Assembly: GCA_963737905.1 (NCBI GenBank)
Contig: CAVTUQ010000001.1
Coordinates: 74,066 to 138,065, forward strand
DNA from: an uncultured delta proteobacterium
GTDB taxonomy: Bacteria; Desulfobacterota; Binatia; UBA9968
DNA: 64,000 bases
Direction: 5' to 3'
Position 1 is the first letter of the stretch. Each line of letters starts with the position of its first letter. Positions 1 through 64,000 of this stretch are shown here, one piece after another. Under the pieces are notes generated by a model, which saw only the letters and a program-made list of their open reading frames with translations, was not told where the DNA came from and did no database searches. The translations under genes were made by a program, and so were the position numbers.

Positions 1-410
1 TGGGACCAAAATGAGCTCGTGCAACCATTAGAGTTCCCCTCGCGGAGTCGCAGCACCACATCATCAATTCCACAAACACGGGCCGCGCTTTCGACGATCG
101 CGTCGAGCACCGGCTGCACGTCCGTGGGCGAGCGGCTGATGATGCCGAGCACCTCGGCGGTCGCCGTCTGGTGCTCCAGGGCCTCGCGCAGCTCTGTGGC
201 AGTCGCCGCCTGGTGCTCCAATGCGTCGGCGAGCTGCTGGTCACGCTCCTGCAATTTTTTAAGAGCTGTGTTCTCCCGCTGCAAAGATTCGGTGAGTTGC
301 TGGCGTAGCTCCGCAATCGTCTGCCCTCGTTTAGCCAGAGTCGTTTTCACCACCGCACGATGTGGTTTTGCCTTGGTATTCTTAGGGCCTTTTTTGGTCG
401 GCGTTACCAT
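1..410 (-). CDS. GAF-domain sensor protein, N-terminal part (runs off window); paralog of 13874..19405
   Basis: Manual translation from ATG at 410: [18 protein letters not shown]...[10 protein letters not shown]...[50 protein letters not shown], closely matching the large kinase. One extra base near 30-39 shifts the frame before MVARAHFGP. Confidence 0.8.
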
Positions 411-534
411 AAATGCAAAAAGACCGAAGCCAGGTTGGTTGGTCGGGGAAATTATACTTATGACAGGAGCGGGTTACCCCGTCGCAACAGGTAGATCCCC
501 CGGCGACTGGAGTTGATTCTTACTTCAGGTGGTT

Positions 535-551
535 GGTGGCGTCAAGGAAAG
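535..551 (-). promoter_or_regulatory. 17-bp motif shared upstream of both GAF-kinase paralogs, containing a TTGACG -35-like box
   Basis: GGTGGCGTCAAGGAAAG is identical at 535-551 and 19516-19532, at similar distance upstream of each start codon. Confidence 0.4.
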
Positions 552-591
552 ACGGTCTTGACGCACTCATTTGAAACGCGCTGTGGCCCGG

Positions 592-1203
592 TCAGCTGTA
601 GCGCCTTGATGTGTCTGCGCTTCTGAGTACGTTCTCGATCCGTCGATCCGGTATGAGCCACAGCAGCGCACCGAATACATACAGGCCCAAGGAGATCCAT
701 TGCCGCCAGAAGGCCAAAGGAATGGCCGCGGCGTAAAGCACCAGCGACAGCTTGCCCTTCCAATCGCCGGCGATAGCCTTTTTGAGAATTGAGTCGGGAC
801 CCTGCGACGCAATGATCAGTTGTTGCAATATCAAGTATGCGACCGCGGCCATCAGAAGCACAACACCGTAGAGCGCTGATGGTGCAGCCGCGAAGTGGTT
901 CTCACCCATCCAGCCTGTCGCGAAGGGTATGAGGGATAGCCAGAACAAGAGATGCAGATTCGCCCATAGCATCGGCCCCGTGACTTGTTGACACGCATAC
1001 AGCATGTGGTGGTGGTTATTCCAATAGATACCCAGGTAGACGAAGCTCAGAACGTAGCTCAGGAATACGGGGATCAATGGCACCAACGTCTCGATGCCCT
1101 CGCCGTGGGGCACCTTCATCTCCAACACCATGATGGTGATGATGATGGCGATCACGCCATCACTGAACGCTTCAAGCCGATTCTTTCCCATGCAGAATGA
1201 CAC
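592..1203 (-). CDS. TMEM175 family (DUF1211) potassium channel
   Basis: RLEAFSDGVIAIIITIMVLE signature, YWNNHH, multiple hydrophobic helices. Confidence 0.9.
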   Translation of the reverse strand: MSFCMGKNRLEAFSDGVIAIIITIMVLEMKVPHGEGIETLVPLIPVFLSYVLSFVYLGIYWNNHHHMLYACQQVTGPMLWANLHLLFWLSLIPFATGWMGENHFAAAPSALYGVVLLMAAVAYLILQQLIIASQGPDSILKKAIAGDWKGKLSLVLYAAAIPLAFWRQWISLGLYVFGALLWLIPDRRIENVLRSADTSRRYS

Positions 1204-1263
1204 TCCCGCTCAAAGGAACTTCCACTTTACAAAAATGGCTACCGCGGATGAATGGTCATCAAT

Positions 1264-1290
1264 GGGGTCAAGTATGGAGTTAAGTTAATT
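1264..1290 (-). repeat. REP-like end of a REP-associated tyrosine transposase element
   Basis: Reverse complement AACTCCATACTTGACCCC matches 40295-40312 and 43937-43954. Confidence 0.6.
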
Positions 1291-1357
1291 AGTTAGCCTA
1301 TCACTTAGGCGCGCTTTTCTAATCCCCTAGCAATAGCAAGCCAACTATTCAACTACT

Positions 1358-1453
1358 AAAGCAGCTACGGCAAAGCCTGAAGATTTCATCGATCCGCGTT
1401 TGGTGAAGAAGCTTGAAGAGAGCGGATTTTTCAAAAAACTCGCGGGCCGATAG
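1358..1453 (+). pseudogene. C-terminal remnant of a NitT/TauT-type substrate-binding protein
   Basis: KAATAKPEDFIDPRLVKKLEESGFFKKLAGR* resembles the C-terminus of 56910..57935 (PADFVDASFFREIEKSGLIEQLY); no upstream gene body. Confidence 0.5.
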
Positions 1454-1820
1454 TAGCGAGTTGATCATCTCGCATCCGTTTTGACGCGATATCAGTCAGT
1501 GCTTTGGCGTGGCTTTTTGAAGTTGGAGAGTCGGTCATGCGGAATGGTGACAGTCCTACGAAAGGGATTCTCAGACTTTTGGCGGGGCAACAAAGATAGT
1601 CAATTCGTAGATTCGTTTGCTCACAGGTATATCTGCTTCGTTCTCGTGAACAATTTCTTGGAAACATCATGGAAACATGGTACAGAAACGCGTTGATTTT
1701 CCAAAGTGTTTTCGCAACAAAATAACTCCAAATCCGTAGGTCGTGAGATTCGTTTCTGGGCGCGAGCTAGTACAGGGATGTTTCTCCACGGCTTGATAAG
1801 ACGCACAGATAGTGCCAACA

Positions 1821-2408
1821 ATGCGTAATGTACAATCAATAGCAACCCTGATCAAGGAAGCGGGTCTCGCCACGATCCCTAACCTGCTGTCCTTCGCCCG
1901 GATCGTCGGGGTAACCTTAGCGGTCATTCTCTACTTGGGAGGGCACGGTTGGGTGGCAGTGGCGATCGGCACCGTCGCCGGCCTGACCGACCACCTCGAT
2001 GGCTACCTAGCGCGTCGGCTTAAGCAAGAGACGGCCCTCGGAGCCATGCTGGACCAGGTCGCTGACAGTTTCACAACGGCGATCCTGCTCGCCATGCTCG
2101 TCGTCACGGGCGGTATCCCGTTCGCCTATCTGGTGATCTTCCTGTTAAGGGAGTTCTGGGTTGGCACCGTGAGGCGGTACGGCGCAGCGGTGGGCATCGA
2201 AATCCCGTCGATCGCGCTGGGCAAGATAGCGACCGCGGTGATTTACTGGGCCATTCTGACGGTGGCGATCATTATCCTGCCCGATATGCCCGCGCGGGTC
2301 GTGGCACCGGTGCACTGGATAGGACTTGTGGGCCTGGGCGTGGGTCTGGCCATCAGTTGCCTGACGGGCTTGCGCTATACAATAACTTTGGGGGGGAAGA
2401 TGGTGTGA
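1821..2408 (+). CDS. CDP-alcohol phosphatidyltransferase (PgsA-like)
   Basis: TIPNLLSFARI start; motif DHLDGYLARRLKQETALGAMLDQVAD; REF..GTVRR. Confidence 0.9.
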   Translation: MRNVQSIATLIKEAGLATIPNLLSFARIVGVTLAVILYLGGHGWVAVAIGTVAGLTDHLDGYLARRLKQETALGAMLDQVADSFTTAILLAMLVVTGGIPFAYLVIFLLREFWVGTVRRYGAAVGIEIPSIALGKIATAVIYWAILTVAIIILPDMPARVVAPVHWIGLVGLGVGLAISCLTGLRYTITLGGKMV

Positions 2409-3571
2409 AACCGATATCCACAAATACTACACGGCGCGGCGCCGAAATTTTGCTCTGCCCAGGTCCTGTCATGCTATCCCCTGGCGTCAAGGCAGCACTT
2501 GCCGACTGCGAGATAGGACACCGCGATACGCGCTTCTCGCAGCTGGTTACGCGGGTGCGGTGCAATAGCCGCCACGTCTTCCGCTCTGGAGATGAGCACA
2601 GCATCCTTTTCATCGGCGGACCCGCGACGGCTGCAATTGAAGCGGTGTGTGCCTCGCTCGTGCCACCGGATGCCAGGGTGCTTGTCCCCGTCAACGGGTC
2701 ATTCGGAGCCCGTATCGCGGAGATCCTGAATGTTTACCAGATCCCCCACACAGCGATCGATTTCGGGTTCGGTAAGCCTTTCGATCTGGATCGCATCAAG
2801 GCGGTCATTGCGGAAGAGCGCCGGTGCGGGTTCACTGCCGTGGCGATGACCCACCATGAGACGTCAGCGGGCCTGCTCAACCCGGTGGCGGCCGTCGGTG
2901 CCCTGGCGCGGCAGCACGGCCTGAAACTGATCGTCGACGCCACGTCGAGCGCAGGCGTCGAGGACCTGGATGTAACGCGCGATGGGATCGACGCGTGCAT
3001 CACGACCTCCGGAAAATGCCTGCATGCGGCGCCGGGGCTCAGCCTTGTCTGCGTGCGACGCGACCTGCTTGAAATGTCCAGGCTAATACGCCCGCGCAGT
3101 TATTCGGTGGACCTGCATCGTTTCCATGACCAGATGGAATTCAACCGCCAGACGCCCTTCACAGCCTCTGTACCCTTGTTCCTTGCGCTCGACCGCGCGC
3201 TTGAAGAACTTCTCGATCGGGGCATCGATGAACGACGACGCGTCTACTGGCGACGCCGCGAAATACTGGCGGCGGGAATGGTACGGCTGGGGTTACCTCT
3301 GTTGCCGTTGCCAACGGGGAGTGAAGCCGCCTCGATTCTGACGGTCGGCGTTCCGGAAACACTCGGCTTCGACGCGCTTTACGCGGCCGTCAAAAATCGT
3401 GGCTACCTCATCTATGCCTGCAAGCCGCCGCTGGCGCCGAACTACTTCCAAATCGCGGTCATGGGAGAATTGGCGGACGATGAGCTTCATGAATTTCTCG
3501 AGATTTTGCAGTCGTTGATGACCACCGTGCCGGCGCGTTACCTCCCCTATGCTAGGTTAGCCCGCGGGTGA
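2405..3571 (+). CDS. Class V PLP aminotransferase, 2-aminoethylphosphonate transaminase (PhnW/AepZ)-like
   Basis: LLCPGPV, HHETSAGLLNP, IVDATSSAG, PLP lysine in TSGKCLH, QTPFT, GYLIY. GTG start overlaps the upstream stop (GTGA). Confidence 0.85.
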   Translation: MKPISTNTTRRGAEILLCPGPVMLSPGVKAALADCEIGHRDTRFSQLVTRVRCNSRHVFRSGDEHSILFIGGPATAAIEAVCASLVPPDARVLVPVNGSFGARIAEILNVYQIPHTAIDFGFGKPFDLDRIKAVIAEERRCGFTAVAMTHHETSAGLLNPVAAVGALARQHGLKLIVDATSSAGVEDLDVTRDGIDACITTSGKCLHAAPGLSLVCVRRDLLEMSRLIRPRSYSVDLHRFHDQMEFNRQTPFTASVPLFLALDRALEELLDRGIDERRRVYWRRREILAAGMVRLGLPLLPLPTGSEAASILTVGVPETLGFDALYAAVKNRGYLIYACKPPLAPNYFQIAVMGELADDELHEFLEILQSLMTTVPARYLPYARLARG

Positions 3572-3577
3572 TCAAAA

Positions 3578-4075
3578 TTGACAGGAAAAGAAGTGTCACC
3601 GGCCGTCAACGCGGGGGTATTCTGCAGCTGGCGCCATTTTCTCGCGTTCGGTCTCGGTAGCGGACTGGCCAGGTTTGCGCCGGGCACGTTCGGCACCCTC
3701 GTTGCAATCGCCTTCTATCTTCCCCTGAGCCAGCAGCCGCACTGGCTCTATGCAATCTGCGTGTTTTGCGCCTTTGCCTTTGGTGTCTGGCTTTGTCAAA
3801 GCGTCACGCATGACCTCGGTGTGCACGACCATGGCGGCATCGTGTGGGACGAGTTCGTCGGTTACTGGATCACGATGTTCCTCGTGCCCGTTAGCTGGGG
3901 CACGGTCCTGGCCGGCTTTGCGCTGTTTCGCCTGCTCGACATCTGGAAACCATGGCCGATTTGCTGGATCGACAAGCACGTGCAAGGCGGCCTCGGCATC
4001 ATGCTGGATGATGTGATTGCCGGCGCGGCTGCCTGTATTATCCTGCACTCCCTTCGCGCGGGCGCCGGGTTTTGA
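3578..4075 (+). CDS. pgpA: Phosphatidylglycerophosphatase A
   Basis: GSGLARFAPGTFGTL, HDHGGIVWDEFVG, FRLLDIWKPWPI, GGLGIMLDDVIAG. Confidence 0.93.
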   Translation: MTGKEVSPAVNAGVFCSWRHFLAFGLGSGLARFAPGTFGTLVAIAFYLPLSQQPHWLYAICVFCAFAFGVWLCQSVTHDLGVHDHGGIVWDEFVGYWITMFLVPVSWGTVLAGFALFRLLDIWKPWPICWIDKHVQGGLGIMLDDVIAGAAACIILHSLRAGAGF

Positions 4076-4128
4076 ACCATCGGCCGTTGTCGTTCTCGAA
4101 ATCAAGCCACCGTGCAGCTACTGTTGAA

Positions 4129-4354
4129 CCCGGATTCCGCAGTTGCCGGAAGCGAGGTGGAATCCTGGAGCAGCGAAGGCGTCCGACTGTGAAGTTTCAA
4201 AGTCATTTTGCGCTTTCGCACGTCGTTGCTATGAGGCTCGACATCCCCTCGAAGCACCGCTGATAGATGTCTGCTCAGAGGCAGAAACCCATCGACTTCG
4301 CTGCGGAAGGGTTGCGCCTCGCGCTTCTTGTCGATCGCAACTGCGGAATCCGGG
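4129..4354. mobile_element. MITE, ends resembling IS1380 family
   Basis: Perfect 18-bp terminal inverted repeats CCCGGATTCCGCAGTTGC, flanked by direct repeat TTGAA (4124-4128, 4355-4359); no transposase. Confidence 0.8.
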
Positions 4355-4679
4355 TTGAACGGTGTGAGAGATACGTACGTGACAGAGCCGAGTTTCCGTG
4401 TCTCGTATAGTGAACACATTGGTATCAGAACGCTATTCAAGTCTACTATCAGCGATGGTATCGACAAGGGGTTGTAACGATCGATGTTAGTCTGCGACTC
4501 TGGCCGTTTTTCTATTGGAAGCTGGCCAGATGCATTAATCCATGATAGACCATCCGAACACCATGCAGAAAAAATATGCGAATTTCAGGGACAAGATAAA
4601 AGCACCTGAAGACTTTATTGAACTGTGTGCGAGCCGAAGCCTGGTGTACCGTACCAGTGTTGCTGGTGAGTCTCATTAG

Positions 4680-5588
4680 ATGAGGCGTGTTTTCAACATA
4701 AGCATCTACGGCACTGGAGGGCTACTTCTGCTTATCTTGCTGTTACCTTCTTGTGCAACGACGCAGCTTCATTCAACACCACCCGTGCACTACTATCAGA
4801 ATTCAAGCATTCCGTATCATGCTGACCAGCATTCCAATGAACACGGTCTCAGGGTCATGACGCTGAACTTAGCCCACGGGCGAGGGACCAGTTTTCATCA
4901 ATTGCTGCTGCATTCAGCCGAGATTGTGAAAAACCTAGATAATATAGACAAACTACTGAACCAGGCAGCACCGGATATCGCTGCTTTTCAGGAGATCGAT
5001 GGGCCTTCGTTCTGGAGTGGCAATTTCAACCACGTTGAATATCTTGCAAGTCACAGCATGTTTGCCCGTTCGATTCAGGCGTCACACGTTGATGCGATAG
5101 GACTTTCCTATGGTACAGCACTGATGTCACGACAGGAGATGTCGAATCCGCAGGCGGTTACATTTAACCCCTTACTTACACTGGTACCCACGGGTTTTGT
5201 GGTATCGACCATTAGTTGGCCGGGAAGGGACAGTGTCGACATTGATGTAGTTTCTGTTCATCTGGATTTCATGAGTGGTTGGGTCAGGAAAAAACAGGCA
5301 GACGAACTGATTGCAGTTTTACGTGCCAGAAACAATCACCTAATTATCATCATGGGCGACATGAACTCAGGATGGCAGGACTCGGCACCACAGTACCTGG
5401 TTGAGAAACTTGGGCTGAAGGCGTACCAGCCGGAAAACAGCAGCCTGATCACTTTTCCCCTGCTTGGCAAACGCCTGGACTGGGTCCTGATATCACCCGG
5501 TCTTGAGTTTTCTTCCTATGAAGTTGTCGGAACCGATATTTCCGATCATCGTGGTATACTTGCCGAGCTTACACTTTCTAGCGGGTAA
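4680..5588 (+). CDS. Endonuclease/exonuclease/phosphatase (EEP) family protein, probable lipoprotein
   Basis: LRVMTLNL, AFQEID, SVHLD, MGDMN, RLDWVL, SDHRG motifs; hydrophobic leader ending LPSC. Confidence 0.85.
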   Translation: MRRVFNISIYGTGGLLLLILLLPSCATTQLHSTPPVHYYQNSSIPYHADQHSNEHGLRVMTLNLAHGRGTSFHQLLLHSAEIVKNLDNIDKLLNQAAPDIAAFQEIDGPSFWSGNFNHVEYLASHSMFARSIQASHVDAIGLSYGTALMSRQEMSNPQAVTFNPLLTLVPTGFVVSTISWPGRDSVDIDVVSVHLDFMSGWVRKKQADELIAVLRARNNHLIIIMGDMNSGWQDSAPQYLVEKLGLKAYQPENSSLITFPLLGKRLDWVLISPGLEFSSYEVVGTDISDHRGILAELTLSSG

Positions 5589-5832
5589 ATAATGGTGGTG
5601 GAGTCGCCAGTGTATGGCGACATTTCGCTCTAATCGCCTCACTTGTGTGCTCCTATGATGCAAAAAGCGGATTGACCGTCCTGTCGTGCAGGCAATCCAG
5701 TTCGGCCACCGCCCTGTTGGGCATGTCGCGGCACAGTTTGTCCACCTGCAGGACAAGGCACTGTGTCTAGAGCGGTTTTTTTGCCAGCCCGATACCACGC
5801 GACAGGGTCAGCTCACATAAAGAATCCAAATT

Positions 5833-6555
5833 TCAATGTTCAGAATAAAAAACAATCTTTTTAATAAAGGCGTCGGCGCCACCTTTTGTGTCGTCGGTGT
5901 TCATTTCAAACGCAAAGCCTGTGATGGGCGGCGTCTTTTCCTGTTTGAAAACGTCTTTAAATCGATTGTTGACTTCAAATCTGGTGACAATCGTTTGCCC
6001 CATAGGCGCGCCATTGGATACACAAAAGTAGCGCCCCCCTTCCTGGTATAACGTACCGAGGTACATTCTATTTACCTGTTCTTTCTCGCCGATGAACGCA
6101 CTAAGGAAGTACGGAGCGTCCTTGATGCCCAAAGGCAAGCCGCTACTCAACTTCTTGTCGCCAAAACTGAAAATGACGCCAATCGGCACCCGTTTTTTTC
6201 CTTGTGCCCAGTCTGCACCGATGGGAAAGCGGTTTACACCCCATTCAATAGCAATATGATTTACGTCGCCAACGTAATTTGGCTTGCCAAACTTTAATCC
6301 GAACATGGCTGTCAAATCTTCGTTCGTGCTGATGCGCAGCCCCTCATTCTCAAACTTCAAATGCAATCTCTTTGCATCGAGAAACTCATCGAATCCCTGC
6401 TTCTTAAGCCATGTGGATGCATCGATATTCTCTTTCTGGCCGAAATCCATGGTGTATAGAGCCTTGGGTTCGGCACCCGCGGATAGTATCTCACCCATGA
6501 TTAGGGCGATTCCAAATATCGTAGCACATAGGCACTTCTTGGAATTTGTGTTCAC
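5833..6555 (-). CDS. Exported hypothetical protein, possibly DUF3047-like
   Basis: Signal peptide; WGVNRFPIGAD and C-terminal ITGFAFEMNTDDT..ADAFIKKIVF pattern. Family call is tentative. Confidence 0.6.
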   Translation of the reverse strand: MNTNSKKCLCATIFGIALIMGEILSAGAEPKALYTMDFGQKENIDASTWLKKQGFDEFLDAKRLHLKFENEGLRISTNEDLTAMFGLKFGKPNYVGDVNHIAIEWGVNRFPIGADWAQGKKRVPIGVIFSFGDKKLSSGLPLGIKDAPYFLSAFIGEKEQVNRMYLGTLYQEGGRYFCVSNGAPMGQTIVTRFEVNNRFKDVFKQEKTPPITGFAFEMNTDDTKGGADAFIKKIVFYSEH

Positions 6556-6633
6556 GCCATCTGTCCCTTATCGGTTATTGGTCATGACAAGCACTGAAAA
6601 GCATATATCCCTTTGAGAACAAGTCAAATGGGG

Positions 6634-7395
6634 TCACCTTGCCGTTCTTGCCGGGGAGCGGCGGAGCCATTCGTCGAGACCGATGCGGCCTAGGCGCGCT
6701 TCCCCCAAAGGCACGAGCGAGCGCTCCTCGACCCGGCTGCCGTAGTATCGGGCCTCGGGGTCACTCACGACCTCACGCGGGTCGCCGACCGCCTTCAGAT
6801 AGCGGGCGACGATTTCGTTGAACGGTGCTCGTTCCGGGCCGGCGACCTCGACGATGCCGTTGCGCGGCGCCGCGAGCGCCACCTCGGCAACGGTGGCAGC
6901 AACGTCGTCCGCTGCGATAGGCTGGAACAGGCCCGCCGAAAGCTTGACTATGTTTCCACTCGTACCTGAAGTGGCTATGCCGGCGAGGAATTCCATGAAC
7001 TGCGTCGAGCGGACGATGGTATAGGGGATGCCGGACTTCTCGATCAGTTTCTCTTGGGCGACCTTGGCGCGGAAATACCCATTGTCGGGCGACCGGTCGG
7101 TTCCGACGATGGAAAGCGCGACATGGTGCCGAACGTCGGCTGTAGCCTCCGCCGCGAGAAGGTTGCGGCCGGAGGTCTCGAAGAATTCCAACACCGCCTT
7201 GTCCTCCCACGAAGGCGCGTTCGCCAGGTCGACGACAACCTGAGCGCCGGCAAGCGCTTTCGCCAGCCCCTCACCCGTGATGGTGTTGACGCCGGTATTG
7301 GGCGAGGCGGCGAGGGCCTCATGGCCGCCCTGGCGCAGAATGGGGATGGTCTTCGAGCCGATTAGGCCGGTGCCGCCGATGACGACGATTTTCAT
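6634..7395 (-). CDS. NmrA/SDR-like NAD(P)-binding oxidoreductase
   Basis: MKIVVIGGTGLIGS Rossmann motif, YFRAK, RSTQFMEF; GGAG ribosome site upstream. Confidence 0.88.
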   Translation of the reverse strand: MKIVVIGGTGLIGSKTIPILRQGGHEALAASPNTGVNTITGEGLAKALAGAQVVVDLANAPSWEDKAVLEFFETSGRNLLAAEATADVRHHVALSIVGTDRSPDNGYFRAKVAQEKLIEKSGIPYTIVRSTQFMEFLAGIATSGTSGNIVKLSAGLFQPIAADDVAATVAEVALAAPRNGIVEVAGPERAPFNEIVARYLKAVGDPREVVSDPEARYYGSRVEERSLVPLGEARLGRIGLDEWLRRSPARTAR

Positions 7396-7588
7396 ATGTG
7401 ATCTCCTTTCTGTAGTCGCCCGCAATTCGGGCGAGTGTTCAAGTGCACTTCAGATTCGTATTACGTTTAGCGCGTATCCGTGTAAGAACGTTGCCAATGT
7501 TTATGAACCATGAACAGCTCGTTTCTCCTCTGTCTTTCCAGTGCTCCGTCGACGATAATTCGGAGCAAGCGGCAAAATGCTGCCCCAG

Positions 7589-8020
7589 TCACTTCACTGG
7601 CACGAGCGCCGGAGCGCCCTTGTCCTTGATCATGAACACAACGAATTTTGCTGGCTGGGTTTTGCTTGCGTTCCGGTCAACGGTATGAACATCGTCGGGG
7701 CCTTCATAGAAGGTCTGTCCTGGCGTCAGCGTAACTTCTTTTCCACCCTTCACTTGCATCACAACGGAGCCCTCCAGTACGTAAAGCATCGCATGTGCAT
7801 TGTGTCGGTGGGCAGGGTTCGACCCGCCGGGCACATGCTCCACCGCGATCATCAGAAGTTCCTTGCCAGGGAAGTCCTTCAGATCTTTCGACATGAGAGA
7901 CGTTACCTTGGCCTCCTGAGCCATCAAGGTGCCGGCAATGAGAGATAGACCAACACTCAGGAAGAGGGTTAATACGAGGTACTCAACTCTCGTGAACCAA
8001 CAATCGGTTGCGTGCTTCAT
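7589..8020 (-). CDS. Exported cupin-domain protein
   Basis: Signal peptide; PAHRHNAHAMLYVLEG and PGQTFYEGPDDVH cupin motifs. Confidence 0.88.
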   Translation of the reverse strand: MKHATDCWFTRVEYLVLTLFLSVGLSLIAGTLMAQEAKVTSLMSKDLKDFPGKELLMIAVEHVPGGSNPAHRHNAHAMLYVLEGSVVMQVKGGKEVTLTPGQTFYEGPDDVHTVDRNASKTQPAKFVVFMIKDKGAPALVPVK

Positions 8021-8323
8021 TATGGCGTCTCCTTCTCGGTATTGTTAAATATGTTGTGCCCGGTGCCACTCCTTTGACCAAACTTTCGCGCCGGTCCTCC
8101 TATGGTCTTAACACGCTAATGATTTGCGTCAAGTAAATTCATTGTTAAGAAAACTTAGAATTTTTGATGTTTCTATGCAGAATTTTTCTGACTTTATTTT
8201 TTTCTTAAATCGGTTTGGCTTTTCATGCACCTATTTCATGGCTGGTGCCATCGGCTTGACCTAGAATTGCGGAGTTGAAGGTTATTCGACTCTATTCCTC
8301 GCTAGCTTGTCTGGAACAACCTC

Positions 8324-8593
8324 ATGGACGATATTTCTCTGCAGCAGTTCACCGCGATGGACCAGGCGACCAATGTGGCGAGCTACGTTCACGCGCTTGA
8401 AGCCTTCGACGGTATCGAACAGTTGCAGGAGCTAAAAGTGATCGCCCGCCTGCGCGGTGGGATTGCACGCGGATGCAGCATTCTTGATGTCGGCTGCGGT
8501 TTCGGGCTGGAGACCCTGCGGCTTGCCAGTCTAATGGCAACGAGCGGCAAGGTGGCCGGCATTGAAAACAGCGTCGACTTTATTGCAGAGACG
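8324..8593 (+). pseudogene. Truncated class I SAM-dependent methyltransferase
   Basis: ILDVGCGFG motif I and GKVAGIE motif II; methyltransferase-like sequence stops at the att-like site near 8594. Confidence 0.7.
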
Positions 8594-8730
8594 CACACGA
8601 GGATTGCAGATCCTTTGCGGGCGGTATCTGCATTAAGCGAAAGAGACGATACGAGAATTGCTAATCCTCGTGTCACGTCTAACCCGAAGAGGACACAACA
8701 GAATTTTTCTACTTTGCCACTACTTTGTCA
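8594..8730. other. att-like region: two tRNA-Phe-like dyad cores plus arm-type direct repeats
   Basis: CACGAGGA-TTGCAGA-TCCT (8596-8614), GATACGAGAA-TTGCTAA-TCCTCGTGTC (8648-8674), ACTTTGCCA/ACTTTGTCA (8711-8730). Confidence 0.6.
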
Positions 8731-8780
8731 TAGGCAAACAGCTATGGGAAAATGAATCTTGCCACTTGGGAAGAAACGAA

Positions 8781-9320
8781 ATAGCAGGATTGAAAGGCAA
8801 AAGCGGACCTCCAGGCAATATGAACGCCTTCAAGCATGGGCTGGCGGCGATTCAGAAACGGCGGGAGGAGGGCATTCCCACCGAGCACGAGGAAAGCGTC
8901 AGGCAGCAAATTTTCGATGAACTGATAGCCGACAAGGGCGGGGATGAGCAGATATCGACCGCTACCAGGAATCTTGCCGAGGTTATCGCCAGTGACGCCT
9001 CCTGACTTATGGTCTTTAACGGTCCCATCGACCAGATCATCCAGAGCAACCAAAAGGTCCGGCAAAACCCGCGTGGTCTTCATCAATTGGACGGCTACAA
9101 GCGCGGCCTGGTTAACAGCCTTACCGGCAACCTCCAGAAATTTGGCCTGGATAGAATTCCTCAGGTCAAGACTCTAGAGGACCTGCTTCAGGACGATGAA
9201 ACCATCGAGAATCCCACCCAGGATTGTCCAGAAGCAATGAACGCAACGCAAGATAAAATCCCGACGGCTCCCCACCTGATGCGACAGACTGGATCGACGC
9301 CGAGCACCGCGTTCTCATAG
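8781..9320 (+). pseudogene. Phage terminase-small-subunit-like gene, decayed (copy 1)
   Basis: GKSGPPGNMNAFKHG motif; start is ATA where copy 2 has ATG; in-frame TGA at 9003-9005. Confidence 0.55.
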
Positions 9321-9368
9321 TATCTCACGTTTGACAGTGACTTAACATTTTGTTAAGTTCAACGACAC

Positions 9369-9670
9369 GTGGCCGACAGAGCCAAACCACTCAGTGATGG
9401 GGATATTTCCAAGGTCATCAGCCATGCCCTTGACCGGGGTGCGGTGCTGCCGAGCAATCATTTCCGTCGACGGATGCGCGAACGCAATTTCGACATGCAG
9501 GACACTGTAGCAGCGCTCGAGGAACGGAGGCGAATCAAGGCTGTTGGAACGATATCGCTCATACATGGAACTATGACGTAAGAGGCCACGATCTCGATGG
9601 AAACGAGCTAACCATAAGGATAGTGCCCACCGACGATGACACCGGAATCGTCTTGGTGACAGGCTTTTAG
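9369..9670 (+). CDS. DUF4258-like toxin (frameshift near 9545)
   Basis: SNHFRRRMRERNF; adding one T restores ...AVWNDIAHTWNYDVRGHDLDGNELTIRIV...IVLVTGF*. Lies directly upstream of the antitoxin. Confidence 0.7.
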
Positions 9671-9692
9671 GTGCTGGATAAGAGGAGCGATC

Positions 9693-10202
9693 ATGAAGTG
9701 CCCTAACTGCGGAAAGGAGATGAAGTTTAAGGTCCGCGACTATGAGTACGTGGAGTCCGGGCTCAAGAACGTGGTGCTGAAGGATATCACTGTTCACGAA
9801 TGTAAACACTGCGGCGAGGTCTTGCCGGAAATACGAAATATCAAGCAGATTCACCAGTGGATAGCGGAATACCTGCTCAAGAAGAAAGGTGCCCTAACGG
9901 GCCCAGAGTTTCGGTTTCTGAGAAAAGCCATGGGGAAGAGCGCCAAAGAAACAGCCGAGTGTCTGGCAGTGAACCCTGTCACTATTTCGCGATGGGAAAA
10001 CAACAAGGAAAAGATTGGCCCGCAGTCGGACCGGCTTCTTAGAATGGCATTTATTCTCGACCCGGCTGAGGCGCGGTCGTTCGCCGCGACAAAGTTGCTG
10101 GAGTTTGCGCGCGCGACTCTGGGCTGCACAATAGCGACTCGTAAAAGAGCGAAGCCTGAGAAGATCGTCATCACTCCGAGCGATGTTCGACAAGGAGAAT
10201 AG
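9693..10202 (+). CDS. MqsA-family antitoxin (zinc finger + Xre HTH)
   Basis: CPNC...CKHC zinc finger; EFRFLRK...VNPVTISRWEN helix-turn-helix. Confidence 0.88.
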   Translation: MKCPNCGKEMKFKVRDYEYVESGLKNVVLKDITVHECKHCGEVLPEIRNIKQIHQWIAEYLLKKKGALTGPEFRFLRKAMGKSAKETAECLAVNPVTISRWENNKEKIGPQSDRLLRMAFILDPAEARSFAATKLLEFARATLGCTIATRKRAKPEKIVITPSDVRQGE

Positions 10203-10384
10203 GTCGAATGTAACGCTTTGCCGGCGACAACGCCTATCTCAAAGCGCTGCCAACTAGGAAGACCGCACTCTAATAGCAGCGGCTTGCTTTATGAGACGTT
10301 TGTAAAAACAATCGAGAAGCGTTGGGACGGGATCCCACTTACCGCAGCGCCTGCAACCTGGTGGAATTCTAAGAGAGGGGAATG

Positions 10385-10431
10385 TGGCCGGGGACAGAAT
10401 CGAACTGCCGACACGAGGATTTTCAGTCCTC
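10385..10431 (-). tRNA. 3' fragment of tRNA-Phe(GAA), att-site remnant, not a complete tRNA
   Basis: Minus strand GAGGA-CTGAAAA-TCCTC anticodon arm, GGCAG-TTCGATT-CTGTC T arm, CCCGGCCA acceptor 3' side; D arm and 5' acceptor strand absent. Confidence 0.85.
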
Positions 10432-10547
10432 ATACCGTACCGGGACTATGTGTCACTATCGGTCGCTATTGGTATCTATTCAAGCGTTTAACGGCGGTCT
10501 CAGCCGGTCGATTTTACCGATTCGAACACATAGATGGCATATAGTTC

Positions 10548-10567
10548 TGGCAAAGTTGTGGCAAAGT
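10548..10567 (+). repeat. Integrase arm-type direct repeats
   Basis: TGGCAAAGT-TG-TGGCAAAGT, the reverse complement of the repeats at 8711 and 20678, same 11-bp period. Confidence 0.6.
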
Positions 10568-11030
10568 CAGTGAACCTCGTTCGGCCCAAAGTCGTCTCAA
10601 TCCAGCCATTAAATAAGTCTTGATGGCCGCCGAGACTCGAATTCCGGACCCGCCGATTAAGAGTCAAGTCCAGCGCGGACCAGAACAGAACATTAATAAG
10701 AATGCCCAACCATTTCGAGGCCCGCTTGGCTTTTTCTTCGGCAATGGAAGGTGTATGTTCTGCCCAGATTCAGGCACAAAACAAGCACAGCCATGAGGTG
10801 AAAGCCATGAGGCGCGAGGGAGAAATGAATAAGCGGAAGCTCGGTAGCTTTGCTCTAAGCGTGATGCTCCTTGCGCTTAGCGTATCCGCTCAGGCGCAGC
10901 AGCCAGCGAACGTTCACAAGATAGGCGTGCTGCGAGCCGATTCGCCGCCGAATCTCTCGGCAGAGACATTTCAGCAGGCAATGCGCGATCTTGGTTACGT
11001 AGAAGGCAAGAATATCGTCATCGAGTACCG

Positions 11031-12458
11031 CTACGCCGAAGGAAAAGTTGACCGGTTACCCAACCTTGCGGAAGAGTTAGTGCGTCTCAATGTAGACGTG
11101 ATCTGGGCACTAGGCCCAGCAGTTTCGCATGCCAAGCGGAAAATTTCAAGATAGATGTCGCATTGATTGTTCAATTGAGATTCTCTGACGTTGGACAATG
11201 ACTGTTCACTGTGAAACGAAGCCCGGAGTCCAAGAGCGATGGTTAGCGTATCATCGCTCGGCTGATTTTTGACCCTAGGTACACCCTCACCTACATCGCC
11301 AGCGTTCGTTGTAGGGCATTTATGGAAGCCGTTTTTGGGGCCGACCCAGTCGATATCGGAAAATTGCTTGAGGGCCTCACTCATGACCGAGATTGTTGGC
11401 GAGGCAGGATCGAGGGATAGTTCCTCGTCGGTTTCGCTGTTGTGCTTTTTAGGATTGAGACACACTTCGGTGATCGGCACCCAGTTGCGCGTCTGCCCCG
11501 ACCAGCGCAGCGGGTTTAACTGCTTGGCCTTTTCATACACCGCCACACGCTTGGCTAGAATCGCTTTGTCCAATCCCAGGTGTCGAGAGCTGGGCGTGAC
11601 AAAACGAATCGCGCTATGAAGATGCTCAGTGTTGTACCACTGCACAAAACCACCCACCCACTGTCGGGCTTGATCGATCCCGCTAAAGGCGCTGTCGGGA
11701 TAGGAGGGACGGTACTTCAGGGTTTTGAACAGCGATTCAGAATATGGGTTGTCATCGCTCACCGCGGGACGACTAAAAGACGCCGCCACTCCCAGCCGCT
11801 CCAGAGTCGCCAACAAGGTGGCCCCTTTCATCGGGGCGCCATTGTCCGAATGTAACGTCAGCTGCCCTCTGGCAATCCCTTGCTCTTGGCAGAGCCGATC
11901 GATCAACCGTGCTCCATGCTCGGCGCTCTCCATTTCTTCAACGGTCCACCCAACGATCATCCGGCTGAAAATGTCTTCGACCAAGTACAAATAATAATAG
12001 GCCCCGCGCACCGGGCTGTTCAGATACGTGATGTCCCAGCTCCACACCTCGTTGGGATGGCGCGCTAGCAAATCCTTGGGCCGGCGCCAAACGCGCGGCT
12101 TACTGTTTTGACGGTGCGACAGCAACTGGTTTTGTTTTAACACCCGGTAAAAACTGCTCTCCGATCCCAGATACTGCCCAGCGTCGGCTAACCGCGCCAC
12201 CATCTGCCACGGCGACAGATCGCGATACGCTCGGCTATTGGACACTTCCACAATGGCTTGTTTCTCTTTCTCGCTGAACCCATGCCCACACACGCTCTTC
12301 GGCCCCCGTCGCTGATCGCCCCGGTCGGGATCTTTCTCCCACCGCTCCACCGTCCGTAGACTCACCTCCAGCACTTCGCAACTAGCCACCCGCCCCGCGC
12401 CACTGGCCCTGGCTTGCTGGACCAGCTCTATACAGCGACCGCGATCTCCCACGCTCAC
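11031..12458 (-). CDS. IS3-family transposase OrfB (rve DDE)
   Basis: WSWDITYL, LHSDNG, DDNPYSESLFKTLKY; GTG start overlaps the orfA stop; the frame runs past the IS end. Confidence 0.9.
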   Translation of the reverse strand: MSVGDRGRCIELVQQARASGAGRVASCEVLEVSLRTVERWEKDPDRGDQRRGPKSVCGHGFSEKEKQAIVEVSNSRAYRDLSPWQMVARLADAGQYLGSESSFYRVLKQNQLLSHRQNSKPRVWRRPKDLLARHPNEVWSWDITYLNSPVRGAYYYLYLVEDIFSRMIVGWTVEEMESAEHGARLIDRLCQEQGIARGQLTLHSDNGAPMKGATLLATLERLGVAASFSRPAVSDDNPYSESLFKTLKYRPSYPDSAFSGIDQARQWVGGFVQWYNTEHLHSAIRFVTPSSRHLGLDKAILAKRVAVYEKAKQLNPLRWSGQTRNWVPITEVCLNPKKHNSETDEELSLDPASPTISVMSEALKQFSDIDWVGPKNGFHKCPTTNAGDVGEGVPRVKNQPSDDTLTIALGLRASFHSEQSLSNVRESQLNNQCDIYLEIFRLACETAGPSAQITSTLRRTNSSARLGNRSTFPSA

Positions 12459-13021
12459 TGCTCCTCTCCGCTGCCCCAGATCAAGTCTGCTTTTTTTTTC
12501 AACACCAACAACGCCGTCGTCTCCGCCAACGCCTTCTCCTTGCGAGAAAGATCTCTCTCCAACTCCTTGATCTTTTTCTTGTCCGCCGCCCATTCGCTGC
12601 CATTGGCCGCCGTTAATCCACCGCCCCCCGATTCCAGCCCCACCTCCATACTCTTCTTCCATCCCGCGATATGTTCGCTATGGAGCCCTTCCCGCCGCAA
12701 GTACTCACCCTGCTCTTCTACCTCCAGTCCTTCGAACTCGATCACTGCTCTCAGTTTCTCTTGCACGCTTCGATCTCCCGGTCTGCGATGGGCTTTCATC
12801 ACCTCCGTCTTACCATAGCGCTTGCTCCATTGATAAAGCGACCAGCTCGATACTCCCAGCACTCGCCCCACCTCTTCCACCGACCGCGATCCTCGATTCT
12901 GAAACTTTTCCACTGCCGCTCTTCTAAACTCCTCGCTCCTTTGTTGACTCACTTGCTTCTTCTTCTCTCTCGCCCCACTTTTCCGCTCTTGCTCCACGCG
13001 ACATCTATCCTGACATTAGGG
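11137..13021 (-). mobile_element. IS3-family insertion sequence
   Basis: Imperfect ~25-bp inverted repeats sharing GATAGATGTCGC; direct repeat GCCAAG at 11131-11136 and 13022-13027; orfA/orfB arrangement. Confidence 0.9.
12455..12997 (-). CDS. IS3-family transposase OrfA
   Basis: N-terminal HTH, YLRREGLH, KEKALAETTALLVLKKKA with an A9G run near 12490-12499. Confidence 0.88.
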   Translation of the reverse strand: MEQERKSGAREKKKQVSQQRSEEFRRAAVEKFQNRGSRSVEEVGRVLGVSSWSLYQWSKRYGKTEVMKAHRRPGDRSVQEKLRAVIEFEGLEVEEQGEYLRREGLHSEHIAGWKKSMEVGLESGGGGLTAANGSEWAADKKKIKELERDLSRKEKALAETTALLVLKKKADLIWGSGEEQ

Positions 13022-13873
13022 GCCAAGAATGCTACCAAAACAATCCCTATTGTCATAACACATGTTAGCGACCCTGTAGGATCAGGGCTAGTCGCCAGCC
13101 TGGCGCGACCCGGAGGCAACATAACGGGATTGTCCGGTGTTTCCGCTGGAGCTACTAAGCGGCAAGCGACTGGAGCTTCTGAAGGAGACCGTTCCCAAGT
13201 TCTCCCGTGTGGCTTTCTTCGGACCTACCCTCGGGCAACCACAAACAGTTAAAAGAGATGGAACGCGACGCCGGGGAGTTAGGGGTAAAGCTTCAATACT
13301 TAGAGGTACAGAGTCCCAAGGAAATTGAACCCGCACTTCTAGCCGCGAGCAAAGGGCGTGCTCAAGCAGTCCTCATAAATAGGAACCCCTTTACTGCTAT
13401 TCATTACGCACGGATCGCAGAGCTTGCGATAAAGAACCGCCTTCCAACCATGTACGCCGATAGGGAGTTCGTCGAAGCCGGTGGGCTAATGTCCTATGGA
13501 CCAGACTATATCTTTATGTATCGACGCGTTGCCGTTTACGTGGACAAGATTCTGAAAGGCACCAAGCCCGCCGATCTGCCCGTAGAGCGGCCCATGAAGT
13601 ACGAGCTGGTGATAAATCTCAAGACCGCGAAGCAGATCGGTCTGACGATTCCACCGAATCTGCTGGCACGGGCAGATAAGGTGATTAAGTAAGACGCTGA
13701 ACACCAGAAGCGGAGGCTGGGTCACACCCGGCGAGCGGACATCGAATCGTAAATGTCTGCTGAGTGAATATCAGATGTCCCCAATAATGGCCCTGCGTCG
13801 CGATATACGCTTGCGAGACGACAGTCGCTACGCTCAAATTTATGGTTCTTGTCGTTATCCCCCACGATTAAAA

Positions 13874-16800
13874 TCAGCTTGGCGATGATCTCTCAGGTAA
13901 GCTAAAGCTGAAGGTAGACCCTTTGCCTATCTCACTTTCTACCCAGATCTTTCCCCCATGCAGTTCGACAAACTTCTTGGCTAAGGTTAACCCAAGTCCG
14001 GTCCCCTCGACCTTATGTGCATAGTCCGCTCCCACTTGGCGGAATTCCTCGAATATCTTTGGCTGATCCTCCGGGGCGATCCCGATGCCGGTGTCACTGA
14101 CCGATATCTCTACCGAACCATCAGCCTGCCTGGCGTTAATTCCAATCCGTCCTCCCTCCGGTGTGAACTTCACGGCATTGGAGAGCAGATTAAGCAGGAT
14201 CTGTTTGATCTTGCGCTCATCACCTATGAAATCGCCAAGATGCTCGTCAACAGTAACGTCGAGGTTGATCCCGTGCTTGGTGGCCCGCTCGCGCACAAAG
14301 GTACGCGCGTTGTCGATTGCCAAGGGCAGATCAAACGTAGCAACCTCTAGCTCCATGCGGCCAGCCTCCACCTTGGAGAGATCGAGAATCTCATTGATGA
14401 GGGACAAAAGATGGCGGCCGGAAGAGAGGATGTCGTCGGTGTACTCGGCTTGTTTCTCGTTCAGCTCGCCGAACAGTCTTTCCTCCAAGACTTCCGAGAA
14501 ACCGATGATGGCATTGAGCGGCGTGCGTAGCTCATGGGACATGTTGGCGAGAAACTCCGACTTGTGCCGATTGGCGGCCTCGATCTGACGGCTCTTGTCT
14601 TCGATCTCGCGGAACAGTCGGGCGTTTTGGATCGCCAATACGGACTGGGTGGCGAAGGTTTTCAAAAGCTCGATGACTTCGGGGCGAAACTCGCCGGTGG
14701 ATTTTCGCCTGACCACCAAGCCGCCAATGATGCGGTCTTCGCGTAACAACGGGACAGCCAGACTGGCGCGAAAGCCGAAGCGCTCCAGCAACTGACGCAT
14801 TCGCAGCGCATACGTGTGCTCTTCGAGGATATTGGGGATTTGTATGGGTTCACGCGTTGACGCTGCCCGACCCACCAACCCGTCTCCCAAGTGCGGCGGA
14901 TTGGCGCGAAGCGCGTTGATGAGTTCTTCCTCCATGTGATCAGTAGCCCTGAGCAAGAACTCTTCGGATTCTTCGTCATATTCGTAAATCGCTCCGCCGT
15001 CCGTGCCGCTTAACTGGACCGCATGGGAGACGATTCTCGTCAGTACGGCTTCGAGGTCGAGAGTGGAGCTGACTACCTGGCTGACTTCGCCGAGGGCTTT
15101 GAGTTCGCCTACCGAGCGTGTCAGTTCGTTGGTTCGCTCATCTAATTCTTTGAACAGCCGAACGTTCTCGATGGCGATGACGGCCTGGTCAGCGAAGGTT
15201 TCGAGGAGCTTGATCTGCGCCGGGGTGAAGGGGCGCACCTCAATGCGACGTGCTGTCAGGTATCCAATGAGTTCCCCCTGTTGTCGAAGGGGAACGTACA
15301 AGCCGGTGCGCCAGATACCAGAATGGCCCACCAATGGGAAATCGGTCTGCGCTCGCACGTCCGGAATGTGGAGCGTGCCGTGCTCACGCATCCACCGAAA
15401 AAATGGTTCATCAATATTGATCTCGACGCGGTTAATTGGTATCGGGCCAAAGTGAGCCCGGGGAACTATAACGTTCCCCTCGGGGAGTCGCAGTATCACA
15501 TCATCAATCCCACAGACCCGCGCCGCGCTCTCGACGATGGCGTCCAGAACGGGCTGCACGTCCGTCGGCGAGCGGCTGATGATGCTGAGCACCTCGGCCG
15601 TTGCCGTCTGATGCTCTAGCGCCTCGCGCAATTCTGCATTGCGCTCGCCCAATTCCCGGAAGAGGCGGACGTTTTCGATGGCAATGACCGCCTGCGACGC
15701 AAAGGTTTCAAGCAGCTTAACCTGCTTATCAGTAAAGGGACGAACTTCGGTTCGTCGGACGTTGATCACTCCTATGGAAACACCCTCGCGAAGCAAAGGC
15801 GTCGCAAGAATTGTCCGAGTCCCGAAACGTTGTTGTAAGATTTTGCTTTCCGGAAAGTCCTTATCGCTCTCTGTAGCGAGATCGTGAATATGAACCGTCT
15901 GCCGATCAACGATAGCCCGAGTACCGACTAAGCCACGAGTAATGGGACGTTTCTCTTCCTGACCGGGTGCTGGCTGTGTACCGTAGGATGCCCATTGGCG
16001 AACAAAATCGCCCTCGACACGACTGATTTGCGCGTCAGTGGCGTCACATAGTCGCGCGGCACTTTCTGCAACGGCATCGAGCACCGGCTGGATGTCCGTA
16101 GGTGAACTAGCAATGACACCCAAGATTTCACTTGTCGCAGTCTGCTGATCCAACGACTCCTTGAGTTCGTTGAAAAGCCGGACGTTTTCGATGGCGATCA
16201 CCGCTTGGTCGGCGAAAGTCTCTAGGAGCTTGATCTGCGCTGGGGTGAAGGGGCGCACCTCGATGCGACGTGCGATGAGCCTGCCGATGACTTCCCGCTG
16301 CTGACGAAGCGGAACCGCCAAGAAGGTACGAAAGTTGCCGAGCGGAGTTATTTGAAAATCCATTTGGGCTTGGTTCAGTACATCGGGAATGTGGACCGTA
16401 CCAAGATGGAGAGTCCAAGGCCTTCCTCCCTCATCAATACTGATCTCTCGGCGGGCAACTGGTATGGGACCAAAATGAGCCCGCGCAACCATATTGTTTC
16501 CCTCATGAAATCGCAATATAAGATCATCTATCCCACAAACCCGCGCGGCACTCTCGACGATAGCGTCGAGAACCGGCTCCACATCGGTGGGCGAGCGGCT
16601 GATGATGCTGAGCACCTCGGCGGTTGCGGTCTGATGCTCCAGCGCCTCCCGTAATTCTGCGTTCCGATCCTGCAATTCCTTAAACAGCCGCACATTCTCA
16701 ATAGCGATCACTGCTTGGTCGGCAAAAGTTTTTAGGAGGTTTACCTGTGTGTCGGTGAAGGGACGGGTCTCTTGGCGGCGAATCGTAATAACCCCGATAG

Positions 16801-19405
16801 GTAGGCCTTCCCGCAGCAATGGCGTGGCAAGAATAGTCCGTGTACCCGTAAGCTGTTGGAAAGCTAGAGACTGAGACTCTGGGAACTCGGTTCTCTCTGC
16901 CGCCAAGTCATGAACGTGAATAGTTTGCCGGTCGACTACGGCTCGGCCGGTGGGCAAACCGCGACTAATAGGTAGAACTTCTGCCGGCGCAGGTACAGGA
17001 CCATGCTTTGCCACCAGTTTGAGGCTCTCGCCATCGACGCGATAGATTAGAGCGTTTAATGCCTCGCAAAGGCGGGCCGCATTCTCCGCAACCACATCCA
17101 GCACCGGCTGAATGTCCGTCGGCGAACTAGCGATAACACCCAAGATTTCGCTCGTCGCAGTCTGCTGCTCCAACGATTCTTTGAGTTCTTGGAACAGCCG
17201 GACGTTTTCCAGGGCGATGACGGCCTGGTCTGCAAAGGTTTCGAGCAGCTTGATTTGCGCCGGCGTGAACGGGTGCACCTGTATGCGACGTGCGACCAGT
17301 TCGCCAATGAGTTCCCCGTGGTGAAGAAGTGGAGCGGTTAAGTAACTGCGCCAGCCGCCAGCGGAAGCCAACATCGGGAAATCGTTCTGCTCGCGAACGT
17401 CAGGAATATGGAGCGTACCGTGCTCACGTATCCAACGATACCGCGGTTCATCAATATTGATTTCGCGTACATTAATCGGAATGGGACCAAAGTGAGCTCG
17501 TGGAACCGTAATGTCGCCCTCGCACAGTCGCAACAGCATATCATCGATCCCACAAACCCGGGCAGCGCTCTCGACGATTGCATTGAGCACCGGTTGCACG
17601 TCCGTGGGCGAGCGGCTGATGATGCCGAGCACCTCGGAGGTTGCCGTCTGATGCTCCAGGGCCTCTCGTAATTCTACATTCCGCTCCTGGATCTCCTTAA
17701 ACAATCGCACGTTCTCGATAGCGATGACAGCTTGATCGGCGAAGGTTTTGAGCAGTGCGATTTGCTTGTCGGTGAATGGCTTCACCTCCAAACGGCGAAT
17801 CCCAATGACACCAATGGGAACGCCTTCGCGGATTAACGGAGTTGCGAGCATTGTGCGAGTGGGATTAATCTGGCTTAAAGTCTTGGAATCTGGAAACTCG
17901 CTTTCAAGCTGTGCTGCGACATCATGAACGTGGATCGTCTGCCGATCGACCATGGCCCGACCACTCACCCAGCCACGGCTAATAGGCATTGATTCTTCAA
18001 TCCCAGGTAGCGGCCCATAATGGGCGACCCGCCGAAGGTTATTACCTTCAACTCGAAGGATAATGGCATCGTTAGCACCGCAAACCCGCGTTGCGTTTTC
18101 GGCGACGACGTCGAGCACCGGCTGAATATCCGTCGGCGAGCTGGCGATGACGCCCAGGATCTCGCTCGTCGCCGTCTGCTGCTCCAACGATTCTTTGAGT
18201 TCCTGGAACAGCCGCACGTTCTCGATGGCGATGACGGCCTGGTCGGCAAAGGTCGTGACCAGCTCGATCTGTCGTTCGGTAAATGGCGCGACCGTTTCGC
18301 GCCAGATCGAAATCGTCCCAATTGGAATCCCCTCGCGGAGCATGGGTACAGCAAGGAAAGTGCGTAATCGGACCGGCGGCAGTTCGAAGGTCGGATCTTG
18401 TTCAACATCCGGGATATGGATCGGTTTGCGCTCCAGGAACGCACGACCCGGTCCTGTCTCTCGACCTGGTCGCACTGGTGTCTCCTGGAAGGCTGCCGCC
18501 CCTTCAGCGCTGACGTTGTAGTAAGCAACCAGTTGGAGAAACTCGCCGTCATATTGGCGAATGTGACCGTGCTCGGCCCCGATGAGCCTGACGGCATTTG
18601 CAATCACCGTGTCCAGCACAGGCTGGAGTACAGTGGGCGAGGATGCGATAACCCGAAGAACTTCGCCGGTTGCGGTCTGCTGTTCCAATGCCTCGGTTAG
18701 GTCGCGGTTGCGTTCCTGCAACTCTCTGAAAAGCCGCACGTTCTCGATGGCAATCACGGCCTGATCGGCGAAGGTTTTGAGGAGAGCTATCTGTTTGTCC
18801 GTAAAAGGTTGAACTTCCGTGCGTCGAATGAGAATCGCTCCAATCGGAAGACCCTCCCGGAGCAGTGGCGCGCCGAGCACAGACCGGGTTCCGTCGCGGA
18901 CAGCTCGCGACTTGGCGAGTGGAAACTCCACCTCTGATTCTGCTTGCATGTCGTGGACATGGACGAGCTGTCCGTCGACCACGGCTCGCCCAGCGACGGA
19001 GGCACGATTCAACGGGGTTGCATCCGCAGTTCTGGGAATCGCGCCGAAATGAGCCGCATCGCGAAGAACGTCGCCATCGAGCCGATGAATGATAGCATCC
19101 TGTGCATCGATCAAACGCGCGGCATTTTCAGCGACAGCGTCAAGCACTGATTGCAGGTCTGTGGCGGAGTTAGCGATAATCCCCAGAATCTCGCTGGTGG
19201 AGGTCTGCTGTTCCAATGCTTCCGCGAGCTGACGATCACGTTCCTGCAACTTTTTGTCCTTTGCTTCCTCCCGCTGCAAAGATTCGGCGAGTTGCTGGCG
19301 TAACTCCGCAATCGTCTGCGCTTGTTCAGCCACAAGCGTGTTCACCATGGGACGGCGCGGTTTTGCCTTTTTGTTATCAGAGCCTTTTTTGGTCGTGGTT
19401 GCCAT
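13874..19405 (-). CDS. Cytoplasmic sensor histidine kinase with nine GAF domains
   Basis: Nine repeats ending [15 protein letters not shown]-like; H-box [16 protein letters not shown]; N, G1, F, G2 boxes ([26 protein letters not shown]); no transmembrane segment. Confidence 0.95.
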
Positions 19406-19963
19406 AAAAAACCAACTGGAGACCGTCGCAGGCGAAACTAAAGACGTGGCCTGATCGGTTTACTTGTGGTAACAGCTCGCCCGGCGGCTGAACTGTCTTT
19501 TACGCCAAGGCACTCGGTGGCGTCAAGGAAAGGCTGCCTTGCCGTGCCAAGTGAAAGGTAGCGCGAGACTTCTGCCAAAACGGGGAGGCGAGGAGCGGTT
19601 GCGGATGCAACGTTCCGAGCTGAGCCGCTGAGGACAAAATCCGAGATAAAAAAGCCGAGATCCCGTGCAGGCGTAGTAATAGCCGTAAATGCAGGGACTC
19701 TAAAGCATGCTTTCTGAATTTTTGGACACCGCGCACCCAAGAATAGCCGTGCTGCTGAAACCCAAAAAGCTTGCTTTCCGATTTTGAGTCCCGCGCGCAC
19801 GTAAACCGCGCCGCTTGGCCCGTCGGTGACGTGGGTCGGGTGCCCCTGGACTCAGGTTGGTGAAACGGGGGGCTCAATTCTAGCAGTTCTCATCCGCGAC
19901 GTTTTCCCGCTATGGACGATAGCCACTAGCGAGCGCAATATGGTACAATTTCAAGCTAACGAG

Positions 19964-20440
19964 ATGAACGCAAAACACGACGGCGGATTAATCAAGTTCA
20001 TGCATTTCTCAAACCGGCTTTGTTTTTATGGGATTGGCCTGATTGGTGTTTTGTTTTTAGTTGCTTATCACGCTTCAGCAACGCTCTTTCCATTCGACTC
20101 CGACCTTCTACCGGTATCCGGTACCTTCTTTGCTCTTATTGCGATTCTATTTTTCTCAATCGATAGAACAATGGAGTCGCAGGCCAGAGAAATAGAGATC
20201 GCACATCGCTTTGCTCAGGTATTTTTCGCGTTGGCTGAAGAAGGCCAAGCTGTCGGTTCCGCAGAGAAAAGGGGCCATACGCGAGCGGCGGCGGAGAAAA
20301 TCGAGGAACTGAAGAAGAACTTAAAGACCAAAATAATAAAGGCTGAGAAGCATCTTCGAAGCGAATGGCGCTTCGTTGTAGTGAGCAGTGTGACTGTACT
20401 TCTTGGGTTCCAGGCTGTCCTTTCGAGCCTTAAACATTGA
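19964..20440 (+). CDS. Hypothetical membrane protein
   Basis: Two N-terminal and one C-terminal hydrophobic segments around a charged coiled region; start uncertain. Confidence 0.55.
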   Translation: MNAKHDGGLIKFMHFSNRLCFYGIGLIGVLFLVAYHASATLFPFDSDLLPVSGTFFALIAILFFSIDRTMESQAREIEIAHRFAQVFFALAEEGQAVGSAEKRGHTRAAAEKIEELKKNLKTKIIKAEKHLRSEWRFVVVSSVTVLLGFQAVLSSLKH

Positions 20441-20600
20441 CGGGATACCCCCACGGAGCCAGTCAGTATAGGTTTGTGAGTGAGCGGCGAAATCACAACG
20501 AGGATCGCCTTCTTCCCCCTACGCAATATTCTACAACCCCCCTTAACATGATCTAAAACTGGAGCCTATAAACAGCAGAGCACATCGAATACGGCTAGCA

Positions 20601-20697
20601 AATCGAACCCCACCGACACGAGGACTACTAATCCTCGTAGCGCGTCTAACCGCAAGAAAACACAATCGAATGTTTTCACTTTGCCACTACTTTGCCA
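20601..20697. other. att-like region, second copy
   Basis: AATCGAACCCCACCGACACGAGGA-CTACTAA-TCCTC resembles the tRNA-Phe fragment; ACTTTGCCA twice at 20678-20697; 20615-20960 is a diverged repeat of 8648-9000. Confidence 0.65.
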
Positions 20698-20747
20698 TAA
20701 GTAAACAGCTATGGGAAAATGAATCCTGCTACGTGGGAAGAAACGAA

Positions 20748-20993
20748 ATGGCTGGATTGAAAGGAAAGAGCGGACCTCCAGGCAACATGAACGCCTTCAA
20801 GCACGGGCTGGCGGCTATTCAGAAGCGGCGCGAGGAAGGAATTCCCACCGAGCACGAGAAGAATGTCAGGCAGCAGATTCTAGACGGCTTGATAGCCGAT
20901 AAGGGCGGTGACGAGCAGATATCGACGGCCACGAGGATTCTGGCTAAGGTTATCCGCCTTAGATGCCGCATAGCGCGGACTGGTGAGAACTGA
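20748..20993 (+). pseudogene. Terminase-small-subunit-like gene, truncated (copy 2)
   Basis: MAGLKGKSGPPGNMNAFKHGLAAIQKRREEGIPTEHE; similarity to copy 1 ends near 20960. Confidence 0.55.
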
Positions 20994-21092
20994 GAACCAC
21001 CGCCCTATAGGATTACAAACGGACAGTCAAATGATTGGTTCAGTGAAGGCGAAAAGTCTTGGTGATCTTTAGAGAGAAATTTACGGTAAAGC

Positions 21093-21719
21093 CTAGCGCG
21101 TCCGGAGCGTGATCAGATCAGATCGTGTCATGGTCACGTTATGTCGGTAGCCAAAGCTCGTAAATAGAGAAAAGGTCTGAAGGACCTCCTTTTCATCTTT
21201 CTGCGCCGTGCAATCCATCGGCACGTAGACGTGGTAATCGCGTACGCTTAAAGCCATCACGACGCTCTGGACGCAGTTGCGAGTCGAGATGCCGGTGACA
21301 ATGATGCGACCTTCACCTGGACGGATCCCGAAGCGCACCAGAAGAGCATCCATTTCGGTCTGATAGAAGCAATCATGGGTCCGCTTCACGATCAGAGGCT
21401 CGTCATCGGCGGGTTTCAGTTCGTCGATCAGCTCCGCTCCCCAACTCCCTTCCAGCTTACGAACCGTGTTTTTGAAAACCGTGAACTCGAGCGCATCCGG
21501 CGATCGCACAGATTGCGTGTGGATGACCCGCCCGCCAGCATGCCGCACTCTTTCCCGAAGCTCCCGAATCTTTGGGATGATCCGCCGCACCGGTTCCCCA
21601 ATGTAAAGCGCTCCGTTCGGATGCGCGTTCTCATTCTCCATGTCGATGATCACCAGCAGTGTCTTCTCTGCTTCTAACTCGATCGGAACCGGTTCGGGGT
21701 AATCAAGGTCAATTAGCAT
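21093..21719 (-). CDS. Isochorismatase-family cysteine hydrolase
   Basis: LLVIIDMEN (Asp), IVKRTHDCF (Lys), TGISTRNCV (Cys). Confidence 0.88.
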   Translation of the reverse strand: MLIDLDYPEPVPIELEAEKTLLVIIDMENENAHPNGALYIGEPVRRIIPKIRELRERVRHAGGRVIHTQSVRSPDALEFTVFKNTVRKLEGSWGAELIDELKPADDEPLIVKRTHDCFYQTEMDALLVRFGIRPGEGRIIVTGISTRNCVQSVVMALSVRDYHVYVPMDCTAQKDEKEVLQTFSLFTSFGYRHNVTMTRSDLITLRTR

Positions 21720-21764
21720 GGCATTACTGTTAGAGCCTTTAGCTTGGATTATTCACACAGGGGT

Positions 21765-21940
21765 GACCGAGGAGCGAGCCTCTCCGGTCGCGGGCAATGG
21801 GCCTGTACCTTGGGAGGGCCGCAAACTGGGTGGCGGATCGCAGGGCCGAGGAACAAACGCAAGCTCATAGCCAAGCCTCCTAATAGTCATTGCAGCTTTA
21901 CCCTCGTGTGCCCGCTCGCTTCGAGGCTCGCTCCTCGGTC
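21765..21940. repeat. Intergenic element with 18-bp perfect inverted repeats
   Basis: GACCGAGGAGCGAGCCTC (21765-21782) and GAGGCTCGCTCCTCGGTC (21923-21940). Confidence 0.75.
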
Positions 21941-22247
21941 TTCAGTATTTCGTGTCTTTCTTGAATCCATGAGTATTCCAGGCTAGGAAACCGATTGGGT
22001 TCATCGCGCAAATCAGTGCTTAAACTGTTTCACCATCCCCCTGTTGGGACAATAAGTATGCGTCTGATGATCGATGATTTCGGAAGAGTCCCACCGGCTT
22101 TGATCGGTGGTCGCTCCCGAGCTTAGTCCCGCAGCGAGGACGACGGCCAAAATTTCGAAGAGGCTTGAAAATCGACTCATCGATTGCCTCGGGCGTTGTT
22201 GTCTCCCGGTAGATCAAACCTTGGAACGCTTAACACAGCGGTCGATC

Positions 22248-23567
22248 TCAGACAATGCTTTTCGGCTCATGACTCTCAGGCGACGGCACCGGCGAGTTGG
22301 CATTGCCGATCATTCCCTTTGCCAGCGGACGGCGAGCCAAAGATAGTAGCAGGGCTGAAATCAAATAGTTTCCAAAGAAAATCGCAAAAATGGTTTGATA
22401 GTTACCGGTGAAGTCGAAGGCCATGCCGGCAAATAGCGGACCGAGACCCAAGCCGCCTTTGTGGAATGGATCGAGAACGCTGCTGATAGCGCCATAGGAA
22501 CGGCGGCCAAAATAACGCGCCAAGAGAATCTGCGTCAGCACCGCGGCGCCCCTGGCACCGAGGCCAAAAAGCAACGCAAAGAGGTATGCGGCAACGAGGC
22601 CTCTCACTTGCGTTAACAAAGCGACGGCGACCGCCGCGATCAGCATGGCCGCGACGCTGAGCCGACGCGGGTGCATTCGTTCACCTAAAGCGCCCCATAG
22701 TCCGTTGCCCATGGCGCCCGATAGAGCCATAACGCTCAGCGCTCCTGCAGCTAGTCCCGGCCTAATCTGGTTATCGGTAAAATAGGCGACCGTGTGAAAG
22801 GCGATGCCGCCCGTGCCGAGGGAAGCGAGAAAGGTGCTCGCCACCAGCAACCAAAGCGTGCTCGTCCGCATCGCATCCGCGCGCGTCCAACCCGGTTCCG
22901 CCACGCCTTTTTGTGGCTCCCGCCGGGGCGAGGGCGGGCCGCCGCAGGTAGGCACGGCCGAAAGCCCATCGGGAGCGAGACCGAGATCTTCCGGTTGCCG
23001 GCGCAGGAAAATCGCCCCGGGTAACACCACCAAAACCCAAAGCGAAATTCCAAGCGCCAAAAATGCGCCGCGCCAGCCGTAATGGTCGACAAAAAATTGA
23101 TAGACCAGAGAGAGAGCCGACGCCCCGAGCGGGACCGACATGGCGACCAAGCCCATCGCTCTCGGCCGTTTGATGGAGAACCAATTCGCCACGGCCGTGA
23201 ACGGAACGATGCCGCACAAGAGAAATTCCGTGAGCGCGCGGGCCGGAACGAAAGTCGCGTAAAACTGCCATGGCTCCGTGCTCAAACCAACACCGATAGC
23301 AAGCGAGCCCACCAACGCGCCGCCCGCCGGCAGCAGCAACCGGGGCCCGAGCCGGTCGGCGATCGGTCCGAAAAACGGTGAAAGGGCCCCGCCTGAAATC
23401 GCCCCCGCCGTAATCGCCGCTGCGGTGAGCGCGCGGCTCCAGCCAAGATCATCGCTGATCGGCTTCAATACTACGGCCATGGTGACATTACTGACGCCCG
23501 CGGAAAAAAAGCCTGCGACCATCGAAATCGCGACAATAATCCAGCCGTAGAAGAAAGGCGGTGTCAC
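22248..23567 (-). CDS. MFS transporter (monocarboxylate/OFA-like)
   Basis: FFYGWIIV, GPIADRLGPR motif A, WFSIKRPRAMG, YFGRRSYG; about 12 hydrophobic helices. Confidence 0.9.
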   Translation of the reverse strand: MTPPFFYGWIIVAISMVAGFFSAGVSNVTMAVVLKPISDDLGWSRALTAAAITAGAISGGALSPFFGPIADRLGPRLLLPAGGALVGSLAIGVGLSTEPWQFYATFVPARALTEFLLCGIVPFTAVANWFSIKRPRAMGLVAMSVPLGASALSLVYQFFVDHYGWRGAFLALGISLWVLVVLPGAIFLRRQPEDLGLAPDGLSAVPTCGGPPSPRREPQKGVAEPGWTRADAMRTSTLWLLVASTFLASLGTGGIAFHTVAYFTDNQIRPGLAAGALSVMALSGAMGNGLWGALGERMHPRRLSVAAMLIAAVAVALLTQVRGLVAAYLFALLFGLGARGAAVLTQILLARYFGRRSYGAISSVLDPFHKGGLGLGPLFAGMAFDFTGNYQTIFAIFFGNYLISALLLSLARRPLAKGMIGNANSPVPSPESHEPKSIV

Positions 23568-23600
23568 AGGCTCGCTGCTGATCGCGGATGATTTAGGTTC

Positions 23601-23744
23601 CTAGTGAACTGTAACACTTGATTCGCGTCTAAGTTCGAAGAACCCTTCGACAGGCTCAGGGTGAACGGTCAAGGCACGAGCCGTTCGTGGTGAGGTTCTC
23701 GAACCATGAACGGCGAACGCTATGTAGCTGTTACAGTTCACTAG
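23601..23744. mobile_element. MITE-like element enclosing REP-like hairpins
   Basis: 16-bp perfect inverted repeats CTAGTGAACTGTAACA / TGTTACAGTTCACTAG; internal CCCTTCGACAGGCTCAGGGTGAACGG and CCGTTCGTGG...CCATGAACGG. Confidence 0.75.
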
Positions 23745-23752
23745 ATTCTGGT

Positions 23753-24607
23753 TTAGGCTTCTTTTAGATGATCCTGCCAGACGTGATTCGGCTTGAAACC
23801 AAGCATCCGGCGCGCCTTCGCCGAATCCACGCAACTCCAGTGTGTCCCGGATACTTTTTTTATTTTTGCGCCCTTCGGCAAAAACTTCCTGATCAGTTCC
23901 AAAGTCGGTTGTGTCATGCAGTTGTTCGGCGCCGACGCGATAAAAACTTCGTGCCCGCGAAAATTGGCTTGCAACGCCAACCGGCACGTCATCGCCGCAT
24001 CCCGCGCATCGATGTAAGTCCAGAAGCCGCTCGCCCGCGTTGCCGGGTTTCGCCAGCGCTCCCTAAAACTCTCGTAGGACAGATCAAAGTTTACTCCCGG
24101 AAAGCGCAGGCTGCAGACGGTCATGTCCTTATGCAGGGTCACTAAAGATTCGGCGATTTGCTCGCCGATCACTTTGGAAAGGCCGTAGGAGTCTTGCGGC
24201 TTCGAAGGATGACCTTCATCGAGCGGCAAATAATCGGGTGGCCAGAGTTTTTTTGCATAGATGAAACCAAATGCGGCGGTGCTCGAAGCGATGACGACTT
24301 TTTTTACTCCGAGATCCGCCGCGGCACGGAGAACATTGTAGGTCGATGTCACGTTGTTTCCGAATGTCTCCGCGTCCGGCGCGAGATTGGGCGCTTGATA
24401 GGCGCCGAGATGGACGATCCCGTAAGCGCTTTTGAGCGCCTCGAAGAGATCTCCGGCGTGACGCAAATCGGCAAGCCAGCTCTGACACAACTTCTCTCGG
24501 GGCGGAACTCGGTCGAGGCTAAGAACTTCGTAGCGGTGCGCGATCAGCTCGCGAATAACAAACTGGCCCAGTTTACCGCTGCCACCCGTGACTACGATTC
24601 TTTTCAT
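23753..24607 (-). CDS. NAD-dependent epimerase/dehydratase (extended SDR)
   Basis: VVTGGSGKLG, ASS, YGLSK catalytic motif. Confidence 0.9.
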   Translation of the reverse strand: MKRIVVTGGSGKLGQFVIRELIAHRYEVLSLDRVPPREKLCQSWLADLRHAGDLFEALKSAYGIVHLGAYQAPNLAPDAETFGNNVTSTYNVLRAAADLGVKKVVIASSTAAFGFIYAKKLWPPDYLPLDEGHPSKPQDSYGLSKVIGEQIAESLVTLHKDMTVCSLRFPGVNFDLSYESFRERWRNPATRASGFWTYIDARDAAMTCRLALQANFRGHEVFIASAPNNCMTQPTLELIRKFLPKGAKIKKVSGTHWSCVDSAKARRMLGFKPNHVWQDHLKEA

Positions 24608-24677
24608 CTCATTTGCTCGTTTTCTTTCTTGGCTATTTTGTGCCTTGGGCAAATTGTTGAAGTCTCTCCTTACCCTC

Positions 24678-24750
24678 TGTTCAACATTCAAGATTCAAAG
24701 ATCAAGGTATGGAACAGAAACGTTGAACATTGAACTTTGAACTCTTGAAC
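24678..24750. repeat. Short TTCAA/TTGAAC periodic repeats in inverted arrangement
   Basis: GTTCAACATTCAAGATTCAA ... TTGAACATTGAACTTTGAACTCTTGAAC; related octamers GTTCAANN at 42833-42864. Confidence 0.6.
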
Positions 24751-24803
24751 AGGGATCGTTTTCGTCCCCAAGACCTCATACCAATTCTGATTCCCGGTGA
24801 TCT

Positions 24804-25013
24804 CTAGCGCTTCGGTACGAGAATATCCTCCAACTTAGCGATGAGCGAAGGATTCAGCTCGTACAAACCCGTGAAAGTCTTAGCCGTGGTCGGTCCGACG
24901 ATGAAAGTAATAATTTCGCCTTTGTAGAATTCTTGCGCGGAGACAGATCGGAAACTGATGATCGCCGCTGCCGCGATGACAATGACCGGCAAGATTTTAA
25001 TTCTCTTGATCAT
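24804..25013 (-). pseudogene. Internally deleted Bug/TctC-type binding protein
   Basis: Signal peptide and AQEFYKGEIITFIVG are fused directly to a C-terminal-like LYELNPSLIAKLEDILVPK. Confidence 0.6.
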
Positions 25014-25141
25014 GACGATATGATCACTTATTTCCGCGTACGAACTCAGAAAAGAAACTTCTGGTTCGTTATCGTCCGGTTTTTCCCTCACGGAATCATG
25101 CAATCAGTATAGCCGAGAAGGTCGGAGGCGGTGGAGAAAAA

Positions 25142-26182
25142 CTACTTTTCCAACAGCTTCTTCATCCGTTCGATAACCTCCGGGGGTTGAACCATAATAT
25201 CTTTCGATACGGCCTCTAGCTCCTCACCGCTCAGGAGATCCAAATCCCATTTCCTTTTCTGGGCGTCGGCGAGCAGCGCCGGGTCGCTCATCGTTTTCGT
25301 AAAGGCCTCGCGGAAAATCTTGATCCGCTCAGCCGGCATTCCTGGTGGACCCATAAATGGACGGCCGAGATCGCCGGAGGAGAGCAGTACTTTAGCCAAC
25401 CGCTTCGTTGCATCGGGCGACTTATATTTTTCCATCAGCTCATAGATGGTTGGAACGTCCGGCAACTTTGGATAACGCTTGGCTCCGCTTTGGGCCAGGG
25501 CACGAACAAATCCGTTCTTGATCCACGTCCGTGTGGGTTCACGACCCACATAAGCGGAAACGGTTCCAGCGCGGCATTGCACTTCCCCTTTCTCGATGGC
25601 GAGGTTCATTTCGCCGCCGCCGCCGTAACCGACCACCATGTGAAGCTTGACTCCCAACCCCTCCTCAAGCAGCTTCGGTAAGAAATAGCCCAGCCCAGCG
25701 CGCGCCAACGACGCACACCTTGGCGGGTCCGTAGCGGTGCGTAACTCGTCCAAAGTCTTATACGGGACGTCCGAGCGAATAAATAAAACCTGATCGATCC
25801 GTTCCGGGGAGCCGATCCAGGAAAATTTCGGCCAGTCGAACTTCACTTCCTTCGATCCTAGAAGCTGATCGATGTAGATGGCAGGGTTGATGAGCCCGAG
25901 GGTCAACCCGTCGGGCTTGGCGACGTTATAAACATAGTTCGCCGCAATCACGGTCCCGGCACCCGGCATGTTTTGCACCACGATATCGGGATTTCCTGGA
26001 ATGTGTTTGCCCAGATACTGTGCCACAAAGCGCGCCCAGTCGTCTTGGGCCCCTCCTACCGAGTTCCCCACCACGAGCCTGATGGCCTTGCCTTTAAAAG
26101 ACTCATCCGACGCCGCAGGCGCAACGCTGGAGAGCAGGGCAAACCCGAATAAGAAAGATACGCAAAAAAGGATTCTTTTCAT
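25142..26182 (-). CDS. Tripartite tricarboxylate transporter substrate-binding protein (Bug/TctC)
   Basis: FKGKAIRLVVG, VVQNMPGAG, AKPDGLTLG, LPDVPT, GPPGMP. Confidence 0.9.
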   Translation of the reverse strand: MKRILFCVSFLFGFALLSSVAPAASDESFKGKAIRLVVGNSVGGAQDDWARFVAQYLGKHIPGNPDIVVQNMPGAGTVIAANYVYNVAKPDGLTLGLINPAIYIDQLLGSKEVKFDWPKFSWIGSPERIDQVLFIRSDVPYKTLDELRTATDPPRCASLARAGLGYFLPKLLEEGLGVKLHMVVGYGGGGEMNLAIEKGEVQCRAGTVSAYVGREPTRTWIKNGFVRALAQSGAKRYPKLPDVPTIYELMEKYKSPDATKRLAKVLLSSGDLGRPFMGPPGMPAERIKIFREAFTKTMSDPALLADAQKRKWDLDLLSGEELEAVSKDIMVQPPEVIERMKKLLEK

Positions 26183-26338
26183 GAGACCTCCCTCATCAAT
26201 CCGCTGGTAGCATGAATGAAACAATCCACTGAGACCCAGCCAGCGCTCAGGCCCAATCGGAGCGTCACTTAATCAAGCCTCCAACCTGGTGTCAAGGCGA
26301 CCAACTCGTTTTGGACCTTGAACTAGAACCTCCACCCG

Positions 26339-27406
26339 CTAAGGCTCTGTTTCCCCTCCCAACCACCTTGCAGCACCGGCGTAGATGTACTGGGTGCCCA
26401 TGTTGACCACCACCACTCGAAACAAGTGGAAGGCGACCACCAATGGCACGCTGATCTGGAGAGCTTGCGCGGTGATCGTCATCTCTGCCAAGCCACCGGG
26501 CGAGGTGGCGAGGATCATGGTAGCGATAGGCAGGTCGAAACCCCAGGCAAGGACCGCAGCGGCCGCCACCGAGGCGATCACGATAAAGAGCGAGTTCAAC
26601 AACGCGAAAGGTATGAACAGTCTGTAGCGGGCAAAGAAGGCGCGCTCGTAACGCGCCCCTAACACCAGGCCGAACATGAGTTGGGCGAAATCCGTCATCC
26701 AGTGCGGCACGGCGGAAAGGTGGATGCCATTCACAGTGAGCGCCGCGCCGAAGAAAATCGGCGCTAGCAGATAGCCATTCTGTAACCGGAGCCGCTCTGA
26801 AACCTCGCCCAACACAAAGCCGAAGGCCAGCCACGGCGCTAGTATCGAGTAATCGAGCGGTACATCCGGCCGGTAGGCAGATCCTACGAGCGGGATGCCG
26901 CCATAGGTCAGCGCCAACGGGATCAGGATGACGACGATGGAGACGCGCAAGCTATGAGCCACTGCAACAGGAGCGACTTGGGCCCCGTAGCGCTCGGCCA
27001 GCACGGCCATCGCCATGGCACCGCCCGGAATCGAGGCGAAGAACGTAGATTTTCCATCAACCCCGGAGGCCCGGCTCAAAGTCAACGCGCCGAGACCGCC
27101 CACCAAGAAAACCGAAACGGTCGCCGCCGCGATCGCAGGTAAGTTGACGGCCAACTCCGCAACGACGGTCGGAGTGAAATAGAGCGACACCGCCGAACCA
27201 ATAATCACCTGACCCATTTGGCGGCCATAAGGGACCGAGTACATTCGCACGCCCATCAGATTGAAGGTCGCGATCGCGATCATCGGCCCGATCATCCAGG
27301 GAATCGGAGTGTGGAGGCGAGCGAACAGAAAGCCCGCCGGGACACCGACCGCGAGCCCCTTCAGGATTGGGGGCAGCCGCTTCCGAAGATTAGTGAACTC
27401 GGTCAT
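26339..27406 (-). CDS. AbrB-family membrane protein (AidB-regulator type, duplicated domain)
   Basis: PIPWMIGPM, FFASIPGGAMAM, SPGGLAEM, FHLFR; two homologous hydrophobic halves. Confidence 0.85.
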   Translation of the reverse strand: MTEFTNLRKRLPPILKGLAVGVPAGFLFARLHTPIPWMIGPMIAIATFNLMGVRMYSVPYGRQMGQVIIGSAVSLYFTPTVVAELAVNLPAIAAATVSVFLVGGLGALTLSRASGVDGKSTFFASIPGGAMAMAVLAERYGAQVAPVAVAHSLRVSIVVILIPLALTYGGIPLVGSAYRPDVPLDYSILAPWLAFGFVLGEVSERLRLQNGYLLAPIFFGAALTVNGIHLSAVPHWMTDFAQLMFGLVLGARYERAFFARYRLFIPFALLNSLFIVIASVAAAAVLAWGFDLPIATMILATSPGGLAEMTITAQALQISVPLVVAFHLFRVVVVNMGTQYIYAGAARWLGGETEP

Positions 27407-27540
27407 TGATGATTGCTGCGACCCGTTGCTGTATGACCGCGGGATCGGACGCCGGAAAATGATTCTAAATCTTATTTAAAACTTCTTTTTTGAGCGAAGA
27501 CGACAGCCGGCCGCTATGCATTTTTTTGGGGACCTTTATA

Positions 27541-27750
27541 CTGCTATGTTTAAAAGCTTTCGCAGCTTGCGCGGATTTTTCAGGTGGTCGATTGTCAGGG
27601 ATACACCAACCGACGAAAGACTTTCTCACCACGAAGATCGCGAAAGACACGAAGATCGGATAACCGAGATGGCATCGAATCAAAAAATGTTTTCTTCCTT
27701 CGTGCTCTTCGTGTGCTCCGTGGTGATATCCAGTTTCCTTGGTTGCGGCC
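27541..27750. repeat. Composite intergenic repeat with long hairpin
   Basis: CACCACGAAGATCGCGAAAGACACGAAG pairs with CTTCGTGCTCTTCGTGTGCTCCGTGGTG; leader AAAAGCTTTCGCAGCTTGCGCGGATTTT recurs at about 30293. Confidence 0.6.
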
Positions 27751-27754
27751 TAGC

Positions 27755-28777
27755 TTATACGGCAGGCGCCAGCCTGTAAAAACGCGCCACGTTGTCATGC
27801 AGCATCTTCTGCTTGGTGCTGTCCGAGAGATCCGTTCTCTCCCGGACGGCCTTGACGGTGTGCGGCCAGTCGCCGTCCCAGTGAGGATAATCGGATGAGT
27901 AAAGCAGCGTATCTTCCAAGCCCCAACGAAGGGAGTCGGGGATAGTTTTTTCTTCGCACTCGACACCGAAATAAATGCGCCCGCCGGTCACGTATTCGCT
28001 CGGCGGCTTGGTGAGATAGGAAGCTTCGTCCGCGCCGCGCTTCTCCACCTCTTCATCGAGGCGGTCCATCATGTACGGCACCCAGCCGATTCCCGATTCA
28101 AGATACGCGATGCTAAGCCGCGGGAACCGCTCGAACACCCCGCCTACGATCGTCGCGATCATCGCCATCATCTGTTCGGCCGGATGGTCGATGGTGTGTG
28201 CCGAGAGAAATTTCCGAAAGCGCTGGCCGCCCAATGAATCGGCAGAAGTGCCCGTGTGAAAGCCAATCCCCACTCCGAGGCTTTCAGCGACGGAGTAAAT
28301 CGGATCGTACAGAACGTCACCGAAGTCGGGCATTTGCGGCATGTAGGTCGGCAGGACTCCGGCCACCGCCGCCCGCTCAGTCACGGCACGCTTGAGTTCG
28401 TCGGCCGCGGCCTTGGGATCCTGCGGTGCCAAAAGCGCGACATATTTGAGGCGCGCGGGGTCCTTCTTGCAGAAGTGGTACATCCAGTCGTTGTAGGCCC
28501 GGGTTACAGCGGTCGCAAAATCACGCTCGTGCAGGTTGCCGACATGCAGTCCCGCCGTCGGGTAGAGCACCATCACATCGATCCCATCCTCGTCCATGGC
28601 CGCTATCTGATCCTCGGGCCCCTCTGGCTTCGCGCCCAGCTTGCCGCGTAAATCACGGTCCCACGCGTCATTGGGGAACAGGTTTCGCCGTTGCCAGCGC
28701 GGCTCTAGGAACTCCCGCATGCCGGCGATGGACTCGCGCACGTGCCCGTCCGCGTCGATCACTTTATAGTTGGCCAT
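27755..28777 (-). CDS. Amidohydrolase_2 family protein
   Basis: IDADGHV, VLYPT, FERFPRL, LESGIGW, SSDYPHWD. Confidence 0.9.
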   Translation of the reverse strand: MANYKVIDADGHVRESIAGMREFLEPRWQRRNLFPNDAWDRDLRGKLGAKPEGPEDQIAAMDEDGIDVMVLYPTAGLHVGNLHERDFATAVTRAYNDWMYHFCKKDPARLKYVALLAPQDPKAAADELKRAVTERAAVAGVLPTYMPQMPDFGDVLYDPIYSVAESLGVGIGFHTGTSADSLGGQRFRKFLSAHTIDHPAEQMMAMIATIVGGVFERFPRLSIAYLESGIGWVPYMMDRLDEEVEKRGADEASYLTKPPSEYVTGGRIYFGVECEEKTIPDSLRWGLEDTLLYSSDYPHWDGDWPHTVKAVRERTDLSDSTKQKMLHDNVARFYRLAPAV

Positions 28778-28836
28778 TTCTCCCTCCTTTATGGGTTACG
28801 TATCGTTCGATGGTCGCTTTGCCAATTGCTTTAACT

Positions 28837-30222
28837 TCATGACGCAATTCTTAAGGGTCGAGTGAGCTTCGTGATGTCATCGAGCTTTTCGACGTTTCGG
28901 ACGCCGTCGATCAACCGTTCCAGTTTTTTCTCGCTAAGTATGATGCGGGTCAGATTTTTTGCCTTTTCTTCCAGCTCCGATGGGCTCATCGGGTTATGCG
29001 GCGTACCCTTGAAGTGAACTACCAACACCGAGGGACGACTTCCATCCTTGAGTGAGAGCGTCACCCGGGCCGCGCGGTCCCATCCCTTCTCTTCGATCTC
29101 GTGATCGACGCGCAGACGAACTTTGCGCATCGTCGCCAGAATTTTCTCATCCGAAATCCGTCTTTCAGTAAAAGACTGCGGATCCTTCGGATCATGGTAG
29201 AGACTCAGCGCGACGCAGAACGGGATGCTGTATTGCGCCGCCATCAAATCTTTCGGCTGGTAAATGGCGTGATGAGTGACCAGTTTTTCGATTCCACCAA
29301 CGGTAATCTCCCGGACGTCCTGCGGCTCAAAGCCATTTTGCTGCGAGAGCTTTTCCAGCCCTTCGATGGGCGCATGAGCATTGATGTGACAGGCGTACCG
29401 TTTGATGCAGATATTGAGAGACTCGAAGTCGCGTCCCAGGCGGTACGTCAGCCGGGAGAGGTTCGGAGAGTCGGAAAAGGCTCGGCAAAATCCTAGCTCA
29501 CCCTCGAGAACGCTATCCGGCCCGGCAAACCCGCGCTGTGCCAAGGAGGCGGCGGTCACGCCTCCTTCCGCGGCTTTTCCCAAGTGAAGACGCTTGATCA
29601 TCGCGCCTTCCTGACAGCGGGAAAATTCCATCAGCCCGCCGCAGTAAGAGCCGGCGATTCCCAGCGCATGAATCATTTTATTTTCGTCGAGACCCAGGAG
29701 ACGTCCGGCCGCCACCGCAGCGCCAAAAGTTCCAGTCAATCCGGGAGCATGGAAGCCGCGTTTTTCGAGAGAATTTCCCGCAGCGACGCCGATGCGACCC
29801 ATAACTTCGCAGGCCGCCACGAAGGCGGTCAGGAAAGCTTTCCCGTTCGCCTTTTGCATTTCTGCCGTCGCGAGGGCTGGGAGAAACGCAGTTGCGCCGG
29901 GGTGTACGCCGGCGCCGGGTTGACGGACGTTGTCCAACTCAAAGGCATGCGCCATTGTTCCATTGGCCAATGCCGCCAGATGCGCCGGCGCGCGCCGGCT
30001 CTCTCCCAATACAGTGGAACGACCCGAGAGACCCTGGTCTTTGACAAACTGAACTACCGTCTGGCTCCAAGGCTTGGTGGAACCGTAAAGAGCCACTGTG
30101 ATTATATCCAGGAGACAGTCCTTCGCTCGGGAAATCACCTCCGGCGGGATATCGCGATAACGAAGATTGACGGCGTAGCGGGCAAGTTGTTTGGTCGCGC
30201 CTGTGCTCACAGCAACCCCCAA
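28837..30222 (-). CDS. MmgE/PrpD family protein
   Basis: ANGTMAHAFELD, HPG, GFH, KRLHLG, KRYACH, AAQYSIPF, KGTPHNP. Start uncertain. Confidence 0.9.
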   Translation of the reverse strand: MGVAVSTGATKQLARYAVNLRYRDIPPEVISRAKDCLLDIITVALYGSTKPWSQTVVQFVKDQGLSGRSTVLGESRRAPAHLAALANGTMAHAFELDNVRQPGAGVHPGATAFLPALATAEMQKANGKAFLTAFVAACEVMGRIGVAAGNSLEKRGFHAPGLTGTFGAAVAAGRLLGLDENKMIHALGIAGSYCGGLMEFSRCQEGAMIKRLHLGKAAEGGVTAASLAQRGFAGPDSVLEGELGFCRAFSDSPNLSRLTYRLGRDFESLNICIKRYACHINAHAPIEGLEKLSQQNGFEPQDVREITVGGIEKLVTHHAIYQPKDLMAAQYSIPFCVALSLYHDPKDPQSFTERRISDEKILATMRKVRLRVDHEIEEKGWDRAARVTLSLKDGSRPSVLVVHFKGTPHNPMSPSELEEKAKNLTRIILSEKKLERLIDGVRNVEKLDDITKLTRPLRIAS

Positions 30223-30289
30223 ATGCGTGCCGTAGAGTGCTTCTCGCCAGCCGATTCGAAGTCAATAAAGCATTCTTGACCCCAAGAAC

Positions 30290-30530
30290 TTAAAAGGTTT
30301 CGCAGCCTGCGCAAATTTTCCGGTGACACGTGGCTATCCAAACGGGGATTTGCTCGAGCCAAGCCTGTCTTGAGCGAAATCGAAGGGACGCCAAGTGACG
30401 GCCAAGGTCCGTCATCCCGAGTGGAGGCGAGGGATCTGGGAAAGATTTCTCCCTTCGGTCGAAATGACAACGCTTTGCGTCTTTACGCGAGATATTCCGA
30501 GTCTTGGTTCCGGCTCTGCGGCGCTAGGTC
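30290..30530. repeat. Composite intergenic REP-like repeat
   Basis: GTCATCCCGAG..CGAGGGATCT..AGATTTCTCCCTTCGGTCGAAATGAC stem-loop; CCTGTCTTGAGCGAAATCGAAGGG; shares its leader with 27541. Confidence 0.6.
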
Positions 30531-30549
30531 CTTTGCGGTTGTTGTCCTC

Positions 30550-30903
30550 CTAGGTTTTCCAGCCCGCTGATAGGTCGACTCTGGTCCCAACGGGGTCGAG
30601 CACGAAGGTCTCGGCGAAGCGACCATCTCTGGGAAGCTCCGCTTTACCGCCGGTGGCGCCGGCGGCGAGCGCCGTCTTAGCGGCGTCCTTAACGTCTTCC
30701 ACCTGCATTCCAAAGTGATAAATTCCCTCGCGGCGGCTTCTCGCCGGCAGCAAAGCTAAATTGATGTGACCATCTGAAACATAAATGGCTTCGCCGTTTT
30801 CGCCGCTGCGCGCGACCTCTTTGAGGCCGAAGGCTGTTTTGTAAAACTCCGCGAGCTTCGCCGGATCCGCGGCGAGAATAGCGATGTGTCCGATCCTTGC
30901 CAT
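30550..30903 (-). CDS. VOC/glyoxalase family protein
   Basis: IGHIAI..DPAKLAEFY, GIYHFGMQVED, DPVGTRVDL; GGAGG upstream. Confidence 0.88.
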   Translation of the reverse strand: MARIGHIAILAADPAKLAEFYKTAFGLKEVARSGENGEAIYVSDGHINLALLPARSRREGIYHFGMQVEDVKDAAKTALAAGATGGKAELPRDGRFAETFVLDPVGTRVDLSAGWKT

Positions 30904-31032
30904 GTACCTGCCCTCCTTTATAGATGAGTCAATACGCTTTCCCCTTTCGGGCAAAGCCCGCCCGATCGGGTCAACCAGGCACAGCATTACAACATCGAAA
31001 GGGTGGTTACAACATGAAACTCGAAAGATCAA

Positions 31033-31752
31033 TTATAGCGGCAGATCAGCGACCGGGACCCCTGCGTCAATCGCCTTGCACTTCGCCTCTTCGGCAGCGG
31101 ATTTCTGCCGTGCCAGCTCGAGCACTTCCGCGGCCCGTGCTCGCGGAATAAAACAGACGCCGGTATCGTCGGCGAACACGATATCGCCCGGGGCCACACG
31201 AATGCCGGCAACCTCGATCTCACCGTTGATCTCAATCGTTTCGATACGCCATTTGCCGGTGACCGGCGTTACTTCCGTGGCCCATACGGGGTACCCCACG
31301 CGGCGTGAATGCGCGACGTCTCGAACGCCGCCTAAGACGATCGCTCCTGCCTCGCCCTGGCGCTTGCCGGTTTGCGCGGATATGCCGCCCATGTTTGAAA
31401 TGCCCGGCACCCCGTCGATCACGACCACGTCGCCCGGGCGAGCCAGATTGTGGGCCTCAAACTCGGCCATCTTGTTCACGTGCCGGCGCGCGGTCTCGTA
31501 GACGTGCTCGCGCTGCATGATGTTGCGCACCGTCAGCGCCGGTCCCACGATGCGTGAGCCCGCCAGGGTCGGCTTCAGCACCGATGCTCCGACCACGCCG
31601 GTAATCCCAAGCTCGTCCATTACGTCCGAAACAATCCCGGTGGCATCTCCCAGCGCCCGAAACCCCTCGATGATCCCGTCCGGCGGCCGCGGCGTTTCCA
31701 TCTTGCGGATACGCTCAGCTGCAATCTTCCCAGTCAGATTTTTTTCATCCAT
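31033..31752 (-). CDS. RraA-like / HMG-CHA aldolase family protein
   Basis: GPALTV, PGDVVVIDG, GGVRDV, VAPGDIVFADDTGVCFIP. Confidence 0.88.
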   Translation of the reverse strand: MDEKNLTGKIAAERIRKMETPRPPDGIIEGFRALGDATGIVSDVMDELGITGVVGASVLKPTLAGSRIVGPALTVRNIMQREHVYETARRHVNKMAEFEAHNLARPGDVVVIDGVPGISNMGGISAQTGKRQGEAGAIVLGGVRDVAHSRRVGYPVWATEVTPVTGKWRIETIEINGEIEVAGIRVAPGDIVFADDTGVCFIPRARAAEVLELARQKSAAEEAKCKAIDAGVPVADLPL

Positions 31753-31945
31753 GGTTGCGCTCCTTGAATGTCAATCAACAGAAATATTTCATTTATCAGC
31801 GACTTGAGACCTGTATATATGCTAGAAGCGCGCGTATGCTATGCGGCTAGATAAGCAAAAGCCCGGGGGTTGTATAGATCCCCGCGCCTTTAGTCTAGAT
31901 CCGGTGTGAGCCGAACCGAACGGCCACCCTTCCGGACGACTGTCG

Positions 31946-32365
31946 CTAGCTTAACAGCGGGTTACGAACTGTGATTTCGCCGTACTTTTGCCCATGGCTG
32001 AGATCCTCGGACCAAAGGGTTGCAGCCTCTTCTTTATGGGCGGCAGCCAGAATAAGTCCGTCCCAGAAACTCAGGCGGTGACGTTCAGCCATTTCACTCC
32101 CTGCGAGAATGTCCCGAGTTTCTAAAACCGCAACTGTCCAGGTACCTAGGTCTGAAATGATCTGGCGGGCTTCACGGGGTTTAAGAGGATTGGGGATCTT
32201 CGCTGTTACGGTCACGTAAAACTCTTGAAGTACCTGAGTGCTGACCACGCCTTCTCCCGTGTCCCAGAGTCTTTCCATAAGCTCTCGCGAGCGCTCAAAC
32301 TTGCGTCCCGCGGTCTGATCGTACGCGTAGACGAGAATGTTAGTATCCACGAACTCAGCGGACAT
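31946..32365 (-). CDS. PIN-domain toxin (VapC-like)
   Basis: FVDTNILVY, STQVLQEF, SFWDGLI, SEDL, VRNP. Confidence 0.9.
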   Translation of the reverse strand: MSAEFVDTNILVYAYDQTAGRKFERSRELMERLWDTGEGVVSTQVLQEFYVTVTAKIPNPLKPREARQIISDLGTWTVAVLETRDILAGSEMAERHRLSFWDGLILAAAHKEEAATLWSEDLSHGQKYGEITVRNPLLS

Positions 32366-32597
32366 GGAGATCCTCGCGCGTCCAACGAACCCTGCCTTTC
32401 GTGCCAAGTCTTAACCCGCGGCGCATCAGGGTGCGCTGCCTCTCAGCAGCCAGGCGCATTTCTGAAAGACGCTTGACTCGTTCTTCCAGAGCCTCCACGA
32501 GAAAGCCTGACAAGGAGATTCCTCGATCAACCGCGAAGTGCTTGGCCTCACGAAGGATATCTTTAGGAATGGAGAGGGTGATGTTTTGCTTTTCCAC
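32355..32597 (-). CDS. Ribbon-helix-helix antitoxin (VapB-like)
   Basis: QNITLSIPKDILREAK..ISLSG, C-terminal WTREDLH; overlaps the toxin start. Confidence 0.85.
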   Translation of the reverse strand: MEKQNITLSIPKDILREAKHFAVDRGISLSGFLVEALEERVKRLSEMRLAAERQRTLMRRGLRLGTKGRVRWTREDLHVR

Positions 32598-32755
32598 GCG
32601 TTTACGTGTAGCACGCGACTTCCCCCATTGCAACACGGAAGGGCCTAAACCAAAAACACCCGCCCTATTTATAAATCGAGCGTTTTTATATAAATCCGGC
32701 AGGACCCTATTTGTCGTTTGGCTCCCTTTGAAATTTCGATCTCTTTACTGCGTGG

Positions 32756-33736
32756 CTATCTCTGTGCGCGCTGGTTTCGTTTGGTGCCGAGCTCATCAAG
32801 AATCGACAAGTCCACAACCCTATTGGCACTGATCGATCCGAGTTTTTTGTCCACGTAGGCCGACATCCGGATCAGATTCTTAACCGCCTCATCGGGTGGG
32901 TAAAGTGTGGCATCCGAGTTGGAGTGCAGGTACTGGTAGGCGAAATCCACTACGTCAGCGTCATGGCTATTCAACAATTTAGTCAACGGACCTATGGTGC
33001 CTTCCCTATTGTCGACGAGATAGCGCGTCGCGTCGGAAAAGGCTTTGACAAATTTCTTCACGGTTGATCTTTGGCCGGCGAGATAGGAACGTTTGGCGGC
33101 GATCGGCGCATTCATGAACGGAGTAGGTTTCCCGCGCAATACAAAAAATCCCCTTTTCACCATGATGGGTTCGAGTAGCGCGTCGGCGAGAGTGGCATCG
33201 ATCCCACCTCGCATCAAGGCCGACACCCTCTCCTGGGAGCCGCCACCCATCTGCAGCAACGTAAGGTCCTTGACCGGGTCGAGTCCGGCGTCCTGCAACA
33301 GAACATGAATGATCAGCCAAGGCTTGCTTCCTGCGCGGTTGACCCCGACCTTTTTTCCCCGTAGCTCGCGGATATCGGTGATTTTTTCCCGCGTCACCCA
33401 GACATAGGGCACGAGGTTGTCCCAGCTGCCAAGGGCGACAACGTCCGCGCCTTGTGCATGGCTGGGTAGCAGTCCCGTGGGCGCGCCCACGGCCGCATGA
33501 ACATCCCCGGAAATCAGGGCCTGGTAAGTCGTGGGCGCGCTGTTGATCCTGACCGGCTCGACGATCAAGCCCTCCTTCTGAAAAAACCCCCTGTCATTAC
33601 CCACGAGCACGGGGAAGGCCGCCGTCGGAAATAACGGGATCGCAACACGCATCGTCTCTTGCGCCGGCACACTTCCCGCTGTGAGTCCTAGAATTAGGAG
33701 CAAAATTATCGAGCGAAGCAAAGGTGCAATCTTCAT
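32756..33736 (-). CDS. NitT/TauT-type ABC substrate-binding protein
   Basis: Signal peptide; GFFQKEGL, ALISGDV, ELRGKKVGV, AGLDP. Confidence 0.88.
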   Translation of the reverse strand: MKIAPLLRSIILLLILGLTAGSVPAQETMRVAIPLFPTAAFPVLVGNDRGFFQKEGLIVEPVRINSAPTTYQALISGDVHAAVGAPTGLLPSHAQGADVVALGSWDNLVPYVWVTREKITDIRELRGKKVGVNRAGSKPWLIIHVLLQDAGLDPVKDLTLLQMGGGSQERVSALMRGGIDATLADALLEPIMVKRGFFVLRGKPTPFMNAPIAAKRSYLAGQRSTVKKFVKAFSDATRYLVDNREGTIGPLTKLLNSHDADVVDFAYQYLHSNSDATLYPPDEAVKNLIRMSAYVDKKLGSISANRVVDLSILDELGTKRNQRAQR

Positions 33737-33995
33737 ATCTGCCCCCGTCTGATGCGACCGGCCTCGGCAAGGATGAGGATCCCGGCGCACAAGGCAATAT
33801 TCTTTCATCAGCTAGTCCTTGTTTTGCAGATAAGAGGGCCCCGAGTCAATCCACCCAGATACTTTGCGCCAGGCAACATCAACACTCAACTTGAGACTGA
33901 CCGCTAACTCCTGTACTACAGATGACCACGGGTGTGGCCGTTGCCGGTAAAATGAAGAACGCCGCTCGGATAGCTAAGGGGATTTGCAACAAGAG

Positions 33996-35462
33996 ATGAA
34001 AGAAATCCACTTTGTCGATACCACCTTGCGCGACGGCCAGCTAAGCCTTTGGGCATCCAATATGACCACCGGTATGATGCTGCCTATCGTCGAAAATATC
34101 GATCGCGCCGGCTTCGAGGGCATGGAGCTCTTGTCTTCCGCATTCTTCAAAAAATGCGTGCGGGACTTAAAAGACGATCTCTGGGAGCGCGCGCGATTGG
34201 TTGCCAGACGTGTCAAGCATACGCCGCTTAGATCGATTCGCAGCCGCTCGATGCTGGCTTTCCAAATAACTCCCCCGGCGATTACCGATCTATGGTTAGA
34301 ACGATTGGCGGCTAACGGAATCACCGAGCTCCGCACTTCGGATCCTTCAAATACGCCGAAATACTGGGCCGAAGCCATCCGAACGGCTAACCGTGTGGGG
34401 CTGAAGACCATTCTCAACATTATTTATTCTATTTCGCCCAAGCACAGCGATGACTATTTTGCCTATCGGTTCCGCGAAGCCGCAAAAATGAAACCCTACC
34501 GTTTGTGCTTTAAAGATCCCGGCGGACTCCTCACTCCCGACGCGACCCGGCGGCTGGTACCGATTCTTTTGCGCGAAGCCAACGAAACCCCTGTGGAGTT
34601 TCACACCCATTGCAACACGGGCCTGGGCGCTCTGTGTTGCCTGGAAGCCATCAAGCTCGGAATCACCTCGATCAATACGGCCATCCCGCCGTTGGCCGAT
34701 GGCTCCTCGAACCCTTCGGTATTCAACGTCGCCATGAACGCCCGTGCTCTGGGCTATGATCCAGTCATCGATGAAGAAGCGATCAAGCCCGTGCGCGATC
34801 ACTTTACCGCCATCGCAAAGCAAGAAACGTTGCCTATTGGCAAGCCTCTGGAATACGATGCCTTGCATCCGATGCATCAGGTTCCCGGCGGCATGATTTC
34901 CAATTTCCGGTTTCAGCTCTCAAACCTGGGCAAATTGGAAAAACTTCCCGAGGTTCTCGAAGAAGTCACACGTGTCCGCACCGAATTTGGCTACCCCATT
35001 ATGGTGACACCCTATTCGCAGTTCTTCGGCGTTCAAGCCGCCGTGAATGTCATGGTGGGCGAGCGCTACAAGGAAGTCACCGACGAAGTTCTTTTGTACG
35101 CCCTCGGTTTATGGGGCGAGGAGGAAGCGGAGTCCATCGAGCCGAATTTAAGAGATAAGCTTCTCCATCGTCCCAGAGCTAAAGAGCTGAGCAAGCTCAA
35201 GGCGCCGGAGATGACGCTCAAAGAGTTTAGAGAGAAGTTCGGCGGAGCCGGGGTGTCCGATGATGATGCGATTCTGCGCTATTTCGCCGGCGAAGAATAT
35301 GTCGCCGCGATGAAAGCCGCGGGCCCACCCAGGGAATACGCGAGCGGCAAAAGTCCCCTGTTGATGTTGATCGAGCAGGCAACGCAGCAAAAGCATTCAC
35401 GGCAGATCTACATCCGACAAGGAAACTTGACGGTTCGCCTGGAAAAGAGAAAAGGCGGGTAA
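33996..35462 (+). CDS. Pyruvate/oxaloacetate carboxyltransferase (HMGL-like + PYC_OADA), no biotinyl domain
   Basis: DTTLRDGQLSL, CFKDPGGLL, FHTHCNTG, HQVPGGMISN, GYPIMVTPYSQ; no AMKM motif. Confidence 0.9.
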   Translation: MKEIHFVDTTLRDGQLSLWASNMTTGMMLPIVENIDRAGFEGMELLSSAFFKKCVRDLKDDLWERARLVARRVKHTPLRSIRSRSMLAFQITPPAITDLWLERLAANGITELRTSDPSNTPKYWAEAIRTANRVGLKTILNIIYSISPKHSDDYFAYRFREAAKMKPYRLCFKDPGGLLTPDATRRLVPILLREANETPVEFHTHCNTGLGALCCLEAIKLGITSINTAIPPLADGSSNPSVFNVAMNARALGYDPVIDEEAIKPVRDHFTAIAKQETLPIGKPLEYDALHPMHQVPGGMISNFRFQLSNLGKLEKLPEVLEEVTRVRTEFGYPIMVTPYSQFFGVQAAVNVMVGERYKEVTDEVLLYALGLWGEEEAESIEPNLRDKLLHRPRAKELSKLKAPEMTLKEFREKFGGAGVSDDDAILRYFAGEEYVAAMKAAGPPREYASGKSPLLMLIEQATQQKHSRQIYIRQGNLTVRLEKRKGG

Positions 35463-35521
35463 CTTTACAAACCCTGAGTTCTGACGGATGCGTGAACTAT
35501 TTTTTCTGCTGAACGGAACGG

Positions 35522-36233
35522 CTACGATGCTTTCTCCATCGCTTGCGCCATGCCGCCGAAATAGGCGCGATGGATGTCCATCGATTCCTTCGCGGTTGCG
35601 AGAACATCCTGCTCCCGTCCCGGCACCGCATATTTTTCCAGAACATCGATGAACATCTCGGAATGTTTCACGTCGGCCTTGCTATGGACCGTAAAGTTCG
35701 GCATCTGCGCGGCGCTGAAATTTAGATCCTGCGACCAAATCTTGTAGAGCCGGCTGCAATTTCCTCCGCCCATATCGCCCAACAGCCGGTCGTCATTGGT
35801 CCACTCCGCGATGGTCGACGCCGCGATGGCTTCCTGCCACGGACGCGTGGCGCGCGATCCAGAACCACGCGTAGGTTGCCGCCTTGGTCGTGGGCAACGG
35901 CTCGGCGTTCATGACATCATCGACGCTCAACCCAACTTCTTTTCCTTGACGAGCAATGAGATCCATATGGCCGGTCTTTGAATGCTCGTCTTCAACGAGC
36001 TCCTCATACTCGTGCGACATGATGCGTTGCTTCACGTCGAACTCCGGACAATTGGCCGCCACCTGCGGCCAATTGTTGCGCCGCTGGCGAGCATAAAGGC
36101 CCAGCTGCAAAAGATAGATTTGCGCGCGCGCCCGAGTCAGTTTGACCGAGTAAAAATGCTCCATCTCCGGCGTGCGGAAGAAATCCCGCACACAATCACC
36201 GAGCGCCTGCCGCCATTCCTGTGCTTTCATCAA
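35522..36233 (-). CDS. Heme-oxygenase-like diiron / PqqC-CADD-TenA fold protein (frameshift near 35850)
   Basis: HEYEELVEDEHSKTGH in the first ORF; after the shift PWQEAIAASTIAEWTN...FTVHSKADVKH. Confidence 0.75.
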
Positions 36234-36301
36234 ACTACCTCCTAGAGACGATAGAAGACTTAAGAAAGCTGTTTTGCATTTGCCGATCCCTCATTATGTT
36301 C

Positions 36302-37192
36302 TCACTCCAACGTGATCGTCTGCAAAAACTCCGGGATGATTACCCTGATGTTGCGATCTACGGATTTGACCTCCCGCTCCAAGCGCTGCGCTCTTCTTCT
36401 AACTGCTGCTGTCATTCCACTGGAAAGCGGCACGCGCCAATCGTCGTAGTGATGGACGATGACGGTCTTGGGTCGAAGAATCTTGATGGCCTCGGTCCAA
36501 TCGTGATTGCTGTTCTCGGCGAGTATCGCGACATCGGGCTGTAATCCGTGGAGATTCTCTGCGATGAAGTTGCCGGTGCTTTGGTCCAGCAGACGGAGTT
36601 TGCCGAACGTAAAATAATAGAGGTAACTTCCACCCTCGACGAAGTGTTTTCCGAGAATCGGGCCTGACAGCGGGCTGGTGATTTCCGTTGCCTTGGGTTG
36701 CCGTCTTTCACCGCCCCGCTTCAGTACGCCGTGCTGGCTTTCGATAACCTGCACCGAGAAGTCTTTGAAATCCAATTTCTCACCGCCGCTGATCGCCGTC
36801 AATTGGGCTTTGTCTACGCCCGCGCTCAAAGAGAGATTGATCGTGGTTCTGGAGCCGATGACCTTGGCCCCGAAGCGCCTGGCGATGAATGGGATGTCAG
36901 CGATATGGTCGGCGTGGCTGTGGCCCGCGAATATATAGTCGGCACCGCCGATAACGTTCAGGACAGCCTCTTCGTCAGTTTTCCATTCTTCTCCCGCAAC
37001 CGCCTGCTTACGCGTCAAAAAGGGATCGATCAAGATCTTGGTCTGAGCGAACTGAATTTCCCACCCGGCGGTGCCGAGCCACTTCAGGGTGACTCGCTGT
37101 GTTTGCGGCAAAGGAGTTTCCGACTCGGCGGCTTGCACAGGTCGGACAGCGATCGAAGCCACGATGAGACTGACCATCAAGACAATCTTCAT
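36302..37192 (-). CDS. Exported MBL-fold metallo-hydrolase (UlaG-like)
   Basis: WLGTAG, LIDPF, GHSHADHIAD, VHHYDD; signal peptide. Confidence 0.9.
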   Translation of the reverse strand: MKIVLMVSLIVASIAVRPVQAAESETPLPQTQRVTLKWLGTAGWEIQFAQTKILIDPFLTRKQAVAGEEWKTDEEAVLNVIGGADYIFAGHSHADHIADIPFIARRFGAKVIGSRTTINLSLSAGVDKAQLTAISGGEKLDFKDFSVQVIESQHGVLKRGGERRQPKATEITSPLSGPILGKHFVEGGSYLYYFTFGKLRLLDQSTGNFIAENLHGLQPDVAILAENSNHDWTEAIKILRPKTVIVHHYDDWRVPLSSGMTAAVRRRAQRLEREVKSVDRNIRVIIPEFLQTITLE

Positions 37193-37250
37193 GATGATCC
37201 TCCCGCCTGTGAAGATTCACGGTCTTTCTCTTAGCTTAATCCTGCCGCGG

Positions 37251-38765
37251 TCAGGATTTAATTTTCATTTCTGCCGCGAGAATTTTATTGTCAGGAGTGC
37301 CTTTCCAGATAACATTTCTGGCCAACCCGTAAAGCTCTGCCAAGGTATAAAGCGGCGCGAAGGGAACGTCCTCCATGAGGATGCGTCCCGCCTGGTGCAG
37401 TATGGCAACGCGTTTTTTGTGATCACCGATTTTTTGCTCTTCTTCGATGAGTTTGTCGAATTCCGTATTGCTGTAAAGGATCCGCTTCGATGAGCCGGTG
37501 CGGAAGTATTGATCGAAATAGGTATCGGCGTCGCTGCCGTTACTGCCGGCGTAGTAAAACGGTAGCTTGCCTCCATTGACGCCTTCTTTTCCCCAATAGA
37601 CCGCGTATTCCTGCCCGACAGGCTCGACTTTGATACCGACCTTCGCCAGTTGATTGGCAATCACTTCGCAAGCCTCTCTTCCTTTGAGATGCCGATCAGG
37701 AGAAAAATAGAGCTTGGTCTCAAAACCATTTGGATAACCCGCTTTGCCGAGCAGCTCCCGAGACTTTTTAAGATCGTAGGGATAACGCTTGATGTTGGGG
37801 TCATAGCCCACCCAGTTGGTGCCCAATGGACCGTCGACGACGGCGCCGTTGCCGTCATAGATGTGCTTGAGCAGTACGTAGGGATCCAGCGCGTAATTGA
37901 TCGCCTGGCGCACGAGCTTGTTGTCGAAGGGTTTAAAGGTAACGTTCATCCCCAAGAAATACATCCGAAATCCCACCACCTTTTCCACCCGGTTACGCGG
38001 ATGCTTTCTGACGCGCTCGATGTCTTCAATCGGAAGGTTGCTGATAACGTCCGCTTGACCTGCCAGCAACCCCGCGACGCGGGCCGCTTCCTCCTTCACT
38101 CCTTTAAGAATCACTTCCTTGATCTCCGCTTTGGTTCCCCAATAATCGTCATTGCGGGCTAGCACCAAATTACCGCCCCGTTGCCAGCTGACGAACTTAT
38201 AGGGACCGGTGCCGATGGTCTGGTTGTCGAGTGGGTCGCCGGCGTCCTTGCTGATGATGAAACGGGTGTCGAGTCGGGCCAGAAGAAGGGCATTGGGATT
38301 CTTTGTCGTGAGCACGACCGTATGATCGTCCGGGGTTTCGACCTCGACGTTGTCGACGTACGATCCCTGCATGCTTCGTTTGTCGTTTTTCAATCGGTCG
38401 ATGGAAAAGGCCACATCCTTCGACGTAAACGGTGAGCCGTTATGAAAGCGGATACCTTTTCTCAAGTGAAAAACCCACTTCCTTCCCTGAAATTCCCAGG
38501 ACTCGGCCAGCACACCGATGTATTCGTTCCGTCCGTAGTCCATCTGGATGAGGGGCTCTATGAGATGGCGCCAAATGCCGGTGATGCCGCCGCCGCTATA
38601 CCCGTAGGGATGCAACGAATCGAGGCTGACTCCTTGATAGATCACCACCCGATCATTCGAGGCTGCCCAACCCATCCGAGTCACGGAAGGCCCAATGAGA
38701 CTTCCTAAGCCTATCGTGGCGCTTTGACGCAAGAACTGCCGTCGATTGAATGTCTTCCCGCGCAT
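37251..38765 (-). CDS. Family 5 (peptide/nickel) ABC substrate-binding protein with Tat signal
   Basis: NRRQFL twin-arginine leader; LAESWE, LRKGIRFHNG, GTGPYKF, PFDNKLVRQAINYA. Confidence 0.92.
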   Translation of the reverse strand: MRGKTFNRRQFLRQSATIGLGSLIGPSVTRMGWAASNDRVVIYQGVSLDSLHPYGYSGGGITGIWRHLIEPLIQMDYGRNEYIGVLAESWEFQGRKWVFHLRKGIRFHNGSPFTSKDVAFSIDRLKNDKRSMQGSYVDNVEVETPDDHTVVLTTKNPNALLLARLDTRFIISKDAGDPLDNQTIGTGPYKFVSWQRGGNLVLARNDDYWGTKAEIKEVILKGVKEEAARVAGLLAGQADVISNLPIEDIERVRKHPRNRVEKVVGFRMYFLGMNVTFKPFDNKLVRQAINYALDPYVLLKHIYDGNGAVVDGPLGTNWVGYDPNIKRYPYDLKKSRELLGKAGYPNGFETKLYFSPDRHLKGREACEVIANQLAKVGIKVEPVGQEYAVYWGKEGVNGGKLPFYYAGSNGSDADTYFDQYFRTGSSKRILYSNTEFDKLIEEEQKIGDHKKRVAILHQAGRILMEDVPFAPLYTLAELYGLARNVIWKGTPDNKILAAEMKIKS

Positions 38766-39055
38766 GGGACCTCCTGGGTCAGGGAACGGAGCGCTCGCCA
38801 AGAGTGCTTTTCTGGATTTTTTCCCGTAGTAGATGATCGGACTTTACCTGAGCCAGTTATATTAACCAACTTCAGGCGGTGTCAACAAAATGTATGGTTC
38901 ACCAATCCTGCTGTTAACGAACGGGTGGGGCCGAAAAATCCCCAGCCCAGGTGATCGATCGGGAGCCTTCCTGATCGTCTCAAGTTGTTAAGGTTCGTCA
39001 GGTGTATTACCTCGGAAGTGAGGCGTTAGGGGACGTGTTTGACCGTGTATTTGGG

Positions 39056-39550
39056 CTATTGTTTCTGGGATTTCGCCTGCAGCATTGCTCGGCGTTCGAG
39101 ACTTTCCCTGGGCCACAGCTCGGATGACTTGTAGTACTGGGCCACAGCAGGCATGTCATGCGGAATGACGACCCAAGGCTGCTTTGACTCGGTGTAGATG
39201 TGAATGTCGGGTGGAAGGCGGTCCGGTTCATCCAGGGAGCCGACACGGATGAATCGGATAGCATCGCCTGCGCCAGCGTAGTTGCTCCAAACCGCAACGC
39301 GACATCTGGGGCAGCGGGAGATCTTCTGACCTTTGCCACTGTTCGATGGTGTGGTGATGACTTCAACCTCTCCCTCGAGTAACTGGACACGGTCGGCTTC
39401 GATGAGCGCGTTCAGGGCAAACGAGGCACCGGTTTCGCGCTGGCACCAGCGGCAGTGACAGCAGTGAACGAATAGCGGCTTCGTCGTCATCCGATAGCGC
39501 ACGAAGCGGCATGTGCAACTGCCGTCTAAGAACTTGAATTCTGTGCTCAT
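39056..39550 (-). CDS. GFA/CENP-V family protein
   Basis: GSCTC, CCHCRWCQR, RCPRC zinc motifs. Confidence 0.92.
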   Translation of the reverse strand: MSTEFKFLDGSCTCRFVRYRMTTKPLFVHCCHCRWCQRETGASFALNALIEADRVQLLEGEVEVITTPSNSGKGQKISRCPRCRVAVWSNYAGAGDAIRFIRVGSLDEPDRLPPDIHIYTESKQPWVVIPHDMPAVAQYYKSSELWPRESLERRAMLQAKSQKQ

Positions 39551-39659
39551 GGCGCGATGACCGCTAAAGACCGCTCAGGATGGCGGCCTATCTCTGTAAC
39601 AGTCTATTTCTTGCACCACATCAGAGTCAATCCATTTCACTAAGACTCACCGAAAGGAT

Positions 39660-39873
39660 TGAGCGGAGTCTGCGCAGACAACTATCGTTAAGCGAAGCGT
39701 GAATGGACTAGGAAAGAGACCAGAATCCAGCCTACCCTCACGACTGACCCCGAGCTTCGTTTGCTCGGTAGATTGGGCATATCACAGAATCATCTTAAGG
39801 ATACACGGGGAAGCAAAGTTTCGAGATCGCGCGGGCAGCATTCGACGAATTTGCCAACAAAAGATTTGACCCC
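39660..39873 (+). mobile_element. Non-autonomous REP-transposase derivative
   Basis: Matches 46688-46860 (GCGGAGTCTGCGCAGACAACTATC ... CGAATTTGCCAACAAAAGATTTGACCC). Confidence 0.7.
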
Positions 39874-39884
39874 TTTCGATTCTT

Positions 39885-40312
39885 GTGGAGCGTTACTACG
39901 TGGCGCAGCGACAGATTCCGATCCGCGGCAGCGAAAAGTTCATTGAGCGGCTAGGACGGCCAGAGGTGGCGGCGGTGGCTCGGGACCATGCGCGTTATGA
40001 ACGGCGAGCGGTACAGGCGGGACCCGAGCGGGTTGTCAGCGAAGTGGTGCGGCAGTACCGAGTGAGCCGGGAAGCCATCTTTGGGGGGAAGCGGGGGCAA
40101 GAGAACGAGGCGCGCAAAAGTGGCGATGTATCTGGTGAAGCGGTATTGCGACCGGACGTTGCCTGAGATGGCGAAAGACTTCGGGGTTGGCAGTAACTCT
40201 ACAGTGAGCTGGAGTTACCGCGGGATAGAAGCCAGGATGGTCAAGGAAAAAAAGCTCAGAGATCGCATCGAGAAGATCGTTGCCAGTATTAATCAACTCC
40301 ATACTTGACCCC
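39885..40312 (+). pseudogene. C-terminal remnant of a REP-associated tyrosine (Y1) transposase with DnaA-C-like HTH
   Basis: GSEKFIERL...NEARKVAMYLVKRYCDRTLPEMAKDFGVGSNSTVS; stop codon lies inside ACTTGACCCC; catalytic N-terminus absent; frameshift near 40117. Confidence 0.7.
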
Positions 40313-40437
40313 GTTGACTCTCCACGCAGACTTTATGGGCTTTAGGGGTCAAGTGTAGAGTTGGATGTCGGTTCAGACAAGAAAATGCTGTCGAAAGCTG
40401 GTTTCACCGCAGCACGTGTGCGGCCCGCTTCCCGCCC

Positions 40438-41118
40438 TTATTGGAACGTGATCAGATCGGTCCGACTCAAGGTCGATGTTTTCTCCTTGAGGGGTTGGTT
40501 CGTCGGATTCGCGCTATTTTGATTCAATATCTGGTAAAGACCGATGACTTCCTCATAATCGTTGGGCCCCAGGCTCGCATCTAACGGGATCACGACCGTG
40601 TAGCCGCGCAACGTTGCTCCGACCGACGTGTAGAGTACCGACCCGCTGATCTTCCAGCCGGTGAGAATGAGCGTCGTAACGCCTTTTGCCTTAAGAATTT
40701 TGTCCAGGTCGGTATTGAAAAACCGGTCCTGCCCATAGGACACAAAGGTCACGTCGCCCTTCGCGGGTGCGACTTCCGGCATCCATTTCGACATCGTCGG
40801 CTCTCGCGTCCCGTATCCCACAGTGATGCCAGCTTTGCGCGCGCGCGCCAACAACCCACTGATTGCGGGCACCATGGTTTTGAGGCAATTGGGCCTGGAC
40901 GCGCAGATCGGTTCGACAACGTCAAATACCAGCAGCGCCGTGCTCTCAGGCTTCAGCGTCACCGGGACAGGGTCAGGGATCGGCGGCATCTGCAGTGTGA
41001 TCATTGGCTTGGCGGCTCCGTTTCCAGGTGGCGCGGGCACAGCGCTTTGTGCAGTCGCTGATCCGGCATATGTCGCAAACGCGAGAAAAGTGACGAGGGC
41101 GAGGGTAAATGAACCCAT
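40438..41118 (-). CDS. Exported isochorismatase-fold protein lacking the catalytic Cys
   Basis: Signal peptide; TALLVFDV; LILTGWKISGSVLYT..ATLRGY. Confidence 0.85.
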   Translation of the reverse strand: MGSFTLALVTFLAFATYAGSATAQSAVPAPPGNGAAKPMITLQMPPIPDPVPVTLKPESTALLVFDVVEPICASRPNCLKTMVPAISGLLARARKAGITVGYGTREPTMSKWMPEVAPAKGDVTFVSYGQDRFFNTDLDKILKAKGVTTLILTGWKISGSVLYTSVGATLRGYTVVIPLDASLGPNDYEEVIGLYQILNQNSANPTNQPLKEKTSTLSRTDLITFQ

Positions 41119-42003
41119 GAGGATGCTCCCGTTTTCTGGATAGGAATTATTAAACCACCTTTTTGAGTGGAGATATATCGCCAGAACGCCGAGCCCGTCA
41201 AGCGCAGCTGAGTTTAGTAAGAATTGCGGACTTCATCCGAGGTCCAAACCCGATCAGGGTTTATTCTCTGCGGAAAATGGCGAACCGAGCCCAGCTTTGC
41301 CACAACGTTGCCAGACTATATGCCACTATGTGTTCCAATCAGTACATTGATTCGTAGCGCATGCTCACAGCGGCGAAGGGAATGTGTGTTCTGGTCGAGT
41401 GATCAATTTTTTCTGTCCTGCCGACATTCAAAGCAACTGCAAAGCAGAGAAAAATATTTGTTTTTATCGTGTCGTTAAAGCGGCACAGAGAATTGAGAAT
41501 CCTCTGCTCTTTCCATTCGATTGCGTTTCAGGCGGAGGCTGTCTTGGGAATTCGGGATGTCCTGATCTGGTCGGGAAATTCGATGAGAAAATCAGGGAAA
41601 CTCCGATTGTAGAACATCCGAAGCTATGACAATCATCACCTTGAGCCAGGTACGTTTCATCGAAATACGCAAACAGATAAGTCGGGATGGCGGATCAAAA
41701 CAAGCGAAAGGAGAACCAATGAATACCCGCCGCAGCGCCGTAGCGATCACAACAGTGTTGCGGGCACCGCCCGCAGTTGCTTTCCTTGCGTTTCCGTCGA
41801 GGGACATAAGATCACCTTGTTGGATAGTCTCTGGCCAAAGTGACGAATGGAGGCTGCTTTTCTGTGTCCGACTCGCTATCGCGCTGTTGACAGACTGGCT
41901 CGCAAGCAGCTGATGGAGCCGGTTTCAGTTATTCGTGTCGAGATCCACAAAGCAATTCCTATCATTACAAATTTGGTGCTCAACCTAACGTGGGAGGTAA
42001 GAA

Positions 42004-42361
42004 ATGCAGATCGTTAACGAATCAGATCGGGATGTGACCTGGTGGTGCTACAACTCTGACGACTGGGGGCCGAGAGCACACCTCGCCAGGGGGGAGGGGC
42101 GATCTGGCACAGGGAGGGAGGGCCTCATTTAACCCGCCGAGCAACGCCACGGGTTTGTACTACGTGGTGTTCACGAACAAAGGCGGCAGTCTGACCTACT
42201 CATGGTGGAGGCCCGGAAACGCTTCCACTTTGAAACACAGCCCGAAGCTAGGTCGGGACCAAACGGTAACCTTGAGAGGATCGTCCAGATACCAGGTAGT
42301 AAACCCGGCGGGGTTTCCTATGACAGGGGAGGCATTGTCTGACGGCTACCAACCAGGCTGA
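42004..42361 (+). CDS. Small hypothetical protein, tandem copy 1 (extra G in run at 42065-42069)
   Basis: MQIVNESDRDVTWWCYNS; removing one G gives a colinear match to copy 2; GGAGG ribosome site. Confidence 0.7.
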
Positions 42362-42415
42362 TGCTCGGTACAAGGCAGCGCTCCGCTTCTTTCAACCAGA
42401 CGTGGGAGGTAAGAA

Positions 42416-42721
42416 ATGCAGATCGTTAACGAATCAGATATGGCTGTGACCTGGTGGTGCTACAACTCCTACGACGGAGACCGAGAGTACACCTTATTCG
42501 GAGGGAAGGGCGATCTGGCACCGGGAGGGAGGGCCTCGTTTAACCCGCCGAGCAATGAAACTGGTCGCTACTACGTGCAATTCACGCTGAAAGACGGTCA
42601 TCTTCCTTACTCTTGGTGGAAGGCCGCAAACCAATGGACTTACGCACGCTGCCCAAACGTACGTGGGGACGAAACGCTGATCTATAGAGGATCGACCAGT
42701 TTCGAAGCGATAGTCACATAG
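42416..42721 (+). CDS. Small hypothetical protein, tandem copy 2
   Basis: 101 aa, Trp/Tyr/Gly-rich; same CGTGGGAGGTAAGAAATGCAGATCGTTAACGAATCAGAT start as copy 1. Confidence 0.8.
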   Translation: MQIVNESDMAVTWWCYNSYDGDREYTLFGGKGDLAPGGRASFNPPSNETGRYYVQFTLKDGHLPYSWWKAANQWTYARCPNVRGDETLIYRGSTSFEAIVT

Positions 42722-42810
42722 ACTCCGTGCGGCGATATACCTCCGCTCAGAAAAGTTGATTAAAAATTCTATCCATCTGTTGTCGAAATGAACCGCGAGA
42801 GGAATTCATC

Positions 42811-43904
42811 ATGACCCGCATGCCAATCCACAGGTTCAAAGGTTCAAACGTTCAACCGTTCAATGTTTTCGGCCTTCTGATTCTCTCTCTCGTTGGACTT
42901 TTGAATCTCGTGAGTCTTGAACGGGCTTCCGCCCAGACCCCCTTTTACCAGGGAAAGACTATTCGTATCGTGGTCGGCTATCAGCCTGGCGATAGCCACG
43001 ACCTGTGGGCGCGCACTTACATCCGCTTTCTCGGCAAGCATATTCCAGGCAACCCCGAGTTCGTCGTGCAAAACATGCCCGGCGCCGGCTCGATGATCGC
43101 GGCCAATTACGTTTTCAATTTGACCAAGCCCGATGGTCTCACTCTCGGTTCCATAGGCGGTGCGCTGTTCATGGCCCAATTGACGGGGCGGAAAGAAGTG
43201 CAGTTTGACTGGCCGAAGTTTTCTTGGATCATGACTCCGGACCGCGGCGGCCATCTTCTGTACATGCGCACCGACGCACCGTACAAGACTTTCGAAGATT
43301 TGCGCCAGACCAACGATCCACCGAAGTGCTCGGCCACGGGCGTCGGCAGCACGGGATACGACCTGCCCAAGCTGCTCGAAGAAGCGCTGGGCTTTAAATT
43401 CCGCGTCATCAGTGGCTACCCCGGCGGCGCCGATCAAGATCTCGCCATGGAACGCGGCGAGGTTCACTGCCGCGCCTTTATCATCGAATCATTTTTCCAG
43501 CGCGAGCCGTTTCCCACCTGGGTCAAGAAAAATTTCGTCAGAGTGTGGCTGCAGACGGAACCTAAGCGCCATCCAAAGCTGCCCGACGTACCGACGGTCT
43601 TCGAGTTGATGGACCAATACAAAGTGTCCGACTCCAAACGGCGTCTGGTAACCACCTATCTTGGCATCTGGGGATTCGGCTCCCGGCCCATCGTCTCGAC
43701 TCCCGGCACACCGGCGGACCGGACGCAGATCCTGCGCGACGGCTTCGCCAAAATGTTCAAGGATCCAGAGTTCCAGGAAGAGCTCAAGAAGCGCAAGTGG
43801 GAGGTGGAGTTTGTCGGCGGTGAAGAGCTTCAGGCACTCGCGAAAGAAGTCGTCATCAGCCGCCCGACGTGGCCGCCGCGCTCAAGCGAATATTGAGCCA
43901 GTAA
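42811..43904 (+). CDS. Bug/TctC-type substrate-binding protein (frameshift near 43858)
   Basis: FYQGKTIRIVVG, VVQNMPGAG, LPDVPT; the shifted frame ends QPPDVAAALKRILSQ*. Confidence 0.88.
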
Positions 43905-43920
43905 TTCGGCAAGCGGCGCC

Positions 43921-43954
43921 GTTGCCAGTATTAATGAACTCCATACTTGACCCC
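43921..43954 (+). repeat. REP-transposase end copy
   Basis: GTTGCCAGTATTAATGAACTCCATACTTGACCCC differs at one base from 40279-40312. Confidence 0.8.
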
Positions 43955-44174
43955 TTTTGGCTTACTACCGAAGTGAAGAAAACGTGGAGTCGAGAAACCG
44001 TGGGAATCGCATCTTGAACTGACCCTCTCTAGAATGAACGGAGGGTTCTTCAGCATAATCAGGACCGGAGCATTGGAGTGATGGATTGATAGCGAGAGTA
44101 AACCTGTCGCACCACGATCGAAAGGGACGACATGAGGATTTGAAATCCTCATAGCAGACAGAAGGGGAAATAAC

Positions 44175-44240
44175 GGGGTCGAGGCCGAATGGACAAAGAA
44201 AGAAATTAGAATCCTGAATCAAGCCCTCACGATTGATCCT
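44175..44240 (+). repeat. Partial copy of the REP-associated element
   Basis: GGGGTCGAG followed by ATGGACAAAGAAAGAAATTAGAATCCTGAATCAAGCC, as at about 46728-46765 and 39703-39732. Confidence 0.65.
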
Positions 44241-44577
44241 CTAAAGGGGGGAAATAAAGGGGACGCAAACCTTTTCTTGACTGCTAAAATCTTGACAAGC
44301 TACTCGTACGGAAGGAAAATCATGGTTGGTTGACGATTTGGCCTTAATGATATTCGTTCATTGCGTCGCGCTAAACTGCGATGTAAGAAAGACCATGGAA
44401 CTTTACGAACACGTTGTACTTGCCTATCTGACCAAGGACCCGTTCGCCGTCGTCAGTCCACAGTATTCGATCACCGAGGTCGAAACTTCCACTACAATTT
44501 TACTCCGATAACGATTCTTCTCAGTGATAGGAGCGATTCACATTTATCGGCTATAATAGGCAAGAGGTGGAAAAGAC

Positions 44578-46443
44578 ATGGAGAACCTTACATCTCTAAA
44601 CGGTCTTGTGAACGAGCGAATATTTAGAGTTCCGGACTACCAGCGTGGTTACGCGTGGACGGCGACGGAGCGGCAAGACTTGCTCGACGACCTTGCGGAG
44701 ATTCAAGTATTGAACACGCATTCGCACTACGAACATTTTACGGGCACGGTTGTTTTAGAAGATACTAAACAAAACCTTACTGTGCCCGGTGGTGTAGTAA
44801 AGCGACTAGAAATCGTCGACGGCCAACAGCGGTTAACTACATTCGTTATTCTAATCCGACAAATTATCGACCAATATCGCGAATTGGGTGATACCAGGCA
44901 CATGCGAGCGGCACAAACACTCGAGGAACGGTACGTTAAAATAACGCCCGATGGACCGTACCTTTTGGAATTAAACAACGATACAAACCGATTCTTTATC
45001 GACACGATTTTGGAAGCTAGCACAACACGCGTGCCTCAATCCTTTGCTGAGGAAAATCTACTCAACGCGAAACGGGAATTTTTAGACTTCTTGCGGCAGA
45101 AGCAGAAGGAGCACGACCCACAATTTGGTGAATATCTGGATACATTGACCACGATACTTACGTCATCGCTGAAATTTCTGCTCTATCAACCGAGTGGACA
45201 AGCCGAGGCTTGTTTCATGTTCGAGTCAATGAATGCCCGTGGACTGGAACTAACCCAATTGGAGAAAACTAAGAATCTGCTCTTCTTCCTCGCCTACAAG
45301 TATAAAACAAGCGAAAATCAGCTCAAACATTTGAGCACGGCTATAACAGATACTTGGCGAGATGTGTGGAGAAACCTGTACAGTGCTAAGGGTGAAGAAG
45401 ACCAATTTCTTAGGTTCCATTGGATAGTTTTCGATCGCGAAACCTGGATGGACAAAGGCGACGTAACACGTACATACGATATTCATGACGCTATACGTAA
45501 AACCGTGAAGGAATGCCTAGAATCCGCTGATGTATGCAAATGGCTAGAGTCATACCTAACGAGTCTGAGAAGTTACAGCCCGCTCTATAGAGACTTGATA
45601 AATCCCCACGCGGAGACAAGCTTTCAACGCCAGGCAAAGCAGCGCGATGCACTCGTGGAATTAGTTCACTCGACTCAGCGGATCGGTCGGGAGGCGAACC
45701 TCATCCCCGTGATGATGGCGTCGTACTATCGATACGCCAACACAGACGAGGAACTGCAGGAAATCTTTCGACTTGCAGAAGTATTTAGCTTTCGTCTTTT
45801 AGTCATCGGGCGTAGGGCAGATGTTGGTCGCAGAAGAGCATTTGATATTGCGTGCGAAATCGGCCACGGGAAGCTTTTAGCGATCGATGCAATTAAAAGA
45901 TTGCGGGGGCTGATCTCAGAGTATTGTGATGATTCGAAGTTTCGGGATGCACTTGAGGACCAAAAGGACGATTTCTACCACTGGTCCGGGATACGTTATT
46001 TCCTTTTTGAACACGAGCGGGATTTGCAAAGGAAGGCAAGGGGGCAGTTTTTGCTCGACTGGGATCTCTTTAGGCGCCAAGAACCAGAGCAGAGCATCGA
46101 ACATATACTACCTCAAGGCGAGTCGATTCCGCAAAGCACATACTGGAACGATTATTGGGGCAAATTCTTTTCCGAGGAAGAGTGGCGTCGGTGCCGACAC
46201 CTCTTGGGAAACCTTAACCTTGCGATGCCGCATTGGAATTCTTCATACAGCGCCAAAGATTTTCCTGCGAAGCGTGGAGACAGAACGACTCCTCCGGACG
46301 CAATGGTGTACGCCCATTCGCCATGGATTTCAGAGCAGGTATTATCCACGATCACCGATTGGACTCCTGAGGAAATCACGAAGCGACAGAACACACTGGC
46401 GGCTTGGGCAATAAAAAGATGGCCGATAGACGTGCCACAATAG
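44578..46443 (+). CDS. DUF262 + DUF1524 (GmrSD/SspE-like) nuclease
   Basis: VPDYQRGYAW, IVDGQQRLTT, FESMNARG; C-terminal SIEHILPQ..LGNLNL..N HNH-type motif. Confidence 0.9.
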   Translation: MENLTSLNGLVNERIFRVPDYQRGYAWTATERQDLLDDLAEIQVLNTHSHYEHFTGTVVLEDTKQNLTVPGGVVKRLEIVDGQQRLTTFVILIRQIIDQYRELGDTRHMRAAQTLEERYVKITPDGPYLLELNNDTNRFFIDTILEASTTRVPQSFAEENLLNAKREFLDFLRQKQKEHDPQFGEYLDTLTTILTSSLKFLLYQPSGQAEACFMFESMNARGLELTQLEKTKNLLFFLAYKYKTSENQLKHLSTAITDTWRDVWRNLYSAKGEEDQFLRFHWIVFDRETWMDKGDVTRTYDIHDAIRKTVKECLESADVCKWLESYLTSLRSYSPLYRDLINPHAETSFQRQAKQRDALVELVHSTQRIGREANLIPVMMASYYRYANTDEELQEIFRLAEVFSFRLLVIGRRADVGRRRAFDIACEIGHGKLLAIDAIKRLRGLISEYCDDSKFRDALEDQKDDFYHWSGIRYFLFEHERDLQRKARGQFLLDWDLFRRQEPEQSIEHILPQGESIPQSTYWNDYWGKFFSEEEWRRCRHLLGNLNLAMPHWNSSYSAKDFPAKRGDRTTPPDAMVYAHSPWISEQVLSTITDWTPEEITKRQNTLAAWAIKRWPIDVPQ

Positions 46444-46657
46444 GAAGGCAGCCTATCGGGATGATCAGCCATAACAATCATTACAATCCATCAACCTCTC
46501 TGACTGCTAAGGCGAAATCTTAGCGTAGATCGCTTCCCCGCCCTACAACCGATAAAGCTCCGCCGCGGTTTCCACAGCACTCTGTTGCGGGCTTCAGCCG
46601 ATACGCCTTTGAAACAATGATCGATCGTTTCCCGAGTGCGCGGAGATAATGAATAAT

Positions 46658-46860
46658 GGGGTCGAGCCTGAATCTGTACTTTAGGAGGCGGAGTCTGCGC
46701 AGACAACTATCATTAGGCGAAGCCTGGATGGACAAGGAAAGAAACTAGAATCCCGAATCAAGCCTGAACATCACTGTATCCCCAAGGCTGCAGGCGGAGG
46801 CAAAGTTTCGAGATCGTGTGGGAAGCGTCCGACGAATTTGCCAACAAAAGATTTGACCCT
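46658..46860 (+). mobile_element. MITE-like REP-transposase derivative
   Basis: Bounded by GGGGTCGAGCC and AGATTTGACCC; encodes a transposase-tail remnant KFRDRVGSVRRICQQKI*. Confidence 0.7.
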
Positions 46861-46937
46861 TTTGCTCCTTCAACATACAGTATGATTTGGGATGGCTTCG
46901 CGTGACGCCGCACCTAAATGCCAGCGGCATAACGCCG

Positions 46938-47726
46938 TCAAGGCAAGTTTGGCCATACGCTGTCACAAAAAACGTTGAGCGCTTCTTCGACAGTGACGTA
47001 GTCAATTATGACTTGCTGGTGGATAATGGCAGGACGACTTTCTTCGTACGAATGGATAAACACAAGGCTTGGTGTGCCTATCATATTTTGTTCTTCGCGC
47101 AGCTGGTCGTAAAGGGAATCACTTCCAGGAAGATCAAAATCCAATTTTCGAATCTGATCTTCTATAGTGAAATAGCGTGTTTTTTCTTCGTCATTGAGCA
47201 CAGACGGCGGAATATACATCGGAATTCGATGCGCTAGGGCATCTCGGTAGTTCTTCGAATATTCTGAATACCAATTCCTTATCGGCTCCGAATTTAGATA
47301 CGTCCGCAACTTGTCGGGGAAATGCGCTTGCATTTTATTGCTGAAGATTCCGATATCGAATCGTCCCAGTTTTCCTCTTTCTGGCGTGCCAAGCAGGCTG
47401 TTTTCAAAAGCCACTACCCACGCCAGATTGTCAAACAGCCCTGAAATGTTAACGAAGAAAGCGTGAAGATTTATTTCCACGTCAGTCAAGGCATCCGATT
47501 CTAGCTGCTGGGTTCGTTCGACGGGAAAAATCGTAAAGATATTATGAACGCATCGAGTTAGTATTCCGAGTCGCCTTGCTACACCGTGCAACAGGTATTC
47601 TTTTGCTCTTGTTCCCTGAAGTCGCACTTCGACCGCAAGGAGACGAACCTTTAGCTGATTATGGATTCCATCCAGCTTCGAGTACTTGTCGGTGATGTCT
47701 TTGATAGCCTGCTCATCGTATCGCAT
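46938..47726 (-). CDS. HEPN-like protein (Cthe_2314-like), putative RNase
   Basis: Helical protein with AFFVNISGLFDNLAWV and Rx4H motif YRDALAHR. Confidence 0.65.
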   Translation of the reverse strand: MRYDEQAIKDITDKYSKLDGIHNQLKVRLLAVEVRLQGTRAKEYLLHGVARRLGILTRCVHNIFTIFPVERTQQLESDALTDVEINLHAFFVNISGLFDNLAWVVAFENSLLGTPERGKLGRFDIGIFSNKMQAHFPDKLRTYLNSEPIRNWYSEYSKNYRDALAHRIPMYIPPSVLNDEEKTRYFTIEDQIRKLDFDLPGSDSLYDQLREEQNMIGTPSLVFIHSYEESRPAIIHQQVIIDYVTVEEALNVFCDSVWPNLP

Positions 47727-47842
47727 GGAAATCCCCTTTTCTGCTGTACTAATAGTCGCCCCGGAGGGGCATACGTCAGGCTAGGATGGTTGCCGCTTTT
47801 ATATTCGACAGGAGCCAGATTTGAGGGTCAGGCATGAGTTAT

Positions 47843-49707
47843 GATTCTGCTGAAGAACCCGGTTGTAATGTTCTGAGTGACAACAGAAAGGGATAGGCCT
47901 GCACCGATTTTTATTGCAGCGTGTCGTAGTTATAAAAAACCCGGCCCTCAAGCCTCACGCGGGGCTCAGAGCCGCTATTTCGATCTGGAAAGCCAACCGT
48001 TTTAAGTATCGTTTCACATTGCAGGCCGCACCCATGAAGTAATGCGACAACGCGACCCGGTTGAACCCGCGATACTTGGTCCGCCGCAACCCGTGCCCGC
48101 GCACCAACTCGCTGTGGGTTCCCTCGATGCCGTTGCGTGGATGCATCGATTCAGAAAAGTTATCCACTCTCATTTGCTCCCGGCGCTTCTGCACCAGATC
48201 GTGGCGTAATCCAACGACCAGCATTCTGCGTCCACTCTTGGCACGCGTACATTGTTTTTGCACAGGACAGCCGTCGCATTGGCTACCCCACTCCAGACGG
48301 TAGTATACAGTTCCCATGTAGCTATCCTTGATACGGCTGCATTGAGTGCTGGTCTTTCCCTGCGGACAAACCGCTCGCTGGTTCTCTACGTCCACAACAA
48401 ACCCGTCGGCATTATACGGCCCCTTGTGGGGATCGGGACGGGTTGGCCCGAGTAGCTCCATCGCTTCGCTTTCAGCTTGCGACAAGGTGCCCTCGGTCAC
48501 ATAGCCGCCGTCAGCATACACCGCCTCGGGTTTTAGCTCGTGGTGTTCCTGTTGTCGTTTGAGCGCTTTGGCCAAGCCTGCCATTTCGTCTTGGGCCGCC
48601 TCGGTCGTTAGAATCTCGGTAATAAAATGTTCGCCAGGCTCCGCTTTGATCTTCGCTGGCTCTTTCGGATCAACGCTCTCCATCACGTGGACCTTGTAGC
48701 CGATCCACTGTTTAGTCCCCTTATCCGCATAGTGAGCATCGGGATCGTGCGGATTCTGTACCGCGCGAGAAGGCCGCGTGCGACGGGATTGCACCGCTCC
48801 CTGCACCACCTCGAACTGTTCTTCAAAAACCCGGCGCATCAGTTGTATCGATTCAATCTCACCAAGCTTCGGATCATGGTTATCGATCCACTCAAGAAGA
48901 TCTTTCAGGTCTTGGCCGCATTGACGGTAACGGCTGTCCCGTTCGGCTTTACTGAGCCGCCAACCCACTTCGCTCTGCACGTACAGCGCCCATAGCCTCT
49001 CCCAGAACTCTGGCCGCTTGCCGGCAACAAGGACTCCGGCTAACCCCTCCAACCCCAGGCGCACCGTCTCCACCGCGCATTCCAACCGGCTCATCTCTTT
49101 GACGTAGCCTAAGATATGCGTGCTATCGATGCGCTGTTTGCCCGCTCGCTTGATCAATCCCAACTCGATCAAAAGATCTATGATCCCGTCAAATATCACC
49201 CGCTCGGCCTTTTTCTCCTCCAGCCGGTCACGAAAATAAACCAACACCGTCGAATGAAATCCTTCATAGTCCAGCTCCAAATCCAAGGCGTACTTCCAGC
49301 CCAGATGATAGACCACTTGCTCCGCCGCCCGGCGGTCCGTCACTTTCTCCATGAACTGCAATAACGTGACCCCGCTCAAAAGCACCGGATCAATCGCCGG
49401 ACGACCGTTGCTCTCGCAGTAAAGCGCCTCTAACTTAACTCGAAGCCTTAACAGCTTAGGTAGGATCTTTTCTCGGAACAACCGGTATCGGTCAGCGCCG
49501 CCAAACAGATAACTCGTGTGATAAAAGCTTCTCTGTGAATCGAAACGTCCTACGCTCATACACGCAGATTAAAGACAGTCGTAATACTTATCAACGACAA
49601 AATGCTTCAAGCTGGCCCTGAGCGTTTAATTTCTTGCCTTGTGCTGGTTAGGAATTTTGCTCACCGATAACTATATCTAAATTTCAATGGGGTTTTTCAG
49701 CAGAATC
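47843..49707 (-). mobile_element. IS1182-family insertion sequence
   Basis: Inverted repeats GATTCTGCTGAAGAACCC / GGGTTTTTCAGCAGAATC; 6-bp duplication AGTTAT (47837-47842, 49708-49713). Confidence 0.9.
47955..49559 (-). CDS. IS1182-family DDE transposase
   Basis: GRPAIDP, RIDSTH, GYKVH, YADGGY, CPQG, CDGCPVQKQCT, RNGIEGTHSE. Confidence 0.9.
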   Translation of the reverse strand: MSVGRFDSQRSFYHTSYLFGGADRYRLFREKILPKLLRLRVKLEALYCESNGRPAIDPVLLSGVTLLQFMEKVTDRRAAEQVVYHLGWKYALDLELDYEGFHSTVLVYFRDRLEEKKAERVIFDGIIDLLIELGLIKRAGKQRIDSTHILGYVKEMSRLECAVETVRLGLEGLAGVLVAGKRPEFWERLWALYVQSEVGWRLSKAERDSRYRQCGQDLKDLLEWIDNHDPKLGEIESIQLMRRVFEEQFEVVQGAVQSRRTRPSRAVQNPHDPDAHYADKGTKQWIGYKVHVMESVDPKEPAKIKAEPGEHFITEILTTEAAQDEMAGLAKALKRQQEHHELKPEAVYADGGYVTEGTLSQAESEAMELLGPTRPDPHKGPYNADGFVVDVENQRAVCPQGKTSTQCSRIKDSYMGTVYYRLEWGSQCDGCPVQKQCTRAKSGRRMLVVGLRHDLVQKRREQMRVDNFSESMHPRNGIEGTHSELVRGHGLRRTKYRGFNRVALSHYFMGAACNVKRYLKRLAFQIEIAALSPA

Positions 49708-50148
49708 AGTTATTGACTTATTGATCTATCTCTATCCATTCCGCCAATTCCCCAACAGAACTCGCGGCCCGAAGACCTTCCGCAACATTTGCGGTCGCCG
49801 GCCCTATAGGTACGTACACTTTGGCAGGCGTACAAACAACAGGAATTATTTTTGAGAATTTCGAAAAATCAAAGTTATCTCCGCATCGTTTGCAATAGAG
49901 AAGCGACATTTTCTCCTGCCATTGCTTCACGGCATTCATCATAGCAGATGTTACATTGCGAACAGTTCGATAGTCTCCAGAATCATATTCTCCCGAGTAA
50001 ATCACGGCTTTGCAGGATACGGCGAGTAGTTCGTCATTACGTTCTCCGATGGCGTCTATGTCCGTGATCGACGCGCCGTCGAAACGTAGCGGGCGTCCTC
50101 GAAGATTTAGAATTTCAGGAGTCGGTTTCCAGCAGCTGCGATTAATTA

Positions 50149-51622
50149 GTTTTCACTGAAAAAGTCAGAAAGTTGTTGGGTGTAAATATTGGATTGATGT
50201 AAAAGAAGTCATGCGCAAAGCAATATCTGAGCAGATGAGTTTTGGCGATGGCTTCATCGATCCCAGTTTGTACCGGTTGGATGAGGAGCTCAAGAAAGTG
50301 GATGAGCTTCTGAGCCAGGGCGAGGTGCTCAAGCCCTTCGAAGCACTCTTCGATGATAGCCTGGGCCGGCCCGGCACCCCAGCGGGGATTTACCTGCGGA
50401 TGATGTATCTCAAGTTTCGCTGGGGACTGAGCTACGAAGAAGTGGAGACGGAGGTTAAAGAGAGATTGCCTTGGCGCTATTTCTGCCATCTGTCTTTGAT
50501 GGATACGGTTCCCGACGCCACCACGTTGATCAAGCTCAACCAGAGATTTGGCGAGGAGCGGATTGTCAATCTGAACAAGCAGTTGGTCGGCCATTTGGTC
50601 AAGCACCGAGCGATCAAACCGCGCCGGATTCGCATCGACTCGACGACTCTGGAAGCCCATATCGCTTACCCCACCGACATCAGCATCCTCCATCAAGCAG
50701 TGCGCACCCTTACCCGCACGGCGAGTTCGTTGGGTCAGAAGATTGTCAGTCATGTGAGAGCCACCAAGAAAGCCTTGGCCCGCTGGGGAGCCAGTTCCAA
50801 GGCCAAGCCTAAACAGCGCAAAGCCCAAGGCAAAAAGATTCTCAAGAAAGTAGCCCAACTGGCCACCGACACGCTGGCCCAGAGCCGTCAAGCTTTCGAG
50901 CATCTGTCGACAACGGCGCCAACCCAACTCAAGCAGAAGTTTAGCGAAACGATCGAGCTGACCGAAAAGCTGGTTGGGCAAACCCAGGACAAACTGGCGG
51001 GAAAGCGTACGATCCCCGAGCGCATCGTTTCGTTCTTTGATCCTGAGGCCCGGGCCATCGTCAAGGGCAAACTCGACAAGCCGGTGGAGTTTGGTCGCAC
51101 CCTGCAGTTGCTCCAGGACGACTCGGGAGTGATCGTTCACTACGAGATTGAGAGGGGCAATCCTAGCGACAAGACCAAGCTTATTTCTTTGGTCCGCCAG
51201 GCCAAAAAAATTCTCAAACAAGCGCCCCGAGAATTGGCCACCGACCGCGGTTATTACAGCGCCGACAATGTGAAAAAGCTTAGTCGGCTGGGAGTCCGTA
51301 GGGTTGGCATTCCGAAGATTGGTCGGTTGAGTAGAGCTGAGAAAAGACATCAACACGCCAAATGGTTCAAAAAGCTGCAACGGTTTCGCTGCGGCATCGA
51401 AGCGGGCATTAGTCTGCTCAAGCGCCGGTTCTCTCTGGGCCGAGTGCTGGCCAAGGGCTCGCCGGCTACCGCCGTATGGACCGGCTTTGCGATCTTTGCT
51501 TTCAATCTGTGGCAACAAACCTAACATGTGATGAAAACCCAACTCAATGCCGATGACAACTTTCGAGACTCGTAAACACGGCTAATATCCAAATCTTTTA
51601 ACCGTACTTTTTCAGCGAGAAC
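50149..51622 (+). mobile_element. IS5-like (ISNCY-type) insertion sequence
   Basis: Inverted repeats GTTTTCACTGAAAAAGT / ACTTTTTCAGCGAGAAC; duplication TAATTA (50143-50148, 51623-51628). Confidence 0.9.
50211..51524 (+). CDS. IS5-like DDE transposase
   Basis: GRPGTP..YLRMMYLK, RIDST, ATDRGY, RCGIEAGISLLKR. Confidence 0.9.
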   Translation: MRKAISEQMSFGDGFIDPSLYRLDEELKKVDELLSQGEVLKPFEALFDDSLGRPGTPAGIYLRMMYLKFRWGLSYEEVETEVKERLPWRYFCHLSLMDTVPDATTLIKLNQRFGEERIVNLNKQLVGHLVKHRAIKPRRIRIDSTTLEAHIAYPTDISILHQAVRTLTRTASSLGQKIVSHVRATKKALARWGASSKAKPKQRKAQGKKILKKVAQLATDTLAQSRQAFEHLSTTAPTQLKQKFSETIELTEKLVGQTQDKLAGKRTIPERIVSFFDPEARAIVKGKLDKPVEFGRTLQLLQDDSGVIVHYEIERGNPSDKTKLISLVRQAKKILKQAPRELATDRGYYSADNVKKLSRLGVRRVGIPKIGRLSRAEKRHQHAKWFKKLQRFRCGIEAGISLLKRRFSLGRVLAKGSPATAVWTGFAIFAFNLWQQT

Positions 51623-53078
51623 TAATTAGCTCTTGGGTCAAAAGTTCAAAGTGCTGCGCCCGCACGTTTGGAATAACACCATCTGCAATCGGCGCTTCTA
51701 ATACAGCGTTTAAACATTCACCGGCAGCCAAGAGGTCAACACAAGTAATTGGCCCTTCACGCCTTACTATTGGAGCGGTCCGGAGCGGCCAAATAGAACC
51801 AGTAATGTTAGTAACTTCTGACAGGAAAGCGCCGGTTGATGGAGGCGGTTCATTGACATGGAATAGTTTGCCAAAGTGCGCGTCATACTCAGCCAGTATG
51901 GGTCGATAAAAATATTCAAGCAGTTCCTCGTCGAGCAACAAGTACCCGCGAGTCAGAACTGATAGAAACCCTGCCCTATGTCTAGAGATCATAGCCCATG
52001 CACCCCACAGCAGTAGAATCAATATCATCGCCTCCCTAGGCCAGAGCGTAAGTTGATCAGGCATTTTTGAAAGCCGAGTAAATGGCTCTAGTGAAACCGA
52101 TCGGGGATGACTCCGACATAGCACTGATATTTCATCGCCGGTTTTTGTACCAGGAAGTGTTTCCGGTATGTACTCCACCGGAACCGGGAGTAACTTAGGT
52201 TCCATGCGATGCAGGTAAAGAATCGATGTTGCGTGTCTTAACTCGGATGGCGACGCGAGAATCGTGCCGGAACGTTGAAATGGCATTCCTGAAACCCCGC
52301 GTTGGTCATATAGTTTTACGGCTTCTTCTAACTGCTCGTCTCGAACACGGACAAGACTAGCATTCTGTTTTACGACAAATTTTGAACCTTTCCCGGCCCA
52401 CCTCAAACCAGCATGTACGCTCGATAGATACCGGGCCGCAGCACAACACTCCGCTAGTCGCCTGATCGTCGCTCCGAAAGTTGAATAGGAGATAGTTCCG
52501 TTCTTCCTGATTTCAATCCGGGATTCGAACTTTTCGCTTCTCCCGGTTAACGACTCTGCTAGTGCTTGATCGTAACCAAAGGTGGTGGGCAATGGGCTCG
52601 AGAATACGTGATGCGGCAGTCTGCGCATCATCCAGAGCCACCGTAGAGGTGAATAGCCGGACACCATTTTTGACATGTATGTTTCCAAGAAAAGACGCGC
52701 TCTGTTCAGCATGATAGACGCCTCTTCTGGTGGAAGCTCTGACGGGTTGGTCACATAGTCGTTAAAGACGGCCTTTGCGACTTGGTAATCTAATTCCGCA
52801 GTGATCGAGGTCTGATATTTTGCGAAAGAAACTTCAGTCAAGTTTTTGGCAATCTCTTCTTCTGCTTGATCTACAAAGATCATTCAAATTCACCTCTTGA
52901 GGGAACCAAGATCGGAGCCGGACACCAGGTCGGACCCTATGTGTGACTACTTCCGAATTTTTCGACCAAGAGACAGTGCTTTCTGGCCTTTAGCGCATCA
53001 TTTTCGCCGCTAAAATCAACCGCGTAAGTGTCTTCGTGATCCGGCAGCGTGTACGTTCCGCCCAATCGCTAACTGTGA

Positions 53079-54239
53079 TCAGTCTCCGATCCGGTTCGTG
53101 CGGTCATTAAAGAGGGCCTTCGCGGTCTTTTTTTTCGCTTCGTCGATATTTAAGTGATAGCGCGTGCTTTTGAGGGTGCCGGTGCGCCTCAGCACGCCCT
53201 TATCGACGAGATCCTGCAGGTCGCGCGTGGTCGTCGCTCGTGACGCACCGGTGATGGAAATGTAATTCTCCGCACTTAATCCACCTTTGAAGCCCTCCAA
53301 CCCTTCGCGGAAGATCCGCGCGATGGTTTTCTCCTGACGCTCGTTGAGCTGACCTTTGTACCGGTCATAGAGTTTCGTTTTCTGGATCAAGAAGTCGATC
53401 ATGCGCTGCGTTGTATTCTGCGCTTCCAGAATGGTGTCCGCAAAATAGACGAGCCATTCCGTGATTTCATTGTTGAAGCTGCTGCGCTGAAGCGCCTCGT
53501 AATAAGCCTTCCTGTTTCGCTGGATGGTCTGCGAGAGCGCAATGAGCGTCGACTGGCCGAGTGCCTGGGAGAGCGCTTTTTCCGAAAGGGCACGTGCGAT
53601 CCGGCCATTACCGTCTTCAAACGGGTGAATGGTAACGAAGTAAAGATGGACAATACCGGCACGCGTCAGGGCCGGTATTGTTCCAGGGCTGTTGAACCAG
53701 GTGATGAAGGCCTCCATTTCTTTTTGTACCGCGGCCGAAGGCGGCGCCTCAAAATGAACCTTCCGTTTGTTGATCGGGCCGGAGACAATTTGCATCGGAT
53801 CCTCGTGCGTTCTGTAGGCGCCGATGGCTTTCAAATCCTTCCTTGCAGATGTGAGCATGCGGTGCCACCGGAACAGGCTTTCATGGGTGAGAGGTTCGGC
53901 GAAGCCGCGGTAGAGATCCGTCATCATGTCGGCAATGCCCTGTTCGGCGGAGGGAATTCTGCGGCGGTCGGTATCGAGCCCGAAATTTCGCCTGATGGAG
54001 GATTGGACGCTGCCGCGATTGAGAAACTCGCCCTCGATCTCCGACGTCTTAACCGCCTCGTCACTGATCAAATTCACGGTAAGATCGCTCTTGTCGTCCT
54101 CACCCATATGGCGGAAGGCGCCCAACAGAAGCCCGCTGCCAAACAGGAACTTTGCTTCCTTGTATTGGAGGACCGCCTTGTCGAAGCGGAATTGCGGCCA
54201 GTCATCCTGATGCCAGTTCCACCTTTTTTCACTGTCCAT
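53079..54239 (-). CDS. Fic family protein with DUF4172 N-terminus and C-terminal HTH
   Basis: WNWHQDDWPQF; canonical HPFEDGNGRIAR; SRATTTRDLQDLV. Confidence 0.93.
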   Translation of the reverse strand: MDSEKRWNWHQDDWPQFRFDKAVLQYKEAKFLFGSGLLLGAFRHMGEDDKSDLTVNLISDEAVKTSEIEGEFLNRGSVQSSIRRNFGLDTDRRRIPSAEQGIADMMTDLYRGFAEPLTHESLFRWHRMLTSARKDLKAIGAYRTHEDPMQIVSGPINKRKVHFEAPPSAAVQKEMEAFITWFNSPGTIPALTRAGIVHLYFVTIHPFEDGNGRIARALSEKALSQALGQSTLIALSQTIQRNRKAYYEALQRSSFNNEITEWLVYFADTILEAQNTTQRMIDFLIQKTKLYDRYKGQLNERQEKTIARIFREGLEGFKGGLSAENYISITGASRATTTRDLQDLVDKGVLRRTGTLKSTRYHLNIDEAKKKTAKALFNDRTNRIGD

Positions 54240-54497
54240 GAGCTATAACGCCAACTCTTTATGACTCATATAGTGCCATTTTCTGATTCATAAAACTATC
54301 CTTTATAGCTCATGCCTCAACAATTGTTGATTTATATAGAGGCAGTTTATCGCTCAGCCGGTACTAAGTTGATTTAGCAGTCCCACCGTGATGCGCTTGA
54401 TAAGTCAGGCAAGCGAGTCCAGATGCAAAGCAAATCGGAGCGCTGATCGACTTGCTGGATCATTTCTGTCGATAGAGTTGGTTTCGCTGACAATTAG

Positions 54498-56099
54498 CTA
54501 CGAAAGAGGGCCTTCGCGGGCGGTCTCCTCTGACTCGAGTGCTTGCGCCTCAGTCTCGGCGTCGGCGATGACGCCCTTGCCGCGGGGGAACCAGGCGAAG
54601 CCGGCGGCGAGGACGAGGGTGAGAAACACCATGGCCGTTGCCAGGCTGAAGCGGATGCCCTCGACGAAGTCGGTGTCGGCAGCAGCGAGGATCGCCTTCT
54701 GCGTAGCGGCATCGAGATGTTGAATTGGCCGGCCGGGCCCGATCTCGCCGGCGTAAGCGCGGGGGTTCGCGTCCCCGATAATCGTCGCGGCGACTTCCGT
54801 TCTCTCGATCGGATCCGGAAGCGCGCTGGCGAGGTGGGCGCTGAGGGTTGCCGTCAGTGTTGCCGCGAGGATCGAACCGAGCACCGCGAACCCGACGGTG
54901 GAACCAAGCGCGCGCTGTGCGCTCATGATGCCCGATGCCATTCCCGCGCGCTCGGGCGGGACCGCCGTCATTGCGAGCGAGGTGATGGGCGTCAGGCACA
55001 ACCCGGCCCCCACGCCGACGAAGACGAGCCCGGCACTGACGACGACCGTGCTCCCCTGCAGCCCCGCGATCAGGACGGCGAACGCGACGATCTGCGACGT
55101 GAGGCCCAGGAGAATCAGCCGCCGCGAGCCGACCACTCCCACGAGTTTCCCTACTTTCAACGACACGATCATCAAGCTCATGCTGTACGGCAAGAGGAGC
55201 AACCCGGCGTCCGTCGGCGAGAAACCGCGCACGTTCTGCATGTACTGCGTGATCACGAGCAACATCCCGTATACGGAGAACATTGCGGCGAAGATCGTGA
55301 TGATCGCGAGCGAGTACGTGCGGTCGCGGAAGAGCTTCAGGTCCATCATCGGGTCCGCGCCCCTACGTTCGCAGAAGATGAATGCCGCCAGCGCTGCCGC
55401 CGCGACCACGAACAAGGTGAGGATCTGCCCCGAGAGCCAGCCCGCCCGCGGGCCTTCAATCACGGCAAACGCGAAAGCCCCGACCGCCGCTATGAACAGG
55501 AGTTGCCCTGGGATGTCGAACGTGCGCGGGCGCCCGTCCCGCGACTCCGCGACGAAGCGCCGCGTCAAGGCCAGCCCGACGAGCCCGACGGGAACATTGA
55601 CCATGAAGATCGAGCGCCAGCCGGTCCACTGCACCATGAAGCCGCCGAGCGTCGGCCCGATCGCGATGGCCGTGCTCGCGATCGCGGTCCAGATGCCGAT
55701 CGCCCAGCTCTTCGACTTCGGATCGGGAAACGCGGCGCTGACGAGCGCGAGCGAGGTCACGTTGACCGTCGCCGCTGCGACCCCCTGGACCGCGCGCGCG
55801 AGGTTGAGCGCTTCGAGCGAGGACGCCATGCCGCAGGCAGCGGAGGCCGCCGTGAAGAGAGCGATCCCTGCAAGGTAGAGCTTGCGGCGGCCGTAGATGT
55901 CCGCCAGTGTCCCGGCCGACATGATGGCGATTGTCATCCCGAGGCTGTACGCCGTGACCACCCACTGCAGGCCCGACTCGCCCACCTTGAAGTCCGACTG
56001 GATGGCGGGCAATGCGACGTTCACGATCAGCGCGTCCAGATAGATCATGAAGAGGCCGATGCTCGTGGCCGCGAGTGTGAAGCGCTGTGTCCTGGTCAT
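54498..56099 (-). CDS. DHA2 (EmrB/QacA) MFS efflux transporter
   Basis: LDALIVNVALPAI, GTLADIYGRRK, GPTLGG, WRSIFMVNVPVG. Confidence 0.92.
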   Translation of the reverse strand: MTRTQRFTLAATSIGLFMIYLDALIVNVALPAIQSDFKVGESGLQWVVTAYSLGMTIAIMSAGTLADIYGRRKLYLAGIALFTAASAACGMASSLEALNLARAVQGVAAATVNVTSLALVSAAFPDPKSKSWAIGIWTAIASTAIAIGPTLGGFMVQWTGWRSIFMVNVPVGLVGLALTRRFVAESRDGRPRTFDIPGQLLFIAAVGAFAFAVIEGPRAGWLSGQILTLFVVAAAALAAFIFCERRGADPMMDLKLFRDRTYSLAIITIFAAMFSVYGMLLVITQYMQNVRGFSPTDAGLLLLPYSMSLMIVSLKVGKLVGVVGSRRLILLGLTSQIVAFAVLIAGLQGSTVVVSAGLVFVGVGAGLCLTPITSLAMTAVPPERAGMASGIMSAQRALGSTVGFAVLGSILAATLTATLSAHLASALPDPIERTEVAATIIGDANPRAYAGEIGPGRPIQHLDAATQKAILAAADTDFVEGIRFSLATAMVFLTLVLAAGFAWFPRGKGVIADAETEAQALESEETAREGPLS

Positions 56100-56284
56100 C
56101 GGGCGCTCAAAAGTTTCTCAAAGACAAGAGTTCCGGCCGGCGCCGTCCCTGACGAAAATGGGCCACCTCGGTATGTGCATTACCTCGGTTGATAACATTC
56201 CGTGCTAACGCGACGTTGTTGATTAGCTGGAATTACTGCGACAACGGGTCGCCATTCTGTCGCGTCTGAGGGAAGATATGCCGA

Positions 56285-56696
56285 TTAGTATTTAGCGAGT
56301 ATTTCCGGCTCTAACCGGGTGAGGTGATCGGCAATCGCTTGCTGATCGATCCTCTCGGCGATTTCCTCGTATCCGGCTTGTTTGACCATTGCGGGAAACC
56401 GGGTCTTGAGTTGCTCCAGAGTCCAGCGGACGGAGTCTTCTATGCCTTCGTCCTTCATCTTGTAAGCCGCGCTTTCGCCGCCGGAAGGCGCCGACGTGAT
56501 AATGAGGGTTTTTGTAAAAACAATCGAAGCGCAGAATTCTTTTTCCCTCCTCTGGGCCAGTCGTTGTGATGTCGAAAGTCAGCCCTTCATCGCTGCCGCC
56601 GAGGCCTTGTCGGTGCGCCACGGTCATGCGCATTCCCGCCTGCTCGATAATAATCGGATCGCTCTTTGTCGTCGACGCTGTTTCGTTTTCCATCAA
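56285..56696 (-). CDS. Hypothetical protein (frameshift near 56487)
   Basis: ILRFDCFYKNPHYH; the shifted frame continues DSVRWTLEQLKTRFPAMVKQAGYEEIA...KY*; GGAGG upstream. Confidence 0.65.
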
Positions 56697-56909
56697 TCGG
56701 TCCTCCTGTGATGATAGCTTTGTCCTGGCAGACTCATTACATTTTGTTTTCTACCTGTCAAACTGAATTGAGAGGCTGGAACGAGCGCTCACCGGCCCCT
56801 CTAGCCTCAAGATCACGCAGCCTCACGGCTCTCACTTTATAGCTTGCACCCTCAGATTGGCGTCGGCTATAAGTTACAGAGATCGTCCGAAAGCAAGGGA
56901 GGGCAAACT

Positions 56910-57935
56910 ATGGTTCCTCGATCCACTCTCTGGGCGACGGTGCCGCAATTCCTTCGAGCCTCTGCTCTCTTTCTCTTTACTGCCGGCGTCTTGATCGCCG
57001 ATGACAGTTCCTTCGCCGCCGACAAGCTGCGTGTCGCCTACGTTAGCCCGAGCCTTTCGCTGTCGCTGCCGTGGGTTGCCAAGGAGGGCGGGATGCTCGC
57101 GAAGCATGACTTGGCCGCGGAAATTCTTCTCATCACCGGCAGCCCTCGATTGGTCCAGTCACTCATTGCCGGCGACGTGGACGTGGTTTTCGCCGGCGTC
57201 ACCGCGTTGACCCGCGCCCGCGTGCGCGGCGCCGACGTCGCGATCCTCGGCGCAGCGGCCAATCTCTCAAGCCAGAAGCTCATGGTTAGCCGCAATTCGA
57301 AGGCCCGCCGTGTGGAAGATTTGAAAGGCGCGATTATCGGCGTCTCACAGTACGGCTCGGAAGCCGACACCTTCACGCGCAATGCGCTGGCGATGGCCGG
57401 CCTGAAGCCCGACAAAGACGTCACGATTTTGCAGCTTGGCGGCCACCCGCAGGTCGCCGCCGCGATGGTCGCGGGCAAAATTGACGTCGGGGCGCTGGCC
57501 GGCCTCGCCGCGCTCACGGTAGAGCAATCGGGCGGCAGGCTTCTCACCAGCGCTGTCGAGCTGAAGATCCTTTCGCCTTCGGGCACCTTCGCCACGACTC
57601 GCGGCTATATCCAGCGTAAGCGAGCCATCGTCGAGAGGCTGGCCCGCTCATTCGTCGAGGCAATCCATTTTCTTAAGACCAATCGCACGGGTTCAATTAC
57701 TCTGCTGCAGAAATATTTCGGCGGCTTGAGCGCGGAGGAAACCGCGTACCTTTACGACGATCAAGTCGACCTGTTAGAACGATTGCCGGCGCCTAACGAC
57801 AAGGCGCTCCAGGCGGTGCTCGAGCGCGAGACCGATCCGAAGGTCAAGAACTTCGCCCCGGCGGACTTCGTCGATGCGAGTTTTTTTAGAGAGATTGAAA
57901 AGAGCGGACTGATCGAACAGTTGTATCGAAAATAG
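56910..57935 (+). CDS. NitT/TauT-type ABC substrate-binding protein
   Basis: Signal peptide; SLIAGDVD, DLKGAIIGVS, AGLKPDKDV. Confidence 0.88.
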   Translation: MVPRSTLWATVPQFLRASALFLFTAGVLIADDSSFAADKLRVAYVSPSLSLSLPWVAKEGGMLAKHDLAAEILLITGSPRLVQSLIAGDVDVVFAGVTALTRARVRGADVAILGAAANLSSQKLMVSRNSKARRVEDLKGAIIGVSQYGSEADTFTRNALAMAGLKPDKDVTILQLGGHPQVAAAMVAGKIDVGALAGLAALTVEQSGGRLLTSAVELKILSPSGTFATTRGYIQRKRAIVERLARSFVEAIHFLKTNRTGSITLLQKYFGGLSAEETAYLYDDQVDLLERLPAPNDKALQAVLERETDPKVKNFAPADFVDASFFREIEKSGLIEQLYRK

Positions 57936-58072
57936 CTCTCGGTTGATTGCAAAGCATGACCATTTCTTCGATGTTAGGATTGGGATCCGGCGTAACAGTT
58001 CTTACAATCTTCTCTGATCGACGACGGTCGACAGCGGAAATAACTGGAGAGCACTGGAAGGAGAATATTAAA

Positions 58073-58684
58073 ATGGCGATCCGATCCGCTCTGCTTTTTC
58101 TTTGGGTCACGCTTTCGGCTGCGGCAGCTTGGGCGCAAGAAGGTCCGAACCGGCCCGAGCCGAAGCCGCTCACCCTCGAGAGCAAAAGCACCGCTATATT
58201 GGTGCTCGATCTCAATGCCCGTTGCGATGATCCCAAGCAAGTCTGCTCCAAAATCACCGCGCCGTTGGGAGATTTCCTGGACAAGGCGAGGGCCGCTGCC
58301 GTACCGATCATCTACACCGTGTCGGCCGCGGCTAAGGGAAAGCCGATCGGCGAGCTGGCGGCGCCGCTCAGACGAAAAGAGAGCGAGACTGTTATTTATC
58401 CCGACGCGTTCGACAAATTCTTCGGCGGCGAGCTCCAGGCTTTTCTCAAGGACAAGGGAGCTAAAACCTTGATCATAACCGGATCGGCGACCAATAATGC
58501 CGTGCTTTATACCGCCACGACTGGGGCGCGAATGTATCGCTATAACATCGTGATCCCCATGGACGGCGTGAACGCCAGTACGCGCTACGAGCAGGAATAC
58601 GCCATTCATCAATTTACCGTTTTGCCGTCGCAGGCGAACAAGTTGTTTCAATTCACCAATCTGTCGATGATCAGCTTTCGCTAA
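58073..58684 (+). CDS. Exported isochorismatase-fold protein lacking the catalytic Cys
   Basis: Signal peptide; TAILVLDL; IITGSATNNAVLYT. Confidence 0.85.
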   Translation: MAIRSALLFLWVTLSAAAAWAQEGPNRPEPKPLTLESKSTAILVLDLNARCDDPKQVCSKITAPLGDFLDKARAAAVPIIYTVSAAAKGKPIGELAAPLRRKESETVIYPDAFDKFFGGELQAFLKDKGAKTLIITGSATNNAVLYTATTGARMYRYNIVIPMDGVNASTRYEQEYAIHQFTVLPSQANKLFQFTNLSMISFR

Positions 58685-58839
58685 CCAACATAGACCCGGG
58701 CACCGGGGCCTGGCATAACATTCTTTACAGTCTTCGCCGATTGACGGCCCGTGGTTGAGGGCAATCCAAAAGGCCGTTATTCGTTCGACTTGAAAAATTG
58801 CCCGAACGGTTACGCACCGGACGTTCCGGAAGATCGCGC

Positions 58840-59895
58840 CTAGAGCCCGTAGAACCTGCGCGGATTGTCATCGAGAATCTTGCGCGCAACGGAGGCGGGG
58901 ATTTCTCCTTTTTCGGCGCGTTGCTCGATAACGTCGAGGGCCTGGATCTCCGCGGACTGGTCCGCATGGCTATAGTCGGTGCCGATCATCAAGCTGTCTT
59001 CAGTCCCGTATTTTAGAATATAAGGAAGATCGTCGTTGGTTTGGCATGCCACATAGAAGCGGTTGCGGCGGAACAGGTCTTCCTTGAAGTCGATGGGAAG
59101 AAACGTCCGGCGAAGTTTCTTTGCCACCAGATCGGCATAGAGATACGGTATCCAGGAAGCGCCGGTTTCGATGAATCCCACTCTGAGTTTCGGAAACATG
59201 TCCGGGACACTATGCTCGGCGAGCGCGCTGAACGCCGAGATGGCGTTCATGCCTCCATCCAGGCCGGATCCTTGAGCGATCGCAGACTCGACCTTGCCCG
59301 TCGCATTGTGGATGCAGATGGGAAGGTCGAGGCGGCTCGCCTCATCGTACACCGGGAAAAAGTAGGGGTCGCTGGCCGCGCGGTCACCGCATTCGATCCC
59401 CTTCTTGAACACGCCGCAGGCGCCGTGATCCTTCGCCCAGCGCACCTCCTCGACGGCTCGGTCGATGGAGAGCAGTGGTGCCATGGCAACCCAGCGCAGC
59501 CGCCCGCGGCTCTTCTCCGTGGCTTTGGCGATCCAGCGATTGTAGGACTTGCAGAGCGCCAGTTCGATCTCCGGCCGATCGGTGAGAGCGTGAAGAAATA
59601 AAGTCGGGTAAAGCACTTGCACATCGACGCGCAACTCGTCTATGTGGCGTACGCGGGCGTCCACGTCGAAGAGTTCCCGGGTCGCCTGAACCGTTCCCGT
59701 TCGCTTGTCATCGCGCCAGCGCCTGAGCCTGATCGTGCCGTCGATGACCCAGAGGCGGTGCGGGCGGGCATCGCCCGGCGCCGTCGCCCCGCCCGGATCA
59801 AGCGTGACCGGCTTGAAGCGGCTCGCCCCATTATCGAGGTATTCCCAGGTCGCTTCCGATTCGTCTACATGCGCATCGACGTCTATGCGAAGCAT
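58840..59895 (-). CDS. Amidohydrolase_2 family protein
   Basis: IDVDAHVDE, QVLYPT, PICIH, IETGASW, GTDYSH. Confidence 0.9.
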   Translation of the reverse strand: MLRIDVDAHVDESEATWEYLDNGASRFKPVTLDPGGATAPGDARPHRLWVIDGTIRLRRWRDDKRTGTVQATRELFDVDARVRHIDELRVDVQVLYPTLFLHALTDRPEIELALCKSYNRWIAKATEKSRGRLRWVAMAPLLSIDRAVEEVRWAKDHGACGVFKKGIECGDRAASDPYFFPVYDEASRLDLPICIHNATGKVESAIAQGSGLDGGMNAISAFSALAEHSVPDMFPKLRVGFIETGASWIPYLYADLVAKKLRRTFLPIDFKEDLFRRNRFYVACQTNDDLPYILKYGTEDSLMIGTDYSHADQSAEIQALDVIEQRAEKGEIPASVARKILDDNPRRFYGL

Positions 59896-60054
59896 TGCTC
59901 CTCCTTCCGCAGCTCATCGTGAATGGCAACGGTTCTGATTTTCAAGGTCCGACAATTCAATCACCTTCAAACCATCGTTTATTGCACAGAAAGGAAGCTG
60001 TCAAGAAAAGAAGTCGGTCTAAAATGTTTGACCGCCAACACCGCTCTTCGCTAA

Positions 60055-62082
60055 CCTTACTTCCACAATAAGAAGGTCGAGATTTCGGAATTTCAACTAG
60101 TTAGCTCTTCAGGTCGCCACTACATTTGGGGCTCCTGTAGGTGGACGGAGTCGCTCGGGGAGAGTCAGTCCGAGGCGTTGTAGGAGCAACTCCTGTTCGC
60201 GGTCAGGTCGGACCACACAGCGAAGCTTTATCTCACGCGCCGAGCCGTCCGCCAGCGGCAACACGATATCGGCCGATTGAATGCGCGAAAACTCGGTAAG
60301 AATAGTTCGTGGCGAATGCCCTAGCCCTGCACGCGACTGCCATTGCTGGAGCGTCTTCCACAGCACGTAAGCGAGAAAGCAGATCAGAATGTGTGCCTTG
60401 ATACGGTCCTGTTTATGATGCCAGATCGGCCGGATGCACAGATCGGATTTCTGAATCCGAAAGGCGGCCTCGGCTTCGCTGAGCTGAATGTAGGTCTTCC
60501 AGAGTTGTTCGTCGGTCCAGTCGTGGATGTTGCTGCGCAGGATATAGGTGCCTTCAGTGAGCCTGGCCCAATCGTCCCACTCCGGGCGTGTGTTCCACTT
60601 GAGCTTAACTCCCGCGGGCGTGGTCTTATCTTCTAAAAGTGAAATCGAGTAGCGCGCCGCAGCCCGGGAGTTTTGCCCCAACAGCCGCCCGATCTGGCGT
60701 TCGAGCTGTCCGCGGTCCAAGGCCTTTTTGCTTTTCCCGATGCGTCGGCCAAGCGATTGTAAGCCTTCTTCGATCTGCTTGGAGAACCGTTCATGCATCG
60801 CTTTCTCTTTTTCGCTGCGACTGGCCGAACGACACAAAAGGAAGGTCTCGCGTCCATCCGGTCCACGACATATTTTGACTTCGATATCTTCGCGGATCTG
60901 ATGCCAATCGGTTTTCTCGGCCATCTGTTTGGCAAAACGGCCAAGCTCCGCACGCGCCGTCCCAATCACATAGCGGCGCCCCGTTGCGTTAAGCCAGCTG
61001 ATGTTCTCAGCACTCACCATGCCTCGGTCCATGACCCATACCCGGTTCGCTTTCCCAAACCGATCCTCCATCTTCTCAACAATCTGTTGGACTGTGGTGA
61101 CATCGGTGGTGTTGCCGGCGAAAATCTCGTAGCCCAGCGGCATACCCTCCCGGCTCACCACCAGCGCGATATTGACCTGTACGCAATCGGGCCGATGGTC
61201 GCGACTGTAGCCGCGCTTGGCAATGGCGGGATCGGCTACCCCTTCGAAGTACGTGCTGGTGATATCGTAAAGCAATAGATCGTAGTCCAGATCAAAAAGC
61301 TCCCCCAAGCGCTTGACCAGATGTTTTTCAAGGGCCTCCTTGTGCGGCAACAGCCGATCCAGCGCTCGATACAAACGCTCGTCGTAGATGTCCTCAACGG
61401 CTACCCCAAGCAGATCTTCTAGCGCCGTGCTGCGATACCACTGCTCGGCCACGTGCAACTCGCTTGAAGGCTCGCACAGCCGCCCAATCACCAAAATGGC
61501 AATCACCTCCGCCCACCCCACCGTCTCGCGCTTGGATGCCAACAGCGCTTCGCACTGCTCATCGAGCTTTAATGCACGCCACAAAATCCACCCCAGCCAT
61601 ACCGCACCAAAACTGCGCGAGTGCTCTAGCCGCACTCCATCCAGCTTGACCGCCACCGACCCTGTTGGCTCACCACGATCAAACAGTTGCCCCTGACAAG
61701 ACTCCGATGTACGCCCTACGATACTTCGCGCCAGCGCTTCAGCCCGTGCCCGACCTTCAGCATCAAGCTCTCCCAGTTGCGCCACGGTTTGTTGCACGAC
61801 TTTGCGACCGCGCCTAACCGAGCGCACCAACTGCCAGTAAACATGCGTCTTGCCGTCTTTGCGTCGTCGAGTGTGTCGCAAGTACACAGCCGCACATTCT
61901 CACGACGCGCCGATAGCTGACAAGATACTTGGTCGCCACTACATGCGCTTTTTACTCTCTTGATGACTGAAAAGACCGGGCCGCGTAGCAGCAGCAATCG
62001 ATTTTACAACAAGTTACTGCTAACGTGCCGGTGCTACAGCAGGCGAAAATTTTTTCTGAGCAGCGCTATTGTGGAACTTGGG
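60055..62082 (-). mobile_element. IS1634-family insertion sequence
   Basis: Imperfect inverted repeats CCTTACTTCCACAATA / TATTGTGGAACTTGGG; CTAA (or GCTAA) duplicated on both sides. Confidence 0.85.
60109..61887 (-). CDS. IS1634-family transposase
   Basis: [53 protein letters not shown]. Confidence 0.93.
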
Positions 62083-62135
62083 CTAAGATTGTCTCTGCTG
62101 CAAATATCAAGACATCTTTACCCCCCGGCAGCCAG

Positions 62136-63101
62136 ATGAGGATTTTAATGATAGGGAACCAAAAATCATGGACACGAGTTTTGTTGGCTTTGACTTTGTT
62201 CTTTCCGAACCTGATCAACGGCGCTGAGGTCACGCAAAAAATCCGCATCGGTCTCCCCTCTGTGGCCCTCACCTACACGCCTTTTTACGTAGCCCAAGAG
62301 AAAGGCTTTCTCAAGAAAGCCGGTCTCGAAGCAGAATACATACAAATGAACACGAGCATCCAACCGCAGGCGCTGATCAACGGCAATATCAATTTTTTCC
62401 CTTCTCTATCGACCGGAATTTCGGCGGCGGTCGTCGGGCTGCCGCTGGTGGTGGTGCTCAATTTTTACAACATCACGCCGTGGATGCTCGTGACCAGCAA
62501 AGACATCAACAAGCCGCAGGATCTGCTTGGCAAGAAGGTCGCGGTGTCGGGCATTCGCACCACGGGTCATCAATTGATGGCGGCGTGGTTCAAGAAATTT
62601 GAGATCAACGAAAAAGAGGTTAGCTTTATTTTGACCGGCGGCACTTCGGGGAGCTTTGCGGCGCTCGCCAGCGGGCAGATTGCCGGCGCCGTGCTGACGC
62701 CGCCTTACGACGACAAGGCAGTGACCAAAGGTTTCAAAAAATTCATGTTGATCGGCGACTTGCTCGACATACCGACGTCCGGTCTGATCGCTTCCCGCGC
62801 TGAAGTGACGAACCATCGTGACAGAGTGCAAAAAACCATCGGCGCGCTATTCGAAGCCATCGCTTGGATTCGCGCCAATCGGCCAGACACAGCGAAGATG
62901 ATCGCCGACAAGTTCAAAATCACGCCAGTCGAAGCCAACGGTGCCTACGAGACCTTGCTCAGTATGTTCAACAAAGACGGCCGACTACCGGCGAAGGTCG
63001 CCCGCGGCTACTTAGACTTACTGCGGCAGGAGCGACCTTTGCCCGCCGACCTCGATCCACAGAAGTTTCTCGACTTTTCCATGCTGCCTGAAGCGAGATA
63101 G
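62136..63101 (+). CDS. NitT/TauT-type ABC substrate-binding protein
   Basis: PFYVAQEKGFLKKAGLE, DLLGKKVAV, ALASGQI. Confidence 0.88.
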   Translation: MRILMIGNQKSWTRVLLALTLFFPNLINGAEVTQKIRIGLPSVALTYTPFYVAQEKGFLKKAGLEAEYIQMNTSIQPQALINGNINFFPSLSTGISAAVVGLPLVVVLNFYNITPWMLVTSKDINKPQDLLGKKVAVSGIRTTGHQLMAAWFKKFEINEKEVSFILTGGTSGSFAALASGQIAGAVLTPPYDDKAVTKGFKKFMLIGDLLDIPTSGLIASRAEVTNHRDRVQKTIGALFEAIAWIRANRPDTAKMIADKFKITPVEANGAYETLLSMFNKDGRLPAKVARGYLDLLRQERPLPADLDPQKFLDFSMLPEAR

Positions 63102-63322
63102 CAAGCGGCCATCCTAGTGCCGCTGTTGGCCAGCCCACGCGGATGAACTGGGCGCCCGGGATATTGGGCGAGCTGGCGACCGGAAGAGCTCCACCTCTTT
63201 AGTTCTCTTTCCCATCACGTAGAATGATCGCTAGGGTCATTAACTTACTTCACAGCCCACTCGTCTAAGCAGATTACACTGCGTGAACTGCGACGCGATG
63301 CCAAAAAACCTAGGGAATAGTA

Positions 63323-64000
63323 GTGGCTGACAACATAAGGTCACCGGTCACGCGTCTTTACCAGCGGCTCCTGGCCTGCTTCACGGCGGTGATCGATCCC
63401 ACCTTGAGTAGGCGGGCGAGGATTTTTTATGCCGGGAAGGCCCTGGCTTCTCTTGTCGCGCTTGGACTGGCTCTGTTATGCGCGTACGCCCTCATTTTAA
63501 TCCCGTTCACGCCGAGTATTTCCGATCTACGGAAAGCCAAGATCGACCGACCGGCGGTGCTCATTTCCTCCGATGGCAAACGCCTGGCGACGTTCAAGCC
63601 GATGAATCGCCAGTGGGTCCGGTTAAATCAAGTCTCCCCGCATGTGATCGCCGCGCTGATTGCCACCGAAGATCACCGTTTCTACCAGCACTACGGCATT
63701 GACCTGCGGCGCACCGCGGCGGGCATGCTGCGTGTCTTCATCGCAGATCCGGAGGGCGGTTCCACTCTTACCCAGCAACTCGCGCGCAACCTCTACCCGG
63801 AGCAAATTGGCCGCCAACGGACGGTCACACGGAAAATCAAGGAGACGATCACGGCGATTAAAATCGAGTATGCCTATACGAAAAAGGAAATATTGGAAAC
63901 CTATCTCAACACTATGCCGTTTTTGTACAATGCCTTCGGCATCGAGATGGCGGCGCGTACCTACTTCGACAAACCCGCCCAGAAACTCAGTGTCCTTGAA
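63323..64000 (+). CDS. Class A penicillin-binding protein (transglycosylase part; runs off window)
   Basis: Manual translation: transmembrane helix, then ATEDHRFYQHYGID, GGSTLTQQLARNL, RKIKE, KKEILETYLN. Confidence 0.9.
   Translation, partial: MADNIRSPVTRLYQRLLACFTAVIDPTLSRRARIFYAGKALASLVALGLALLCAYALILIPFTPSISDLRKAKIDRPAVLISSDGKRLATFKPMNRQWVRLNQVSPHVIAALIATEDHRFYQHYGIDLRRTAAGMLRVFIADPEGGSTLTQQLARNLYPEQIGRQRTVTRKIKETITAIKIEYAYTKKEILETYLNTMPFLYNAFGIEMAARTYFDKPAQKLSVLE

Follow-up and report, generated by a model that had tools for sequence, protein, structure and literature searches.

What does an aminotransferase do between two genes of phosphatidylglycerol (PG) synthesis? The question is raised by a window, that is, the whole stretch of 64,000 nucleotides analysed here, from an uncultured delta proteobacterium. 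Three ORFs on the same strand, at 1821-4075, encode, in order, a CDP-alcohol phosphatidyltransferase resembling PgsA, a class V aminotransferase resembling PhnW, and PgpA. A preliminary description, made from the letters alone, had singled them out as three coupled genes, with a GTGA overlap and a 6-bp gap, that would make a phospholipid with an aminated head group. We recovered the same ORFs at the same positions, and Pfam matches confirm the three families:

1821..2408, plus strand: gene 1, PgsA-like CDP-alcohol phosphatidyltransferase, 195 aa (PF01066, CDP-OH_P_transf, 99.9 bits)
2405..3571, plus strand: gene 2, Gln-type aminotransferase, PhnW-like and of class V, 388 aa when started at GTG 2405 (PF00266, Aminotran_5, 66 bits)
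3578..4075, plus strand: gene 3, PgpA-family phosphatase, 165 aa from TTG 3578 (PF04608, 147.7 bits)

All start codons of the trio are predictions. Gene 1 is predicted to start at ATG 1821, with an alternative GTG at 1812. The predicted GTG start of gene 2 shares its GTGA with the TGA stop of gene 1, and further in-frame candidates lie at TTG 2357 and ATG 2471. For gene 3, the predicted TTG lies 6 bp downstream of the gene 2 TGA; an alternative GTG at 3593, with AGGAAA ahead of it, would give a gap of 21 bp. Scanning of positions 1200-4800 detected one promoter-like site (1793-1822), with no excess over shuffled sequences, and no convincing terminator downstream of pgpA.

The trio had been expected to be conserved as a unit, and it is. 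The three genes are adjacent and in identical order in 17 of the 22 loci retrieved with the aminotransferase, the PgpA match being partial in two of these 17 (L028 and L034). Three other loci are truncated by contig ends, where the two remaining genes are still adjacent, and two from Myxococcales (39-41% identity) differ in architecture. The four-base start/stop overlap is also present in L022, L024, L025 and L028 and, in every complete locus, the aminotransferase lies between both lipid genes, with codons that overlap or nearly abut. The grouping of the trio exceeds chance. It is also patchy and rare, being found in 3 of 90 genomes of the window's family and, for the family of G092, in 2 of 121 sampled genomes. 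Since the trio is accessory, rare and patchy, it must draw on universal metabolites.

Between genera, aminotransferase identity reaches 96-97%. A blastn comparison of window positions 1-14000 with loci L019-L040 defined a shared block, which extends beyond the trio to two downstream genes:

1797..6615, no strand assigned: shared block, trio and two downstream genes, about 90-98% nucleotide identity to MAG contigs from other genera and families
4680..5588, plus strand: endonuclease/exonuclease/phosphatase-family protein (PF03372, 59 bits)
5833..6555, minus strand: 240-aa protein with a signal-like N-terminus, within the block common to the closest relatives

Beyond the block, the flanks are unrelated between loci. 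The gene at 4680..5588 accompanies the trio only in its closest relatives (at least 84% aminotransferase identity), with tblastn matches to its product in L019-L022, L024, L037 and L040; this product has a signal-peptide-like N-terminus with a Cys and is possibly a lipoprotein. Pfam and NCBIfam profile searches found no family match for the protein encoded at 5833..6555. A plasmid search with the aminotransferase returned 17 records, all with at most 35% identity, among which there was neither a close relative nor a cultured carrier.

The aminotransferase retains the Schiff-base Lys204 and the PLP-binding Asp178, and PF00266 assigns it to the class V fold. Its best NCBIfam model is TIGR03301 (PhnW-AepZ), which it matches with 297.7 bits, below the cut-off of 360.8; the cut-offs of TIGR02326 (205.5 bits, cut-off 400.8) and NF010006 (226 bits, cut-off 296) are not reached either. 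Gln349 aligns with the Arg of the PhnW 'FR' motif (FR(V/I)) in PDB 7e7g and 6pd1. This Gln, Lys204 and Asp178 are found without exception in all 119 close homologues and the 19 best-scoring cluster representatives all bear the Gln, while the equivalent residue is Arg in each of 65 Arg-type loci. The swap is coupled: Gln-type enzymes combine Lys340/Gln349 with Phe100, Arg-type enzymes Gln/Arg with Tyr. According to a 2002 paper on the PhnW structure, the Arg that is replaced reportedly binds the phosphonate. In the tree, the trio aminotransferases form a clade of their own, whose stem is long (0.84 changes per column); their specificity may therefore have shifted.

Are these enzymes linked to phosphonates? 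Within flanks of 5-8 kb, PEP mutase is encoded at 30 of the 65 Arg-type loci versus 0 of 112 Gln-type loci, counts whose statistical weight is overstated because the loci include kin and are not independent. In six Gln-type genomes (four with the trio, including that of the window, G000, and two Myxococcales fusion genomes), no PEP mutase scored over the cut-off. The preliminary description had noted that pepM, ppd and phnX are missing from the window. This was borne out genome-wide: neither PEP mutase, phosphonopyruvate decarboxylase (Ppd) nor phosphonatase (PhnX) is found above cut-off in the window assembly, which is 87.5% complete. That the Gln-type subfamily is never beside PEP mutase points in the same direction as the head group suggested there.

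F100, K340 and Q349 are also present in another clade of Gln-type enzymes, whose gene immediately follows one of the glycerol-kinase family in 37 of 63 loci. In all five genomes checked, this kinase is an additional GlpK paralogue with a lower score. The clade is not the nearest relative of the trio enzymes, to which it is only about 30-34% identical; in the tree it shares a poorly resolved node with Arg-type clades. Amine-type transporters and regulators adjoin these glycerol-kinase-linked genes. In Myxococcota, some Gln-type aminotransferases are fused to an N-terminal NTP transferase/cytidylyltransferase, which, among NCBIfam models, matches inositol-1-phosphate cytidylyltransferase best (81.9 bits). 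The contexts of the other Gln-type enzymes thus point to polyol phosphates.

In the window transferase, the CDP-alcohol motif D57xxD60G61xxA64R65...G74xxxD78xxxD82 is intact, and D57, D60, G61, A64, R65, G74, D78 and D82 are kept in 18 of 18 orthologues. The nearest model is TIGR00560 (pgsA), with 76.8 bits for a cut-off of 109.1. In PgsA from S. aureus, the head-group (3') phosphate is held by K83, R110, R118, K137 and Y181, T138 bonds the 2'-OH and K135 contacts the alpha-phosphate of CDP-diacylglycerol (PMC8640168). Residues were mapped by hand from an alignment to this enzyme (7DRJ). The trio transferase keeps the equivalents of R110, R118, K135, T138 and Y181, and the full set of five residues for the head-group phosphate is not found, since two lysines are gone. 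Position 83 is Ser in 17 orthologues and Gly in one, and position 137 is Ala in all 18; in the window these residues are Ser and Ala, respectively. Such a loss of positive charge beside the 2' position would fit a cationic 2'-amino group, and a transferase devoid of the two lysines argues in the same sense as the preliminary description. As for gene 3, its PF04608 match (cut-off 28) spans profile positions 2-139 of 141; with NF008288 it scores 179.5 bits, under the equivalog cut-off of 226.

We infer, with fair confidence, that the cassette makes a phospholipid whose amino-alcohol head group derives from an aminated triose phosphate, the substrate being DHAP or another carbonyl phosphate. The Gln-type aminotransferase would firstly aminate the triose phosphate, DHAP to serinol phosphate being the favoured reaction and glyceraldehyde 3-phosphate to 3-amino-1,2-propanediol phosphate the alternative. 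The PgsA-like enzyme, to judge by its family and the residues of its active site, would then move the phosphatidyl group of CDP-diacylglycerol onto the free hydroxyl of the amino alcohol. Finally, the PgpA-type phosphatase would, as its family suggests, strip the head-group phosphate, yielding a zwitterionic amino analogue of PG ('phosphatidylserinol'). The last two steps could be swapped, with PgpA freeing the amino alcohol first. We also incline to the joint view that the trio forms a cassette of three genes, self-contained and horizontally mobile among soil bacteria, and serves this amino-alcohol phospholipid.

The same enzyme logic could apply to a head group other than C3, a tetrose, pentose, pentulose or keto-cyclitol phosphate being aminated to give an aminopentanetetrol- or inosamine-type phospholipid, which we consider unlikely. 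Aminopentanetetrol phospholipids are mentioned in reports on archaea and Aquificales; to our knowledge, none of their genes has been identified. The conversion of a pentulose phosphate to aminopentanetetrol phosphate, one of the options in the preliminary description, gained no support: PgsA-type attack requires a free primary hydroxyl, which the amine from a pentose 5-phosphate does not have, and the transferase, closest to the glycerol-3-phosphate enzyme, retains T138. On the side of cyclitols, the solo members L123 and L159 of the trio's larger clade adjoin MIPS-family genes, MIPS is present in four of five Myxococcota fusion genomes, the fused domain resembles inositol-1-phosphate cytidylyltransferase, and the PIP phosphatase of Bacteroides is described as a PgpA-family protein (PMC9246714). 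These are hints of cyclitol substrates in part of the larger clade. For the trio itself we rejected an inositol-derived head group, as MIPS (PF01658) is absent from all six trio genomes (that of the window and five further ones) and the cassette has no dehydrogenase able to form a keto-cyclitol. Clustering of 80 Myxococcota fusion neighbourhoods gave no lipid partner, but only housekeeping synteny (cysS, MerR, IscS-like) and antisense shadow ORFs.

It is quite improbable that the product is soluble, either free serinol or another amino alcohol formed by the aminotransferase and PgpA (as with RtxA and Cj1437/Cj1435), or two soluble alcohol phosphates linked by the transferase (as by di-myo-inositol-phosphate synthase). 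Some members of the CDP-alcohol family do use soluble CDP-alcohol donors, and the window genome encodes on contig C13 a member fused to an NTP transferase. However, no cytidylyltransferase that would provide a soluble CDP-alcohol is present in the cassette, whereas CDP-diacylglycerol is universal. In addition, K135 is retained, PgsA is the best model match and the three genes stay together in most loci, all of which favours a lipid product.

Could the trio be a second ordinary PG pathway, with the aminotransferase as an unrelated passenger in the operon? PG-pathway models are indeed the best matches of both lipid genes. Housekeeping pgsA and pgpA genes had been expected elsewhere in the genome. 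A true PgsA is encoded on contig C15 (TIGR00560, 135.5 bits, above 109.1), but gene 3 is the sole PF04608 match in the incomplete window assembly, and it may therefore also serve ordinary PG synthesis. The failure of the second expectation is softened because two genomes of the same genus, G007 and G008, have neither PgpA nor the trio, so that PG synthesis there does not need PgpA, and because the trio-bearing G045 and G047 have a second PgpA locus, albeit one that reads in two frames. With the PgsA-PgpA route to PG, the trio shares both enzyme families, their inferred order and an intact CDP-alcohol motif. It differs by the scores of both lipid genes, below the NCBIfam equivalog cut-offs, by the replacement of K83 and K137, fixed in all orthologues, by the aminotransferase lodged between the lipid genes, by the separate true PgsA, and by its accessory and patchy character. 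We thus give an ordinary PG pathway little chance.

A phosphonolipid pathway, in which a genuine 2-aminoethylphosphonate (AEP) transaminase works with a transferase attaching AEP-derived head groups, is hardly credible and was rejected: the homologues are annotated as AEP-pyruvate transaminase at source, AEP transaminases are the best NCBIfam and PDB matches and Burkholderiales phosphonolipid clusters are described as pairing AEPT with CDP-OH transferases (PMC8942020), but the scores are beneath curated cut-offs, Gln replaces Arg, PEP mutase, Ppd and PhnX are absent and PEP mutase never adjoins a Gln-type gene, the cassette has no cytidylyltransferase, AEP has no hydroxyl for a phosphatidyl group and PgpA would not be needed. 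These Group 1 'Burkholderiales_CDP-OH' clusters resemble the trio in combining an AEPT-like aminotransferase with CDP-alcohol-type phospholipid genes. As described, they also encode Ppm and Ppd, two PntC cytidylyltransferases and an oxygenase, all of them missing from the trio, and they are presented without the PgpA that the trio has (PMC8942020). PhnW/AepZ and the PntC-AEPT fusion Tde1415 (PDB 1M32, 7E7G, 6PD1) share with the trio enzyme the fold and the catalytic Lys and Asp, and the N-terminal cytidylyltransferase fusion of Tde1415 has its like in the Gln-type family. The trio enzyme differs from PhnW/AepZ by Gln at the 'FR' Arg, by F100 and K340, by its sub-cut-off scores, by its own clade and by having no association with PEP mutase.

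The aminated head group of the preliminary description is supported in part: the conservation of the trio, the separate PgsA, the absence of phosphonate genes, the Gln-type subfamily and the loss of two lysines favour it, the trio's PgpA being the only one in the assembly does not, and its pentulose option gained no support.

The closest parallel to the amino-alcohol phospholipid that we favour comes from Bacteroides thetaiotaomicron, where BT_1522-BT_1526 are described as one cluster encoding MIPS, PIP synthase and a PgpA-family PIP phosphatase (PMC9246714). In both cases a supplier of the head-group phosphate, a role that the aminotransferase would play in the trio, is encoded together with a CDP-alcohol phosphatidyltransferase and a PgpA-family phosphatase which, in the Bacteroides cluster, is reported to act outside PG synthesis (PMC9246714). 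In the trio, by contrast, the supplier is a PLP aminotransferase and not MIPS, and the transferase is PgsA-like and not PIPS-like. The same account proposes an alternative route to the inositol lipids that uses an NTP transferase (PMC9246714), and the Myxococcota fusions may be seen as a parallel cytidylyltransferase version. An amino-alcohol phospholipid route of this kind would be a lipid pathway not previously described; the overall logic of the cluster is already known from the Bacteroides inositol lipids.

For the first step, DHAP transaminases are described in Campylobacter jejuni (Cj1437) and Bradyrhizobium elkanii (N-domain of RtxA), which form serinol phosphate on which a phosphatase then acts (PMC12096443, PMC3222319). 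We liken them to the trio enzyme by this described reaction and not by sequence; their products are said to enter a capsule amide and rhizobitoxine, whereas that of the trio is proposed to be a lipid. Cj1437 is HisC-like and is not known to belong to class V. As a further precedent, E. coli PgpA is stated to recognise the glycerol head group (PMC11629553). In the open-access literature, we found no natural phospholipid with serinol or aminopropanediol: the sole match for 'phosphatidyl serinol' dealt with a phospholipase D enzyme, and the 'serinol' match in PMC8027125 was the word 'serinolysis', with no natural serinol lipid.

More tentatively, a wider picture is possible, in which the mobile cassette gives soil bacteria phosphatidylserinol, a lipid undescribed in nature (PG bearing an amino group in place of the 2'-OH), and the Phe100/Lys340/Gln349 subfamily consists of amino-polyol-phosphate transaminases. 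Their role would be in lipid head-group synthesis in the trio, in CDP-activated head groups in the Myxococcota, and in the catabolism of amino alcohols beside a glycerol-kinase paralogue in anaerobes.

A large group of proteins is named 2-aminoethylphosphonate transaminase without a link to phosphonate genes, and this affects phosphonate surveys that count such matches. If the amino analogue of PG is made, an anionic lipid would become zwitterionic at the cost of three genes. The head groups of bacterial membranes are few in kind, and every addition has altered the reading of charge, of antibiotic resistance and of lipid biomarkers in the environment. The trio would then be the gene set to seek where 'unidentified aminophospholipids' occur in strain descriptions or sediment lipidomes.

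Three open reading frames lie on the forward strand of the window between 1821 and 4075, and family matches bore out the three-gene arrangement that the preliminary description had proposed there:

1821-2408, forward strand, PgsA-like transferase: PF01066 99.9 bits; best NCBIfam model TIGR00560 (pgsA), 76.8 bits against a cut-off of 109.1
2405-3571, forward strand, PhnW-like aminotransferase: PF00266 66 bits; best NCBIfam model TIGR03301 (PhnW-AepZ), 297.7 against 360.8
3578-4075, forward strand, PgpA-family phosphatase: PF04608 147.7 bits; best NCBIfam model NF008288 (PgpA), 179.5 against 226

All three proteins are clear members of their families, and each scores below the curated 'same function' cut-off. 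The GTGA overlap of the first two genes holds only if the second starts at GTG 2405 (other starts are TTG 2357 and ATG 2471), and the 6-bp gap only if the third starts at TTG 3578; a GTG at 3593, with AGGAAA ahead of it, leaves a gap of 21 bp and is at least as plausible. The genes are coupled whichever start codons are right, so that the tight coupling claimed earlier stands, its exact overlap and gap being conditional.

We fetched 22 genome loci with the trio aminotransferase and observed that the three genes are adjacent, in the same order, in 17 of them (the PgpA match is partial in L028 and L034), as expected of a conserved unit. Three loci are truncated at contig ends, where the two remaining genes are still adjacent, and two, from Myxococcales (39-41% identity), encode an NTP-transferase-aminotransferase fusion without lipid genes. 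The trio is all that the loci have in common, down to 57% aminotransferase identity. The closest relatives share a block equivalent to window 1797-6615 at about 90-98% nucleotide identity, between unrelated flanks; this block also holds:

4680-5588, EEP-family (endonuclease/exonuclease/phosphatase) protein
5833-6555, reverse strand, 240-aa protein with no assigned family

The trio was found in 3 of 90 genomes of the window's family, the two other carriers belonging to a different genus (96-97% protein identity), and was not found in the two same-genus genomes of this survey. Among 121 genomes sampled from the family to which locus L033 belongs, there were two carriers. The module is thus rare, an accessory cassette that moves horizontally. 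An rve-type integrase/transposase gene (11031-12662, reverse strand) lies 4.4 kb past the block. Also downstream are a short methyltransferase-like ORF, truncated in appearance (8324-8755, forward), and an 1843-aa histidine kinase with nine GAF domains (13874-19405, reverse). Between pgpA and the EEP gene, at 4120-4363, we noted an insertion of about 226-245 bp that none of the block's close relatives has. It is bounded by 27-nt terminal inverted repeats (93% complementary) and resembles a miniature inverted-repeat transposable element; the assembly has other copies or fragments of it at C1:27259-27343 (96%), C2:492387-492635 (75%) and C13:113268-113517 (67%).

HMMER alignments to AEP (2-aminoethylphosphonate) transaminase structures placed the trio sequence NYFQIAVMG opposite FRVGCIG (7e7g) and FRIANIG (6pd1). 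All 119 sequences compared (the query, 116 database homologues over 340 aa, and those of loci L038 and L039) carry Gln349, Lys204 and Asp178. In a search of 1.84 billion cluster representatives the best 19 matches all carry the Gln, the first Arg form appearing at rank 20. When 107 Gln-type and 65 Arg-type sequences were compared, the types split (Gln/Arg type) at positions 41 (D/E), 100 (F/Y), 326 (Y/H), 340 (K/Q) and 349 (Q/R). The arginine reportedly binds the phosphonate, according to a PhnW structure paper of 2002. Between the types, the swap of Lys340/Gln349 against Gln/Arg relocates a positive charge by nine residues, which would fit a phosphate bound at a greater distance from the amine carbon than a phosphonate.

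The preliminary description had found no pepM, ppd or phnX in the window, and this extends to the whole assembly, where nothing passes the cut-off for PEP mutase (best 135.2 bits against 319.55), phosphonopyruvate decarboxylase (133.7 against 312.5) or phosphonatase (36.5 against 220). PEP mutase is also missing from five further Gln-type genomes (best 122.3), whereas an Arg-type relative comes with a match of 272-371 bits, inside or edging the same locus, in four of five genomes. By tblastn with the L201 PEP mutase against loci L019-L200, the enzyme was found beside 30 of 65 Arg-type and 0 of 112 Gln-type genes (19 of the trio set, 78 fusions, 15 others), counts taken over related, non-independent loci with flanks of only 5-8 kb. 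These neighbourhoods and the missing enzymes argue strongly against the trio aminotransferase being a phosphonate enzyme. The model for the thiamine-dependent phosphonopyruvate/sulfopyruvate decarboxylase has many matches in the assembly that fall into two parts (e.g. C15:94125-95125, C2:132356-133353). All score far below cut-off, in several a stop codon separates the two parts, and they probably represent decarboxylase paralogues made of two subunits.

A quick IQ-TREE of 70 rows with SH-aLRT support only (the query, 12 of the 19 trio-set sequences, 14 random fusions, all 15 Gln forms of the second set and 28 of 65 Arg forms at random) gathered the trio enzymes in a single clade (support 100) on a long stem of 0.84. 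This clade is nested in a larger one of 37 rows, supported and entirely of the Gln type, which also includes the Myxococcota fusions and six solo forms. A second Gln clade (five rows, support 99) meets two Arg clades at an unresolved node; the Gln/Arg change may have happened once or twice.

The fusions, proteins of about 620-660 aa, join a cytidylyltransferase-like NTP_transf_3 domain (PF12804; best NCBIfam model inositol-1-phosphate cytidylyltransferase, 81.9 bits, far below cut-off) to a Gln-type aminotransferase. They are widespread in Myxococcota MAGs: the MAGs behind the best 80 loci (L041-L120) all bear the label Myxococcota, Myxococcales, Polyangia, Kofleriaceae, Haliangiales or, less precisely, delta-/proteobacteria. 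In one example (L038:5152-7110) an APC-family permease follows. PEP mutase was found in neither of two fusion genomes checked nor in the flanks of 78 loci. Such a fusion implies that the amine product would be a phosphate ester, then CDP-activated. Myo-inositol-phosphate synthase (MIPS) is present in four of five fusion genomes tested and was found in none of six trio genomes. Among solo members of this larger clade, L123 and L159 adjoin MIPS-family genes, L122 a glycerophosphodiesterase, and L121 a class III aminotransferase and a polysaccharide flippase.

The second Gln clade (80 loci sampled, 79 confirmed F/Q) has F100, K340 and Q349 in common with the trio enzyme. Of the 63 loci whose upstream sequence is long enough, 37 have a glycerol-kinase-family gene on the same strand no more than 300 bp upstream; counted over the whole locus, 49 of 80 have one. 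With the GlpK subfamily model these kinases score 547-704 bits, and in five of five genomes checked at least one other GlpK-family gene scores higher. Nearby are amine-type ABC, TRAP or APC transporters and regulators of the GntR or AraC type; single loci also have an M20 peptidase, metallophosphoesterase or opine-dehydrogenase-like gene. Conserved pairs of this kind (L206-L285, e.g. L234:757-6083 of Anaerovorax odorimutans) come from Anaerovoracaceae, other Bacillota, Spirochaetota, Atribacterota, Chloroflexota and Desulfobacterales. The loci read as uptake, phosphorylation and transamination to a triose phosphate, probably for the catabolism of some glycerol-like amino alcohol, for instance serinol.

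The window transferase shares its numbering with S. aureus PgsA, mapped by hand from the alignment through the motif numbering of PMC8640168. According to that paper, the 3'-phosphate of PGP is contacted by K83, R110, R118, K137 and Y181, with K83, R110 and K137 forming an electropositive pocket, while T138 bonds the 2'-hydroxyl and K135 contacts CDP-DAG. All 18 orthologues, like the window protein, retain the catalytic motif, R110, R118, K135 and T138, and the tyrosine is present in all 17 aligned that far; residue 83 is S in 17 and G in one, and residue 137 is A in all 18. K83 is present in the separate PgsA of this genome. Loss of two lysines beside the 2'-reading residue would be expected if the 2'-OH were an ammonium, or if the acceptor came without phosphate.

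This PgsA (C15:34238-34870, 135.5 bits, above cut-off) is one of seven PF01066 matches in the assembly (6.7 Mb, 46 contigs, 87.5% complete, 6.7% contaminated). A housekeeping pgsA thus exists elsewhere, as supposed, but no second pgpA was found, the trio copy being the only PF04608 match. PgpA is present in 69 of 90 genomes of the family (67 of 88 leaving out the unpublished G040 and G060), and was not found in the same-genus genomes G007 (93% complete) and G008 (89%). The trio carriers G045 and G047 each have one further PgpA locus, presumably the housekeeping copy; PgpA is therefore dispensable in the window's genus and extra in the other carriers. Both further loci read in two frames, broken at different positions (G045:C30:239605-240023, G047:C15:1038819-1039233), which could reflect long-read sequencing error or decay after acquisition of the cassette. 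Two neighbouring CDP-alcohol-family genes lie at C13:114861-117103 (L006, L007); one encodes 500 aa with a nucleotidyltransferase-like N-terminal half recalling IPCT/DIPPS-type enzymes, and MIPS was not found in the assembly. Near-identical 225-aa PssA-like genes 1.15 kb apart (C2:238027-238701, C2:239179-239853) result from either tandem duplication or misassembly.

We found no description of this gene set in the open-access literature, in agreement with the preliminary description, and no natural serinol phospholipid. The Bacteroides inositol-lipid cluster (PMC9246714) likewise combines a supplier and a CDP-alcohol transferase with a phosphatase of the PgpA family that has no part in PG synthesis, an NTP-transferase alternative having also been proposed; its supplier and head group differ from those of the trio. 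The Burkholderiales phosphonolipid clusters (PMC8942020) resemble the trio only in pairing an AEP-transaminase-like gene with a CDP-OH gene.

We propose that the aminotransferase would aminate a central carbonyl phosphate, that the product would receive a phosphatidyl group from CDP-diacylglycerol, and that dephosphorylation would follow. The favoured intermediate would be serinol phosphate from DHAP, which differs from glycerol 3-phosphate in having NH3+ in place of the 2-OH and retains the primary hydroxyl that PgsA attacks. A DHAP transaminase followed by a phosphatase is known for Cj1437/Cj1435 and RtxA (PMC12096443, PMC3222319). E. coli PgpA (PMC11629553) reads the glycerol head group and also hydrolyses soluble glycerol-3-P and GAP, so that PgpA might act before the transferase; the head group could then also be 3-amino-1,2-propanediol from GAP. 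The chemistry of the earlier interpretation is unproven, and its core, that the trio would encode a non-phosphonate pathway to an amino-alcohol head group, is strengthened by gene context and residues alike.
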